From Raillietiella orientalis (taxonomy: Eukaryota), in NCBI GenBank assembly GCA_036172245.1, contig JAYWIR010000067.1, forward strand, positions 1-64,000: a stretch of 64,000 nt of DNA, written 5' to 3'. This document shows positions 1 to 64,000 of this stretch, in pieces. Below the pieces are notes generated by a model. The model ran no database searches. It had not been told where the DNA came from and saw only the letters and a program-made list of their open reading frames with translations. Position numbers and translations under genes: made by a program. Position 1 is the stretch's first letter. Each line of letters begins with the position of its first letter.

Positions 1-880
1 CCTTCTTCCGACCTCTCGCCTCTCCTCCACCTGATCCGCGGGAAATTCGAGTTCTCGAGTGGTAATGCTCATGTTCAAGGGTTCAGAGGTGTTGGCTACG
101 CTCATTCCTTTTTTTTTGGTGAGGGAGGTCATATTTGTTCTCTCTTTTATCTCTTCCAGCGTGCTCCTTCACATTTTGGATCTTGCATTTGCTGGGGGCT
201 TCGATGTGGTCCACCTGGCCACATCTCCGGCACTGGATGGAGGGTCACGCTTCCCTTAAGTTCTCCATTCCACCCCACTGATGCCATGCACCTCTTGCTT
301 TCCTACGTACCGCAAGCCGATGGATGCACCATCCAACTGAGGTATGTGAGAGAGTCGGTCGCTCTTTGAGCCGTAACGCGTGCCTGCTGTGCCCCGTTTG
401 GAACCCCACAATGGAGTTCGACGTGTACAAGATGGCATGCATAGTTCTCCCTGGGCGTCGATCATCTGGAGTCGAACGCGCTTGAGATGTTCCACGAATA
501 TCTACCGTCGATGAGAAGACTTTTGTCCTCCTGGTAATAGTGGTATGTATGGCAGTTGCTACGCAAGCAAGGCATCCTTGCAGGAGAGTCACCCATCCTC
601 TTCACTTCCATTCGGCTGAACTCGCTCCCGAGCTCATGTACGCCACCGATCAGCGTAGGGAAGGCTTGTATTTGTCGGCTCGTCCGGAAGGCGGCGCTTC
701 TTGTCTGGCTGCTGCTGCAGCCACACCATTCTACTTAAGCGCCGCACGAACGGCCGCCATTGCGCTGCTCTGTTCTATGGCCTCCTGTTGACCTGGGGGA
801 ACTTTTTGGCCTTCTTCAGGAGAGTCATACTGCACACAGGATCACTAAACAACACGAAACCACAAAACACGAGCCACGCT
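1..880 (-). mobile_element. Possible decayed non-LTR retrotransposon ORF1 (L1/Tx1-like) remnant
   Basis: Frameshifted fragments GVPNG..ARV and IGLRYVG precede a degenerate zinc knuckle QCRRCGQVDHIEAPS (about 190-236); T/G-rich leader near 830-880. Confidence 0.4.
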
Positions 881-3800
881 CCTCACCGGAGAGGGTGATC
901 CTCCAGCTAATGTCAACAACTCGGGCGACGAATATCTAACCGCGTCTGTCGACAATACCGAAGATTAAAGATCGACGACCCGAAAGGATTTGGCGCTTTT
1001 GAAGCCTCGCGCTGACCTTGATCGGTGCATAGCGATGACAAATGTGTCCTTGCGCGCGTTCTTCGCTCGGAGTTGGGGAGTCGTTAAGGACTTCTCGAGC
1101 AGGTTGCACTTCCCCTATGCAAACACTCAGCCATTGATTCGAGACCAGAGCTTTCCTTTGTCAGGCAACCCAGCCTGATTGACGGTCGACTATCGCAAGT
1201 GAAGGTTGGTCACCACTTCTGGAAACTCAACCACAAAGGTCTTCGTTTAGAGAGTATGCTGACTGGTGTGTCCAGTAGATTCTCCAGCTGTGTTGGATCT
1301 TGGAATAATTGGAGGAGATGCATTCGATTTTTCAATTGCTCTTATTCCCGGCTCAGTGTCCTTCCGATCTGGAGGTTTGCACACTGCAAACAGGATCGTA
1401 GCTGAGGAAGACGGCAAGTTTGGGATGGGACTCGGTCTCGCGTGTTCATTCACTGCCCTCGGCATTCTCTCCTGTGCAGTCGGCAACACGGCACAGTGCT
1501 TCACTGATTGAAGCCGACGATGGGAGCTAGCAAGCGGCTTCCTGCTCCAAGAAAACTCATCGCTGGATTGGAATTGCGTTTCCGTTTGCATCTGGCGCTG
1601 CGGAGAGGGAGAAGAATGGTTACCCTGGACGCTTTCTGTCTCTCCGAGAGCACCCCGGACGTGTTCAACAGTGCGAAGACGAAGGCCTCGCTGCTTTCCT
1701 GTCGACTGTGGATCTTCAGAAGACCATCAGAGCCTCATAGTTGGGAACTCTTGTCGAGAATGGAGTGATCTACGGCAAGTCCTGGGATCCCCCGAATGAA
1801 GAGGGAATTCTAGACATGAGAATCCTCGACAAAATGAGGCGCCTCGTGGCTTCCTCTAAGATTCGGTATGGCTGTTATATGCACTGGAGCCATAGACTGG
1901 GACATCCTCTCGATGAAGGAATCGTCGGGAATATCGATTTCCAAGAAGAACTGGTATCAACTGACCAATGATTTTTGGAAAGAATTCCACAACCTTATAC
2001 GAGAAAGACAAGAAAGTGAAGATATTCAGGATGGTAGTAAAGATAGTTGGTTGTAAAGGTGGTGGTATCTTCTATGCAACTCGCTTGCTCACTCAATAGG
2101 CGGGGTTGGTTCGCGTACGTCTTGGAATTGGCATCCCTTTCATACAATCATCATTCTTGGCGTTCAAGGATCACAGTGCTCTAACGATAATCACACTGAG
2201 ATTGAGTTTTTCAGAATGAAAGGAAGAGCTTAAAGCTTTCCCTCTTTTCGTTCACACCCTCCTTATTAAGGGAAAGAAATGGTCTTCGCAGACGTGTTCC
2301 GGGATCTCCGTTCCAGCACGATGCGCCGAAATCGGGTGGCGTCGCATAGCAGCAACGATCAGGGTCAGCTTCTGTCATGGATCTCGGCTTCGCGTCAGAG
2401 GGAAATTGTGTCTGCTACTCGTTGCAGGCAGCCGAAGAAGCAGTTCTCAGCTTCCAGTTAGTCGTATCTTGGCTAGATCATGTGGATGGCGGACGACGGT
2501 CCAACACTGCGCAAAGTAAAGATGGCACTCGAGGCAAACGGCGATCCTCAAGGAAGCCTCTTCAGCTGGTTTCTGTTCTCAATACAGGAGAGCTAACATC
2601 CTTCTCCTGTCCCGCGCCTGCTCTTTTTCACGCGCACTCGCTTAACCAGCCCACCGCTCTGTGGTTCTTGGAGTGACGGTATAGAAAGGAACGGAGCGAT
2701 CGTATTGCCTCCGGAACGTTCTTTCAACCAAAGATCGCGTGGTCATCTTGGCCTCCGGAACATCAGCCGCAAGCATTCTAGTTGTCGGAGGGAACTGACG
2801 TAGGCAGGGATGCAGAGCGGCATCCCTGCAAGCGGGGACCAGTCACGGACAAAGTGGAGGAGAGAGCGGCCGAACGACAGATGTGTCTGATCTCTCATCT
2901 GTGGAATCGTCATGTGACCTTCGATTACAGCAGAAGATCGCGCTCCGGTTCAAGAAGGAGAAGGCTAAAGGTCAGGAGACGAATATTGGATTGCAGGGAA
3001 ACGGTCCTTGACCAAAACGCATGAATCCCTGATCTCCTGACGCGTTTGCACCGCTCGAGAGCTGATACAGCGATGACAGAGAGAGGCAGAGACTTAAGGA
3101 AGATGAAAGGTGCGCGGGAATCCCGCTGCCTTTGCAGCTTCCTATCGGCGGATGCGTGAATTGTTCAGACAATCGAAGAAAAAGAGGCTGCATCCTCTCG
3201 CTGGTGCTGCTGCCGCGGCGGCAACACCAGCCGGAGGCATCCTAAAGGCGGAGATGCTTCTTTGGCGCCAGCAGCAGCAGTAACGGAGGGCAGGAAGAAT
3301 AGGAACGGTGCCATCGGCAAAGGCTTGGTTGCGGTCTCCCGAAGATAAAGAGCGAGCAGACGGGCAAGCGTGTCCCCACGTGGAAGTGCAGGGAACTGAA
3401 ATTCCGGCGGCTCCGAAGACCGGCCTTGGAACCGACCCTTCTGTGTAAGCGTGGTGGGAACCAGTGCCTGCTCGCGCTCGACGACGGGTGGTAGACTGCC
3501 ACCAGAGGCAAACAGAGAAAGGGGGGAGGAAGAAAATGCCCTTCGGTTCCCTGTTTGTTTGCCTTTTGGTAGTAAGGCTGCCTCTAGACATCTATACCAC
3601 TTTCAGCACATGGGGCATCCGTCCGGGCGGGAAATCCCAAGGGCAAAGAATGGGTCCCTCTGGAAGGGACCTCCTTGGGCACCAGGCAGCGATCCGAGGC
3701 GGTCCGCGATCCACTTGGCTGGTGGTCGTTGAGGAAACCTTGAAGAATCTCGATGTCGGCATGGGAACTATCGCTTTCCAGAAGCGGCCCGAGCACCAGA

Positions 3801-5469
3801 ATCTGTGATCGGCCGCTGGGAATGGCTGCGAGGGTGCCGATCCGCCTGCCTCCGAGCTGATGGAGTGATACGAAGACGACGCGAGCGCGGGGTCAAGAAC
3901 CCTCTTCCTTTCCATCTTTTCCTTTTGTCCTTTCTTGTTGCCTTCAGGAACGCTGGGGTTCTCTCTCTTATGCGTGCTGACCTTGTTTCTCGGCAAGGTC
4001 GCGGCGCGCCTTGCTAGGAAACCCGCGGCCACGTGAGATCACGGTCCTCACCGTGAGTTCGTCCTGCGGAAAACGAGACATAGGGAGAGGGGGTGGGGAG
4101 ATGCAGGAAGGGCGTCTCTCGCATCGTGGATGGATTAAGGAGGAAGTCCGGCTAAGCCCCGGAGACCCACTCCCCACTTTTCCTGCCCCCCCCCCCCTGT
4201 TTTTTTTTTTTTCTCGTCTACGAGGACGGCATACGGGTACCGCTGTGGGGCACCTTCGGACGTGGCCGACGTGAGCATGGCGTCGCCAGAGGGGAGACCC
4301 TTCTTCGTCCTTCGCTCTCCAGGGAGAGGGGGTAAGGGGGGAGCCATGGTTCTCGCCGGCAAGAAAAGCCGAGGAAGACCCGGCGACCGCGAGAGAACGG
4401 AGGTGCTGCAACCTCGCCGCTATGGGCCGGAGCGAGCCTGGAACCGCGCGGCGGGTTACGAGGCCGATGGCAACCGCGCAGGCTCCCTCACCGCCCGCCT
4501 TCTCCCATGGAGAGAGGGCTGTTCCTTCCTCTCCGAGAGCTGCGCCTTTCCAACGCGAGCAGCCTGGACGGGCCGGTTCGGAACGGGGAGAGGGTGGGGC
4601 CGGATCTTCCCGCACGGCCGCGACCAGATCACCAGCGGAGGACTCCGGGAGTGACCGGAAGAGCTTTTCCCGCCGCCGACCGGTTCCTATGCCGGGAAGG
4701 GAGGAAGAGGGGGGGAGGAGTAGATTAAGCTTTTCGAATGCTTCCCTCCTCCGAATCCTCCCCACGGCCCCTTGCCCCGGACGGCAAGGGCAACTCAGGC
4801 TTTGTTGGGGGTCCCTTTCCTCCTCTCCGGTGGGAGGTGCTGTGACCCGCGGGAACGAATCCTTCGAGGTGTCCGTGGCGGCGCGGTAGCAGCATTGGGA
4901 GAGGAGTCCCACGGGAGATGTTGGGGGTCACTGAAGATCCTTCCTTCCTCCTTCGTTCGTCTCGTTCCTTCCTGCAGGAATAGCGAGAGGGAAGGAAGGA
5001 GGGAAGAAAGCGGGCGTAGCCTCGCGGACTGCCTTTGGCAAGGTCGAGAGGACCGAGAGGAAGTGCTGGCGACGAGATTCGGGAAGTTGCGCCGCCGCCT
5101 GTCGCGCTTTCCCCGGGAGACGTCCGAGCAGACGCGCCGAGCGAGTGGCTCGCGCGGGGAAGCTAAGGGGCAGCTCGGAGGAGGCTGACCCTCAGGGAAG
5201 TGTCGAGCAGCGAGAGGGCTCGAGCCGGATGAGATGCCTTCCGGGGGGTCGGTCTGCACGGACAGTCGGTCAGCGTTGCCGCGCGACCCCCGCAACTTGA
5301 CTGGATGCAACGGACGTCGCCGCCCCATCCCACTGGGAGGTCCTGCGGAGGGCTCTCGGAATCCTGGGAACGGAACGCCCGTCCTGCCGCCCCACCATGG
5401 AGGAACCTACCGGGAGAGATGGCAGGAGGTGCTTGGTTCGCCCTCGGCCTTGGCGACAGTAGGGGGTTC

Positions 5470-6110
5470 GCCTGGGGGCCCACGAAGCGCTTGAACGCTG
5501 CCCACGCCACCCGGGGGTGCATGTAACTCTTCAGGTGAGGGGGTGACCCCGGACGGACCATCCTGTGAATCAGGGAGTGCTCCGGAGAAAGGAGAGAGCG
5601 TTCTTCCCTCACGCTTGGGAGGGGAAACCCGTAGGGAACCACCTCTTCCCTATTCCCTCTGAAGGGATCCCCAGAGTAAGCCGCTCGATGATTTCTTCTC
5701 CACTGGGAACCCTCAAGGGAACCGCTCCCTGCTTCCTCCTCCTCTGGAGAGAACCCCGAAGAAACGCTTCCCGATTTCTCTCTGAAGGGCGCTCTCCGAA
5801 AGGAGCAGTGCGCTTCTTGGGCACTTTGGAGGGGCAACCTCTGAAAGGGGGCATCGACCAGCTCCGTGGTAAGCGATGGAGGGTCTCCCCCCCCTAGGAG
5901 AAAGCCACAAGTCCATTTTCGCAAGTGAAGGGGGTTATTCCAGAGGGCTCCTCGATGTCCTGGAAGGAACCCCGGAAGGTGCATTGTCGATCTAGGCCAG
6001 TCGGCAGGGGCATACGGCTGGCTTCCACCGGTGCCTCACCCGAACAGGCCAACCAGTATCATCTTGCGGGGGAGGGGGACACCAAACCCTCCCTCGAGAC
6101 CGCGCTTCTG
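5470..6110 (-). mobile_element. SINE-like element copy with degraded head
   Basis: Minus-strand blocks CGCAAGATGATACTGGTTGGCC, CCTCCATCGCTTACCACGGAGCTGG and GGGTGGCGTGGGCAGCGTTCAAG. Confidence 0.65.
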
Positions 6111-7275
6111 CTGACCAGACCAGACCAGGATCAGCGCGAGCAGGGATGGCGCCCCAGGCGCGCGCCGACACGATTCCGGCCGGCCGAGCTCGTTGAGATC
6201 GTTGGAGCCTGTGCTCCAGGTGAGGCCGATAGGGAATAAATTCCCCCCTGGAAGTCGAGGGGTGCTCGAATCACAAGATGATTCAACTTCCCCTCCCTCC
6301 TCCTTCTCTCTTCCCCCCCCCCCCTCTCCCTCCGCGGAACGATCTCCCTGGATGTTGGGCAGGGAGCGACAGATCAGAATTAACGACCGCATCCCGAGTG
6401 GCAACGAGGGAGACAACGAGCCGCGGCAGCGGCTGATCCCGGATTCGTGGCTCCGCCACTTGCTGCAGATCGTGGGGACGCTCGCGCGCGCGCGCGCTGC
6501 GGAACTCAGGGCGATCCCTTCGTCCCGGAGGGCGACGCGTCCTTTTTCTTCGGAACAGACCGCTCGGATGGGCCCGGGGATGAGCGCGCGCGCGAGCGGC
6601 GGCGGAGAGACTTGGGAAGGAAGGAGGGGGAGGAAGCGGCGCTGTCCGTGCGCGCGCTCTGAAGCCCGCTGGTTTGCAAGATGCGGCACATCGAAAAGGG
6701 CGGGGAGGAAGGGGGAACCTCGGGTTTTCTCTCTGCGATCACTCGCAGCACTGGTGCCGGCACACTTTCGCACTTCGCGGAAGACTGCGTGCGCACGAGG
6801 ATGGGGAAGAGCAGAGAAACGGCCGCACTTGTGCACTGGGAAGGCATTGCTGTTATCGTCGCCATCAGTAAGCGTCGCTGTCATTGGGCGTCCACATTTC
6901 CATTGCTTTGATCGCAATCATCGTCGCTGGAGCTGCATTAATTATTGCCGCCACCGTTATCAGTTACTAAAGGCTTTGGCCCCCCCTCTATTGTCGTGTT
7001 TCCATGACCATGTCATCATCGCAGCTGTTTCCACGGTCGTCATTGTTATCCTTCTCGAAAGCGGTTTTATTCTATTGTAGCCGTCTCCATTGACATGTTA
7101 ACGTGGGTATTTTTATTGCCATAGAAGCTACCAACCCTGCTGCCATTGTTGCTGCCGCTGGCGCCATTGTCGATGTTATCGTAGTCGTCTTTCACTGTTG
7201 CCATCATGATTAACGCTATGATTCTTGCCTTGGCTACCGTCGCTTGCACTGCTACTATGAAGAGCGGGGTCACAG

Positions 7276-7303
<28 letters not shown>
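7276..7303. repeat. (GA)14 microsatellite
   Basis: Direct reading. Confidence 0.9.
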
Positions 7304-7306
<3 letters not shown>

Positions 7307-7843
7307 AGGGGAGACAAACCAAGCCCGGCTTCCCACTGCCTAGGTTGTCAGGGTTACGGTTCAGAGCTCCCTTCAGAGGCACGGAAGAGTCTCGGAGGAT
7401 ACCTCAGAGCCCTTCACGATTTTTCCAGCTCGCCGCGCCCTCATCGTCACTGGGGGAGGGGCAGTCCCGCCCAACGAAGGAGGTTGCTTGGCTTTCGTGG
7501 GACGCGCAGCTTTCGGCTGGCTTCCCTCTTCCGGGAGGCCCTTCGAGGACCGTCCGGAAGAGGCGAACCAGAGGCTGCCGAAGCAGAGGTCCGGCAGTCG
7601 TCTTTCCTTCTGACCTCTTCCGCACCTGCAAATCTTCCGGCTGGGGGAAGGTGCGGAAGGAGGCGTCCTCGGGCGCGCACAGCTCGGCCCCTGTAAACCG
7701 TCCCGAAGAGCCAGGCGGCGGGGCGTGCACACGCGGGAGGGGCCGCCGGGGGTCGCTTCTCCCTATCTGTTCCGTGGCGAGGGATTTTTTCTCGATCCCC
7801 CGGGCCGAGGGCGACGGAATCCGAGAACGGAACAGTCGCACCG

Positions 7844-7937
7844 CTCCTGCCATCCCGTCGGACGACCTCCTCTGCGGCGCGGTCAGCGGAGGAAAGAAGA
7901 GGCGCGCGCGTGAACTTCCAGACCACTGCCGCCTTCG
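7844..7937 (+). repeat. Direct repeat, copy 1 (partner 10725-10848)
   Basis: CTCCTGCCATCCYGTCGGACGACCTCCTCTGCGGCGCGGTCA...GGAGGAAAGAA.AGGCGCGCGCGTGAAC...CTGCCGCCTTCG in both. Confidence 0.85.
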
Positions 7938-10724
7938 TCGCAACGGAGGATGCGCCGCCTTGGAAACTCGCGCGGCTGGATTCCGCCTGGCGGCAGCTGG
8001 GCAGGGGAAGAGAAGGGAGCCAAAGGTCGCGGGGCAGGGCGAAACGCCACGCGTCCGGAGGGAGCGGACGTGTCGCCCTGCCCCGGAAATCCCGAACCGA
8101 TCGCGCTGGGCGGACGTCCCGCGTCCTCCCGCATCCGCTCTGCGAGGAAAGGGTCTGGCGGCGGCACGCACGCGGAGACGGGAGATCCGGGAGAAGCGAG
8201 GGATCGCCCGGAGCGCCCTGGACGGCGCGCCGAGGCGGTTGGTTCTCTTGTTGATTGGACTTCGGAACGCGGTCTCTCTCCCGCCGGAGAGGGGGATCCG
8301 GGACTCTTTCCCCCGCTCCTCCTTTGACGTTCCGAAGTTTCCCTGCATCCTCCCCTCCTCCCTCCCCCCTCTTTTTTTTTTCTGTCGCCGCGTCGCTCCG
8401 CGGCGCAAGGGGACGCCCTCCGCAGGAGAGTAAGAGGAAGAACCTCAGTGCAGTCGGAGGATGCCGGGGGGGGGCCTGGAAACCCAGCGACGTTTCCCTG
8501 ACAACCGCATCGCTGTCCGTGAGGCACCAAGCCCATGGTGGGCCGAACAGCAGAACGCTCGTAGGGCGTCCCATCCAGCTGGACCGTAGTGCTCCGTGAA
8601 ACCATAGACGTCCCTAGCCAGTTGGCATCTCCTGGCAACGGCAAGAAGCGTCGAGGATACATGTCCGCAAGCGGGCACCAGGGATGCGCTCAGAGCTGCA
8701 GCGTCTTGGAAACGGCTCGCGAACCGCGCTGCTGCTGTTCCCGGTTCGGTGGTTCGCTGTCACCCTCGTCGCAACAGAGGCGCTGCCTTGGAGACGTTCA
8801 CGGATAGATTCCTCCTAGCAGCGATTGGACGAGGGGAGGGATGGGAGCCAAAGGGACCACCACCTCGACCTGGAGGGGGGAGATGAGAAGGGGAGGTGAG
8901 GCGCAACAACCTGCTGCCGATGCTGAGAACCCTGCATCGCGAGATGAGTGGAAGAGTGGTCTCCGAAGACGAGCCGCTTTTCGGGAACCGCTTTTGCAAA
9001 TGGTGCCCGCAGGGGGGAGGGGGGGGCGGAACCAGTCCCCGCATCCCCGCACGGGACGGCAGCCGAGACGAGGGGAAAGGAGAGGAGGGAGATGTCCCCG
9101 CGCACCCCTTTACGAGACCCCGGGCACGCCCAGCGCCGAGCGGCGGGGATCCGACGAACGCAGGCAGACGGCGATCGGAGGAGCGCGCGTTGCGATCCCT
9201 GGAAGCGTCCGACCCACCGCCGCCTCGGGGAGAGGCGCCTCCACGGCGGCGGCTGCTGCTGGACTTCAGAAGAGGCGGCATCCTTCGGCGGCCGGTCGGC
9301 CCGCCGTCGCTCCCGGTAGACGGGCGCGGCAACCCGGGCAAGGTGTTTCCACACTTCGCGCGTTCGGCGGTCCTCGGACCCCCCTCGCATCGGCTGGGCT
9401 GTTTTCCCATGGACTCCGAAGAGCGAGAGGGAGAAAGAAAAGAGAAATTTGATGCATAATTCATCTGTTTTATCCGGAATTTTTATTGTTATCATAATCT
9501 CTTCCAGCCCTGATTGATGACTCACGTCATATGCATTTGTTTACTTGTCAATATCTGCATCTGATGAAAAATTGGATCCCTCGGAAGCATCTTTTTTTTT
9601 CATTTTTTTTTACATTTCAGCCTTCCGCAATTTTTTTTTTTCTTGCCTTTTCAACTCGCGCGCGCGTGTGTGCGGACGGAGGAAAGATACATCCTATCGG
9701 ATCGAAGAAAATCTTAGGGTTACTCGGTTTCCACGCAACGAAAATGCTGGGCGATAAAAAGTTCTCTCCGGGAAGAGAAGCATGCCGTCGACGTTTCGTT
9801 CCTCGCGTTCTTGAAATTCGGTCATCTTCGGCGCGCGTTCGCGGACGTCAACAGGTAACTCCGCAGGGTTGCCACCTTTCAGGAGGGGGAGGAGAGGGCA
9901 AAATTCCGCTTCCGGGAAGCATTCGGGAATTTCCATCAACTTCCGGGAAGTCGCCGGTTTCGAACGGGGGGGGGGTGAAATGGAAGCCAGGACGAACTGA
10001 ACGGGAATCCCGGATGCAAGGCGGAGCGGAGAGCGCACGGCAAACACCGTGGGTGATGCTGCGCGTTCCCGGCCAGAGGTGCTTCCCGGGAATCGCTGCA
10101 GAAACCAGTCTGGGTCATTCCCGACGCGGAAACAGGGAGCTGCGCGCGATCCCGTCACGACATCCACCTGATTTTTTCCCCGCGACGGATCGTTCCGCTG
10201 CCTGGGTGCAGGAGGATGCATCCCTGCTGACAGTCGTCGGCATCGCTGCGCCGTCTTCGGAGCGGTCCCCAGGAAGATCAGAGCGGCGCAGTCAGAGAAG
10301 TCAGAGAAGCTGGATGGGGTCGCTTCACCGCGCGCACGCTCATCACGAGCGGGCGCTCACAGAGGGAAGGAGGTCTTTTCCTTCGGCGGAAGATTCCTGC
10401 CTGGAGGCTCCCCTAACACGGCGGCGACAGGGAAAGAACCACAAGGAGGGGAGGGGCTATGAGATTCGAAGGAGGAATTTCGGGTCCAACGCGGACTTTC
10501 TTCTGGGACGCTTCTCTCTCAGCCTAGGAGATTGAAGGGGTCGCACGTCGACCCGCCGCCCCGGAAGGCATCGGACGTTGGACACCGCGTGCATTTTTCT
10601 TCTTTCCGCATTCCTCGAGAAGTTCGTAACGGAGACGTCTTTAGGGCATCCGAAAAGCGGGAACAAGAGAACCCGCCGGTCCGAAGGCAGAGGTTGCGGA
10701 TCCTGTGGGAAGACGACGACGTCC

Positions 10725-10848
10725 CTCCTGCCATCCTGTCGGACGACCTCCTCTGCGGCGCGGTCACCAGAGGTCCCTCCGTCCGCGCGCGGTCAGAGGA
10801 GGAAAGAACAGGCGCGCGCGTGAACCCTCCAGACCCCTGCCGCCTTCG
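10725..10848 (+). repeat. Direct repeat, copy 2, with an extra 29 bp
   Basis: As copy 1; the extra segment is bounded by a duplicated GCGCGGTCA. Confidence 0.85.
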
Positions 10849-13800
10849 CTCCTTCTTGCTTTCCCGGTCCGTCCGTCCCAGCTGTGCAACTGACGTTCGG
10901 CTCTTTCGGTTCTTTCAGGGCTGCCAGAATCTCCTCGAAGGCTCATGGGGGAGGGAGAGGGGATTTCAGCCCCGACGCCCTTCCTTGAGGTCGAAATTTC
11001 TGGAAACCTTGCGGGAGCGTTGGGATGTGCCGAAGTCCCGCGTCAGTCGAAGCCTGGAAGCTCCCTCGTCGTCCGGGGAGGGAGGGGGGATCTGTCGATG
11101 CTTGCGCTGCTCCTCCGAGGACGCGCCGCACCCCGTCACGCTGCTGGGGTGCGCTCAGCGTAGGCTCTGCCCTATCCCGGCCGTCCCGCTGTGAGTTGAG
11201 TGTCGGTTCGGCAACCCATTCCCTCCGTCCTTCTCTATGCCTCTCCCGCTTGCCATCTTTCCTTGAAGTTACTTTTCTGCTCGGCTTCCCGCTGTTCCAT
11301 GCTCTTCTCCTTCCCCGTCTGCGCGCTCTATCGGCAGGCGGATCACCGACTCGACCTCCGCAGTGGTCGCATGGTGGGGGGATCTCCCTTGGAAGCGATT
11401 CCCGGCATGGCGGTTACCCTGGGTTACAGAGGACTGGCAGTCGAGCTTCCGGAATCGGGAGGGGGAGGGCGCCTGGGCCGTGGCTAGGCTCCAGGTTTCC
11501 CGGGTTGCTCCGGTGTCCGCGACAGGAAACGGACGGAACAGGGGCCCGGCGGCAGAATTTCCTGGATCGTGCTTGAGGCGGATGCCGTCCCGTCTCCGCT
11601 TCAGGTTTGTTCAAGGAGACGGTGCGGGAGGCAAGGGGTGAGGGAGGGGGTGGGGGTAGGAACGCCAAGGGAAGTGGAGATCGCCCCCTGCAAAACCTGC
11701 TTCGGCTGAGCTCGGAAAGTCAACAGTGGTGTGGGTTCCGCTTGCGGTCTATTAATAGCCTTGGAGCGACGGCCTCCAAGTGACCTTTTTTTTCGAACGC
11801 GCGCCTGAGCATCACTTGCGCGACTCTTCTGCCGCGGTCATACGGCGTGCGCGCACGAGAGAGAGGCAGAGGGAGGGGCGAAAGGAGGGGGCAGGAGGAA
11901 CGAAACTGCCTTGCCCTCCACGCTCTCTCACGTGACGCAGCTCACTGGCCTGCGCTCCCCCTCCGTGTGACGGTAGACTGGGGAAGGGGGGTCGCCAGGG
12001 TTACCGGAGGGAGTTTGCCGGAGATACTGCGCCTCGACCTTGCGGCGGGCGAACGGTGGCGGACCCTTTAAGGAAGAGCGCAAGGAAGGCTCCTGTGTGA
12101 CTCTGGGACGACCACGGCTGGAACGGGAGCCGGGGAAAGGGGGTGGGAGTGGGAAACCTCCGGGGCGAGCGGAGCGAGGGCAGGCACAAACTTCGAGGGC
12201 ACAGCGCGGGCGACGCAGCAGGTTGGGGAGGCAGGTCGCGAGGGAGGGGAGGCGCGGACGACCGACCCGACCGTTCCTACTCCTCCCTCAGGGCGAAAGC
12301 GTTTCCTGGGAGAGGGAGAAGGGGAAAAAATGGCGGGAAATCAAGGAGAAGGAGCGGTGACGACGCTGAGGAGGAAAGGGAGGTGACCGACAAGAAAAGG
12401 GAACTCCGGAGATGCTTCCAGATAAACGGGGGATGCTGTAGAGGAGTTGCTGGTTTCCCTTCCCATCTACCCCCTCCCCTCTAAAGCCCGCTATCCCACC
12501 CTGCCCGAAGGGAGGCGGAAGGAAGGGATGGCGATCGATCGATCCAAAGATGATGTTTCTCAGGGGAGGAGGGCACTCGATGATCACCGTGCACCGTGAG
12601 GGACAACATTCCCTTCGTCTCTTCCTCTTCAGACCACCCACCCTTCCTCATTCTGTCGCCTCCTTTTTGGGGGAACGTTTCCCTCAGCCCCCCACTCTCG
12701 TGAGCCTACCTACGCGCCGGCATCCAGGCCGCTGTAGCCGCAGCAGCAGGAATTCCTCCCGGAAAGAAAAGGGAAAAGGACGGAAGAGGAGAAGACCTCG
12801 GATTGCCCTTTCCTCTTCCTTTCTCTCCCGCGAAGGGAAGGAGGCGGGACCGGGAAGGCAAGAAGAAGAAAAAAAGAAGAAAAACAGCAAGACTTCCGTC
12901 TTCCCGGCCACCTATCTCTTCTTCCTCCTTCCAGAGAAAGGAGGGAAAGAGAGAGAAGCCAGGACGCTGGCTCCTTCCCCCTGCCCTTTGACTCCCCGAC
13001 AGCGTAGGCGAAACGGGAAACTTACCGCTTTCCCCTTCCCGGGACGGCGGGAGCTCCGTGCTCTTGCGGGGTTGCCGGCACCACGAAGACTGGGGACGAC
13101 TGCAGCAGCCCGCCGGCCGGGAGAGCGCGCTCGGCCCCTGCGCAGGTCCAGAAGTTCCTCTCGCAGCCGCAAGAGGCGCCGCAACCGCGGAGAAGTAAGG
13201 TTGATGGACACATCCTCCCGTCCCACTCCCCCGGCAGGGCAGCGGGCGGGCAATGGCTTATCGCAGGGTTTTCCGGAATAAAAGGGGCGGGGGTGGAAAA
13301 AGGGCGCAAGCGCATTAGAGAAGATCCGCTCCCCAGTTCTCGGTCTCGGAAGCCTCACCCTTCCGTGCATCCTCTTGGCTTCCCTGTCGTCCTTCGGACC
13401 CCAGCCGGAGATGGGCGTTCCCTCCGAGAGAAGTGTCGGAAGCTCCCGGAAAAGGCGTGTTTTTCCGGAGTCCTCGAAGGCAGAGCAACAAAAACAAAAA
13501 AAAGAGAGAAAGAGAGAAGGAGGGGAAGGACGCGCGAGGCTTCACAAGATGCCGGCGATCGATCTTCTGTGAGCCACACTCGTTGGTGGGGATGAAGAAC
13601 CCGGGTTCGCGAGTCCTCCTTCCTCTGGGCTCGTCCCGGAGGGGAAGAGCGGAAAAGGGAGGCGCCTCCTCCGTCGTCCGCTTCGCCCCTGAGGCGCGGT
13701 GGCTGCGACTACGACGACGACGGGAACCGGGTGTCGCCTCCGCATCTTCCGGGACTCACCTCCCGAGTGGGGACATCGCTTTTTCCCCGCCCTCACGGTC

Positions 13801-16800
13801 GAGGCGCAGTGCGCACGCGCGCCTGCCGCCGCACGTTTCGCGACGTCCCGTCTTCCTCTTCTCTCTCCTCCCCCTTTTGTTCCACACATCGGTCTTTCGC
13901 TGGCACGGGAGGCTGTCGCATGCGCGATGCCTACCTCCCGCGGCGCGCCCGCGCAACAGCTCAGAAAACACCAACAACAAAGGCACACTACGGCGAACAC
14001 AAAAGGCACCTCTTCTATTCCTCACTGCACTTCATGCTTGCCGTGATCGCAACAGGGAACAGGGCGGCCTCCCACTCGTCGCTCCACGGTCGCCGTCTCG
14101 CCTCCTTCCGGAGCGCCCGAGGAAGCAAACATGGCGGCCTCCGATCACCGCGCGCCTGGAATCCGCGCTCGGAAGCGACTGCGTCTGGATGCACGCTTCC
14201 CAGAGTATTCTCTGACTGCTTCGGGGAGCCACTCCCGAGGTTTCCCTTCACTTCGCGCGAGCTTCCTCCCCCCTCCTTCCCTTTTGTTCTTCCCGCCCCG
14301 AACTTTTTTCGTTTCCTCCCGGCCGCGTAGGCTACCTATCCAGGCGCCGCGCGGGGACGGCGGACCCGTTCGGCGGCGGCGGCGGCGTGAGGAATGGCGC
14401 CGGAAATGGGCGAACGAACCGGGAGCGCCGGTTTTTCGCTCATTTCCGGCGACAACGCAACCGTGCCAGATGCCGGGAGGTGGTCGTTCCATTCCCATTC
14501 CGGCTGCGTCTCCCGCGTTCTCGTGCACACCCGAAACGCTCCCGATGGCTCCTGCCCGCCGCATCCGGCAGTCCGAACACGTACACGTGTGTGAGTGCCG
14601 CCCTGCCCCGTGCGAATTCAAGTGTTTATATCGGAGCGTGTGGCATTAATATGGAAGCGCGCGTGTGGGGAGGAGCTCTCAGGAACTGCACGGCGAATTC
14701 CACCGTTTCGAAAGCATCCGGGATGCCGTGAATCGACATCATACCTTTGAAAAAGTGGCGCTGTGGCTGGAGGGGGGGGGGGGGGAATCGATGCGATCTC
14801 ATAATCGAATTATAATGGAAATTTCGGTTGTTGGTGCTGAAGTCACATGCAGCAGGAAAGCGTGAGTACGGGAGGGTCCTGGAAAATTCATTGCGATTCT
14901 CCCGGCGAAAAGCGCCAGATCGCTTACCTCCTCCCTGCATTTTTAATACGAGCCTTAATCAAGCGATCAAAAAAAAAAAAAAAAAAAACAGGGGAGGGAA
15001 GGGGTTCGCTCCCGAGCTCCAAATGGGATGGAAGGTAGTCATACCTATTTCCCCTCCCTTCCGTATCTGCACCACCTCAATCAACGTGGGTAATGGAGTG
15101 CAATAATTCCGGGACTCTCCCCCGCGGCAGGGAGGCTGTTCCTGATACCGCCTGCTTATCGGGAGGACGCGTTCCCGAAGATTAACAGCGGCGCCTCCGT
15201 TCTTCTGCGCCTCGAACGTGGTCGCAGAGGTGGTTTTATGCTCCCGTGAACGCTCCCGTAATCCAATCCTGCTGGGAGCTCCGCGACGCGTACGACCCCC
15301 CTGCCTTTTCGCAGGGTAGCGTAGGCGCTCTGCTGCTTTAACACGGTTACCCCCAATTCCTCTGAGCCATTCTGAATTTCGCTCGCAGGCATCCTCGGCT
15401 CGCACTTGCTTGCTTATTGCATTTATGCATGCGGGGAGGGGGGCGCAGAGGGGGCCCAGCGCCGAAGCGGCGCCCACTCTTCCGGGGAAAGAGCACCGCG
15501 TGCCTCCATCGGGCGGGGGACGGAGGCGTTCCCCATCGATGGGGTGGATCACTTCGGGGATGGGACGAAAATCGAATTCCGGAGGAACGGTCTCGCGCTC
15601 TGTTTGTTATGCCTCGTGGGTAAGAAGCACGTGGACATCGGAGTTCCGAGGGCGGATGGAGAGGAGCAACGTATCCCAATTCGATGAGATAAAGCCGCGA
15701 AGAAAAAGGAAAAAAGAAAAAAAGGGAGGGGGGAGGGGTTCGGGTTTCTTGGCCGCAAGCAAATTGCGGTATTGACAATCCGAGTGGTTTCCGCGCCCCG
15801 CAGTAGTTCTCAAGAATTCTCGAAACAGGCGGGAGGTGTAGGAGTGTGGGTTCTGTCCTTCTCAGAATTATTTGCAATGCTGGCGCGACGGGATTGGCGG
15901 ATTTCCACCTCATTTCCAGGGTTGCTAAGGGACGGACTGACTGCCCGAGGACGGTGTCGGTTCTCGTGGGAGACGGCGGTGTAGGCAGGAGTGGTGTCGA
16001 CACGTTTGCAAGGAGTCGGCCGCCGCGAGACCGAAATCTGAAGAGAAAGAGATCTCTGCACTTTTCCTGCTTTTCGGGAACAAAAGCGAAAGGGATTGCT
16101 CCGCAAGAGTGAACACGCGCGGGATTTGTTCGCGCGATCCCGAGGAGTGCGCCACCGAAGACCGGCGGGGACACGGCAGCGTCACTCTCGAGATAATCTG
16201 CCACGCTTTGGCGCGTCTGCTTGCAGCAAAGCAGGGAGGAAGAATCCGTGCCCGGGTTGTCACCCGGGTGCGCCGAAGCGTTTCTTTCGTATAAAAAAAA
16301 TAAATAATCTCAGTCTCCGTGGTTGGACTGCGGGTCTAACCACTTGCAATTTAACGGGGGTCTGCTGTTTTACTGGTGCGCAAACCGGTGAGGTCCGCCA
16401 CGGCGGCAGGACGGGGGAGGGGAGCAAACAAAAAGATCACAAAAAAAAAAAAAAAGAAACAAGAACGAAAATAAATAAACTTTGGGATGCGGGAAGGGGT
16501 CATGCTCTTGGTTCCTTTTCTTGCATAGCTCCCGGCCGCTACAATCCTGCGTAGGCAATAGAGAGCTGGAGAGGTTGCCGGCCGAACAGCGTCTTGTATT
16601 GGGAGGGGGCGTAAAGCGTCCCTGGGGTTGCCGCAGGGGTTTCCCAGGGTCGCGGGAATCTGTGACTGGGGTGTGTGAATACCCGCATGCTGCTGACGCT
16701 TCCTCTCTTCCTGGATTCTTTTTTCCGAGCGTCGAAGTTTCCAGATCGGACGCCAGGTCGCAGGATCTCCTTCTCGCATGGGGGATGTCGCATGAGCCGT

Positions 16801-17023
16801 GGCTCGCGCGTTTTTTTTTTTTTTTTTGCACGAAGGCCATCGGGAGCCGCCCCCGATGCTTTTTCCTTATTTTGCTCTCACTTGGAACAGGCGACTTCGT
16901 TCCGCAGAGCTCTGGAACGGAGCCTTCGCGGCCGCCACGCCCGAAACTTCCACCGTAGGTCTCTCCCCACCCACCCACCCCGGCAAAATGGAGAGGAGGA
17001 ACGTGCTCCGTTTGGCTCTCCTT

Positions 17024-17595
17024 GGCGGCCGCATGGCTGCCGATCTCTCCCGCACGGCAGCATCGGACCTCGCGGGTTCGAATCCCTCCCGATCTACGCC
17101 AAGAAATGGGGGGGAGGGGAGTGGGCCGTGGGGATCCTTCCAGGAACCAAGTAGTCCTTCGGGGATCCTCCATCCTTCACGTCCCCTCCGGTTGTGCAAA
17201 TGTGGCTCCCTCCCTTCAGAAAGGGGAGCCCTCCATCGCGTACCATAGAGCTGGTGGATGGATGGATGCCTCTCCAGAGTGTGTGAAAAAGCGCGCCGCT
17301 CCCTTCGGGGGGCGTCCTTGAGAGAAATCTGGAGGTGTCTCTTCGGGGTTCTCTTCAGGAGAAGAAACCAGGATCGGATCCCTTCCGGAGGGTCCCTCCG
17401 GAGAGAACAGGGAGGGAGATTCCCTTCGGGGTTCTCCTCTCGAGCATAAGAGAGGGACGGACTCCTTCCTCCGGAGCCTTCCCGAATTCACAGGATGGTG
17501 GTTCTCTCCCGCCGTCGGGGTGCCCCCCATCTTGAAGAGGTGGTACGCGCTCCCAGGTGGCGTGGGTCGTGCTAAAGAGCTTCGTGAGCCCCCAG
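17024..17595 (+). mobile_element. tRNA-headed SINE-like element copy
   Basis: B box GGTTCGAATCC at 17075-17085; same internal and 3' blocks. Confidence 0.7.
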
Positions 17596-20500
17596 GCGGA
17601 CGGTTCTTAAAGTACTTAGCGAGTCACTCCCTCCCTCCCCCAAACGAAAAACCCGAAAAAAAAAAAAAAGCCGGAAACAATTCCAAAGGGTTTCCAGCAT
17701 CCTCCTCTTTGGGACTTCCCTTTGCTGCTACTTTCCGAGGTGGTGGGTTTGTGTGGGGCGCTTTCGGGAGATGCTTAGTGTTCTCTCTACGACGTTCCCC
17801 CCCCCCCCCTTTCCTTCCCCCTGCCGGTCCTCCTCCTCCCCCTGCCGTCGTGTCCCCCGGACGGCTCCGAGCAAAGGGGGAGACCGAAAGGTTTCGTTTT
17901 CACGCCCTTCCCGAAGACACCGCTTGCAGCCCTGGGAAGAGGTCCCTGCGGTGGTTCTGTTCTCCGGACTCAGCCGAGCGAGAGGAAGCCGAAAGGGGCC
18001 GCTCCGGCGACATCTCCCGGTCCGCTGGGTAGCGGCGACGTCGACCTGGAGGGCCTCCTGTTAAAGTACAGACCACAGTGCTGGAGGTTCCCCTCGCGGT
18101 TAGCGGAGGTCATCTTCGACTCGCTCCTCGTCCGCAGCAGCTTCGGGAGGCTCCCAGCAGAGCACCTCCCGTTCGACGACGGGGGGCATCTCGTCGGACG
18201 GGATCGCGCTACCGGGAGATGCGACCCTTGGTGGCACAGCAGTTTCCTTGGAGTGGGGCGTGACCGACGGCTGCGACCTGTCGCAGATCTGGCGGCCTCC
18301 GATGCGGACCGCATCCCCCTTCGACTTTGGCGCTGCACGTCTTTGCGGACTAAGCCGGGGGAGAGCAGCTGTCGGCCCTTCCCAGCTTTCCCTTCTAGGG
18401 GCGCAGTGTGCCCACGGAGGGCCCCTCTCCTCGGACCCTTCCTCGACTAACGTCTCACCGTGGGGGACATCGCCTCGGGCAGTCGCAACCACCCCCCGAG
18501 GTTTTCCGAGGCTGTCGTCGTCGCAGGTTTCCCGGAATGGTTGCGGAACTCGAGCCACGAAGGAGGGTTTCCGCGGAAACCTTTTGCGAAAAGGGGGAGG
18601 GAGGTTCCTTGGGGTGATTCGCCAAAGTGCTTCCGGAACTCGTGCCGCGAGCGGGGAGGGGCAGCGCTGCCCCCGAGCAACTTGTTCTCTTCGTCCTGTG
18701 TTTTCGCTTTCCTCCCCCGCCGGAAGCTCCGCGCGAGGAAGGGAACGCGGAAAGGCGGGGTGCTCGGGGGGTCGCGCGATGGACGCCGGAGTTGGATGGG
18801 AGGCACCAGCAAAGTCCACTCCATTTCCGGGGCAACCTCCAGCGTCCTGAAGAATGAGGAACGAGGAGTGGTCAGCACGGTTCCTCCTCATCGTGGAGGT
18901 GCGCGCGCTCTGACCCCCCTCCCCTTCCTCCTCCCCCGTCTCCGAGACCCAGCGCCCTGGGAGGTGACGGGGTCATTCCGCCTCGGGGAGGTTTTCCCGT
19001 GATGGCGTGCCTTCGCTGGACGGCGGCATCGCCAGCGCTCTCCGATTCCGCGGGAGGGAGGCTTCGGGGGGGCGTCCGGGGGACGCCCCTCGACGTTCGA
19101 GCTCGACCTTTGCGCGCCCGGCGTTCGGAGGGGTGCGCCCCCTTCCCCCGAGGGGAAGAGGACGGTGCTGAGGACACCCGAGGAATGGCGGATGCGCGCC
19201 CTTCCCCTGCGACGGAAGCAGCGAGGAGGAGGAGGGACAAGCGAAGAGGGGAAGGCTGGTGGGCTGGCGGCCGACGATCCCGGCTGCGCGCGCGAGGAGC
19301 GGCCCGTCCCGGCCGCCCTAACAAAAGCCGGCCACGCGGTGCCGCCGCGATCGATACCCGGAAAGCACGGAGCGAACGCGTCGTCAGAGGGAGTAGGGGA
19401 ACCGCTGCTGCTTTCCTAGGACGCGGAAGACAGGACCCTCTTCCCGTCGGACGAGTCACCCATACGGAAGGGACGGGCGCCGGGGAGTCTGCGCGAGTTC
19501 CGTGTCGCCCTGCGTAGCGAACGAGGAGCCGCGCTGCGTGCGGTCGCGCGCGCGAACCCTCGCACGCCGCTTCGAACGCCTTCGGTCTTACAGCTGGCTG
19601 TTCCCAGTTGGGACCCGTTTCCCTGGCAACCGAGACCGGAAAGAAGGAGGTTCCTCCTGAAGGTGGCTGCTGGCTGTGCCGGTCAGTGAGATTCCAGGCG
19701 TCTTCAGGATGGTGACGCTTCCTGGTGAGTTCTTTGCGTGCAGCCACTCGACCCCACTACCCGTGGGGCGGGAGCGCTAAACCGTTGAGGGGGCACGCAC
19801 GGGAGGAAGAGGAGGTCGTCTGCACCGCCGCCAGACCAATCGGCCTTCCTCCTTTCGCGATGCGGGCGCGAATGTTAACGAGGATCCAGGCGCGCGCTGC
19901 TATGAGGACGCGGCGCCGACCTCCCTGTACAAGCGGGACGCAAGCCTCCCTCCCTCAAGGGGCAGAAACGGGAACAAAACAAACGAAAGGGCCAGGGACA
20001 CATCGAAGACCTGCAGGGTGTGGGTGGGAGAGACGACCGACCGGAGAACCATCCGCACGGCACGCGTTTCGCGCAGAAGCGTTTGCAAGGCACCCCCTCC
20101 CGAATGGGATGCTGGATGGAGGGGGGATCCCTGCTTCTCCTTTTCTGCCCTGCCAAACTTTTTTCCTCTTCGCGTACCGCGCTTCCCGACCGTTCCCGTG
20201 TCCCTCGCAAGAGAGAACGCAGCCTCCGTTCCCCGGACGAACGTTTGAAAACGAAAGGAGGCATCCCCTCTTCGGTGGGGGGAGCAGCGCCGACTTGTTG
20301 AATTCGCCGTTTTTCCGATCGATACTTGCAGTTTCGCTCCGGTTGCGTATCGGATCTCCCTCCAGCCTCCGCTCTGTTTCGGTTACCTCGTGATGACGGA
20401 ATTGATGAAGTCCTGGAAGAGGGAGAGGAACAAAGAGAGTGGGAGAGAAAGAGATGTAAAAAAGAAGGCCCTGCTTGAATCTTTCCTGCGGAATGAATGC

Positions 20501-20800
20501 TGATGCCTTCCCTGATCATATATGGCCGTCTTGGTTACCCGTGACGCCCGGCCGGCATCTTCTCGGAAAGTGGGATCTCTGAGCTTGGAGTCCTCCGGAT
20601 GCTCTTCTGTGGGAGGGAGACGCGGAGCACTTCTCTTTCCCTGTTCCCGTCGCATCACTGACCGTGGCTTCCCCTCCCCTGAGGGGTGTGGTCTTGTGTT
20701 CAAGAGCTGCACAAAAGTCGAGACTCTGGCAGCACTGCTGTTTTTTTTTTTTTTTTTTGAAAAAAGAAAAAAAAAAGGTTCCTCAGCAGAGGTTTGCGTT

Positions 20801-21490
20801 GGCGGCCCTGTGGCTGCGTCCTCCGCGTTTGGCACCGAGCGTTGCGGGTTCGAATCCCACCTGGGAGGAAGAATCGACTCCGAGAATGGGGGGTGCGTCA
20901 TGGGTTTCGAGTCCCCCTCGCAGAATGACGCTGGTTGGCCCCTCGGTTGGCTTCGGGTGTGGCCACTGGCCGAAAAGTTTTCCGAATCTCCCCGTTGACT
21001 GGCAGGGGTTGGAAGTTGCCCTTCTGGCTACTTTCAGGAACCAAAGAGCGCCGGTTCTCTTCGGGGCGCCCCCTCCGCTGGTGAAAAGGGAGCCGCTCCC
21101 TTCTTCGGGAGGGAGGGACCCTCCATCGCGTACCATGGAGCTGGCGGGGACAGCTTCTCGGGACGTCGCCTCTACAGCTGTCAGAAGCGCGCTGCTCCCT
21201 TCGGGGAGCTCCCTTCACGGAAGTGAACGAGGAGCGGTTCTTTTGCAGGTTCCCTCCGGAGAATAAACGAGAAGAAACCCTCCGCAAATTGGGAGTCCCT
21301 GAGGAGAGAGCAAGAAAGAGGTTGGTTCCCTTTGGAGACAGCCAGGGTGAAAATTCCCCTTCCAAGCGCAAGAGGGGAACGGACTCCTTCCTCCGGAGCC
21401 TTCCTGGGTTCGTAGGGTGGCCCCTCTAACTTGAGGAGTCACGCACACTCTCGATGGTGGCGTGGACAGCGTCAAAGAGTTTCGGGACCC
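20801..21490 (+). mobile_element. tRNA-headed SINE-like element, near full length
   Basis: GGCGGCCCTGTGGCT head and B box GGTTCGAATCC (20847-20857); shares internal blocks (CCTCCATCGCGTACCATGGAGCTGG) and 3' block (GGTGGCGTGGACAGCGTCAAAGAG) with the other copies. Confidence 0.75.
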
Positions 21491-24045
21491 CTCTCCCCCT
21501 GAGGAGGCGAACAGTTCTTCAGCACTTTGCGAACGAAGGAAAGAAAAGTGGAGCCTGGAAGGGAAGCGGCAGAAGCCCTTGGACTAGGGCGCATGCGTCT
21601 CCAGCTCCCCTTCCTTCTGGAGAACAGCGTCCGTGGCAATCATTCGGAAAGCACGATGAGGTCGTATACATGCAGCATCGATGCGAATCAGACGCGCGAG
21701 ATCGGTGCTCCAGCTGCACGCTCCAGAGACAGGTATCTGCACTTGCATCCCAAGTGGGATACAGACATCCGAGTGTGTTATTTCTTCAGGAGTCAGTGAT
21801 TAAAGAACTTGCAGTCGTGCTCAGGAGTTGCCAATCGACGCGTGTCGCACATAGCATGGGAAAGGATATGCAGACTACTTTTTATATTGCCATGGAGACA
21901 ACGCCGCCGGATGCGGCGGGAAAGGCACAGTACCAACTGCCACGCTCAGACTATCCCCGAGGACTGCTCTGGAGCACGGCTCGCTTCACTCGGAGACGCC
22001 AGAAGCCTCCGAACAGCCAGGTTCGCTTAAAGTTTGCTGATTTCTTGAAACGTGGAAGGCGCACATGCCGTGGTCCCAAGATGCGTTTAGGGACACGCGT
22101 TCGAGATTGGGCTATTTCCTGCGCGCTGGTACTGAAACTCTCCTCCTCCCACACACGCAGGCAAACAGGGAGGCACCTTTCTGGCCACGCACGCCGTCAA
22201 GCAGCGCCGTCCCTCGCGCTTTTCTGGCTTTCTCGCTGCTACGAGACAACCCGACTTGCCATCGAGTGAAAGATCTCTCCTCTTCTGACGGAGTGCAGCC
22301 CAGCGCCCGACCGACCGGCCTCCTGGCGACGGAGAGGATTGCTGGCTCGAAGTCCGGGTGCGCCAACCCCCTTCCCCTCCACGTCGTTTTGCCCCGGCCA
22401 GCATGCAGCCCCAGGCGGAGAAGCCGCGCAGGCAAGGAGCGCGCAAGTGCACGTGGTCAAACACGAAACACCCGAGAGCACTTCATGCATGACTGGGGGG
22501 AAAAGGTACGCAGCACCGGGAGGAACATGCAGAACGGATTCCTCTTGAGAGAAAGCACTTGCAAACGGAGGCCGCAAAGACCTTTGGAGAGGCCCTGTGT
22601 CCAGTCTGAAGCTGCCCCCTCAGCAAATCACGGATTGGCTTTTCTTGATCGACTTGCGAGGCACGTTTTTTTCCTCAGCATCGCCGATCCACGGTTCGTC
22701 CATGCATCCCGTACCCTCCCTTCCCCCCTTTCCTCCGAACGATCCGGTAAGTGTTTTGTGCAGTTCCGTTACTCTGCTAATTGATTTACTCCAATCGAGT
22801 CACTGCCGAAAATGAAGTTTTTCCTGCAGGACCCTTCCCTTCTAAAAGCTTTTCCCCAAACTTCACGACGGGATGGGTACCGGAAAGCCAACCTCGACAG
22901 AACAGCAAGAGCCATCCGTCCAGTTTCTTTTGATTTACCCTCGTTACCTTTAATCGCCGGAACGTGGAGGAAATGATCTCCACGGCTTTCCTCCTTTGGA
23001 CAGTTACTTGCGGGCCATTGCCTTCCCGTCGGGGACATTCGCAGAACTGCATTTCATTGCACGAAGCCTTTATGAATTCACTCGCCTGAACCGCATGTGG
23101 ATAAGCGCACCTGTTCGTCCTTGGACCACATCAATGAACCATCACTGGTGGTGGTCCATGGCGTCGTCTGCCAGATACGGAGGAGAGGCGTGAAGGACTT
23201 GCCCGGAAGCTTCTCCTGCCCTCAGATTTGTCCCTTCCGTCCGTTCCTGTTCGCGAGCTAGCAAACTCCCAGCGGGAAAGGGCGCGCGAAGTCCACAGGC
23301 TCGGTCCCGGAAACTCTTCTTCAACTTCTTGCGGTCCGATTTCTGTTGGCGCTGAAATCTGCGGCCCTGCTCTCGGTGCGTGCTTTCCAAGTGGCGCCTT
23401 TCGGAATCGCCGGATAACCTTTCGCGCATCCCACCTGCCGCTTCCTCACAGCGCCACCTTTCGTTTTTTAGCGGGATGGACGATTAATGGCGGCAGCTTT
23501 GGCTGCGTGCCACCAAGAACTTCCCTCCCCGGCTGCTAACTATTCCGAATCGAATCTGCACGGCAGCAAGATGTAAAGTTTGGCACACACTCCGACCCGG
23601 AATCCAAGAGCGACCACAAACAACGCTACACACGTAAAAATCGAACGCACGCGAAAAACCTGGAGGGCACAAGTTGAGGGATAAACCGCGCGGTCCTCGG
23701 GTGGACCGGGGCGGCCGTGTCTTCAGGCCATGCTCCTGACGGACGCTTTCCTCTTTTACACTCCAAGCGTGTGGGCGTGCCACAGCTTCAGGAGAGCTGA
23801 GGCTTTTTGCAATCCGCGGAGGAGGGCGGCGCCTTCACGGTCACGGGAATGTGCGGTCGGTTCCCGGGTCCTGACGAATTCGCCATTCCCCCGGGTCGGA
23901 GGAAAGGGACGTTCGCGCGGAATTCTTTCTGATCCGAACCGCCCACCTATTTCTGCTCAGAAGACGCTGAACGTGGGCGAAGGACGGACGTGCCGCCTTT
24001 GACAAGCAAGTTCATGCACAAGTCCGAGGCTCGGCGCAATTTTCG

Positions 24046-24051
24046 TTTATT
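24046..24051 (-). promoter_or_regulatory. Candidate polyadenylation signal of GCSH
   Basis: AATAAA on the minus strand about 310 nt after the GCSH stop. Confidence 0.5.
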
Positions 24052-24364
24052 GCAAGGCGGAATGACGCCACGCAAACCTTGAAATGGCCTACGGCCCCAT
24101 ACTGTCATTAAGCCAAGCGCCGCACACAACTGCCCTACGCATCTCCACACATTCCCCAGTGAGTTGACTGAAAGAATGTGGTGCATTATTATTAGTATAT
24201 TTGATCCATGGAATGGAACACTGCAAACAGAAACTACTTTGTCCGGATTCCAGGGGAACAGGAATCCAACTTCCAGGTGAAAGTCCATCAAGCCACTGCA
24301 ACATACACTACTCTCCACCTGGAAGCCATTTTTTTTATGGGGTGGGGTGGGGGGATCGAATCAC

Positions 24365-24462
24365 CTAGTTGTCCCCGCACTTGAGAAAGGCATGGTACTG
24401 GTCTTCGGAGAGGAGGGCACTCAGTTCACTGGAGTCTTGCAACTGAAGTTTAAACAGCCATC
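24365..24462 (-). CDS. GCSH: GCSH exon 5 ([32 protein letters not shown])
   Basis: tttcag| acceptor, 98 nt to TAG. Confidence 0.92.
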
Positions 24463-27400
24463 CTGAAACCATGGACAGCATCAACAACAGTATAACGGTC
24501 TTCCAGCGAGCCACATGCAACCGTTCACTCCGCTTGCCTGTACTTTAGCTCAATAAACAAAAAGCCGAAAACCATTACACTCTGATGTCCCGCCTTGCCA
24601 GCAGGCAAACTCATCCGGCTTAAAGATATGCACACACACACAACCAAACGAATTATTTCCGTGGGCACTGCGTTGGGGCATTCGCGTTCACAAGTAGGCA
24701 ACTTCCGAAGGAAGAAGCATCCTGGATGCTCGCAAATCATCGCCAAGGGTTGTTGTTTGCCGGCGGTGTTCGATTTCCACGTAGTGAAACCGCGACCGAG
24801 TCGAAGCCTTCCCCGTCTCGACAAGGATTCCCCGCCTGCCCAATTCTTAGGCACTGTGACGCGGATGGTGCAGCTACAGCCAGTTACGGTTCAGATTTTC
24901 AACTACCGCCGAATACCACCGACAGCCATACCAAGCCTAAATCAACACCAAACTAAAATGGACACAATGCTTCCAATGCTCGTTGAGATGGAATGTTCTT
25001 TTTACATGATGTTCGTAAGTTTGGACAAAATACTCATGGTGGTATGCCCAATACAAAACTTCAGCATTAATAAAACCAACGGGTGTGTGTAGTATGAGTT
25101 GCCTACGCAAATACGTGGAACCATAGTGTGATATGCTTTGTAAAGCATATGCTCATTAAATACGCACATCTACAGAATACGTATATGAAATTAAGTGAAT
25201 GTACACCGTTGACAGCAGAAACAGGACCTTCAGTTCACATTCACTTTGCATTCACATGCTTTTAATTCATGCTTCTGATTCACCATGCTGAAAGTGCTGG
25301 CGAATGAAACAACTACAAAGACATCAAAATGGTTTTCTGCACTTGTCGGTTTATACAAACAAACCAGATGGTTGACTGGTTTATTTGTGATAAACCAGTT
25401 AGCAAAATAAATCAAAAAGAGACACTTCAGCCACATATTAAGTGGTTTGTATGAGACCATCAGTTCCATCAAACAAGGATTTTTTCTGTGCTCTGTAACA
25501 CGTGAGGTGACATGAGAATTTTCTTATATGCAGAGACACGAACTAATTGCATAAATCCCTCAACTCAATCAAAAAAAAACTTTCAGATGCACACAGTGGT
25601 GGGAAGTAGAGCAAAATTGGAAAACATTTGTTTATGACAGTATAAGTGCTCAAGTGCAACAAAAACAGTGAGTTGACTGCTTGGTGCCTTTTATAAAAAT
25701 TGGAATCTTGCTGATAAACTTCACTCACAAACTAAACCTGTAATGGCCATACCTTTTTCCATTGGAGAAGAATTTATCAAGTTAGGCACTTGTTCCAATG
25801 TAGAGTTAACTTCAAGTACAGTTCCTGATACTGGAGAATACAACTCACTGGCTGCCTTAACACTTTCTAAAGCTCCACATTCATCTACATACAATTACTT
25901 CAAAGTAACACTCAATAAAAATGCCTAAAGGTCATAAATAATGAAAAAAGATACAGGAACTGTCCATAAAGTATGTCACATTGGCAATAGTATTTTTCCA
26001 GTCATCTTTTATTAAATAATCGAACAAACTTCCTGAGAAACAAGAAGTTGCAGATTTTACTACTTTTAATTTGATTTTTGAGCAAGTTAATTCCCTTTCA
26101 TAAGGTTTTTTGCGACCTATCAAACAATTGTGATGAGCAGATAACCATTCAGAGGTTGCTCCCATTTGCTGAAAGCAATCTACAGTGAATGCAGCCAGCA
26201 GTCATCCTGCCTCCACTTTGTTAATTTCCTTCATAGTGCTCATGATGAAACTTCATCATTACAAGTCTGCATCCCTATTTGTTTATTTCACTAACATGGC
26301 ATGATAGTGTTTGCAAACCTAAGCATCTGGCACAATGGATCCAACCGACTGAAATTCCCTTTACATTTCATTTGCAACCTTGACCCAAACATTTTTATTT
26401 CCATGCCTTAATATCTCACTTAAATGTAAGCACACAAAAAGTGAAATGACAGCAAAAATGCTATGGAAACAAAATTGCTAAATGAAAAGGATGCTTAGAG
26501 CAAAGGATACTTTTTCTGAGTTCAACCAAGGACCACTCTGTAAGAGGGCATGTACAAGAAATTTATATAGGCAGTGATTTACAGCATTAAAGATGAAGAA
26601 AGCAGGAATTACGTTAGCATCATAATTTACATCAAGAAAGTTACATTGCATTAAATTGGTATCCTCATGTGTTTTGCCTTCCACAAATTAGCAATATTTT
26701 TTTCTTTTTTTTGAGTATTCAATTCATTCTTTTGATTATCATCATAATTCCGATCTTTCATGCTATTCTTAATATTCTTAATTCATGACATACTTTATGG
26801 ATGACTCCATGAATTTACTGAGGAAAACAAAGGTTAATAGTGATAATTTATCATCAATGATTATGACTTAGTTAAATGATTACCCATTTGATTATACTTA
26901 GTTCCTACTTCTGGTAATTGAATAAAAACAATTTCTCCAAGGGCTTCCTAAAAAACTGTTGTTGAAACAAAATTCAAACTCTTCAGAATTAAATAACATA
27001 TAAGCAACATGAGTTGTCATGTTTATGCAATCACACTTTTCTTGAGGCTTTGGCAGTCAAAATGTCAATATCATGTATTTAATTTCTAGAAATAAATAAC
27101 GGTATTCTATCAATTTCAAGTTTAGATTCCCTAAATTAAAGGATGCACGCTTGAAATCGAAGTAAAGCAAACTGTGAAAACATTTCAAATATTCAAAACG
27201 GTGGTATTAAAACCTAAGAAATTACAAACTCTCTGTTACAGGAATTGGGATGCTTCTTCATTACACAAGCATACTTGCACCAATTCCCATCTCCATACTT
27301 AGTACCTTCAAAATCCATTTTGTCTTGTTATCTGCATGGATGAATTAATTAAACCGAAAAACCAAATCTAGGGGTATGAGGCAATAAGATTTTGACAACT

Positions 27401-28044
27401 TGAGCACATAAACAAAACACAATTTTCCATTCTGAATCAGGAGACTTGGCATTAAAACTTGTGGGCATACAAATATACGGTCAACTTCGAGAGGATTTCT
27501 ACATACCTGCGCATGATTTGTGATTCCCACAGTGGCGATTTCGTTGCTCCGTTTAACCCATTCGTGTTTTTTCGTAAACTTCAGCTGCGCTTAAAATGAA
27601 AGACATTTCAATGAGTGCACATTTCATGCCGAATTATAATGGGCTCCAGATCGTGGAAACATTTCATCCGTTTCTGCCGAGGAACTTTCTGGTTCCAAGG
27701 CATTCTTCCCATGCGCCACCAAGCATTCGATTCGATCCCGACCCACGCCGATGGGCCTTTGTTTTCATTTATTTTCCGAAAGTGTGGCTCGGGCAGCCAG
27801 GTTTACCGGGATTTACCAACCCTCTGGGTACGTTTGTGAGGAAACCAACCCCGGTGCCACCATGATGGCAGGCAGAGCGATTGCGGCACTTCAAGCACGC
27901 CGAACTCAAACTCAAAAACCACTAACCAGTTGGACTCCCGCTCTGGCAATTTCTGATCTGCAAGACGTTTCGTTTGACGTGGGAGAGGGCAATCTTATTG
28001 AGGGCCAGCCTCACATTCACCAAACTGCACAAAGCATGAACCAT
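24365..28044 (-). CDS. GCSH: Glycine cleavage system H protein, mitochondrial, 164 aa. Exons: 28044-27927, 27589-27507, 26947-26884, 25884-25753, 24462-24365
   Basis: The 495-nt joined CDS reads [52 protein letters not shown] (lipoyl-lysine motif), [13 protein letters not shown]. All introns are GT-AG and phase-consistent. Confidence 0.95.
25753..25884 (-). CDS. GCSH: GCSH exon 4 ([21 protein letters not shown]...SPMEK)
   Basis: atgtag| acceptor, G|gtatgg donor, 132 nt; lipoyl-lysine motif. Confidence 0.95.
26884..26947 (-). CDS. GCSH: GCSH exon 3 ([21 protein letters not shown])
   Basis: ttttag| acceptor, G|gtaatc donor, 64 nt. Confidence 0.93.
27507..27589 (-). CDS. GCSH: GCSH exon 2 ([11 protein letters not shown]...GITNHAQ)
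   Basis: ttttaag| acceptor, CAG|gtatgt donor, 83 nt. Confidence 0.92.
27927..28044 (-). CDS. GCSH: GCSH exon 1, putative mitochondrial targeting peptide ([39 protein letters not shown])
   Basis: ATG-initiated, basic, no acidic residues; G|gttagt donor in phase 1 matches exon 2. Confidence 0.75.
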
Positions 28045-30254
28045 ACTTGAGGTCTTTGCTTGTCCCCTTCGTTCCTCGTTCCCTCACGGCGAGCCGAGAC
28101 CGAAGTCAGCCGTGATGGATTACCCCCCGGAATTTTCAGAATAAAATGAAAAAAAAAAAAAATTCGAAAAACAAGGAGAAATATATACACGGAAGTGCAA
28201 CACGAAGTACTACTTCGAGAAAAACTGTGTTTCCATGAACACAGGAATGTTTGCACTTTCTGACACGTCACTGATATATATATATATGTATATATCTAAT
28301 CAGTCAAGTTTTCATCTTTCCAGCTTGTCGAAGGAAGGGAAAGAAAGAAAACACACACACACTCAAGGAACAAAGGAGATGATGAAAATCGCAAGGAAGC
28401 ACCAGAACTCGAACTTTTCAAAATGTCTTAAAAGATTTTGGAATTCATTGGTACTTCACGATTCATTGGTACTTAACGTGGTAAGGACTTTCACCGTGGA
28501 AAACGTTTGATTTTTCCGTTATTGCCACCAGAGGTTTAGACAACGAAGGAAAAATGACCAAAAAATGTGCTCCCCAAGCTTTACGTGAGGCAAAACATCA
28601 CAATCTCCGGTCGACGACTGTAGCGCGTGCATTTCACATTCTCCCACCACAAATTAAGAACTGGGCAATCCGAATACGTGTTTGTTCCTCTTGGCTGCCT
28701 ACAAGCCAAATTATCGGGTTGAGAATGGGGACCAGACCAGCAAAATTATCGGGTTTTCTTCCTGAATTCCGATTATCTTCCTCCCTCCAAATGGAATCAT
28801 GACAAATCCATGAATTCGGTAATGATACAAACTTCTTTCATAATAATGAATCAGAAATTCCCTGCACAATAAAAACTTTATAAATCAAAAGGAACGGCAT
28901 CATCAAAACCTTGCAAACAGTTGTCTCCCTTGACGGCCATGTCATGCGCGCTTCAAATAACTACCAAGAGTTTTTTTTTTTTTATTGCTGCCTATCTGTA
29001 GATTATCCTTTCGTCTCTACAGGAAGTTGTAAGAGCAAGATTTAGAAATGGTTCCCAACTGCTTTGACGATATAATTGTTTCTGTTACACGTATTGCTTA
29101 AACACTGCAATTTATGGAACCACATTTATCCTATATCTTCAGACTTTTGTTTGCAAGAATAATCAAGAAGATCTGTAATAAAGCATACATTGCACTAATC
29201 GAAGAACCTGTATTCTTGGATGGTCCCTATTAAATAGGGTCTTCGAATCTTCTTCTGTCGTTTATTACTAAAAGATCCATGGTGTTTACTATTTTATTTC
29301 CACCTTATCGTTGAGGAACTTGTCTTCGAGCCCAACCTATTATTCATTCATTCATTTCATTCTTATATTGGAATGCATACTGAATCATAACAAATCTGAA
29401 ATTTATTTAATAAGCAGATAACTTAAGCTGCACATTTGATAACTTCCCCGGACTTTTCCCTAAAATTTTTCGTTTTGAAGAAGACGTTTTCATGTATTCG
29501 TTTATTTATCTTTTGCCATGCAGCATGTGCGTGCATTTGCGAATGGGGGGGGGGTGTCAGAAAAAAAAAAAAAGAAAACATGCACAAATGTAGTGGAGAC
29601 ACAGATTCTTGTTTACAAGTCAAGTTACCTCACCACCTAATTAATTCATGGTGCAAGATTAGCGGTTGGAAGGTGGCGGAGATTCTGCTTTTGTCTCCAT
29701 GCTCTGTCGTCGTTCCATGTAAACTTTCGGAGCAGTTTCTAGCAAAGTTTCGCTTCAAACTTGAGAAAGACAATGCCCATTCTGCTAGTCCTATCATCTT
29801 CGAGAGTCGACACCGCAGGCATTATCGGGATTCTCATTCGTGTGGGGACCGAACCGCTCTTCAGAGTGCTTGCTCGAACCCTGTGGTCCAATGCCTCCGG
29901 TGCTAAAAGCGACGAAAAAAGGTCACATGTTTCCAGTGTTCCTCCCTCGTTGCAGTCCTGAAATTTAGGAGTAGCTCCTCGATCCAAAGAACAGATTTTT
30001 GGTGACAGCCGCTGAACCTCAACTATCTCTCAGGTTTGAGGTCTCTCAACGTGCGGCGCTCTTCGCTGGTGCAAAGAAGCCAAGAGCTATTGGCCCTATT
30101 TGCACGACGACTTCCACGGATTCGAAAGGGACGTGGGTCGGAAATTCGAGGGTGGGTTACCCGACGAGCGCAACCGACAGTAGTTGTCCCGGAAGTCAGG
30201 TCCGGTTGAGCTCGTTTACGGGGGTTTTGCTAAGTGTTCCAGAACGGTTCGTCT

Positions 30255-30905
30255 GGCGGCTCTTCAAGCTCTTTAATACTGTTCCACGCCACCCGCGGGT
30301 ATGACACTTCAAGTCAAAGGGCAAACCCAGAGGGTTGCCCTTCCTGGATTCATAGGATGAAACCTATGAATCCGGGAAGGCTCCAGAAGGGAATCCGTTC
30401 CTCCCTTACTCTTCGGAAGGACCCTGAAAGGAGCCTCTTCCTCATTCTCTCCGGAGGGAGCAACTCCTCGTTTCCTCCTCTGAAGATAGCAACAAAGGAA
30501 CGCTTCCAGATTTCTCTATTGAAGGGTCGCTTCCTTCGGGAAGCGACCCTTCAATAGAGCGCGCTTCTTCAATAGACCCTTCAAGCAGCACGCTTCTTGA
30601 CACTCTGGAGAGGCGACCCCAGAGGGGAGTGTCAACCAACTCCATGGTAAACGATGGTAGGTGGCCCTCGAGGAAGGAGACGACTCCATTTGCACAATCG
30701 GAGAGAACCAGCGCTCCTTGATTCCTGGAAAGACTCCGGAAGCTCGACCCCCAACCCCGGTCAGTCAACAAGGGCAGCCGGTTTCATCAGTGCCGTTCTG
30801 CGGGGTAATTCAGACCCATTTCTCTGGCGCCGATCCCTCAGGTGGAGATTCGAAGCCGCAACGCTTGGTACCACGCGCGGAGGCCGTAGCTACGCAGCTC
30901 CCAGC
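30255..30905 (-). mobile_element. SINE-like element copy
   Basis: Minus-strand head ...GGCCTCCGCGCGTGGTACCAAGCGTTGCGGCTTCGAATC; shared internal and 3' blocks. Confidence 0.7.
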
Positions 30906-32150
30906 GTGGACCGTTTGTCCCGCTGGTTTTGTAACACCCCATAGAGAGAGGGTCTTCTCTCCCTGTAACCTTGCAGGAGTCCCACTGGAAACGGAGGCAT
31001 CCCTCCGGATTTCCTGCTCACGGGACTCCCCAACCCACACCAAGCATGGGGTGCCTCAAACGTTACTCGTCGAAGCCGCTTAGCAATCATCCTGTCTGAG
31101 AAAAGTGCTTCTCAGAAAGACGCTCGCGTGACCTCTTCCTGACCGGAGAAGACATGATTTCTGATTTTTCCTTCCCCTCGGGCTCGCAGCGATCCAGCAG
31201 CCTGTCACCCTCAAACGGACGTTCCTCCCCGGAGATTCCTCCTGGATTGAACGGAGGAGTCCCAGCGCGAGTTCTTCTTGCGGTTTCCGTCCTCCCCCGG
31301 GAATTCATCCATGTTTCCGGATCGATCTCCAAAGTTTTTCAGGAACGCCATCCTTACTGCATTCTTCTCCCCCCTTTTCTTCACCTTCCGACTGCCCGAC
31401 TTCTCCTTCTCTCTCAGAAACGCCTCCCTGACCTTCGCGCGAACGCTCCCGGAGGGAGCAGACCGACGACTACGGGTCACTGAGGAGAGCGCCGCAGATC
31501 GAAGGGATGGCGGAGGAAGTTTCGAGACGGCTGGACCTGGAAGGAATGGAAGGCAGCGCTGCACCTGCGCCGCAGGGCGAGGTGGCTCCAGCGAGGAGGA
31601 TCGCGCCTTGCAGGGCGACGGTTAGTGGAAGCGAGGCTTTCAGACTTGAAGGCCGGTGGCGGTAGCCTTCAGTAGAGCTTGCCGAGGAGAGGGGCGAAGA
31701 GGGCGAAGGGAATCTCTCCGAAGATATCGGGAAGACCTCCGCAATGGGACGGCTTCCGTCCCATTTGGATCCTCGCTTCCTCGAGTGAAAGGATGAGGGG
31801 ACGGTGGCAGCGCGTGCGCACCCTGGAAGATCGGGCACAGGTCTTCGTTCCGATGGCACCTCCCTCGTCGTTGGCGACGTGATCGAGTCCTTGAGCGGGG
31901 TCCACGAGCGCGGCTCGACGGAGCTGCTGTCACAGACGCTCCCGACCGCCTTCCCTTCCTAGCCCTCCACGCAGTGCAGAGAGGCCAGGCAGGTTGGAAG
32001 GCGGCGCCGGGCATATTTTTGCGAGCAGAAGGACGAGAAGGGGAAAAGCAACCAGGGAGGACCTGATGGAGAGAGCGCGTTCTGTGAAGGACCCCGGTCC
32101 ATCGGAGGGTGAGAGTGGGGGCTCGGGCAAGCCAAGGAAGGATCCTCGTC

Positions 32151-32440
32151 GGAGGCCGTGTGGTTACGGCGGTCTCCGCGCGTGGCACCACCAAGAGTCG
32201 CGGGTTCGAATACTCCGAAATGAATCGGCGCAATGCGTCGTGGATCCGAGTTCCTCCCGCAAGATGACGCTGGTCGGCCTCCATTCATTCGGGTGCGGCA
32301 CTGGTAGCGGTTCAAACCGGATGCCCCCGATGAGTGGCCGGGACTGGAGTCGACTTCCGGGTCCTTCCAGGAATCAAGGAGTGGGAGCTCCCCTCCGGTT
32401 GTGCAAGGGAGCAGATTCCCTTCGGGGGAATCCTCCGTAG
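32151..32440 (+). mobile_element. SINE-like element copy, 3'-truncated
   Basis: Head with GGGTTCGAATAC at about 32202; CGCAAGATGACGCTGGTCGGCC and TTCCAGGAATCAAGGAG blocks. Confidence 0.65.
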
Positions 32441-32754
32441 AGTAGGTGTGTCACCACCTCTCTAGAGTTCAGCGAAGCGTCAAAGCTCGGGGCGAAAGAC
32501 GGGTTCCCAGGTAGGACCCAGTTGGATCGAGGGACTATGTATTTCTTATAAAAATAGCTTCCATCCTTGCTCCGTAGAGGCGCTCTTCTCGAAAGTAAAA
32601 CTCTCCAGTCTGCGTCAGCATACTCGGGAAAAGACGGCGGCGAGGCCGCGCAGGCATTCCTCAGGAACTGTCCAGGAGGAGGAGGATGGCGAGACGAAGG
32701 ACGGCGGCAGGTCGAAGAGATGGATCGTGTGCATAGGGGGCGGGCGGGGTACGT

Positions 32755-33110
32755 TCACTTGCCGCCTTCGGGACCTCCGCTCCCACTGTCCGAGATGCTG
32801 GTCACCTTGAATCTGCCGGAGTGGATCTTCGGCTGGTCACCGGAAGGCTCATCCTCTTCCTGGATGGTCGCGCACTCCAGCGGCGACTCCGCCAAGTTTG
32901 TCTCCGAGCACGCGAAGACACTGTCCTCCCCGTCGGAGGCGCTGGGATCGAAGACCCACTTGCAGGACGGATCCAGGGAGCTGCAGCGGGTCCGGGGTCG
33001 AGGGACGCCGCTGATCTCTATCGCCGGCAGGCTGCCCTTCCTCATGCCTTTCCCGGAGTGCTTGAAGAGGTTGATGACCGAAGGCCGGTGGCGTTCCTCG
33101 TCCAACCTCT
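32755..33110 (-). CDS. Nhe2: NHE probable last coding exon ([16 protein letters not shown]...RKGSLP...GRFKVTSI...GGK*)
   Basis: gtgcag| acceptor in matching phase 1, open to TGA at 32755; exact 3' end uncertain because of a downstream acceptor at 32668. Confidence 0.8.
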
Positions 33111-36100
33111 CTGCACCGAAGGAGGCAGACGCGCATCACGAGGAGGATCAAGGGGACGAAGGGGGGGGAAGGGAGGAAGGGGGCGTGCGCGCTTACTCAG
33201 CATGGTGGTCGTAGGGGAATAGAAGGCGTCGTACTCGTCGCTCTTGACCCACAGGGGGAACTCCCTCTGTCGCACGATCGACTCGGACGGATCGCCGCTG
33301 TCTCGGTGCCACGGCAACACTCGCTGGACCTCGGCCTCGCTCTTTCCTGGGTCACGAACCGCTCGGTTTGGCGTAGGAGGAAAAGAAGAAGTAGGGAAGA
33401 TGAGATGGGCGTAGAAAGAGAGGAAGAAAACATGATGGACGAGGAGGAAGAAATCGAAGGAGACGAGGAAAAAAAAAGGAGAAAAAGGGAGGAAAAAAGA
33501 GAGAGGGAGGAGGCGGAGAGGAGGAAAAAGGGAAGGAAAGGAAGAGAGGGAAGAGGAAGAGGAGGAAGGACGAAGAGGAAGAGAAAGAGGAGGAAAGTAG
33601 GACGAAGGGAAGAGAAGGAGGAGGAAGAAGAAAGGAGAAGGAAGAGAGGAGGAGGAGGGCAGCAAGAACCATGGGAAGACGAAGTAAAAGAGAAAGAAGG
33701 GAAAGACAGGTAAGGGAAGAAGAAGAGATCGGGCTACCTTGGTCACCCGAGGCGTCCGCTTCCGAACTCATGTCGAACACCTGGTTGTCGTAGCCTCTGG
33801 GGCCTACAAGAGATGCGTTTCGGCGGGGCAGGATGGGGGAGGAAGCGAAGCGGCATACCTGCTTTCGCGGTGAACGAGATGCCCTCGTCCTCGCTGGTCC
33901 CCTGGCACTCCGCAGCCTCGCTGTCCATGTCGATGATGTGATCTGGAACGGAGAGGAGGAAACTGCCGGTTTCCCTGTCCTCGAGTGGCAGACATGGAGG
34001 AGAGAGGGGAAAGGCAGGCAGGGGATGGGGAGAAGACCCTACCGTTCTTGAACTGGATGTCGCTGCCGGACTTGGCCGTGGGCGTGAACTGAACCTTCTT
34101 GTCTCCGGAGGATGTACGCCCATTCTTCATGGGCGCGAAAGCCTGGGATCAGAATCAGAGATGAGGTCGAAACCGGGGTGCCATCCCCTCCTCTTCCCCC
34201 ATCTTGTTGTTTCCTTGCGCACCTTCGACGTGTTCTTTTTCCGGTGGTAGTGCCTTTGGCTGATGATGGCCCTGAGGTAGTGCTGCTTCATGCGCTCATT
34301 CTCCGCCAGGTTGAGGTCCTTGTCATCCACCGTGTGCCGCTTAAAGATCGAGTACTGGGGCCTCCGTGAGTGACCGGCCGTTCCATCTTCCGTCTCGGAA
34401 GGAGGAGGAAAAAGAGGGAGCACTGCCAACGGTGGTCGTTCCCTCTCGCCTCCCCTTCCTCCCCGGATTTCACCCTGTCTCCCCCTCTCCCATCCTCACC
34501 CTCCTGCTGTTGGTGGGTTTGAACATCTCGGTGTCCAGCAGGTGGTTGATCTTGGCGTCAGTAAAGTCCTTCTTGCTGGGGCTGTAGGCCAGCTCCGCCA
34601 AGTCGAGGTTCCAGTTGAGCCCTGCGTCGTACAAGGCGTCGCTGCTGCTCAGTCTGCGGAAGAGCGGCGAGTGGTGGTGAGGGAGGGTCGAGAGCGGAGG
34701 GTTGGTCGCTCACTCGTAGAGGCTGCGCTTCAGAGTCTCCAGGGACCTCAGATCCATAGTGCTGTCCAGGCGCTTGTTGCTCTCGACGTACTTCAGAGCG
34801 TCCTCCATCTGCAGCTTTGAGAAGGTTTCTATGATCTTCGGGTCCTGAATGCAGTGCTCCCTAAGGAGGATGCGGCGGATGTACCTCCGGTCGTAGTACT
34901 TGTACCTGCAAGACGAAACAAGAGGCAGAACGTGAGAAGGAAAGGAGGGCAAAGGTCAAGTGGGTCGGTCTCCGGGGTGGGTGGGGGGTGGAAGGGCGGC
35001 GGCTTACTTGTCGCGCAGGTAGAAGTTGCCCGTGTGACCCAGCAAGGATTCCATGGCTGCCATCATATGATCGAAGAACTGTAAGAGGAAACAAAAAAGA
35101 AAAACAGGCAGCTGCAGGAGGCAGCGAGACGGCGCGCTGCACCCGTCAAATGGAAGGGAGAGTGCCCACGGACCATCGTGGGGACGACGCGAAGGGAAGG
35201 GAACTTCGGGACGGAGTCCTGCAAACGCTCGCCGCCGCTACACCTTGGGCTGGCGGACCCGGGAGCCACGCCTTCCCTGGGAGGAGTTGCCACCATCGAC
35301 CGCTCCCAGGCCTGCATAGTCGAAAGGTCCGCTGGCGATGACGTCGCAAGGGGACAGAAGGTCGTATTCGTTGCTCATGACCCGCAGGGAGGGCTCCCTG
35401 TGCCGCGAGACTGACTCGGACTGATCGTCGCTGTCTCGGCGCCACGGCAATGCTCGCTGGACCTCGACCCGGTCAGGGACCACTCGGTCTGGCGTAGGAG
35501 GAGGAGGAGGAAGAGAGGTCGGAAAGACGAGATGGACGTAGAAAGAGGGGAGGAAGACATGACAGACGAGGAGGAAGAAGCGGAAGGAGACGAGGAAAAG
35601 AAAATGAAGGAGAAAAAGGGAGGAGGAGGAAGAAGACGAGGAAGGGACAAGGAGGGGGAAGGCAAGAGAACGAAATAACAGGAGCACATGATGAAGATGA
35701 AAGCGGAGAAGAAAAGAGGAGGAGGAAAAGACCTTTTCCTGGTTGTTGCTTTTCCCCTCCTCAGGCCACCATAGAGTTTCGGGCGTGTCGGGCTGGGCTG
35801 ACAGACAGGAGCTCAGGGAGAACCCGACCAACAGCACACCCGTAAGTCACGTAGACCTCAGGGGCACGTCGTGGTGATGACAGCCGCCGCAAATGGGCGG
35901 AGGAGTTGCCGCCCCCCATCGGGATTATCATGGCGGCGAGCTCGAGAGCAACGGCGCGCGGAGGTAGCCGACCATCCCTTTGCCTCGTGCCCTTCCTTAC
36001 CCTCTCGTGGATTCTTTCGTTCATAGTGAGGTTCCTGCTCACAGCCAGCTTCACGCCGAGGATGTGCACCAGAGGTTTGAGGGAGATCCCCTGGCAAAGG

Positions 36101-39100
36101 GAGAAGGAGGGAAGAGGTCTCAGTCGAGTCTCGGCGCCTTGCCTGCACGAAGACGGTGAAGAAGACCACGGAGATGGTCGCTGTGGCGAACATCTCCTTC
36201 TCCGGGATGACTTTCTCGTCTATTAGAAGGACCAAGGCGAACGCGATGGCACCTCGCAGGCCTCCATACGCCATCACGAACTTTTCGACCTGGTCAATCT
36301 TGTGGATGCGGAAGTGGTTGGCGAAGCCAGTTAGGATGACCACACCTAGAGGGAGGAAGGAAGGTAAAAAAAAAAACAAAAGAACACGGAAGCGGTTCGT
36401 ATTGAAAGCAGAAAAAGAAGGAAAAAAGAAATTGGCGCCTGCGCTCTCTGTGGAGGATGAGCGAAACCAAGGCGACACGTGCCCACGTCCCAAGGACTCC
36501 CGGGACTCGACGACTTACTCGTGGCCAAGACCACGAGGCAGGGACTGTTTCCGCTGTCCCATAGTGGGGACGAACCTACGCCTTTCCTTTCAGCTGCTCC
36601 CCTTCCGTTGATCCGGAGAAGACACCGCCATTTTGTGGGACCGCCACTTCGCTGCCGCCGAAGAAAGGTCGTCTTGGGAGAAGAAAACCGTCCTCCCTGA
36701 CCAGAGGCATTGCCACTGCAACGATACTTCTGAACCTTCAGAGTCATGGAAGTGCTAGAGCGCTTCCAGTACTTGGAAAGACCCTGGAATCATCCTGAGG
36801 CTACTCTTCCATCCCCAGGACAACCGTCACCACCCAGGAGGAAAGCTTGGACTCCACCTCGGTCGCTGAGAGACGGATGGCGGCATGCACGCCTTCCAGA
36901 ATACCAAACCCGGCGGTGGAAGCCCGGAAAGATGCGGTTGGTTGTCTCGGCTCCGTAAGTGGCGTGTGGATCGCGCGCTTACCGTGACGCGTCGGACGCA
37001 GGCAGGCGCGCCTGCTGAGCAGGCCCGTCAGAGGCGCTGCGCGTCGTCCACATACGAGAAGCACCAACGCGGGCGTTCCCGGGCTGGTCTAGCTTCTTTT
37101 TTTCCCCAGCCTCCATTCCCCTCCCTCGTGCACATCAAAATTCTCCCATTGCACCTCCCATAGCAACGCAGGAAGAGGCGACCTTCCCCATCGATCGAGA
37201 TGACGAGTCTGCGACCCTCGCTTTCGCTTGGACACGGGGGAATCTACGCCCCGCCGTTCGTTACGAAAGAGCGAACGGATGAGGAGCTCCGTCCTGACCT
37301 CTTCCGTGGGTCCTCCGTTCCATTCTCAGCAGCAAGCGCTGCTCCAGCGTCTTCCGCGTGCGAGTGCACTGGAGGCAGCGGTGCTTCTGTTTCTCCCTTT
37401 GCGCTCCCAACGGCACTTCCAGCTCTCCTCTGCATAGAGCGCTTGGTGCCGTCGCTGGCCACGAGTGGCTCCGTCACAAAACTCCTGGAGCGGCGCGTAT
37501 GGTGCTCTGCGCGCTTCATAGATGGCGGAAGCGGCTCTCACAGTCAGCTCCACAGTAGGCGGAAACGGAGACGCTGCCAGCCGGGAACTCCCCGGTCACG
37601 AGCGGAGGAGGCCTGTGGGAGGGAACGCCGCAGCCGTAGCGACCACGGAGGCGAGGCTAAAGAGATGGGGGTGGTGCTTGCCTTTCAGCCAAGCTCTGGA
37701 TGGGCGGGGCGCCCACCGGGCGCGGACTCGCCCGGCTCGGAGGAGCCAGGAAGTGGGCAGAAGGCGCGGTCGCTCAACCCCTCGTTTCGACTTGAGTGGA
37801 CTCGCCTGCACGGGGGCCATCGCCTCCTGGGGAAACGTCGAAGGACCCCTGGCACCTGTTCGGGCCCGAAGGACCTGTCTGGGTGAAGAGCGGTCATCCC
37901 GCGACTCAGTGATGTCGCGGTCGTGAGGGAAAGGGGAAGGAAGAACCGAGAAGAAGGGATCACTGCCGCCCCCCTGCATGCCGTATGCCTTACGAAGGGC
38001 GCGGAACTGACCTGGTGGCATGGCGTCCCGGCGACGGCGCTCCATGAACTGGGAGGCACTAGGAACACTCAGAACACGTTGACCTCCCCTGACATATGCC
38101 CGTGCCTCCTGATGCTCCCTCCCTTCTTTTTTTTGGCTCGCCAAGTGCTGCAAGAGTCGTTACCTCCCTCAGACCAGTGGGAGGTAACGCAAAGGGGACT
38201 CTGGGGGACTATGGAATTTTCTTAACGCTGTCCACGCCACCTGAGGGTGCGTGTGACCCTTCAATTTATAAGGATTGACTCCGAAGGACCATCCCATGGA
38301 TCCAGCAAGGCTCCGGAGGAGAGAGTCTGTTCCTCCCTTACTTTTCGGAGGGGACCCCGAAGGGAACTTCTTCCTCCTCATCCACACTCTACCAAGCGAA
38401 CCCTCAAGGGGGCCGCTCCCATTTCATCCTCTGGAGAGAACCCCGAAAGGAACAGCGCGCTTCTAACCCTCCGGAGAGGCAACTTCCCGAGGAGGCTACC
38501 AACCGGCTCCATGGTAACGGCTCGACTTTCCGAACCGGAGGGGCGACCCGAAGGGATCCGAAGCTCCTTGACTGCTGGAAAGATCTTGGCGGGTGCACTC
38601 CGGTCCCGGCAGGTCAACAGGGGCATCCGACTTCCAGCTTCCACCAGTGCCACCTCCGAAGCCAACTGAGACCAACCAGCGTCTTCCTGCGGAGGTACTC
38701 GCAACCCGAGACGACAGCGTCACTTGCAGGGGAAGTGGAAACCCACAGCGCACCCCCGTTTCCGGCGTCGATCCTTCCCCGGGCGGGGGGATTCGTACCC
38801 GCGATGCTTGGTGCCACGCACGGAGGCCGCAGCCACACGGTCGCCAGCGCTGGCCCCCACTGTCTGCAGTCAACTGGCGCGCTGATGCCGCTCTCGTCTC
38901 TTCTGCAGGAGGATGCCGCGCCGTCCGCGGAACCGCAGAAGGGTGGCGTCAACGAGGCGTGGGGGGACCCTTTCGTCTTCTCGGGACGGTCCGGACTTGG
39001 CAAGCGTGCCGAGGCGACGAAGAGATTTCCGCGGATGGGAGGAGGCAGGAAACGCGGAGGTGCACCTGGGAGCGAAAGGAGGAGAGGAGGAGGACGGCAG

Positions 39101-42100
39101 CCGCACGTCGATTGCGACGGCGTCGCTCCCCAGGAAGTGCACGACAGCTGGGGAATTCGCGAGGCGAGAATTCTAATGGGCACCGTCACGCTGGACGAAG
39201 AACACTGCGAGAGGGAGAGTGGCTCGGGCCGTTCCGGGAGGCAGATTGCAAAGTCTCAAGTCAAGCAGCGGAAGAAATCTCCGTCGAAAGGAGAGGAGTG
39301 GGAAGGAGTTATCTTCCTCTTCTTATTTCGGACGGACCGTGCCCGAAAGCGCTCCGCTGGATGATCTCTCGGCGGTTCCATTTTCTCAGCAGCCACGTCA
39401 GCTCTCCAGAATTAACCGAAGAAAACCCACTATCCCGAAGGCTGAGCCTGCGCAGCAAGCGGTCCCGTAGAACATCGCCCAGGCAGCGTGCAGTTCATTC
39501 GATCCGAGCTTTCGTGTAGAGTGTTGCTATCTTCAGTACCGAGCCTGGATTTCCCTCTCTTTGTAGCATTGCGCGGAGGTCGATGGGCCGCATTCTTCGA
39601 AGCCGGGAAGTTTCAATCTCGTTAAGCCATGAGTACCTCGATAACTATCCTAGGTCATCCTAGATGACCAACAAAAAACACCTCGCAGCAGTCCGCACCT
39701 CCAGCGCAATCGTAATGCTCGCTGTCACGTCATGGATCAGTCACACCATGCACTAAAGGTGCAAGCAAACAAAAAGAGAGAGCTGTTGTTTACGGTGGGT
39801 CACGTGCTCACCGTGGGTCGTTCCGTGAAAAGTGAGGGTCGCCTCTCGCTGCATGTGACCGCGGGAGCTGACGGGTTGGTAGCGCAGCGTTCGTAGGGAA
39901 TGCGACAGCGAACAGAGGCACGCAAAGGGTCCACACAACGCACAAAGCGAAAAACGTGCTTCACGACGAGAAACCTGGCCAACGGTCGGCAGAGGCAGCG
40001 CGATCAAAGGGGGCGGACCCTAGCAACTGGTTCCTCGCTAGGGCTCCACGCGCCTCATGGTAGGGCGCGAGAACAGTATTAGTGCCTCGCGATTGCAGCG
40101 GTAGGATTTTTTTTCGATCCGGCTCATGATATGCGGTGACACAAACGGCTCTCACGTTCTTTGCCCTCGGGGGCCGTTCTGCTGCAATCTGCACGGCGCG
40201 CTTCTGCGAGGGGTCCTGGATTTTCGCCTTTCCATGTTGCCATAATAGAAAGACAAGGATGAATAACGAGCAGCAGCAGAAGGACGAGGGAAGGGGGGGG
40301 GGGGGAACCCCACATGCAGAGGCATGGATAGGAGGCGGGGAGATCGGTCCAGACGAGTTCAATCGAAAAAAGTTAAAAAAAAAAAAAAAAAGGAAAGGAA
40401 GGGCGCGACGATACCTGTGGTCGGGAAAGCTGGGGACTTCCCGCGGTCGCAAGGGTTGGAGTGTTGAAGAGGGGGAGAGCAGGAACGCGCGTTAACTGCG
40501 CCAAGGGACTCCTCGAGGTGCTGATCGAGAAGACAGCGGGCCCGCCGCAGTCTGGGAAAAGAACGCCGTCGACCCCAGGACACGCCCATCACCGACACAG
40601 CACCTGCAAGGCGTAATTGGCGGCGCTTCGGGTCGCGAACGAGTCGACAGGTGCACGCGATTTCCCTGCGGGGAGCCGCCCGTATGGGGGTCAGGGCGGG
40701 CGAGTTCAGGTACCTTCCCGACGCGAGGAAGGGTGTGAGTAACAGTGACGTCGACCTTTAGCGGCAGCACCTGAACTCTCCCCTAGAATAGCAGCAGCAG
40801 TGCCCGTGTGCGGACCGCAAGCGACGACCCTTCGCGTTCGAGGGCAGTTCCTTGTTCCGCGGGCTCGCACGTTTTTTCGTGAAGGGAGGGGGGAGGAAAG
40901 ACCCTTGAAAAGGCACGGCGGCGCCAGCTTTCTTGTTGAAAGGCCGAGAGTCCTTGAAAGCGGGAGAGGCTGGGATCGTGCCGGCGCGCAAGAAGTGGAT
41001 CCCGGGCGCTGCAGAGTAAACAAACGCGAAGGAGGCTGCGGAGTCCCCTCGTGTTTGCCGGCGTCCGCAACAGCGGGATCCCCTGCGTCCGACGCTGCGA
41101 GGCGAGGCAGAATTTTCGCCCCTCTGTGGCGCCATCTCGAATCGACCGACCGAAATGCCACTCTTTCTTGCTCGCAGTCGAAGCCGAAAAAGTCAACGCC
41201 ATCTTCTTCCCCCTTCGAGACCGCGTGCTGAATCTCGCCGAGCACGGTCCCGCGTTGGCCAGGGAACCAAACCCGGCGTGATGCGAGCGTGTTCCCCCCA
41301 ACCCTTCACCGCTTTCCTGTGAAATCACCTCAAGAAGCTCAAAGCTAGCAGCACTCTGTCCTTGGTGGATGAGTCGTTCCGTAGGGATCCGAGCGAAGTG
41401 CCGCCCTACGGCAATCGCAGCTCGTCCATAGGTGTTCCACCGAAACATCGCTTGTCGCTCCGAAAACCTTCGTTCCCTCTGAGGACCTCTGCAGTCTCGG
41501 CAGGTGGCGGTGTTTAAGAATGCTCTCTCACCCACCCCTTTGCCCTACTCGGGGGACGAAAAAGCGGCGGTGTCTCTTCCCCCTCTCGAGGTCGCGGGCC
41601 GCAAGCAGGCTTCTTCTCGTTCCCGGCTCAGATTCGGAAGCTGATGGGTCCCCTCAAAGAGACCGAAAAGCAGCAGCAGCAGTAGCGCCGTCCATGATCC
41701 ATGATTTTTCTCGGACTAATTCTTTTTTGTGTGATCTTATTTTTATCGCCGGAGGACACGCGCCACTTCGTCTCCCGCCTTCCAGCAGGGCTCCTGTTAA
41801 AAATAGGTGCGGAGGCTTCACAGAGGAGGCACTGGAGAGCTTTCTCGTTGCCCGGGCTTGAGCGCAGGCGCGAGATGATCCTCGTGCCAAGGCCAAGGGG
41901 AATTCTTGCAGAGAAAAAGAGAGAGAGAGAGAAGAAGAAGAAAAGCTCTGCTCCGCGTTATCCGGAACGACCGCAGTTAAACGCGGATCGCGCACAGTTT
42001 CCCAGCAACGGTTTTTTTTTCCCTTCTGCTTTCCCCGCACGTTCGGGCAATCGTCTCTCTCTCTGGGAGGTTCGCGCGGCTCTTGGAAGAGGCCGGGCTG

Positions 42101-45100
42101 ACGAGGCGCGCGACAGCACCTGGACGGAGACGCACCCACTACGCTACGTCCCCTCGTGAAGAGGTGCGCACTCTCGCCTCCTTCTCTTCTTCACCCTTCC
42201 AGCAACGTTACTGTGACCAACGCCATCACCGTCACTGCTGCTACCACAGCAACCCTGGGGCTGGTACTGGGTCTCGGTCTCGCCCGAGTTTCCCTCCGCC
42301 AAGGCGGGAAGGGCAGGTGAACCATCAGAAAGGGTAGTGGTGGCAGCTGAAAGGGAACCCGAAGGGCACGCCCGCTGCCCCTGTCGATCTCACAGCTTTC
42401 TTCTGGACCGTCTCTCTCTCTCCGTCGGAAGAACAAGACGTCGGTCGAGGCAGAAGGGGGAAGGGAAAAACCTCGCCATCCGGGGAAGCAGACGCCGCCG
42501 AGGAAGGGGGCAGTGAGGAGAGGAGGGAGGGACGGAGGACTCGCGCGAGCGACGCGCGCCTTCGACCTCGCCTCCTTTTGTTTTGACCTCTTCGCGACGG
42601 GGAACGGCTCCGTTGCGGGAGCGAGTCCGTCCACTCCTCCCGCCCTTATCGTCACTCATCGGTCCAGCAGCATCGTCCGAGTCTGGAGTCTTATCGATCC
42701 CAAAGATCTGCCAAGGTAAAAAAAAAAAAAAGGAAAGAGAAAAAAGGACGCAGAGTCTTCTTGCCGCCGCCTCCACTGTCAAGAAGACACCGCTAGGTGT
42801 CCTCGCGGTTGATTAACCGTAGCCTCCGGTTCCCGGGCTGGCAGCAAAAAATAAAAAAAAGAGCAAAGAGGAGGAAGGAGGAGGAGAAAAGGAACGAGAT
42901 CTGGTCCTTCGCTCGTGGGACCTGCCCTTTCGGACGATGCGGGGATGGTAGACGGAGGTTGCTTGGCAACACGTGGCAGTAGGCAACAAGCCACAGGAAA
43001 AGCATCCGGGCCTGGCGCCGAGGTAGGAGACCAACAGGTCTCTTCCACTCTGCCTGCCCGTAAGCAGGGGGGATCCTCCGGGCTCTCGACCCCGCGGCAT
43101 GGGTCCGGAGGGGGAGAAAACACACACGCACACAAAAAAAAACAGGGAGGGGGGGGGGGGGAGAACCGAATGGAAGCCGCCCTCCGGAAACGGCGAGTTT
43201 CCGTGTCGGATGCCAAGGGAGGCAGCAATCAGACTGAGTAGCGCGCGAACGATGATGCCGCTCCCCCTCTCCACCCTGCCGCCTTCTTTCCGGGGAAAGC
43301 ACTGCTCTGAGGAACGGGGCAAAGAGGGGCGCTGGCAGTGGTGGTGAAGCAGTGAACCAGATTCTGAACGAGAGCGCGGCCCGAGCGAGCTAAAAATAGA
43401 CCAACGCTGAAGGGGGCTGCAAGCGGTCGCGATGGTGCCGTGCTCAGCGCCATCGCAGGCGGGACAGGCCGGCCGTGCGCGCGACGGAGCCGAGGGGCGC
43501 TCTTAGGACGAACGGGACGTCCTCCATCCATGCATTGGGATGGGATGGCCCTTCAGGAGGGCTGGCCTACATCCCCGGCCGAAGGCAAACTGCAACCAGC
43601 CCGGCGAAGGCGGGCGGCACGTCGTCCGTCCTGCACGCGCAAGAGCACACCTCCCGGTGGCAAACCGGGGAAAGGAGGGGGGGGGGCAGCGAACGCGAAA
43701 AAAAAAAAAAAAAAATTGGAAAAGCCGCTCAATGAGAAACCCACGCGACCAGGCGAGAAAAGGAGCGATGCGCCTCGGGATAATTCCCCTTCGTTACCGT
43801 GAATTGTCTGGGAGCGGAATTGAATTGTCCGGGGCTTTCCTTTGTGTCCAAGGATTATCTCCAGGGGAAGTGCTTCGGTAGGCGGGCGCCGGCCTCGTCC
43901 ACTCGCACGCCTCGTCTATGCCCGATTTGGGAAGAGACTTCGAGGAAGATTTCGGGAACCCTGCCGGCTTCCCGAATCAGCAGCGCAGGCAGGAGGTGAC
44001 TTCGCCAAGAGCCTTTTCTTCCTCCCTCTCCGCTGTCCTCAGAGGACAGCGGAGGAGGAGGAAACAACCGGGAGGACCGGGCTTCCAGAAGGATCGTTGG
44101 GGCTGCGGGAGAAGGCAACAATGGGTAGGACGGCACGCTAACGGCCCGCGGAAGGCTCAGCAAGCACGGGTGGAGGAGGAGCGGACGAGAGCGCCGCTGC
44201 ACGGGATCCAGAGGAAGTGAAGGCCGGGCCGTAGCAGAGCGCAAACTCAAGCAAGAAGTGGGAGTGGGGAGGCATCTCCTAGGGTCGAGGCCCCTTGCCG
44301 GCCTCTGGGCTCTCACATGCCAGGACGTTTCTCTCGCCCGCGACGGACAGGAGCAGTAACTACCGGGAGAGGGCGAGAGGTCGAAGAATAAGGAGGAGTC
44401 GAACGCTGCTCCCTTCGTACCGGAAGCCGAGGAAGAAGGGAAGGATGGGTGCAGGCAGAACGAGTCAGTCGGAGTAGGGAGTATAGGACAACTTCGTCCG
44501 CAAACACAGCAGAACCCCTGACCCCATCTCCCCCTCCTTCTTCGCTTCCCGGAAAGCACCACCCCTTTCCCAGGGGACCGTATGATAGTCCGCTTTTTCT
44601 TCTCCTCCTCCACTTCCCTGTTCCTTTCCAATGCCGTGGGCTGTCTGCAGGTTCCCTGACTAGCCGGAGGAGGCAGTGACCCTCGGTCGCCTGGATCCTC
44701 GCACAGGTTGCCGGTGTTCGGACGCAGTCCCGGATGGATTTGGTGTTTTCTTTTGGTCTTTCCTTTCCTGACGGCGATGTTGTGCTGGTGGAGTCGGGGA
44801 TCATGTCCCCCCCACACTACAACGTGGGTTCTGAGGTCCTGCTAGCCCGCAGTGTGGCCTGGCACCTTCCCCTTGCTCAACCTCTCAAGTGCCAGTCTTC
44901 GCCTCGCGAGCGCTGCCGCTCGCAAGAAAGGGAAGGGAAGGGTCGGAGGTCGCGACACGCCTCCACTATCGCTCCCGGATCGATCCGCGCCATCACTGGG
45001 AGGGCGGGGAAAAAAGAAAAAAAAGAAAATAAGGTTCCTGAGGTCGCAGGATGCCGCGTGCGGCTTCCGAACCAGAGGTGGCAGTAACTCCCTCCGCGGA

Positions 45101-48100
45101 GAGCCTGGAGCACAGGTTCATGGGAACCGGAACCCCTCCCTCCCGCTCGGCGCGGGATCCATACCGCAACCTGCAAGGGGATGGCCGAACCCCAGGTTCT
45201 GGGTTTCTCAAACGGGGTCGAGCGAAGTCACCCCCCTCCTTTCGGATCACGGAATAGCGCGAGCGACGACGAATCCCGGGCTGCCCCGCTTTCCCGACTT
45301 CGCTTGACAACCGAGAGGGAAAGCGAACGCCGGGAGACGCGAGCGCCGCCGCCGGCACGGAGCCCTGCAAAGCTATCCGCTCCGACACTGGGGACCTCCC
45401 CCACCGACCGACTTCCTGCACTCGCTTGAAGGCATGCCGCAGCTCGAAGAGCTGCGAGCCGAGAAAGTTCGGGAGGAAACGGTCACAGCTGGTGAGGAGG
45501 GAGGAAGGCACCTTCGGCGATGCAGTACCCACCAAGAGCTCTGTAGAACGTGCAGAAGACTATGGTGAAGACAATGAACCAGGTGTTCCACACGTGGTGG
45601 TCATTGACGGTGGAAACGCCCAGGAAGACAAAGATGATGGTTTCCGAAGACTGGCTCATCATCTTGATGGCATACTTGATGGTGGTGAGTGCTTTTTCGG
45701 ACACATTCGACTGGATGTAGTTCTTCATCGTGATGCCGCAAAACGTGATACTGCAACAATGAGAAGACACCAAATGTGAGAGTGCAACAATGATAGGACA
45801 CCAAACGCGACGGTCCAACAATGAGGATAGACTAATCATGCTGCCGCAACAATGGAGAGAGGGTGCTACGCGGCAATAATGCGCAAACCGGCGGAAGTAA
45901 CGCTGCGAAAAAGATACCGCTTCCCATGTTTTCCCGAAGATCTTCCCATAGGGGAACCTGCAGCCTACACTGGGACAGTGGCATGCGTTGGGAAACCCAG
46001 GAAGTGGATCAAAGAACGCGGGAAGACTCCCTTCTCTTCCAGGCGAGTTCGTCCTGATTCGCACATGCACCGACCGCTGCTGAGGACGCACATTCGGACG
46101 CAGAATCGCAAGCACCGGATATTCTTCATGCGGTTCCGGGAGATCAGTCGAGTAACTCTGCGAAGTGCCTGGTTTGGGTAAGGCCACCCTCGCTGGAACC
46201 TCCCCACGGTTGGGAGGCTGGCCAGGCCGGAGGCAGCACAATCCTTTCCCCTGGCCATTCGTGGATTCCGCTCCAGGGAAAGATCCAAGAAAATGGCGAC
46301 TTTAACCGGCAGTGCGCCGCTCGTCTCAGACGTGGGTCGGCTTAGTAGCAAGACAGAGTCCACGACGAACCACCACCATCACCACAGTGCCTAAGGAAGA
46401 CGCGGGTCGGCTGTTCCCAGAGCCAAGACAAGGGAAGAGGGGTCGCGCGGCCTCTACGAACTTGGCTTTCTGTTTTCCTTCCTGTTGTCGCGTTCCTCTG
46501 GGACGATTTGGAGGGGCTCGTACGCGCATCTGCGGTGGCGTCCCTGCCCCCCATCCTCCTCCCTCGCTTTACGCTGAGCCGAAAGCGCTCGGTCGCCGTC
46601 AGCAGTTTGGGGAGGGGAGCAGGGACCGGGTCACCTTCCTCTCCGCTTCCCGCTCCGCCGAGGAAGCCCGCGCGGAGCGGCTCCACGCCCGAGCCGCGCT
46701 AAAGCGGGAACACATGGTACGACCCGGTCGTTAGCGAATCAAGGAAGGAATAGGAGACAGAAACATGAGCGGGTGAAGAGGAGGTGATGGTGGTTCCGGT
46801 GGCGCCGTCCGTTAAACTGCTCAGGGAAGAGGAAACCGCGAAGGTGACCCCGCTGCTGTCACTGCCGCGGGCGGAGCGTAGAGGGGCAGCGCTAGCGCCT
46901 CCACACTCAAGGCGCCTTCACGGAAGGCTCGCGAAGGGTGATCGAAAGGCCGGTCACAGCAGCAGGGTCACCCTGGCCGCCGCGAGTGTTCCAGAGCACG
47001 GGGGGAGGAGGGACACCCGCCCTCAAGAGGGTCTCTTCCGGCCCTTCCACGGGGAAAGAGGGAGGGCGGGGATAGAGCGCAAAGCGCGGGTGGCTCGGAC
47101 CGGTGGACTTACGCAAGGATCCCTGACAGGTGGAACATCTCGGCGTTCAGGTAGGAGAGGTACGCCATCACGAAGATGAAGACAGGCTCGATCACGGGCA
47201 CGTGGTGCGTGAACCTGGTTACCAGGGCAACCAGGTACCCCCACGCCACTCCCACCAGCGTGCCCCCGAGGCCGATGACCACGAAAGAGGACACGCCGGC
47301 TAGGATGTCCGAGTACCGGATGTTCTCTTCTCCCATCGCGCTGTACACTTCGAACATGTGGTACAGGACCTGGAAGAAGGGAGTGGAGGAGGAAAAGAAG
47401 AGCGTGAAAGGCACGCAGCGCGCGCGAGAGAGAGAGAGAAAGGAAGGGGTAAGGGAAACGGCGTGAATCGTGGACCCCCGGGGACATGCCAGGCGATCCC
47501 GCGGGCTGCGCTGAGGGAGTTCCCCCACATGGCTCCTGATGGGAAGGGGCGGACGGACAAAGATAAACCCACCGAGGGTCATCCGGACGTGGTCAGCTCC
47601 AGAAGCAGACATAGGTCGAGCGCGAGCCTTTCTGCTCATCTTTCTTTCCTTATCCCTCCTTTCCTCCTCCTCAAGTTGGCGCAACGCAGACTGAAGGCAG
47701 CAGAGCTTGGCGTCCGCCGAGCGCTCCCGAGGTGCAGTCGTCGTCCGGTCCACGGTATTTCCCTTCCAACGGCTCCCTCGACAGGCAGGAAGGAGGGGGG
47801 CCACAAAACGATGGCGCAAAGCAGCTGCGGGACGAGGGAGAGAAAGTGGAGGGAGGAGAAATCCTCCGTCTCCGGTGCGTACCTCACCGGTGCGCGCGCC
47901 CACCGCTGAGCCCAGGGACAGATCAGGGGGGATTTTTATTTTTTTTTTCTTCCCCGCTTGCTCACAGCCCTCACAAGGGGATGGTGGTGGTCGGTCGGTT
48001 GCCTCGCAAGAACGCCCGAGGGCAGGGAGCCGAACAGCCGCAACCCGCCGGCGACGTGCGGAGTGAAAGTGCGGGGCTATCGCCGCCGGGAGACGTCGAG

Positions 48101-51100
48101 GTCAGCCCCTCGGCGCCGCCTGGGGAAGGGGAGAGGCGGAGGTGCTAGCAGGGCCGTCCGTGGGGCTGGGGAGAGCAGAGGAAATTTGCGAGGAGACCCC
48201 ACGGGTCCCCCGGCGAGCGCGAGGACCGACGGGTCTGAGCGCGCGGGTCTCCCGGCGACGCTTCGAGAGGTGTCCGAGGGAGATGCGAACTCGGCAGCGT
48301 TTCTCAGGTGAAGACACGCCTCCGCCGTTCCTCCTTCACCTCCGAGCGGTCTGTCCGCGTTGTCTGGAAACGGTAATCTCCAGAACCACAGTCGAGACGC
48401 GGCGCGTGGGACTGCCCCACTCCCAGGCTCTTAGCGAGCCTCTGAGCGCCGCCTCCCCCCTGACGCCCTTCCTCCGAGAACACCGCCTCCTCACTGACCC
48501 CTCGAACTAAGGGAGGCACCCCAGCCGCCTCGACCTTCGTCGGAGGCCAAACATGCCCGGCACGCTCGGCAGGCTGAGGGTCCCCGCGCTCCGTCCGAAG
48601 GTCACGACCCGTCCGCCAGGAGGATCCTGGGAAAGCAGCCGGAGAGGGAGGGGAAGGGGAGGATCAAGGAGAAAGGTCGGCCACGTCTTCCTGGAGGCAG
48701 GGGTCCCCAGGTCTTCCTACCCGAGCCCCTCGGCGACCTTCACCCTTTCCCGGCGAAGGGAAGACCGCCAGCGCCGCCTTACGGCACGGAACGGTTTCAA
48801 GGCTTGCGAGGGAGCCGACCGTTACAGCGGCGCCCACAGCGCGGAGCAGCGAGGTGAGGCGGGTCGCGTCTGTCCCGAGGAGGAGCCTCCGCTCCCATTC
48901 CCCTCCTCTTCGGAATCTCAGGAAGAAGCAAATGCCTCCTAATGTTCCTCGCTTGGGTCCGGTGAACTCGTTCGGGGAAAAGCCCGGAGAGAAAAAGGAA
49001 GGGAAGAGGCTCCCTGCGCACCACCGCTCGGAAAAACCGCTTCCTGTCCCGAAGGGGACGCCGGCGCTGCACGTCGGACGCGCCGGGGGACCTGGACCAC
49101 AAGTAGGTGCGCGCGCACGTTTGAGTCGCTGCCCCTCCCCCCGTTCTGAGGCAGGGAGTCCTTCCATCCCATGCGCGAACGAGTCCCCTGTTGCTCGATC
49201 CAAAAATTATACTTTTTTTAGGATTCACCGTTGCCAGGATTGTGAGGACAAAAAAAAAAGACTCGCTTAAAAAAAGATTTAGGAAATGAGCGTCTACCAA
49301 TGCTCTTCCGAAAGGCAGCCTACGAACGCAATCGAGGAAGAGAAACGCAAAAAGCACAAAAGGAAGAAAGAGAGCTCTTGCAAACGGAAACAAATGCACC
49401 TGAAAACACACTCCACAAGAAGGCTAATGAAAAAGCACTGGAAAAAGTCAGGCCCGAAAACAATCAAAAATAAACCTAAGAATAGATTTTCCGAAAATGG
49501 CCAACATTGCGATCAATAAAATAGGCAGAAAACGCGCTGGACGGAGCGTTGCGATGCAGCGCTTCGTTGGTCTCAGCGCAGGCCGTGATAACTTTTCATG
49601 GACGTCAGGGTGCTGCGGTTGCAACGGTCTGCGAAGCACCCCGCAACGGGAGCCGCGTTCCGGGAACGGTAGCGGGTAACAGGATCCGGAAGAATCCTGT
49701 GTAAACACCACAGCCTTGTGTAACCGTCGGAGCGCGGCTTCCCGAGAAGAGTCGCCAAAGACCATCCTCTTGTGTCATGTGCCCCATCCTGGAAGGCGTC
49801 CGCAACTGCCAGCACCGGAACTAGTAGCTCTATCCCCCCTCCCCCTTCCTCCTCCTCCTCACTGGAACGGAAGACATCATGCAAACGGAGCGTGCGCACG
49901 ACCTGAAGTTCAGGCGAACCGAAAGAGAGGATTCCACGCTCGGTCCGAAGAATCTGGTCCCCTTGCCTTTGCATGGAAGGTTTCGCCATGGTTCTCTCTG
50001 TTGCGAAAGACGGTGGGCCCTTCTACACCTCGGGCAACCGCCGCAAACGCGTCACGCTTGAACAGGCGACCTCTCGACAACGCGGGGGTTTGCGGAGTTG
50101 CTGGACGGCTGTGAACCACAAGCGCTTGACTTTCAGAAACCGTCCTTCCTCGGGGACGGGTGGTTGGTTGGAGAAACCCGAACATCGACCGTCACCAAAG
50201 AAGACCACTCTGAGCACCAGCATGGCTGGCTGCCTTCCTCCCCTTCGAGCAGTCTGGAGTGGGAGGCCAGGGCTGCCAAAGGCTGCCTCGAGCGTGAAGC
50301 CAAGAGACCAAGCCAACTCGGAAACTGCGCGCGGAAGAGCGGGGAAGGAAGCTCCGGCGCGAGTCGATGCCCTTCAGCTGTGTGAGAACACCACGGTCAA
50401 AGAACGAGCGCTGGAAGACGGGCGAACCGCGCTTTCTTGGAAGATGCTCCAAGAAACGATCCCTTTCTGTGCCAGCATCGAACACTTCGGGAAAAACAAG
50501 CAACAACAAGAAGAAAAAAAACAAGGCTGGTACGTCGCCAAGGACGCTTCCGATCTCCGCCCGGCGAAAATGATGCGGGTTGAGACGGTCGGCATGAAGC
50601 GCGCAGGGTTCCTGGAAATCTGAACTGCCCTCTGCCCACGGCAGCGAAAAGATAATGCGGGTTCAGGAATTCGCTCGCTCCGCTACCCGCTTGTCGACCC
50701 CGACATCGCAAAGTCTGCGCTCTTGCGGAAAAAAGGCGAGAGATTAAAAAACAAAAAGGATAAGGAGGGGGAGGAAGGGGGAAGCAGGAGGAAGAGGAGA
50801 AAGAAGGAGGAGGAGGAGGAGAGCAAGGAAGTCGCCATGACGCCATGAAGGAATCCATGGTGCTCTCGTGCCACCACTTCTCACCCGCCTGCACCTCCTG
50901 CTTTCTGGCGCGCGACGGCGGTGTTAGCGTGCCTGCCTGGTGCACCGCATGCCACCGAGCGCTCGGCTCCGGCCCGGAGTTCCCTCGGTTGCAGCACCGC
51001 CTCCGACCAACGATCGGGACATTCACCGGCAAGGGGAGGGTCGCGAGCAGCCGATGCATGACCGCCCAGGGTCGGGAGACTTCCCTGTGCCTTCCGGATT

Positions 51101-54100
51101 TCGCCGCCACCCGATCGCGCGCGCCCGTGGAACGGCCCGCAACTGCCGCTGCTTCCCGAACGCCCACGCCAGTCAGGGTGGTGGGCCAGCCGACGGCAGC
51201 CCTCTCAGTGGTTACGAAGAGGTCCGTACCTCTGTGCTGGACGCCGCCGCACCCCTCCCCGGGGAAAACCTCGGTCAACCTCTGGAGTGCGGAAGGAGAG
51301 GGGGCACCGGGGTCTCTCTTTGGCCTCGAAAACCCGGAAGACGCTGAACGCCAGCATCGCCCGGGGAGATGCGGGGAGGAGGGTCAGTGAGGACGCCTCT
51401 CGACGGTCTTCTTGCACCGAGCGGCGGTGGGCCACGAGAAGCGGTTCCAGAAGAATGGTCGTCATGTTCCCCTTCAGCCTTCTGGACTTCTCCCGGACGG
51501 GAAAGGGATGGGGGGAGGCAGCTGCCAGCAGGGTTTCCTGGAGGACGCCTGCGGTCGGCGGGAGCGGAGCTTCCCTTCTCCGAGAGGAGGAGGTTTCCGA
51601 GGAAGAGCCCTTTCCCAGAAGTCACATCAGTCCTTGATTCCCTAATTCGATCAAGGAAGGCGATGAGTCGCAACTCCCCTCTTTCTGACGGGGGAACACG
51701 CGGAATCCCTTCCCGGGCTCACGCGAGCGGGATCGGCGCGTCCATCTCGGAAGGCCGCGCCGCCCGCAGTACTCGGCGAACGCAGGAAATCTCCACCGAC
51801 CTTCGTTCCATCTATCCCTTCTTCCCGGGTGCTCCCCGGACGGGGAGCGCGTGGGCTTCGCAGGGTCCGCGTCTCGCTCCTCACATCCCACGCTCCCTTC
51901 GTGCCGTCTCCTGCCTTTCCGAGCTCCTCGCCCGTGCAGGAAAATGATGGGGTTGCCTGTCTCTCCCTCCTCCGCTTCCGGTCCGATGCCTGGATCGAGA
52001 TGGAACGCTCGTTCTGGTTCGCCGGGAGCGCTGGTGCCGCGAGGAGGAGGGGAAACCCACCGAGGAGGTTCTCGCCTGCCCCCGCTTCTCTCGCGCGCGG
52101 AACGACCCGGAAGCCAACAAGCGAAACGCAGCGAGCGCCGGAGCGGCTCCTTCGCGAAACGAACCTGCCTCCCGGGCGCAGTCGAGACAGTTAGGGATGG
52201 GGCCGAGGGGTGTTCCAGAGACGAGGGGGAGCGAAACACCTCCGAAGCCTTCCATCCCAAGCCCGTGGTCACGGCTGCACCTCTCCGCATGCATCCTCAA
52301 TTGCTTTCCTCCTTCCCGACTCCTCCAGGAAGTTCAACGCCCTTTGACCTTCAAGTTCGGCGCACGCAGGTCCCCCTCCCAGGATCGAGCTGATACCTGA
52401 GCGCGCATTCCCGTAGGAGCGTTCGCAAACTGGGTAGGGTGGCTGCAATCTGCTTGGCTAACTAACATAGTGCGTCCCCCCGGTTTCCATGGCAGCGCCG
52501 GCAAACACGCTCCCCTTGACGGCTTCGGATCAGGGACGCGCGGGGCTCGTTCCAGGGGGCCTGCGAACTTCTGGGAATTTTCGTGGCCATGTGCAGGAAA
52601 AAGGAGAGTGGGGGTGGAGGGGAACTGGAAAGATGCGTTTTCGTTGCCACGCGATCGCGGAGGCTACTCCGAGGAGCGCGCTCCCGTTCCGCACGCGCTC
52701 GCATCGACACTCCGTAATCACGTAAACAAAGAGCGCTTATTTACACTTTCATCACAGTTTCATCACGGCAGCAAGAAGGAAGATATTTACACTCTTCAGT
52801 AAACAGAAGTATGGCTTTAGCATCATCAGGCTCCCCCTCTTAAAGCCTCCAAAATATCCCTGACAAGGTACCTCTCCTCGAGGCGTGTCTGCAGCGATGA
52901 CGGAAACGGAGGACGAGAAGAAAGATCGCGATTCCCGTGTTCCTTCGGATGGGCGGGCACGCACTGACACACACACACACTCACTGTCCTGAGTGGTGGT
53001 GCGGCCACCTGCTTTTTGTTGTTGTTCGCTCGGTGCAATTGCCAGTTGCTGTCGCGGCCTACGCCTTTTTCGTGAATCGTGGGGTTTGCCGAGCCAGGAG
53101 GCGGAAGCGCTCCGCTCGCCGGGTTCGGTACGCGAGCAGCCCCGGCTATACGCCGTATTGATAAAAGAAAATGGGAACCCTGAAGAGGTGCAGCATGGCG
53201 GACGGCGAGTCTTCGCGGGAGCCCCTCGACAAGGAGCAGCGAACCCCAGGACGCTGCTCCTGACGTAACAATGGGGGCTCTCTCCTCAACAATGAGAGCA
53301 CGCGCAAAAAGAAAAGGCCGTGGAAAGGCGCTGAACGCGCAGAACCCCTCCGCAGGTCCATCCTCTGCGGAGGATGAGGTCGTGGACGTACCGCGCGGGG
53401 CGTGCTGCAAAGCGGGAAGCTGAGAGAACCGACGCGAAAGCCGAGCTAAGCTCCTCGCTTCCCGTTGTCCCAAAGACGGGAGGGGAAGACCGACGGGAAC
53501 CTCGCGTTGACTTGCTTGGGAAGTTTCTGGGCCGCTTTCAGGAGCGCACGCAGACCGCCAGGACCTCGAAAGACGGACCACCTGGGATGCGATCCCGTCC
53601 ACGGTCTCCCTCATGATCGTCGACACCGCCATCATCCCCCACTCTCGCTGCATCCCAGCCTCGGGATGCCCCCCTCCAAAAAATCGCTGCGCAGAAAGGG
53701 TGAGGGTTCGCTCCTTCGGCGTAGCGATTAGGGAGCAAGGCGGCTCCCGGCAGCAACGGATTTTGGGGTGGTCATCCACGGCAAGGATCAGCCGAGGAAG
53801 GTGCGCTTTCTTTGCGCCGAGGATTTTGCGAAATCGAAACGGACGGAGTTGAGATGCGCTCGCGTTTCGATGCCACTCTGAAGGGGACGCGAGGGGTAAG
53901 AACGTCTGCGGGGGGCAAACTCGGGGTGCCACCGGAGGGTTCCATTCCAGACACCCTCTGCGTTCGGGAAGGTGCTCTCGCTCGCCTGCGCCGCCGACCA
54001 CGTGGCGGAAGCCGGCAGCTCTCCACGGAAGAGCACGCGCGAAATGCTGCTCTTCGGCTTCGGCCGCTCTTCAGGTCCTCCAGAAAGATGCACCCTCCGC

Positions 54101-57100
54101 ATTCTTCCCTGGTCGCGACCGGTAGTTTTGCGTCCTTCCAGAAGAGGGCAATGCTTCCCGCGGACCTGATCTTCCCTGTCGGCGAGGCGTCTCCGGCGCG
54201 GATTACGGATAGGATTAGGATAGACTTTCGAGTCCGCGGAGGGTGTGAGTTCTGCTCGAGATGGCCGGAAGGTCTCCCCCGCGGAAGCGGTCTCTTCGGA
54301 GGGACCTCGAAGACTGTGACGTCCGGAGGACGTGCAGGAAAGCCGTTGCATACGGACCGAAGAGTGTTGGCGGCGGCTCCAAGGCCGACGGGCAGGCCAT
54401 CCCTTCTTCGTTCCACACCAGTTCGGTGGAAGAGCTGGGTCTGCCATCGTCCGAAGTTCCCTCGAGGGATCCCCACGGCCAGCCACTCGCCCGAGCGCCA
54501 TGTTTCGACGTTTCTTTGTTCTCTCGTCCCTTTATTGCTCCGCCGACAAAGGCCTTCCCGTTCTCCAGCGCGAGAGAAACTGGCGACTCCATAGCAACGC
54601 TCTTTTAACTGCTGACTGAGGTCGCGGGAAGACGAAGTGCAGCGCTTCCTTCTTTTTCCTTCGAGCCCTCGTTCAGAGAGAGAAAAGAAAGACTGCCTCG
54701 CGTTCGCAAGAATCGCGAGATTACGCTGCTACTGCTGCCGAGATCTCGGACCGTCAAACAGACCACCTGTTTGACGGTCAGCGGGTCTGCTTGCTCAATT
54801 TCTTTCTTCTTTCTTTCCATGGAAAAACACAGGAATAAGAAGTAGAAGAATAGGAGGAGGAGGAGGAAGAACAAGAAGAGGAACAAGAAGAAGAAAGGGA
54901 AAAAGAAGAGGAACAAGTATAGTGAGAAAGAGAAAAACAAGACCAAGAAGAAGAAGAAGAGAAACCTCATGCGTCTTTGAGAATCCGATTGTCTCACGTT
55001 GCGGGAAGACGAGGTGTAGAGCTTCCTTCCTCGAACCAAGAAAAGGAAACGCTTCAAGGTGGAAAGCCGAAAAAGGGCCCCCGCGATCGCAGATAACGCC
55101 GGGACTGGCGTTGGGCAGCAGCTTGTGTTCCAGGAGAGACACCGCTTGCCGGAGACCATCGGTCGCCGATTCCTCGTAGCCTCCGACGGTTCGTTCTCTC
55201 AGCCTCTCCCTGCACCCAACCTCGTGCGTTGAGATTTTTTCCCCGCGCCGGTTGCCAAAGCTTTTTGAGCTTCCGAAAGAAAAGGAGAAAACGGCCAGAA
55301 GAGACGCAACCTTCGGCTCAGAAGCGAAAATCAATCAGTGTCCGCGTTCCTGCCGAGAGCGTGGCTGCCCGGCTATCCTCATAAGCAGCAATCACCATGA
55401 CAGTGTGAACGCCTGTGCCTCCTAACGCCACGTGAAAGGAGACCTCGGAATGCCGTCCGGAAGTGTCGGAGACCGCAGCAAGCCGAAGGAGCACAGAGGC
55501 GGAAGGACCCCGGGACGGAATGTCCCTTTCAGCCTGAAGCGGTCGCCGGGGAGCGCTCCCGAGCGAGCCGTCCCCGCCATCCAGTTACGCGGGCGCCGAT
55601 TCCGTTCTCGGGTTCGCCAATCGGCTGTCATGGAGACCGTCGCTCCGCACGGGAAGATGCGCGAAAGCCTCCGCCGCCGCCCACGGGAGAGGACGGAGTG
55701 CTGAGCCGGCATCCCGGCACCGAGCGAGGGAGCCCAGCGAACCCGCCTCCTCGCGGTGGTGGAACGCGCCCGGTTCGCGGACGTCCACGGGAAGAGCGGA
55801 GGCCGGTGACCCGCTAGCTCCGCGCGCGCCAGGACCCTGGGCTCGCACACTGGAGGATGCGTCTGGAGCGAGGACCGGAAAGCAGACGGGGAAGGGCACC
55901 CGCTAGACCCACCGAGTCCGGAGACTCCGCGCCTGACCACCAAGGGGTGACCAGCGGCGCACGTAGGCTTTACTTCTGGCTGATCCGAGATTCGACGCGA
56001 TCTTCTGATGGTCAGCATCCGGAACCAACAGAAACACATACACACAAAGAAAATAAAGAAATTTGTACACGTGCGGGCGCAGCAGCAGCAGGACTGAAGG
56101 TGCACCACCCAGGGGCAACATGAGACCCCTCAAGAAGCTCTTCGGGGAGGAGGGGCGCTGCTGCTGCTGGCCGCAACTCCTTTTTGCCTGCGACCATCCG
56201 GAAGTGGAGAGGTCGTGAAGCACTGCAGTGAAGAACGAGGGCAGCAACCCCCGCGGCCCTCACCCAGTCCTTTCTTTCGTCACTTTCTCTCAGCGGAGGT
56301 GACCCGCGATCCGGAGTCACTCGGAAGAAGCTTTCCTGCGCTCGGTAGGGGAACCTTTGCGAAGAGACCAGGAAGGCGGTCCGGGGGTGGCCGCCCATCT
56401 CGCCAGCAGACATCCCTTTTTTCCCTTCAGGCGACTTCCTTCCGTCTCCCACGACGAGATTCTCCTCCGGGTGGGACCATTGCCTCCTCTTCGCGGAAAG
56501 ACCGCGTAGTCTGGAGATCGGCATCGCAACAGACGCGGCGCCGGTGCCACCTGCTCAGGAGGAGCTGACGTGCCAGCCGGGAGAAGACCTCTGCGTCGCG
56601 GGAGAACCCTCGGGACGATTCCCTCACGGCCCGTAAGCCGCGCACTCGGTGCTGCCCGCTTCCCCCACGCGGGTGTCACTGGACTCTACTGCTAAGCCTC
56701 CCCCGCAAAGGAACGCACCAGACTCCACGGCAGCGCGGGGAGGAGTTCGCGCGCCTTCACGGATCCAGAAGTTCGTCACCGCACGAGTCGATCCGACGGG
56801 CGCTTCGTCCAGGACTGCGCGGAGGGCGGAGGAGCATCTGGGATCCGCGCGGAAGTCGCACACAGGATGCGCAGCTCGGTCACGAGACAGGAAGGGAAGG
56901 AGCCCCAAGGTCGTTTCTCACGGCGCCGACCTGGACGGTCGACTGGCCGCCAGCAGCTTCGCGGGAGCAGGCGGGACTCCTGGAGAGAGGAAGGGAGGGG
57001 GAAGGAGAGAGTCTCCCGCTGTCGCCCGCGGTCGGTCCGCACGAGAGATGCGAGCACTGCCTGCCGGGCAGGCGGCGAATCGCGAGGACGCAAGACGGAC

Positions 57101-60100
57101 GAGGAGGAGGAAGGGGAGGAGGGCCGTGGCGGGCTCGCTGCGAAGCGGGAAAACCGGGTGAGTTCCTGCAGCGCCTTTCCTTCCTTCGTTGGTTTTCCGG
57201 GCGGCCTCCCTTCTTCGCCTCGTGGTGGCGCGACCGCGGCGCTCCCCGCCGCCTCGAGGTCAGTCGCGCGGGATGCGGGCGTCGCCAGGAGGAACCCAAC
57301 CTCTTTCTTGCGTTTCGAGAAAGTGGCCGGGCAGCAAGCGGAGGGCGAGGGCTCTGTGTCGGCACGGGGGGTCCCTTCAGGCACCGCGCGGTTGCTGGCC
57401 GATGTCCTCCGGCGGCTCGCCGTCGGGTCGGATCACGGCGGCAAGAAGGAAGCTCCAGGGGTTACGCGCACTCCCCGCTGTGGGCGGTCTTCCCTCCTCC
57501 TGTGACCTCGGGGTCCTCCTCTTCCGACGGTGACGACCCAGCTCTCAGTCAGCGAAAGATGGCCCGGCGGCTTCGCGAAAATGGCGCGCCTCGGGGGTGA
57601 GGTAAGCGAGGAGATGCCAGCCAGCAGCGGAAGGACGCGGAAGAGTCGGTTGGGATGCGGGACGCGCAGGGACCCCTAGCGAAGACCCACAGAACCGGCG
57701 TCGCGCCGATACCCACGCTCATGGAAGAGGCGAAGCTCCTCCTGCCGTCGCCTGGGCGACGGGCAAACGAAGGGGCCACGAGGCGGAGGAAGGCGCGGGT
57801 CGAGAGGGCATAGGAGGGGTGGGCTCTCGGCTGCGGAGGCAGAAGGCACGATGGCGCCTGGACTTTTTTTCTTCTTCTTCTCAGTCGAAGAAAGGGGGGG
57901 GGGTCAGAGGATGCGAGGAGAGGAGACCTTGGCCGCCTACGGGCGCGCACAATCCGGCAGGCGCGCTCTGCGAACTCCGGGAGAGATCTGGGATCTCTGC
58001 CGCGTGCTCCCCGCCTCCTCTTCCCTTGCTCCGAGCGGGGCCAGCAGGCAAGGCGCAGCCCCCAGAGAAATGTCCGAGAAAGGGGATGCTTGCGTGACCT
58101 CTCTTCGCACAGAGAGGCGATGGCCACGTCGACGGAGAGGAGCGGAAGAACCCGGGCTCGGGAAAGCGTCCCTTGCCCTTCATGGGCACTCGCCACGAGC
58201 GAACTCTGTTCGTTTCCGGAGAGTCTCTCTGAGATGAGGACCCGGCGGAAGCGCGGCAACCGAACGGCGCGAGCGAGAGGAGAGAGCGGTCATTCGACGG
58301 AGAGGACGGCTTGCGTGGCGGCTCACGGAGGGGACGACCCCTTCACACCTACCCTCACCTCTCGGGAAGAAAATGGACTTTCCTCCAACCAGGGAGCGCT
58401 GGACCAAAATCCAGCACCGGTGGCGGCGGCAACTCCGAGCGGGCGCGCGTCGCGGACGCTGGTCCGCCCTCGCGGAAGCTGACAGTCTCCCTGGTCCGCG
58501 TCGTTGTCATCACTACCCTGGGAGTGGACGAAGGAAACCACAATCCTTCGCCGCCGTTCCCACCATCTGTCCGCGTCGTTGTCGGCGCCGTCGCATGTCC
58601 CTGCATTCGCTGGCACAGCAACTGCCGTTGCCCTGATCTCCAAGACCACCGCTGCTCCTATCGTCACTAAGACCGCCGCCGCCTCTGGTGCGGTGAGATC
58701 TTAATGATAGTCATGAATCATGTCATCCATCGTTCCGGTGCCGCGAGCACCAGTCATGCACGTACTCGAGGCTCCAGTCGTTACTATCATCGTAAATTAT
58801 CAGCGCTATCGTTGCCATAACTGCAGCACATCGGCGCTGTTTTTGCTGACGTCATCTCTGCAGCCCTGGTCATGGCCACCATTATCGTCAAAGTCGCCGT
58901 CCTCATCGTCACCATTACGCATTACTGCCCATTACCAATGCTGCCATTTCCATAGATACACGACGAGCATTCTTGCCGTTACCATGCTCGCTGCTACCGC
59001 CGCCACCGCTTTCGCTGTTGCCAGAAGCACAGAATCCGTCACGAACGCCACCCTGCAACGCCGCGGCTGTCGCAATCCCTCTTCAGAGATCGCTGTTTCC
59101 AAGGAAACAGAAGGTGTACAATGTGAACTGGACCGTTTTCTGGACTCCTCGGGAAGAGGAGTACGATCAGGAAAATCTTAACAGCGAGAGGAGGGAAGGG
59201 GGGAGAGAGAACAGGTCTCGGCGTGACCAGTCGGAAGACGGATCAATGCTAAGGGACTTTCCCTGCTAGCCTCACCCAAAAAGTAGTCCCCTATGCCTCA
59301 CCTGCCTCACAAGAGATGGACCTGCCCATTCCGGAACGGCCCGAAGGAGGATGGACCCGCCCTTCTCCCCTTTCTCGCTGCCGGACGACGACCCAAGGAA
59401 GAGAACTGCTTTTTCCTTTCCTCCCATCTCTCCCCCTGGGAACGTGGAAGGCGGCGCCCGTGAGCGTTTACCGAGATGGGACAGTGGAGCGGTCCCGGAA
59501 GCGAACGCTGGCAGAAGGGCTCTCTTCTTTCGCCTCTTCGAGGCTGGCGGCAGAGAGAGGTGCAGAAGCGGCAGTCTCCGGCCGTAAGGGAGGTGCCACC
59601 AGTGCCGACGGAACCAACGGCAGCCTTGGCAACGCGGGGTTGGGAAAGAAGAGTAGGAGCATCAGAAGGAGAGGGGAGGAGGGGAAGAGGAAGAGGAGGA
59701 GGGAGGAAGGAAAGCAGGAAGAAGAAGAGGAGGCTCGCCGGAGAGGCGGAGACAGTAGCACGAGCGTCTCCCGGAGGGAGGTCGCGCCGATCGGCCCTCG
59801 GTCCAAGCGGACGGCCGCCCTTTGCGTCTCGAAGGCGTGGCGCGCCAGTTCACCCCCTCCCGACGTCGCCCCTCGGACCCTCTTAAATGGCTCACCACGG
59901 TCACGGCGTCGTTGAGCAGGCTCTCCCCGAAGACCACGATGTACAGCACTTCGTTGACCTGGATCTCCTCGAACATGGCCAGCACGGCCACCGGATCCAC
60001 CGCTGAGATGAGGGCGCCGAAGAGAAAGGTGGGCAGTAGCGACAGCTTCTGGCCGTACATGCCGGTCAGTCCGATGAGGTACAGGGACGTTCCTAGAGGA

Positions 60101-60403
60101 AGGGAGGGGTCGCGGTCGCCTTGTCCCAGGACTCGCGCTCACCGATGGTGAAGGTGTTCCAGATGGTGCCGACTACGGCCATCAAGAGGATGGTCCCCAG
60201 GTGGTCGAAGAACATCCGGTTGGGCATGAAGTAGCCGGCGTCCAGTATGATGGGCGGCAGCATGTAGATGAAGAAGGTCTCCGGGGTCAGAGGACCCACC
60301 CCCTCGCTCGTGTAGAACAGCAGAAGCCCCACGACGACTCCCACGACGATCAGCAGGCAGGACTCCGGGAAGATCTTCGACAGCCTCCCGGTCATGTGGA
60401 ACC
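32755..60403 (-). CDS. Nhe2: Na+/H+ exchanger (SLC9A/CPA1, plasma-membrane Nhe2/NHE1-3-like), spliced, 5'-incomplete. Exons: 60403-60143, 60092-59896, 47369-47113, 45750-45533, 36345-36143, 36090-36001, 35078-35008, 34905-34714, 34653-34500, 34354-34223, 34142-34043, 33942-33859, 33803-33738, 33346-33197, 33110-32755
   Basis: Joined exons give one 2531-nt open frame with NHE motifs [89 protein letters not shown] and a CHP-binding-like segment. All intron phases match; all introns are GT-AG except one GC-AG. Confidence 0.95.
33197..33346 (-). CDS. Nhe2: NHE exon ([15 protein letters not shown]...[22 protein letters not shown])
   Basis: acccag| acceptor (in-frame GAG alternative would start at 33361), A|gtaagc donor; LPW and EFPxW...EY...SP motifs recalled from arthropod Nhe2 tails. 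Confidence 0.82.
   Translation of the reverse strand, partial: ERARPRSSECCRGTETAAIRPSRSCDRGSSPCGSRATSTTPSIPLRPPC
33375..33730. repeat. Polypurine/polypyrimidine low-complexity tract filling an NHE intron
   Basis: Almost all G/A on the plus strand; related tracts at about 35495-35730, 54830-54965 and 59660-59735. Confidence 0.85.
33738..33803 (-). CDS. Nhe2: NHE exon ([22 protein letters not shown])
   Basis: ttgtag| acceptor after a 55-nt intron, G|gtagcc donor, 66 nt, frame-preserving. Confidence 0.72.
33859..33942 (-). CDS. Nhe2: NHE exon (DHIIDMDSE...[10 protein letters not shown])
   Basis: ttccag| acceptor, G|gtatgc donor, 84 nt, phase 1 to 1. Confidence 0.82.
34043..34142 (-). CDS. Nhe2: NHE exon (AFAPMKNG...KKVQF...QFKN)
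   Basis: tcccag| acceptor, G|gtaggg donor, 100 nt, phase 0 to 1. Confidence 0.8.
34223..34354 (-). CDS. Nhe2: NHE exon ([14 protein letters not shown]...HRKKNTSK)
   Basis: ccccag| acceptor (in-frame GAG alternative would start the exon at 34393), AAG|gtgcgc donor, 132 nt. Confidence 0.85.
34500..34653 (-). CDS. Nhe2: NHE exon (LSSSDALY...[26 protein letters not shown]...RR)
   Basis: ccgcag| acceptor, AGG|gtgagg donor, 154 nt; tail motif recalled from arthropod Nhe2. Confidence 0.88.
34714..34905 (-). CDS. Nhe2: NHE exon ([16 protein letters not shown]...KRSLYE)
   Basis: ttgcag| acceptor, GA|gtgagc donor, 192 nt, phase 2 to 2. Confidence 0.9.
35008..35078 (-). CDS. Nhe2: NHE exon ([24 protein letters not shown])
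   Basis: ttacag| acceptor, AA|gtaagc donor, 71 nt; resembles the NHE1 CHP-binding helix. Confidence 0.9.
35335..35625 (-). pseudogene. Diverged intronic copy of NHE exon 33346-33197 plus its upstream pyrimidine tract
   Basis: [35 protein letters not shown] versus [35 protein letters not shown] (23/35 identical); the flanking tract also aligns with about 33360-33495. Confidence 0.85.
36001..36090 (-). CDS. Nhe2: NHE exon ([13 protein letters not shown]...MNERIHER)
   Basis: ttgccag| acceptor, AGG|gtaagg donor, 90 nt. Confidence 0.93.
36143..36345 (-). CDS. Nhe2: NHE exon (VVILTGFAN...[10 protein letters not shown]...FFTVFVQ)
   Basis: ctctag| acceptor, CAG|gcaagg GC donor, 203 nt, phase 1 to 0. 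Confidence 0.93.
38200..38845 (-). mobile_element. SINE-like element copy inside an NHE intron
   Basis: Minus-strand head GGCGACCGTGTGGCTGCGGCCTCCG...GGGTACGAATCC; 3' block CAGGTGGCGTGGACAGCGTTAAG. Confidence 0.7.
45533..45750 (-). CDS. Nhe2: NHE exon ([11 protein letters not shown]...[10 protein letters not shown]...YRALG)
   Basis: ttgcag| acceptor, G|gtgggt donor, 218 nt, phase 2 to 1. Confidence 0.95.
47113..47369 (-). CDS. Nhe2: NHE exon (VLYHMFEV...[11 protein letters not shown])
   Basis: cttccag| acceptor, GC|gtaagt donor, 257 nt, phase 0 to 2. Confidence 0.95.
56976..57509. repeat. Left arm of a 534-bp inverted repeat (partner 60584-61117)
   Basis: Reverse complement of 60584-61117; both end pairs sum to 118093 (no net indel); supplied ORF translations are identical across the arms in several frames. 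Confidence 0.95.
59896..60092 (-). CDS. Nhe2: NHE exon (TSLYLIG...AVDPVAVLA...[12 protein letters not shown])
   Basis: ctctag| acceptor after a 50-nt intron, GTG|gtgagc donor, 197 nt; contains the ion-binding ND motif. Confidence 0.95.
60143..60403 (-). CDS. Nhe2: NHE exon ([18 protein letters not shown]...[10 protein letters not shown])
   Basis: cttccag| acceptor, G|gtgagc donor, 261 nt, phase 1 to 1; early transmembrane helices. Confidence 0.95.
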
Positions 60404-60583
60404 CTGGAAGAAGAGGCGGTCGGTTCGCAGCCGGGCAGGTGGCGCGTTGCCGGGACGACGGCAGGGGAGAGTAAAGGAGGGGCAGGAGACCCGTCAAGCC
60501 ACCGGTGTCCTCGTTTGTCGGAAGACCCCGCCACCCCGTTTGCCTTGCAGGCTCAGGTATCCTCAGCGACCCGGTGGGACCCT

Positions 60584-61117
60584 GAGGTCACAGGAGGAGG
60601 GAAGACCGCCCACAGCGGGGAGTGCGCGTAACCCCTGGAGCTTCCTTCTTGCCGCCGTGATCCGACCCGACGGCGAGCCGCCGGAGGACATCGGCCAGCA
60701 ACCGCGCGGTGCCTGAAGGGACCCCCCGTGCCGACACAGAGCCCTCGCCCTCCGCTTGCTGCCCGGCCACTTTCTCGAAACGCAAGAAAGAGGTTGGGTT
60801 CCTCCTGGCGACGCCCGCATCCCGCGCGACTGACCTCGAGGCGGCGGGGAGCGCCGCGGTCGCGCCACCACGAGGCGAAGAAGGGAGGCCGCCCGGAAAA
60901 CCAACGAAGGAAGGAAAGGCGCTGCAGGAACTCACCCGGTTTTCCCGCTTCGCAGCGAGCCCGCCACGGCCCTCCTCCCCTTCCTCCTCCTCGTCCGTCT
61001 TGCGTCCTCGCGATTCGCCGCCTGCCCGGCAGGCAGTGCTCGCATCTCTCGTGCGGACCGACCGCGGGCGACAGCGGGAGACTCTCTCCTTCCCCCTCCC
61101 TTCCTCTCTCCAGGAGT
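60584..61117. repeat. Right arm of a 534-bp inverted repeat (partner 56976-57509)
   Basis: As for the left arm; ends 180 nt upstream of the NHE acceptor at 60404. Confidence 0.95.
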
Positions 61118-64000
61118 AAGGGATTGCGTCCAAGAAGGGTTCCGCCTGCTCCAGCGGTCGTCCGGATGGGACGAACGGGAGACTTTGGACGGCAGAAAAA
61201 ATGGAGACCGCCGATGGGCAGAAGACACGAGGAAAGTGACGGTCCGAGAAGATAGAGACCTCGGAAGAAGAAGAAGAGCGAGAAGACGCCAGAAGAGGGC
61301 GGCGACGTGCCCTGAGGCGCTCGTCAAAGAGTGGGGCGACGCTCCAGGAATTTCGGAAGGCCCTAAGGCCCTCGCAGAAGCTCTCGTAGCACTGACGGCG
61401 GAGAGCAAGAGGGGTCGGAACAGCGTCTGCTCCTCCCTCCGCGGGTACGACGGGGGAACGGGAACGGCTGGCACCTTCGGGGTGACGAGAAGAAACCAAT
61501 CCGGTCCCACGGGAAGGGCCCTCACGGGACCGCTCGACCGGGAAAGGTGGCCCACGAAACCTCTTCACGAGATGCGAAGAGGGGGCGTTTGGGTACTGGC
61601 TGGCGGAAAGGAACGCCCCGGAGGGGGAAGAAGACGGGGGCTGTCTACTTTGAGGCGTTTAGTTCGTCGTCTCAGCAGGAGGGGCGGCGGCTGGCGTGCG
61701 CCCGTTCCTACTCCAAGGCCTCCGCAACCCCTTGGCCGCACAGGGAGGTTGGGCGGAGGATGGTTCCGTTCTTCGTCCAGGGAGCATCTCGAGAGAACAG
61801 GAAGCGGTTTCCCCGCGATAGAGCGGCCCTCAGGCACGCAGGGACGCCCTCAGGGTGTTTTCTCTCTTCTTTTTTTTCCTTTTTGCTTGCCCCCTTGCAG
61901 GATGGAGGATGGAGACGGGTAGACGCTTGCGAGGAACCTAGGGTGACGTTCCGCGTTCCTCTGCAACGTCATCGCCGAACACCTTGCAGGAGAACCAATG
62001 TAGGGTAGGAGCTAAACCTCCCACGGGGCCACCCCTCTCCGCCTCCTCCCCAACGCAGGAGAGACTGAAAGAAAACCTGTGGGAGAGGAAGAGACTCTCG
62101 TGATTTCCAAGCGGCAATCCGACCACCTCCAGGGGCTGCCCTGTTCCTTGGTGGCAACAGCAGAAGGGGCAGCATCAGGAACGGGGAAAGGACGGGAACC
62201 ACGAGAGACCGCTGCAGGGGCGGCTGAATAAATCCGCAGCGGCATTGACGACAAGACGCGCGAGGGTGACAAAAAAGTGGTGGGGAGGCTCCAGTAGTCG
62301 TCCACGCAAAACCTGGTGATGCTGCCACTCCTGCCGGCGGCCATCACCGCCGTACCTCTCTGCGCGGGAGGACTGCGAGATGATGGCGCTGTCGACCCGA
62401 CCCTAGCGGCTACCGCAGCCGTTCCCCGTGCCATCGTGCAATTCGTTCCTCCGCTGCCACATGGCGTTGCCTTTCCCTGTGGTCGTTTCCTTCGGCTCCA
62501 CCAGGAGCATCGGCCACTCCCCGCGTTTGAGTGGGCCGCGCGCCGCTGATTGGCTCGTTCAAAAATTTCGCAGCGAGGACTTCTAGGAGCTCTCTTAACT
62601 TCCTTTTCTTCCTCTCCCTTCCCGTCTGCTTCAAGGAGCTGGCACGTTCGGTCCAAGAGTCACGGGTGTGGAAGTGGACAGCTGGGATGGCGCGCTAGCT
62701 TCCGGGAGCGAAGAGGTCGGGTAGGTCTTCGCGACGAGGGGGCAAAAGAGTTTACAGACCTCCGACGGGTCGGCTGACGCCTTCACACTTCGGAACGCAA
62801 TCGCCACGTGCGCCGCCTTGCGCACGCGTACATCCGCTGCGTCCAAGCCACAACGATAAAAAGAAAAAGCGAGACAGATCAAAAACACGCACGCACACAG
62901 CAGCAACAACAACAGGAGAAAACGGGAACGAAAGAAAATAAAAAGTTTTCAGCAGCGAGCGCACGTGATAAGTCGTCATGGCGTGCCACCTCGCGTTCGT
63001 GATTGTACGCCGTGTTTGTGTGAGGGGCAACATCCGGTCGTCAAGGCGATGCGTGTCGCCTTGGTCATTCAGAAATTTGCCGCACGCGTTCCTGATCTTC
63101 CGCACACAATTTCCATGAAAGTCCCGCGGAAAAACAAACAAGCAAACAAACAAGAGGAAGGCACGGCAGCAAGAAATTCCACGCAAGCGTGAGAAATCGA
63201 GATGAAGCGACGGCGGCGGAGCAGCGGCAGTCGTTCGCCGCCAGTCCCATCGACGCGCGCCAACAACTGCACGTCGGACTGTCAGGCATGTGCCCACCGC
63301 CTGCGCGCCTTTCCCCTGCCACGGTGCCAGCAGGGTGGAGCCGCCTTCCTTCCCGTCAGGTAGTCAGAAAAGCACAGAGAGATGCGGCGAAGGCAACAGG
63401 AAGAGCGCAGTGAGCAAGAAGGATAAAAAGAGGCAGGCAATCTTCCTAACAGTTTCTCAGAAGCTCAGCCCAATCCCAGGTACATCCCCAAGGGGTAGCA
63501 GTTCCGTACCGACGCCACAGAAGGGACGCACTTTGGAAACGTTCCGAAGTCGGTCGTCCTGACCCCGGGAGGGAAAATGCGACCTCCGCCGAGGGAAGAA
63601 ATCTGGATAGCAACCGCTCTTCTGGTTCTCCTCCCACGCTTGCTCCTCTGCACGGGTTTGTCTCAATAGGGAGAGCTGACCCTTTCCCTGCTTCCACTGG
63701 CTGCCGAAGGGAAGGGAAAGAGATCAGCTGCCGTACTCTTCGGGAGTTTTGGGCTTCGCTGGAGGTAGCAGCAGAGAGGTGAAAGAGGAGGAGGGCGAGA
63801 AGCTCTGGGTTGTTGCTGCGACATCTTCCGTGCCATGAGTAGCACGCGATTCGTCTTGGGGGCCAGAAGCGTAAGCGCATATAGATTACCAATTACGAGA
63901 CGTGCCTCACGCTCTCACACTCGACATGCACACAAAGGGGTACGCAAAAATTCGGTAGACTCATAGCCTCTCGACAGCAGTGAGTGACCTGCAGCTGCAG

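What the first reader, a model, noticed from the sequence alone, without database searches (positions are those of the whole stretch)
56976..61117. Apparently perfect 534-bp inverted repeat bracketing two core NHE exons
Seen: 56976-57509 is the reverse complement of 60584-61117 with no net indel and no mismatch that I could find, while every other repeat in the window is clearly diverged. The 3074-bp spacer holds two NHE exons (261 and 197 nt, including the ND ion-binding helix). One arm ends 180 nt before the acceptor at 60404. The arms show no terminal repeats or target duplication and do not resemble the local SINE. Established: reverse-complementary intronic sequences flanking exons promote back-splicing and exon skipping, and form ADAR substrates. 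Inference: the pre-mRNA could fold a 534-bp duplex, giving a 458-nt circRNA (donor 59895 to acceptor 60404) or a frameshifting skip (phase 1 to 0). Recombination between the arms would invert both exons and inactivate the gene. Identity implies very recent origin, ongoing gene conversion, or an assembly artefact.
Basis: partly seen in the sequence, partly recalled or inferred. Interest (0 to 1): 0.75.

Follow-up and report, generated by a model that had tools for sequence, protein, structure and literature searches.

The report
Common inverted intron repeat, NHE gene
Two identical 534-base pieces of intron face each other around two exons of an arthropod sodium/proton exchanger gene, but this genome holds many such mirror pairs, so it is most likely an ordinary by-product of local DNA copying, and any effect on splicing is untested.

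Summary
The repeat is in the assembly: 56976-57509 is the exact reverse complement of 60584-61117 (0 of 534 differ; 541 nt with one mismatch). It has two copies in the 210-Mb genome and brackets exons 3-4 of an intact arthropod Nhe2/NHE3-type gene.

It is not special. Of 1.044 Mb examined, 7 loci have near-identical local inverted pairs, one only 10 kb upstream. Three of at least 300 nt lie in 670 kb picked blind (about 900 genome-wide, 95% CI 190-2750). The scan noted the same layout before in other genes of this genome. Across these pairs, differences are mostly transitions crowded near the arm ends. That fits real duplicates homogenised by arm-to-arm conversion better than an assembly artefact. 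For this arm alone, young versus converted cannot be decided.

A same-shaped repeat placed at random in this gene encloses an exon 27% of the time, so bracketing is weak evidence of function. The circle and skip arithmetic is right, but one arm lies 2.4 kb from its donor and no reads could be listed. Best reading: a passenger inverted duplication, possibly leaking some circular RNA (0.6). Artefact 0.15; selected RNA switch 0.12.

The parts
56976..57516 (.). Arm 1, in intron 4 of the NHE gene (downstream arm in the pre-mRNA); 56976-57509 is the perfect 534-nt core, 57510 the single mismatch, 57511-57516 six further matches; 69.5% G+C
60577..61117 (.). Arm 2, in intron 2 of the NHE gene (upstream arm in the pre-mRNA); ends 173 nt (541-nt arm) or 180 nt (534-nt core) before exon 3; carries one GTGAGT donor-like word at 60935 in the gene's sense, with no sign of use
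57517..60576 (.). Single-copy spacer of 3,060 nt holding exons 3 and 4 in the same orientation as the rest of the gene
60143..60403 (-). NHE (Nhe2/NHE3-type, Pfam PF00999) exon 3, 261 nt, phase 1 to 1
   Evidence: the exon 2-3 junction is preserved in a processed copy on contig C26
60093..60142 (-). 50-nt intron 3 between the two bracketed exons
59896..60092 (-). NHE exon 4, 197 nt, phase 1 to 0, ends in the [11 protein letters not shown] helix
47113..47369 (-). NHE exon 5 (257 nt), the acceptor that a skip of exons 3-4 would reach, 9.6 kb beyond arm 1

Best explanation
A real, local inverted duplication of about 540 nt of GC-rich intron, one of hundreds in this genome. It was most likely made by a replication or repair template switch that copied the stretch backwards about 3 kb away and then resumed (inferred). 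The arms are identical because the copy is young, or because nearby inverted copies in this genome correct each other by non-crossover gene conversion (suggested for the class, not shown for this arm). It is tolerated because both arms lie inside long introns and leave the splice signals free. The pre-mRNA can pair the arms only if intron 2 is still unspliced when arm 1 is transcribed 2.4 kb after exon 4. Some 458-nt circle and some frameshifted, probably degraded skip product may then form as by-products (inferred from known RCM biology), with no sign that selection built or keeps this.
For: SHOWN. (1) Two copies only. (2) Seven local inverted pairs of at least 100 nt and at least 95% identity in 1.044 Mb, including C67:70989-71474/78191-78680 ten kb upstream. 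Three of the four other pairs searched genome-wide are also two-copy (the fourth has 6 matches on one contig). (3) None of 461 cross-contig matches of at least 150 nt reaches 95%, so near-identity is a local phenomenon. (4) In the 5 pairs of at least 300 nt, 10 substitutions lie in the 300 nt that are 6-35 nt from an arm end, against 5 in 1,828 interior nt (p 5e-6). Five of 10 real edges carry such a mismatch, against 24 of 800 simulated sharp-edged copies. (5) Edge differences are transitions in 15 of 18 cases over 7 pairs, against 62 of 150 in the simulation, so they look like mutations in truly homologous DNA. (6) Local direct repeats at 87-98% identity show that few-hundred-base local copying is an old, continuing process here. 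(7) The chance of enclosing an exon is 27%. (8) The gene is intact and in one orientation. KNOWN: newborn C. elegans duplicates are often adjacent and inverted (PMC2728529, passages); template switching is a standard proposed source of local inverted duplications (PMC10766186, abstract and Introduction).
Against: No reads or outgroup, so neither the direction of copying nor the age is known. For this arm alone the single edge mismatch is not significant (3% of simulated edges show one). No decayed homology lies beyond the arms (scores 30 and 31 against shuffled means of 29 and 28), which gives no support to an old, converted repeat here. G+C contrast with its own flanks is only +2.6 and +6.7 points (73rd and 92nd percentile), so GC-biased conversion is not shown for this arm, and two other pairs (C12, C50) are AT-richer than their flanks. 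The 35-nt edge window and the identity cut-offs were chosen after seeing the data, and n is small. Imperfect microhomology at a switch point can also put mismatches at edges.
Confidence: 0.6

Rival explanations
1. Assembly or amplification artefact: a double fold-back chimera (for example from whole-genome amplification) or a consensus error wrote a second, inverted copy of the arm, or erased real differences between the arms.
For: The identity is perfect and the edges are sharp. Whole-genome amplification makes abundant inverted chimeric reads (8.8-30.9% in C. elegans samples, PMC10450198, passages). Published palindrome lists include mis-assemblies (PMC7953838, passages). How this genome was sequenced is unknown.
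Against: It needs two switches with no visible duplication at the return point (the 9-kb region is otherwise single-copy apart from short matches). The same paper reports that chimeras form at random, so they should be outvoted in a consensus; contigs here reach 12 Mb. Sister pairs differ by 0.5-4% with transition-rich and interior differences, which one individual's chimeras would not easily give. Differences fall off about 35 nt from the ends, not at short-read length, which argues against polishing collapse.
Confidence: 0.15
2. Selected RNA switch: the arms are kept because their duplex drives back-splicing of exons 3-4 into a 458-nt circle and/or frameshifting skips that tune NHE protein level.
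For: Both arms are intronic and flank the exons; arm 2 is 173-180 nt from the acceptor; the flanking introns are long (about 7.3 and 12.5 kb); the computed arm-arm duplex is -1354 kcal/mol. Deleting reverse-complementary matches abolished circles, and in zip-2 reduced skipping too, in C. elegans (PMC8330042, passages). Inverted repeats drive the Drosophila laccase2 circle (PMC4617980, passages). The circle would carry a 153-codon NHE fragment frame.
Against: 27% chance of bracketing. Arm 1 is 2,379 nt from the donor, whereas the laccase2 repeats lie within 607 nt upstream and 848 nt downstream of the exon (PMC4617980). About 100 nt of imperfect pairing suffices there, so selection on splicing would not need 534 nt of perfect identity. 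No Pfam domain at E 0.001 or better in 80 open frames tested from the spacers and arms of three sister pairs (one weak hit at 0.009; a weak test for small exons). A processed copy shows normal exon 2-3 splicing, though it may be older than the repeat.
Confidence: 0.12
3. Inversion relic or invertible cassette: a staggered-break inversion created the inverted copies and recombination between them restored, or still flips, exons 3-4.
For: Staggered breaks leave inverted duplications of unique DNA at 17 of 29 Drosophila inversion breakpoints, median 321 bp in D. yakuba (PMC1885836, passages), a size like this arm. Inversions between inverted repeats recur in humans (PMC3961182, passages).
Against: The exons are in the functional orientation, so this needs two events with a null allele in between. 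The recurrent human cases are described as mediated by large inverted repeats. The contig shows one orientation only, and no recombinase-site-like terminal motif is shared among the six pairs inspected (by eye).
Confidence: 0.1
4. The arms are two copies of a young transposable element, or the ends of a foldback or Pack-MULE-type element.
For: Both arms have sharp, shared ends. The genome search reports lower bounds for repeats.
Against: 2 matches of 2 candidates genome-wide. No terminal repeat or target duplication is visible. The enclosed exons are the gene's own, not captured copies. No Pfam hit in the two arm frames tested and no Rfam hit in the arms.
Confidence: 0.03

Closest known systems
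Reverse-complementary matches flanking circularised exons: Drosophila laccase2 and PlexA (PMC4617980), C. elegans zip-2 and others (PMC8330042)
   Same: [quoted passage not shown]
   Different: Here the arms are a two-copy unique sequence, perfect over 534 nt rather than 69-75% identical transposon copies; one arm is 2.4 kb away; no circle has been shown.
Local inverted duplications by template switching (FoSTeS/MMBIR/ODIRA; PMC10766186) and adjacent inverted newborn duplicates of C. elegans (PMC2728529)
   Same: A unique segment copied nearby in reverse orientation with a copy-neutral spacer and a possible short imperfect homology at one junction.
   Different: Small (0.5 kb), non-coding, and no ancestral allele is available to show the switch points.
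Conversion-maintained palindromes (primate Y; counted in parthenogenetic animals, PMC7953838)
   Same: Near-identical inverted arms around a single-copy spacer; sister pairs have homogenised cores and more diverged edges.
   Different: The arms are far shorter and carry no gene; conversion is inferred for the class, not shown for this arm.
Staggered-break inversion duplications in Drosophila (PMC1885836)
   Same: Inverted duplicate of unique DNA a few hundred bases long at both ends of a segment.
   Different: The enclosed segment is not inverted relative to the rest of the gene.

Membership tests
RCM-driven circRNA locus | Reverse-complementary sequences in both flanking introns | tested here: met
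RCM-driven circRNA locus | Canonical donor downstream of a canonical acceptor between the arms | tested here: met
   AG|GGTTCC at 60404/60403 and GTG|GTGAGC at 59896/59895
RCM-driven circRNA locus | Back-splice junction reads, RNase R resistance, loss on deleting one arm | not testable with these tools
   no run was listed
Conversion-maintained inverted repeat | Homogenised core with more diverged edges or decayed flanking homology | tested here: inconclusive
   met for the class; this arm has one edge mismatch and no flanking homology
Conversion-maintained inverted repeat | Arms closer to each other than to their orthologues in a relative | not testable with these tools
   the genome has no relatives in the collection
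Conversion-maintained inverted repeat | G+C raised in both arms over their flanks | tested here: inconclusive
   +2.6 and +6.7 points, 73rd and 92nd percentile
Transposon or foldback element | Dispersed copies | tested here: not met
   2 of 2 candidates, both local; the search gives lower bounds
Transposon or foldback element | Terminal repeats and target-site duplication | tested here: not met
   edge listings, (by eye)
Staggered-break inversion | Enclosed segment inverted against the ancestral order | tested here: not met
   exons 3-4 are on the same strand as exons 2 and 5 onward
Polymorphic inversion between inverted repeats | Both spacer orientations among molecules or individuals | not testable with these tools
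   no reads
Arthropod Nhe2/NHE3-type exchanger (PF00999) | Homology over the membrane domain, with exons in order and in frame | tested here: met

The most novel reading that the evidence does not exclude
This arthropod genome carries on the order of a thousand short, two-copy, conversion-maintained inverted repeats of unique sequence. They replace transposon pairs as a genome-wide source of exon-looping RNA duplexes, or of invertible exon cassettes, and the NHE pair is one working member that tunes exchanger output through circle formation and nonsense-decayed skipping. Inverted pairs seem to be held at higher identity than direct pairs: 6 of 6 against 2 of 9 loci at 96.5% or more (Fisher p 0.007; cut-off chosen after the fact and the focal pair included).
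Probability: 0.1. Interest if true: 0.65.

Novelty: new member of a known kind. Interest (0 to 1): 0.27.

Why it matters
As a single locus it matters little: it is one of many such pairs, and the layout is a known one. The genome-wide density is the better lead. If long reads confirm several near-identical unique-sequence inverted pairs per megabase, this animal would be a natural test of how inverted repeats are born and homogenised, and of whether intronic RNA duplexes that arise by accident are purged, tolerated or recruited for circular RNA.

Tried and rejected
Sequencing runs: none was listed for window 57510-64000, so no reads could be laid; this is no evidence either way.

Other checks that found nothing:
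- Decayed homology beyond the arms: none above shuffles.
- Arm as a structured RNA: folding z-score +0.75. Rfam gave 3 sub-threshold matches in 55-63 kb, all outside the arms.
- Arm as coding sequence: 0 Pfam families for the 2 arm frames tested. The 212-codon frame over arm 1 is rich in Arg, Gly and Glu and looks like a chance product of high G+C.
- Alternative first exon in arm 2: a GTGAGT word exists, but the nearby ATG frame reaches it in phase 2 while exon 3 needs phase 1 (read from the sequence).
- Flanks as an interrupted repeat, which would show which arm is the insertion: no dispersed match touches an arm edge.
- Exons inside sister spacers: 80 of the 137 frames listed were scanned; one weak hit. 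The C1 and C10 spacers were not scanned.
- GC-biased conversion for this arm: not significant.
- Earlier notes: nothing near this place or like this sequence.

Literature: 'Nhe2' with 'circRNA' gave 3 unrelated papers. Searches listed no paper describing an arthropod genome rich in short unique intronic inverted repeats; the library lacks most subscription papers. No supplements were read; circRNA tables in supplements could list Nhe2 orthologues.

Full report
OBSERVATION. The two arms are exact reverse complements over 534 nt (0 mismatches). Outward the match ends at once; inward one G/A difference is followed by six matches, so the alignment is 541 nt at 99.8%. All other window self-matches of 100 nt or more are at most 78% identical. 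A search of the whole 210-Mb, 491-contig genome returned the two arms only (2 of 2 candidates; the tool gives lower bounds for repeats). The window is the first 64 kb of a 507-kb contig, and the repeat lies 57 kb from that end.

THE GENE. The bracketed exons belong to an arthropod Nhe2/NHE3-type exchanger. The 120 listed relatives of exon 3 are 71-83% identical, and the named ones are from hexapods, crustaceans and a centipede. Eight homologues place all exons on the minus strand in order: exon 2 near contig position 67.7 kb, exons 3 and 4 at 60403-60143 and 60092-59896, exon 5 at 47369-47113, and further exons down to 33 kb. Arm 2 sits in intron 2 (about 7.3 kb), 173-180 nt before exon 3. Arm 1 sits in intron 4 (12.5 kb), 2,379 nt after exon 4 and 9.6 kb before exon 5. 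A processed, intron-less copy of exons 1-2-3 on contig C26 (88-94% identical, cut off 99 nt into exon 3) confirms the gene's 5' structure and ordinary exon 2-3 splicing at some time in the past. The circle would be 458 nt. A skip from exon 2 to exon 5 shifts the frame, and the first stop falls in exon 6 (codon 135 after the junction; exon 5 covers 86). The circle would hold a 153-codon frame ending just past the junction.

IS IT UNUSUAL HERE? No. I compared 99 held stretches all against all: 1.044 Mb, made of 364 kb of this contig, 10 kb of C26 and 670 kb in 15 blocks chosen blind on other contigs. Seven loci have local inverted pairs of at least 100 nt and at least 95% identity: this one; C67:70989/78191 (490 nt, 97.6%); C67:99426/99838 (128 nt, 96%); C1 (407 nt, 99.5%); C10 (407 nt, 99.0%); C12 (185 nt, 96.8%); and C50 (333 nt, 98.8%). 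Three of at least 300 nt fall in the 670 blind kb, that is 4.5 per Mb or about 900 in the genome (95% interval 190-2,750; blocks of 30-50 kb miss wider spacers). Of four sister pairs searched genome-wide, three are two-copy like this one and one has six matches on its own contig. None of the 461 cross-contig matches of at least 150 nt reaches 95%. Earlier notes of this scan describe the same layout in other genes of this genome (STAR/KH, DPP10-like, IA-2, BRSK, GAS2-like, pikachurin-like). I did not check those loci; they prompted the survey and are not counted as support.

REAL OR ARTEFACT, YOUNG OR CONVERTED? No run was listed, so reads could not decide. The class gives indirect evidence. 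In the five pairs of at least 300 nt, leaving out mismatches within 5 nt of an end, 10 substitutions lie in the 300 nt that are 6-35 nt from an end, and 5 lie in the 1,828 interior nt (p 5e-6). Five of ten edges carry such a mismatch (four of eight without the focal pair), against 24 of 800 edges of simulated sharp-edged copies run through the same BLAST settings. Edge differences are transitions in 15 of 18 cases over seven pairs, against 62 of 150 in the simulation. This is what a homologous edge that is corrected less often than the core looks like. Imperfect microhomology at a switch point could contribute. The 35-nt window was set after seeing the data. Among loci of at least 150 nt and at least 85% identity, 6 of 6 inverted but 2 of 9 direct loci reach 96.5% (p 0.007; post hoc, focal pair included). 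That could reflect conversion between inverted copies, or loss or collapse of identical direct copies. Against over-reading: this arm has just one edge mismatch, no decayed homology beyond its ends, and no significant G+C excess over its own flanks, although at 69.5% it is far above the 51.8% sample mean. Two of seven pairs are AT-richer than their flanks. Amplification chimeras are a documented source of inverted artefacts (PMC10450198, passages seen). However, this structure needs two switches, chimeras are reported there to form at random, and the sister pairs show divergence that one individual's chimeras would not readily give. I leave 0.15 for artefact.

DOES IT DO ANYTHING? The layout works like a reverse-complementary match (RCM) around exons. 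Such matches drive circles and, in some genes, skipping in C. elegans (PMC8330042, passages seen) and drive the laccase2 circle in Drosophila (PMC4617980, passages seen). The computed duplex is extremely stable (-1354 kcal/mol). But the layout is cheap. Sliding a repeat of this shape along the gene with both arms in introns encloses at least one exon in 6,109 of 22,656 placements (27%; exon limits partly approximate). In laccase2 the repeats lie within a few hundred bases of the exon, and about 100 nt of imperfect pairing suffices, so a splicing function would explain neither the 2.4-kb gap nor the perfect identity. By inference, pairing needs intron 2 to stay unspliced until arm 1 is transcribed; prompt co-transcriptional splicing (recalled, general knowledge) would remove arm 2 first and limit the yield. 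Crossing-over between the arms would flip exons 3-4 and give a null allele. The assembly shows the functional orientation. A staggered-break origin (PMC1885836, passages seen) would need a second, restoring inversion.

COMPARISON AND NOVELTY. It works like an RCM pair by layout, but membership as a circRNA locus is untested. By origin it is closest to local inverted duplications made by template switching (PMC10766186, abstract and Introduction seen; PMC2728529, passages seen). By upkeep it is closest to conversion-maintained palindromes (PMC7953838, passages seen). It failed the tests for a transposon and for a currently inverted segment. PMC3961182 (passages seen) ties recurrent inversion to large repeats. 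My searches listed no description of an arthropod genome with this density of short unique inverted pairs, but the library is incomplete and no supplements were read.

VERDICT. Observation confirmed; interpretation possible but unproven and less special than it looked. New member of a known kind, interest 0.27. The open lead is the genome-wide class, not this locus.

Noticed in passing
G000:C26:397324-397912 (L073:4324-4912): Processed, intron-less copy of the 5' end of the NHE transcript (exon 1, exon 2 with an internal deletion, first 99 nt of exon 3; 88-94% identical). It keeps the 5' end and lacks the 3' end, the reverse of the usual 5'-truncated retrocopy (recalled).
   Followed up: partly
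G000:C67:70989-71474 and 78191-78680 (L003:6989-7474, L004:4191-4680): Second two-copy inverted repeat just upstream of the NHE start: 490 nt, 97.6%, 69% G+C, ragged outer edge; the left copy abuts DNA of 48% G+C. No Pfam hit in the spacer frames tested.
   Followed up: partly
L003:4300-4375 (contig 68.30-68.38 kb), minus strand: TATA-like (CTATAAAAGG) and CCAAT-like words just upstream of where the processed copy begins: probable NHE promoter, read by eye.
   Followed up: no
G000:C10:333332-348755, also 871470 and 890501: A 407-nt segment of 62% G+C set in flanks of 41-45%, with six matches on this one contig in both orientations at 78-100% identity; possibly a converting gene-family piece.
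   Followed up: partly
window 33208-33596 and 35343-35728: Diverged direct duplication (404 nt, 74%) inside the NHE gene that includes a copy of a C-terminal coding motif (LPW.RDS), suggesting a duplicated or alternative 3' exon.
   Followed up: no
G000:C67:242314-243690 and 300398-301773: Near-identical direct pair (1,377 nt, 99.6%) 57 kb apart, with an 86% relative on contig C50: a repeat family whose two local copies are far closer to each other than to the distant one.
   Followed up: no
window 24001-30000 and contig C67 about 214-234 kb and 324-364 kb: Sharp AT-rich blocks (36-43% G+C) inside DNA of 55-65% G+C; CpG is not depleted in the window (observed/expected 0.96).
   Followed up: no
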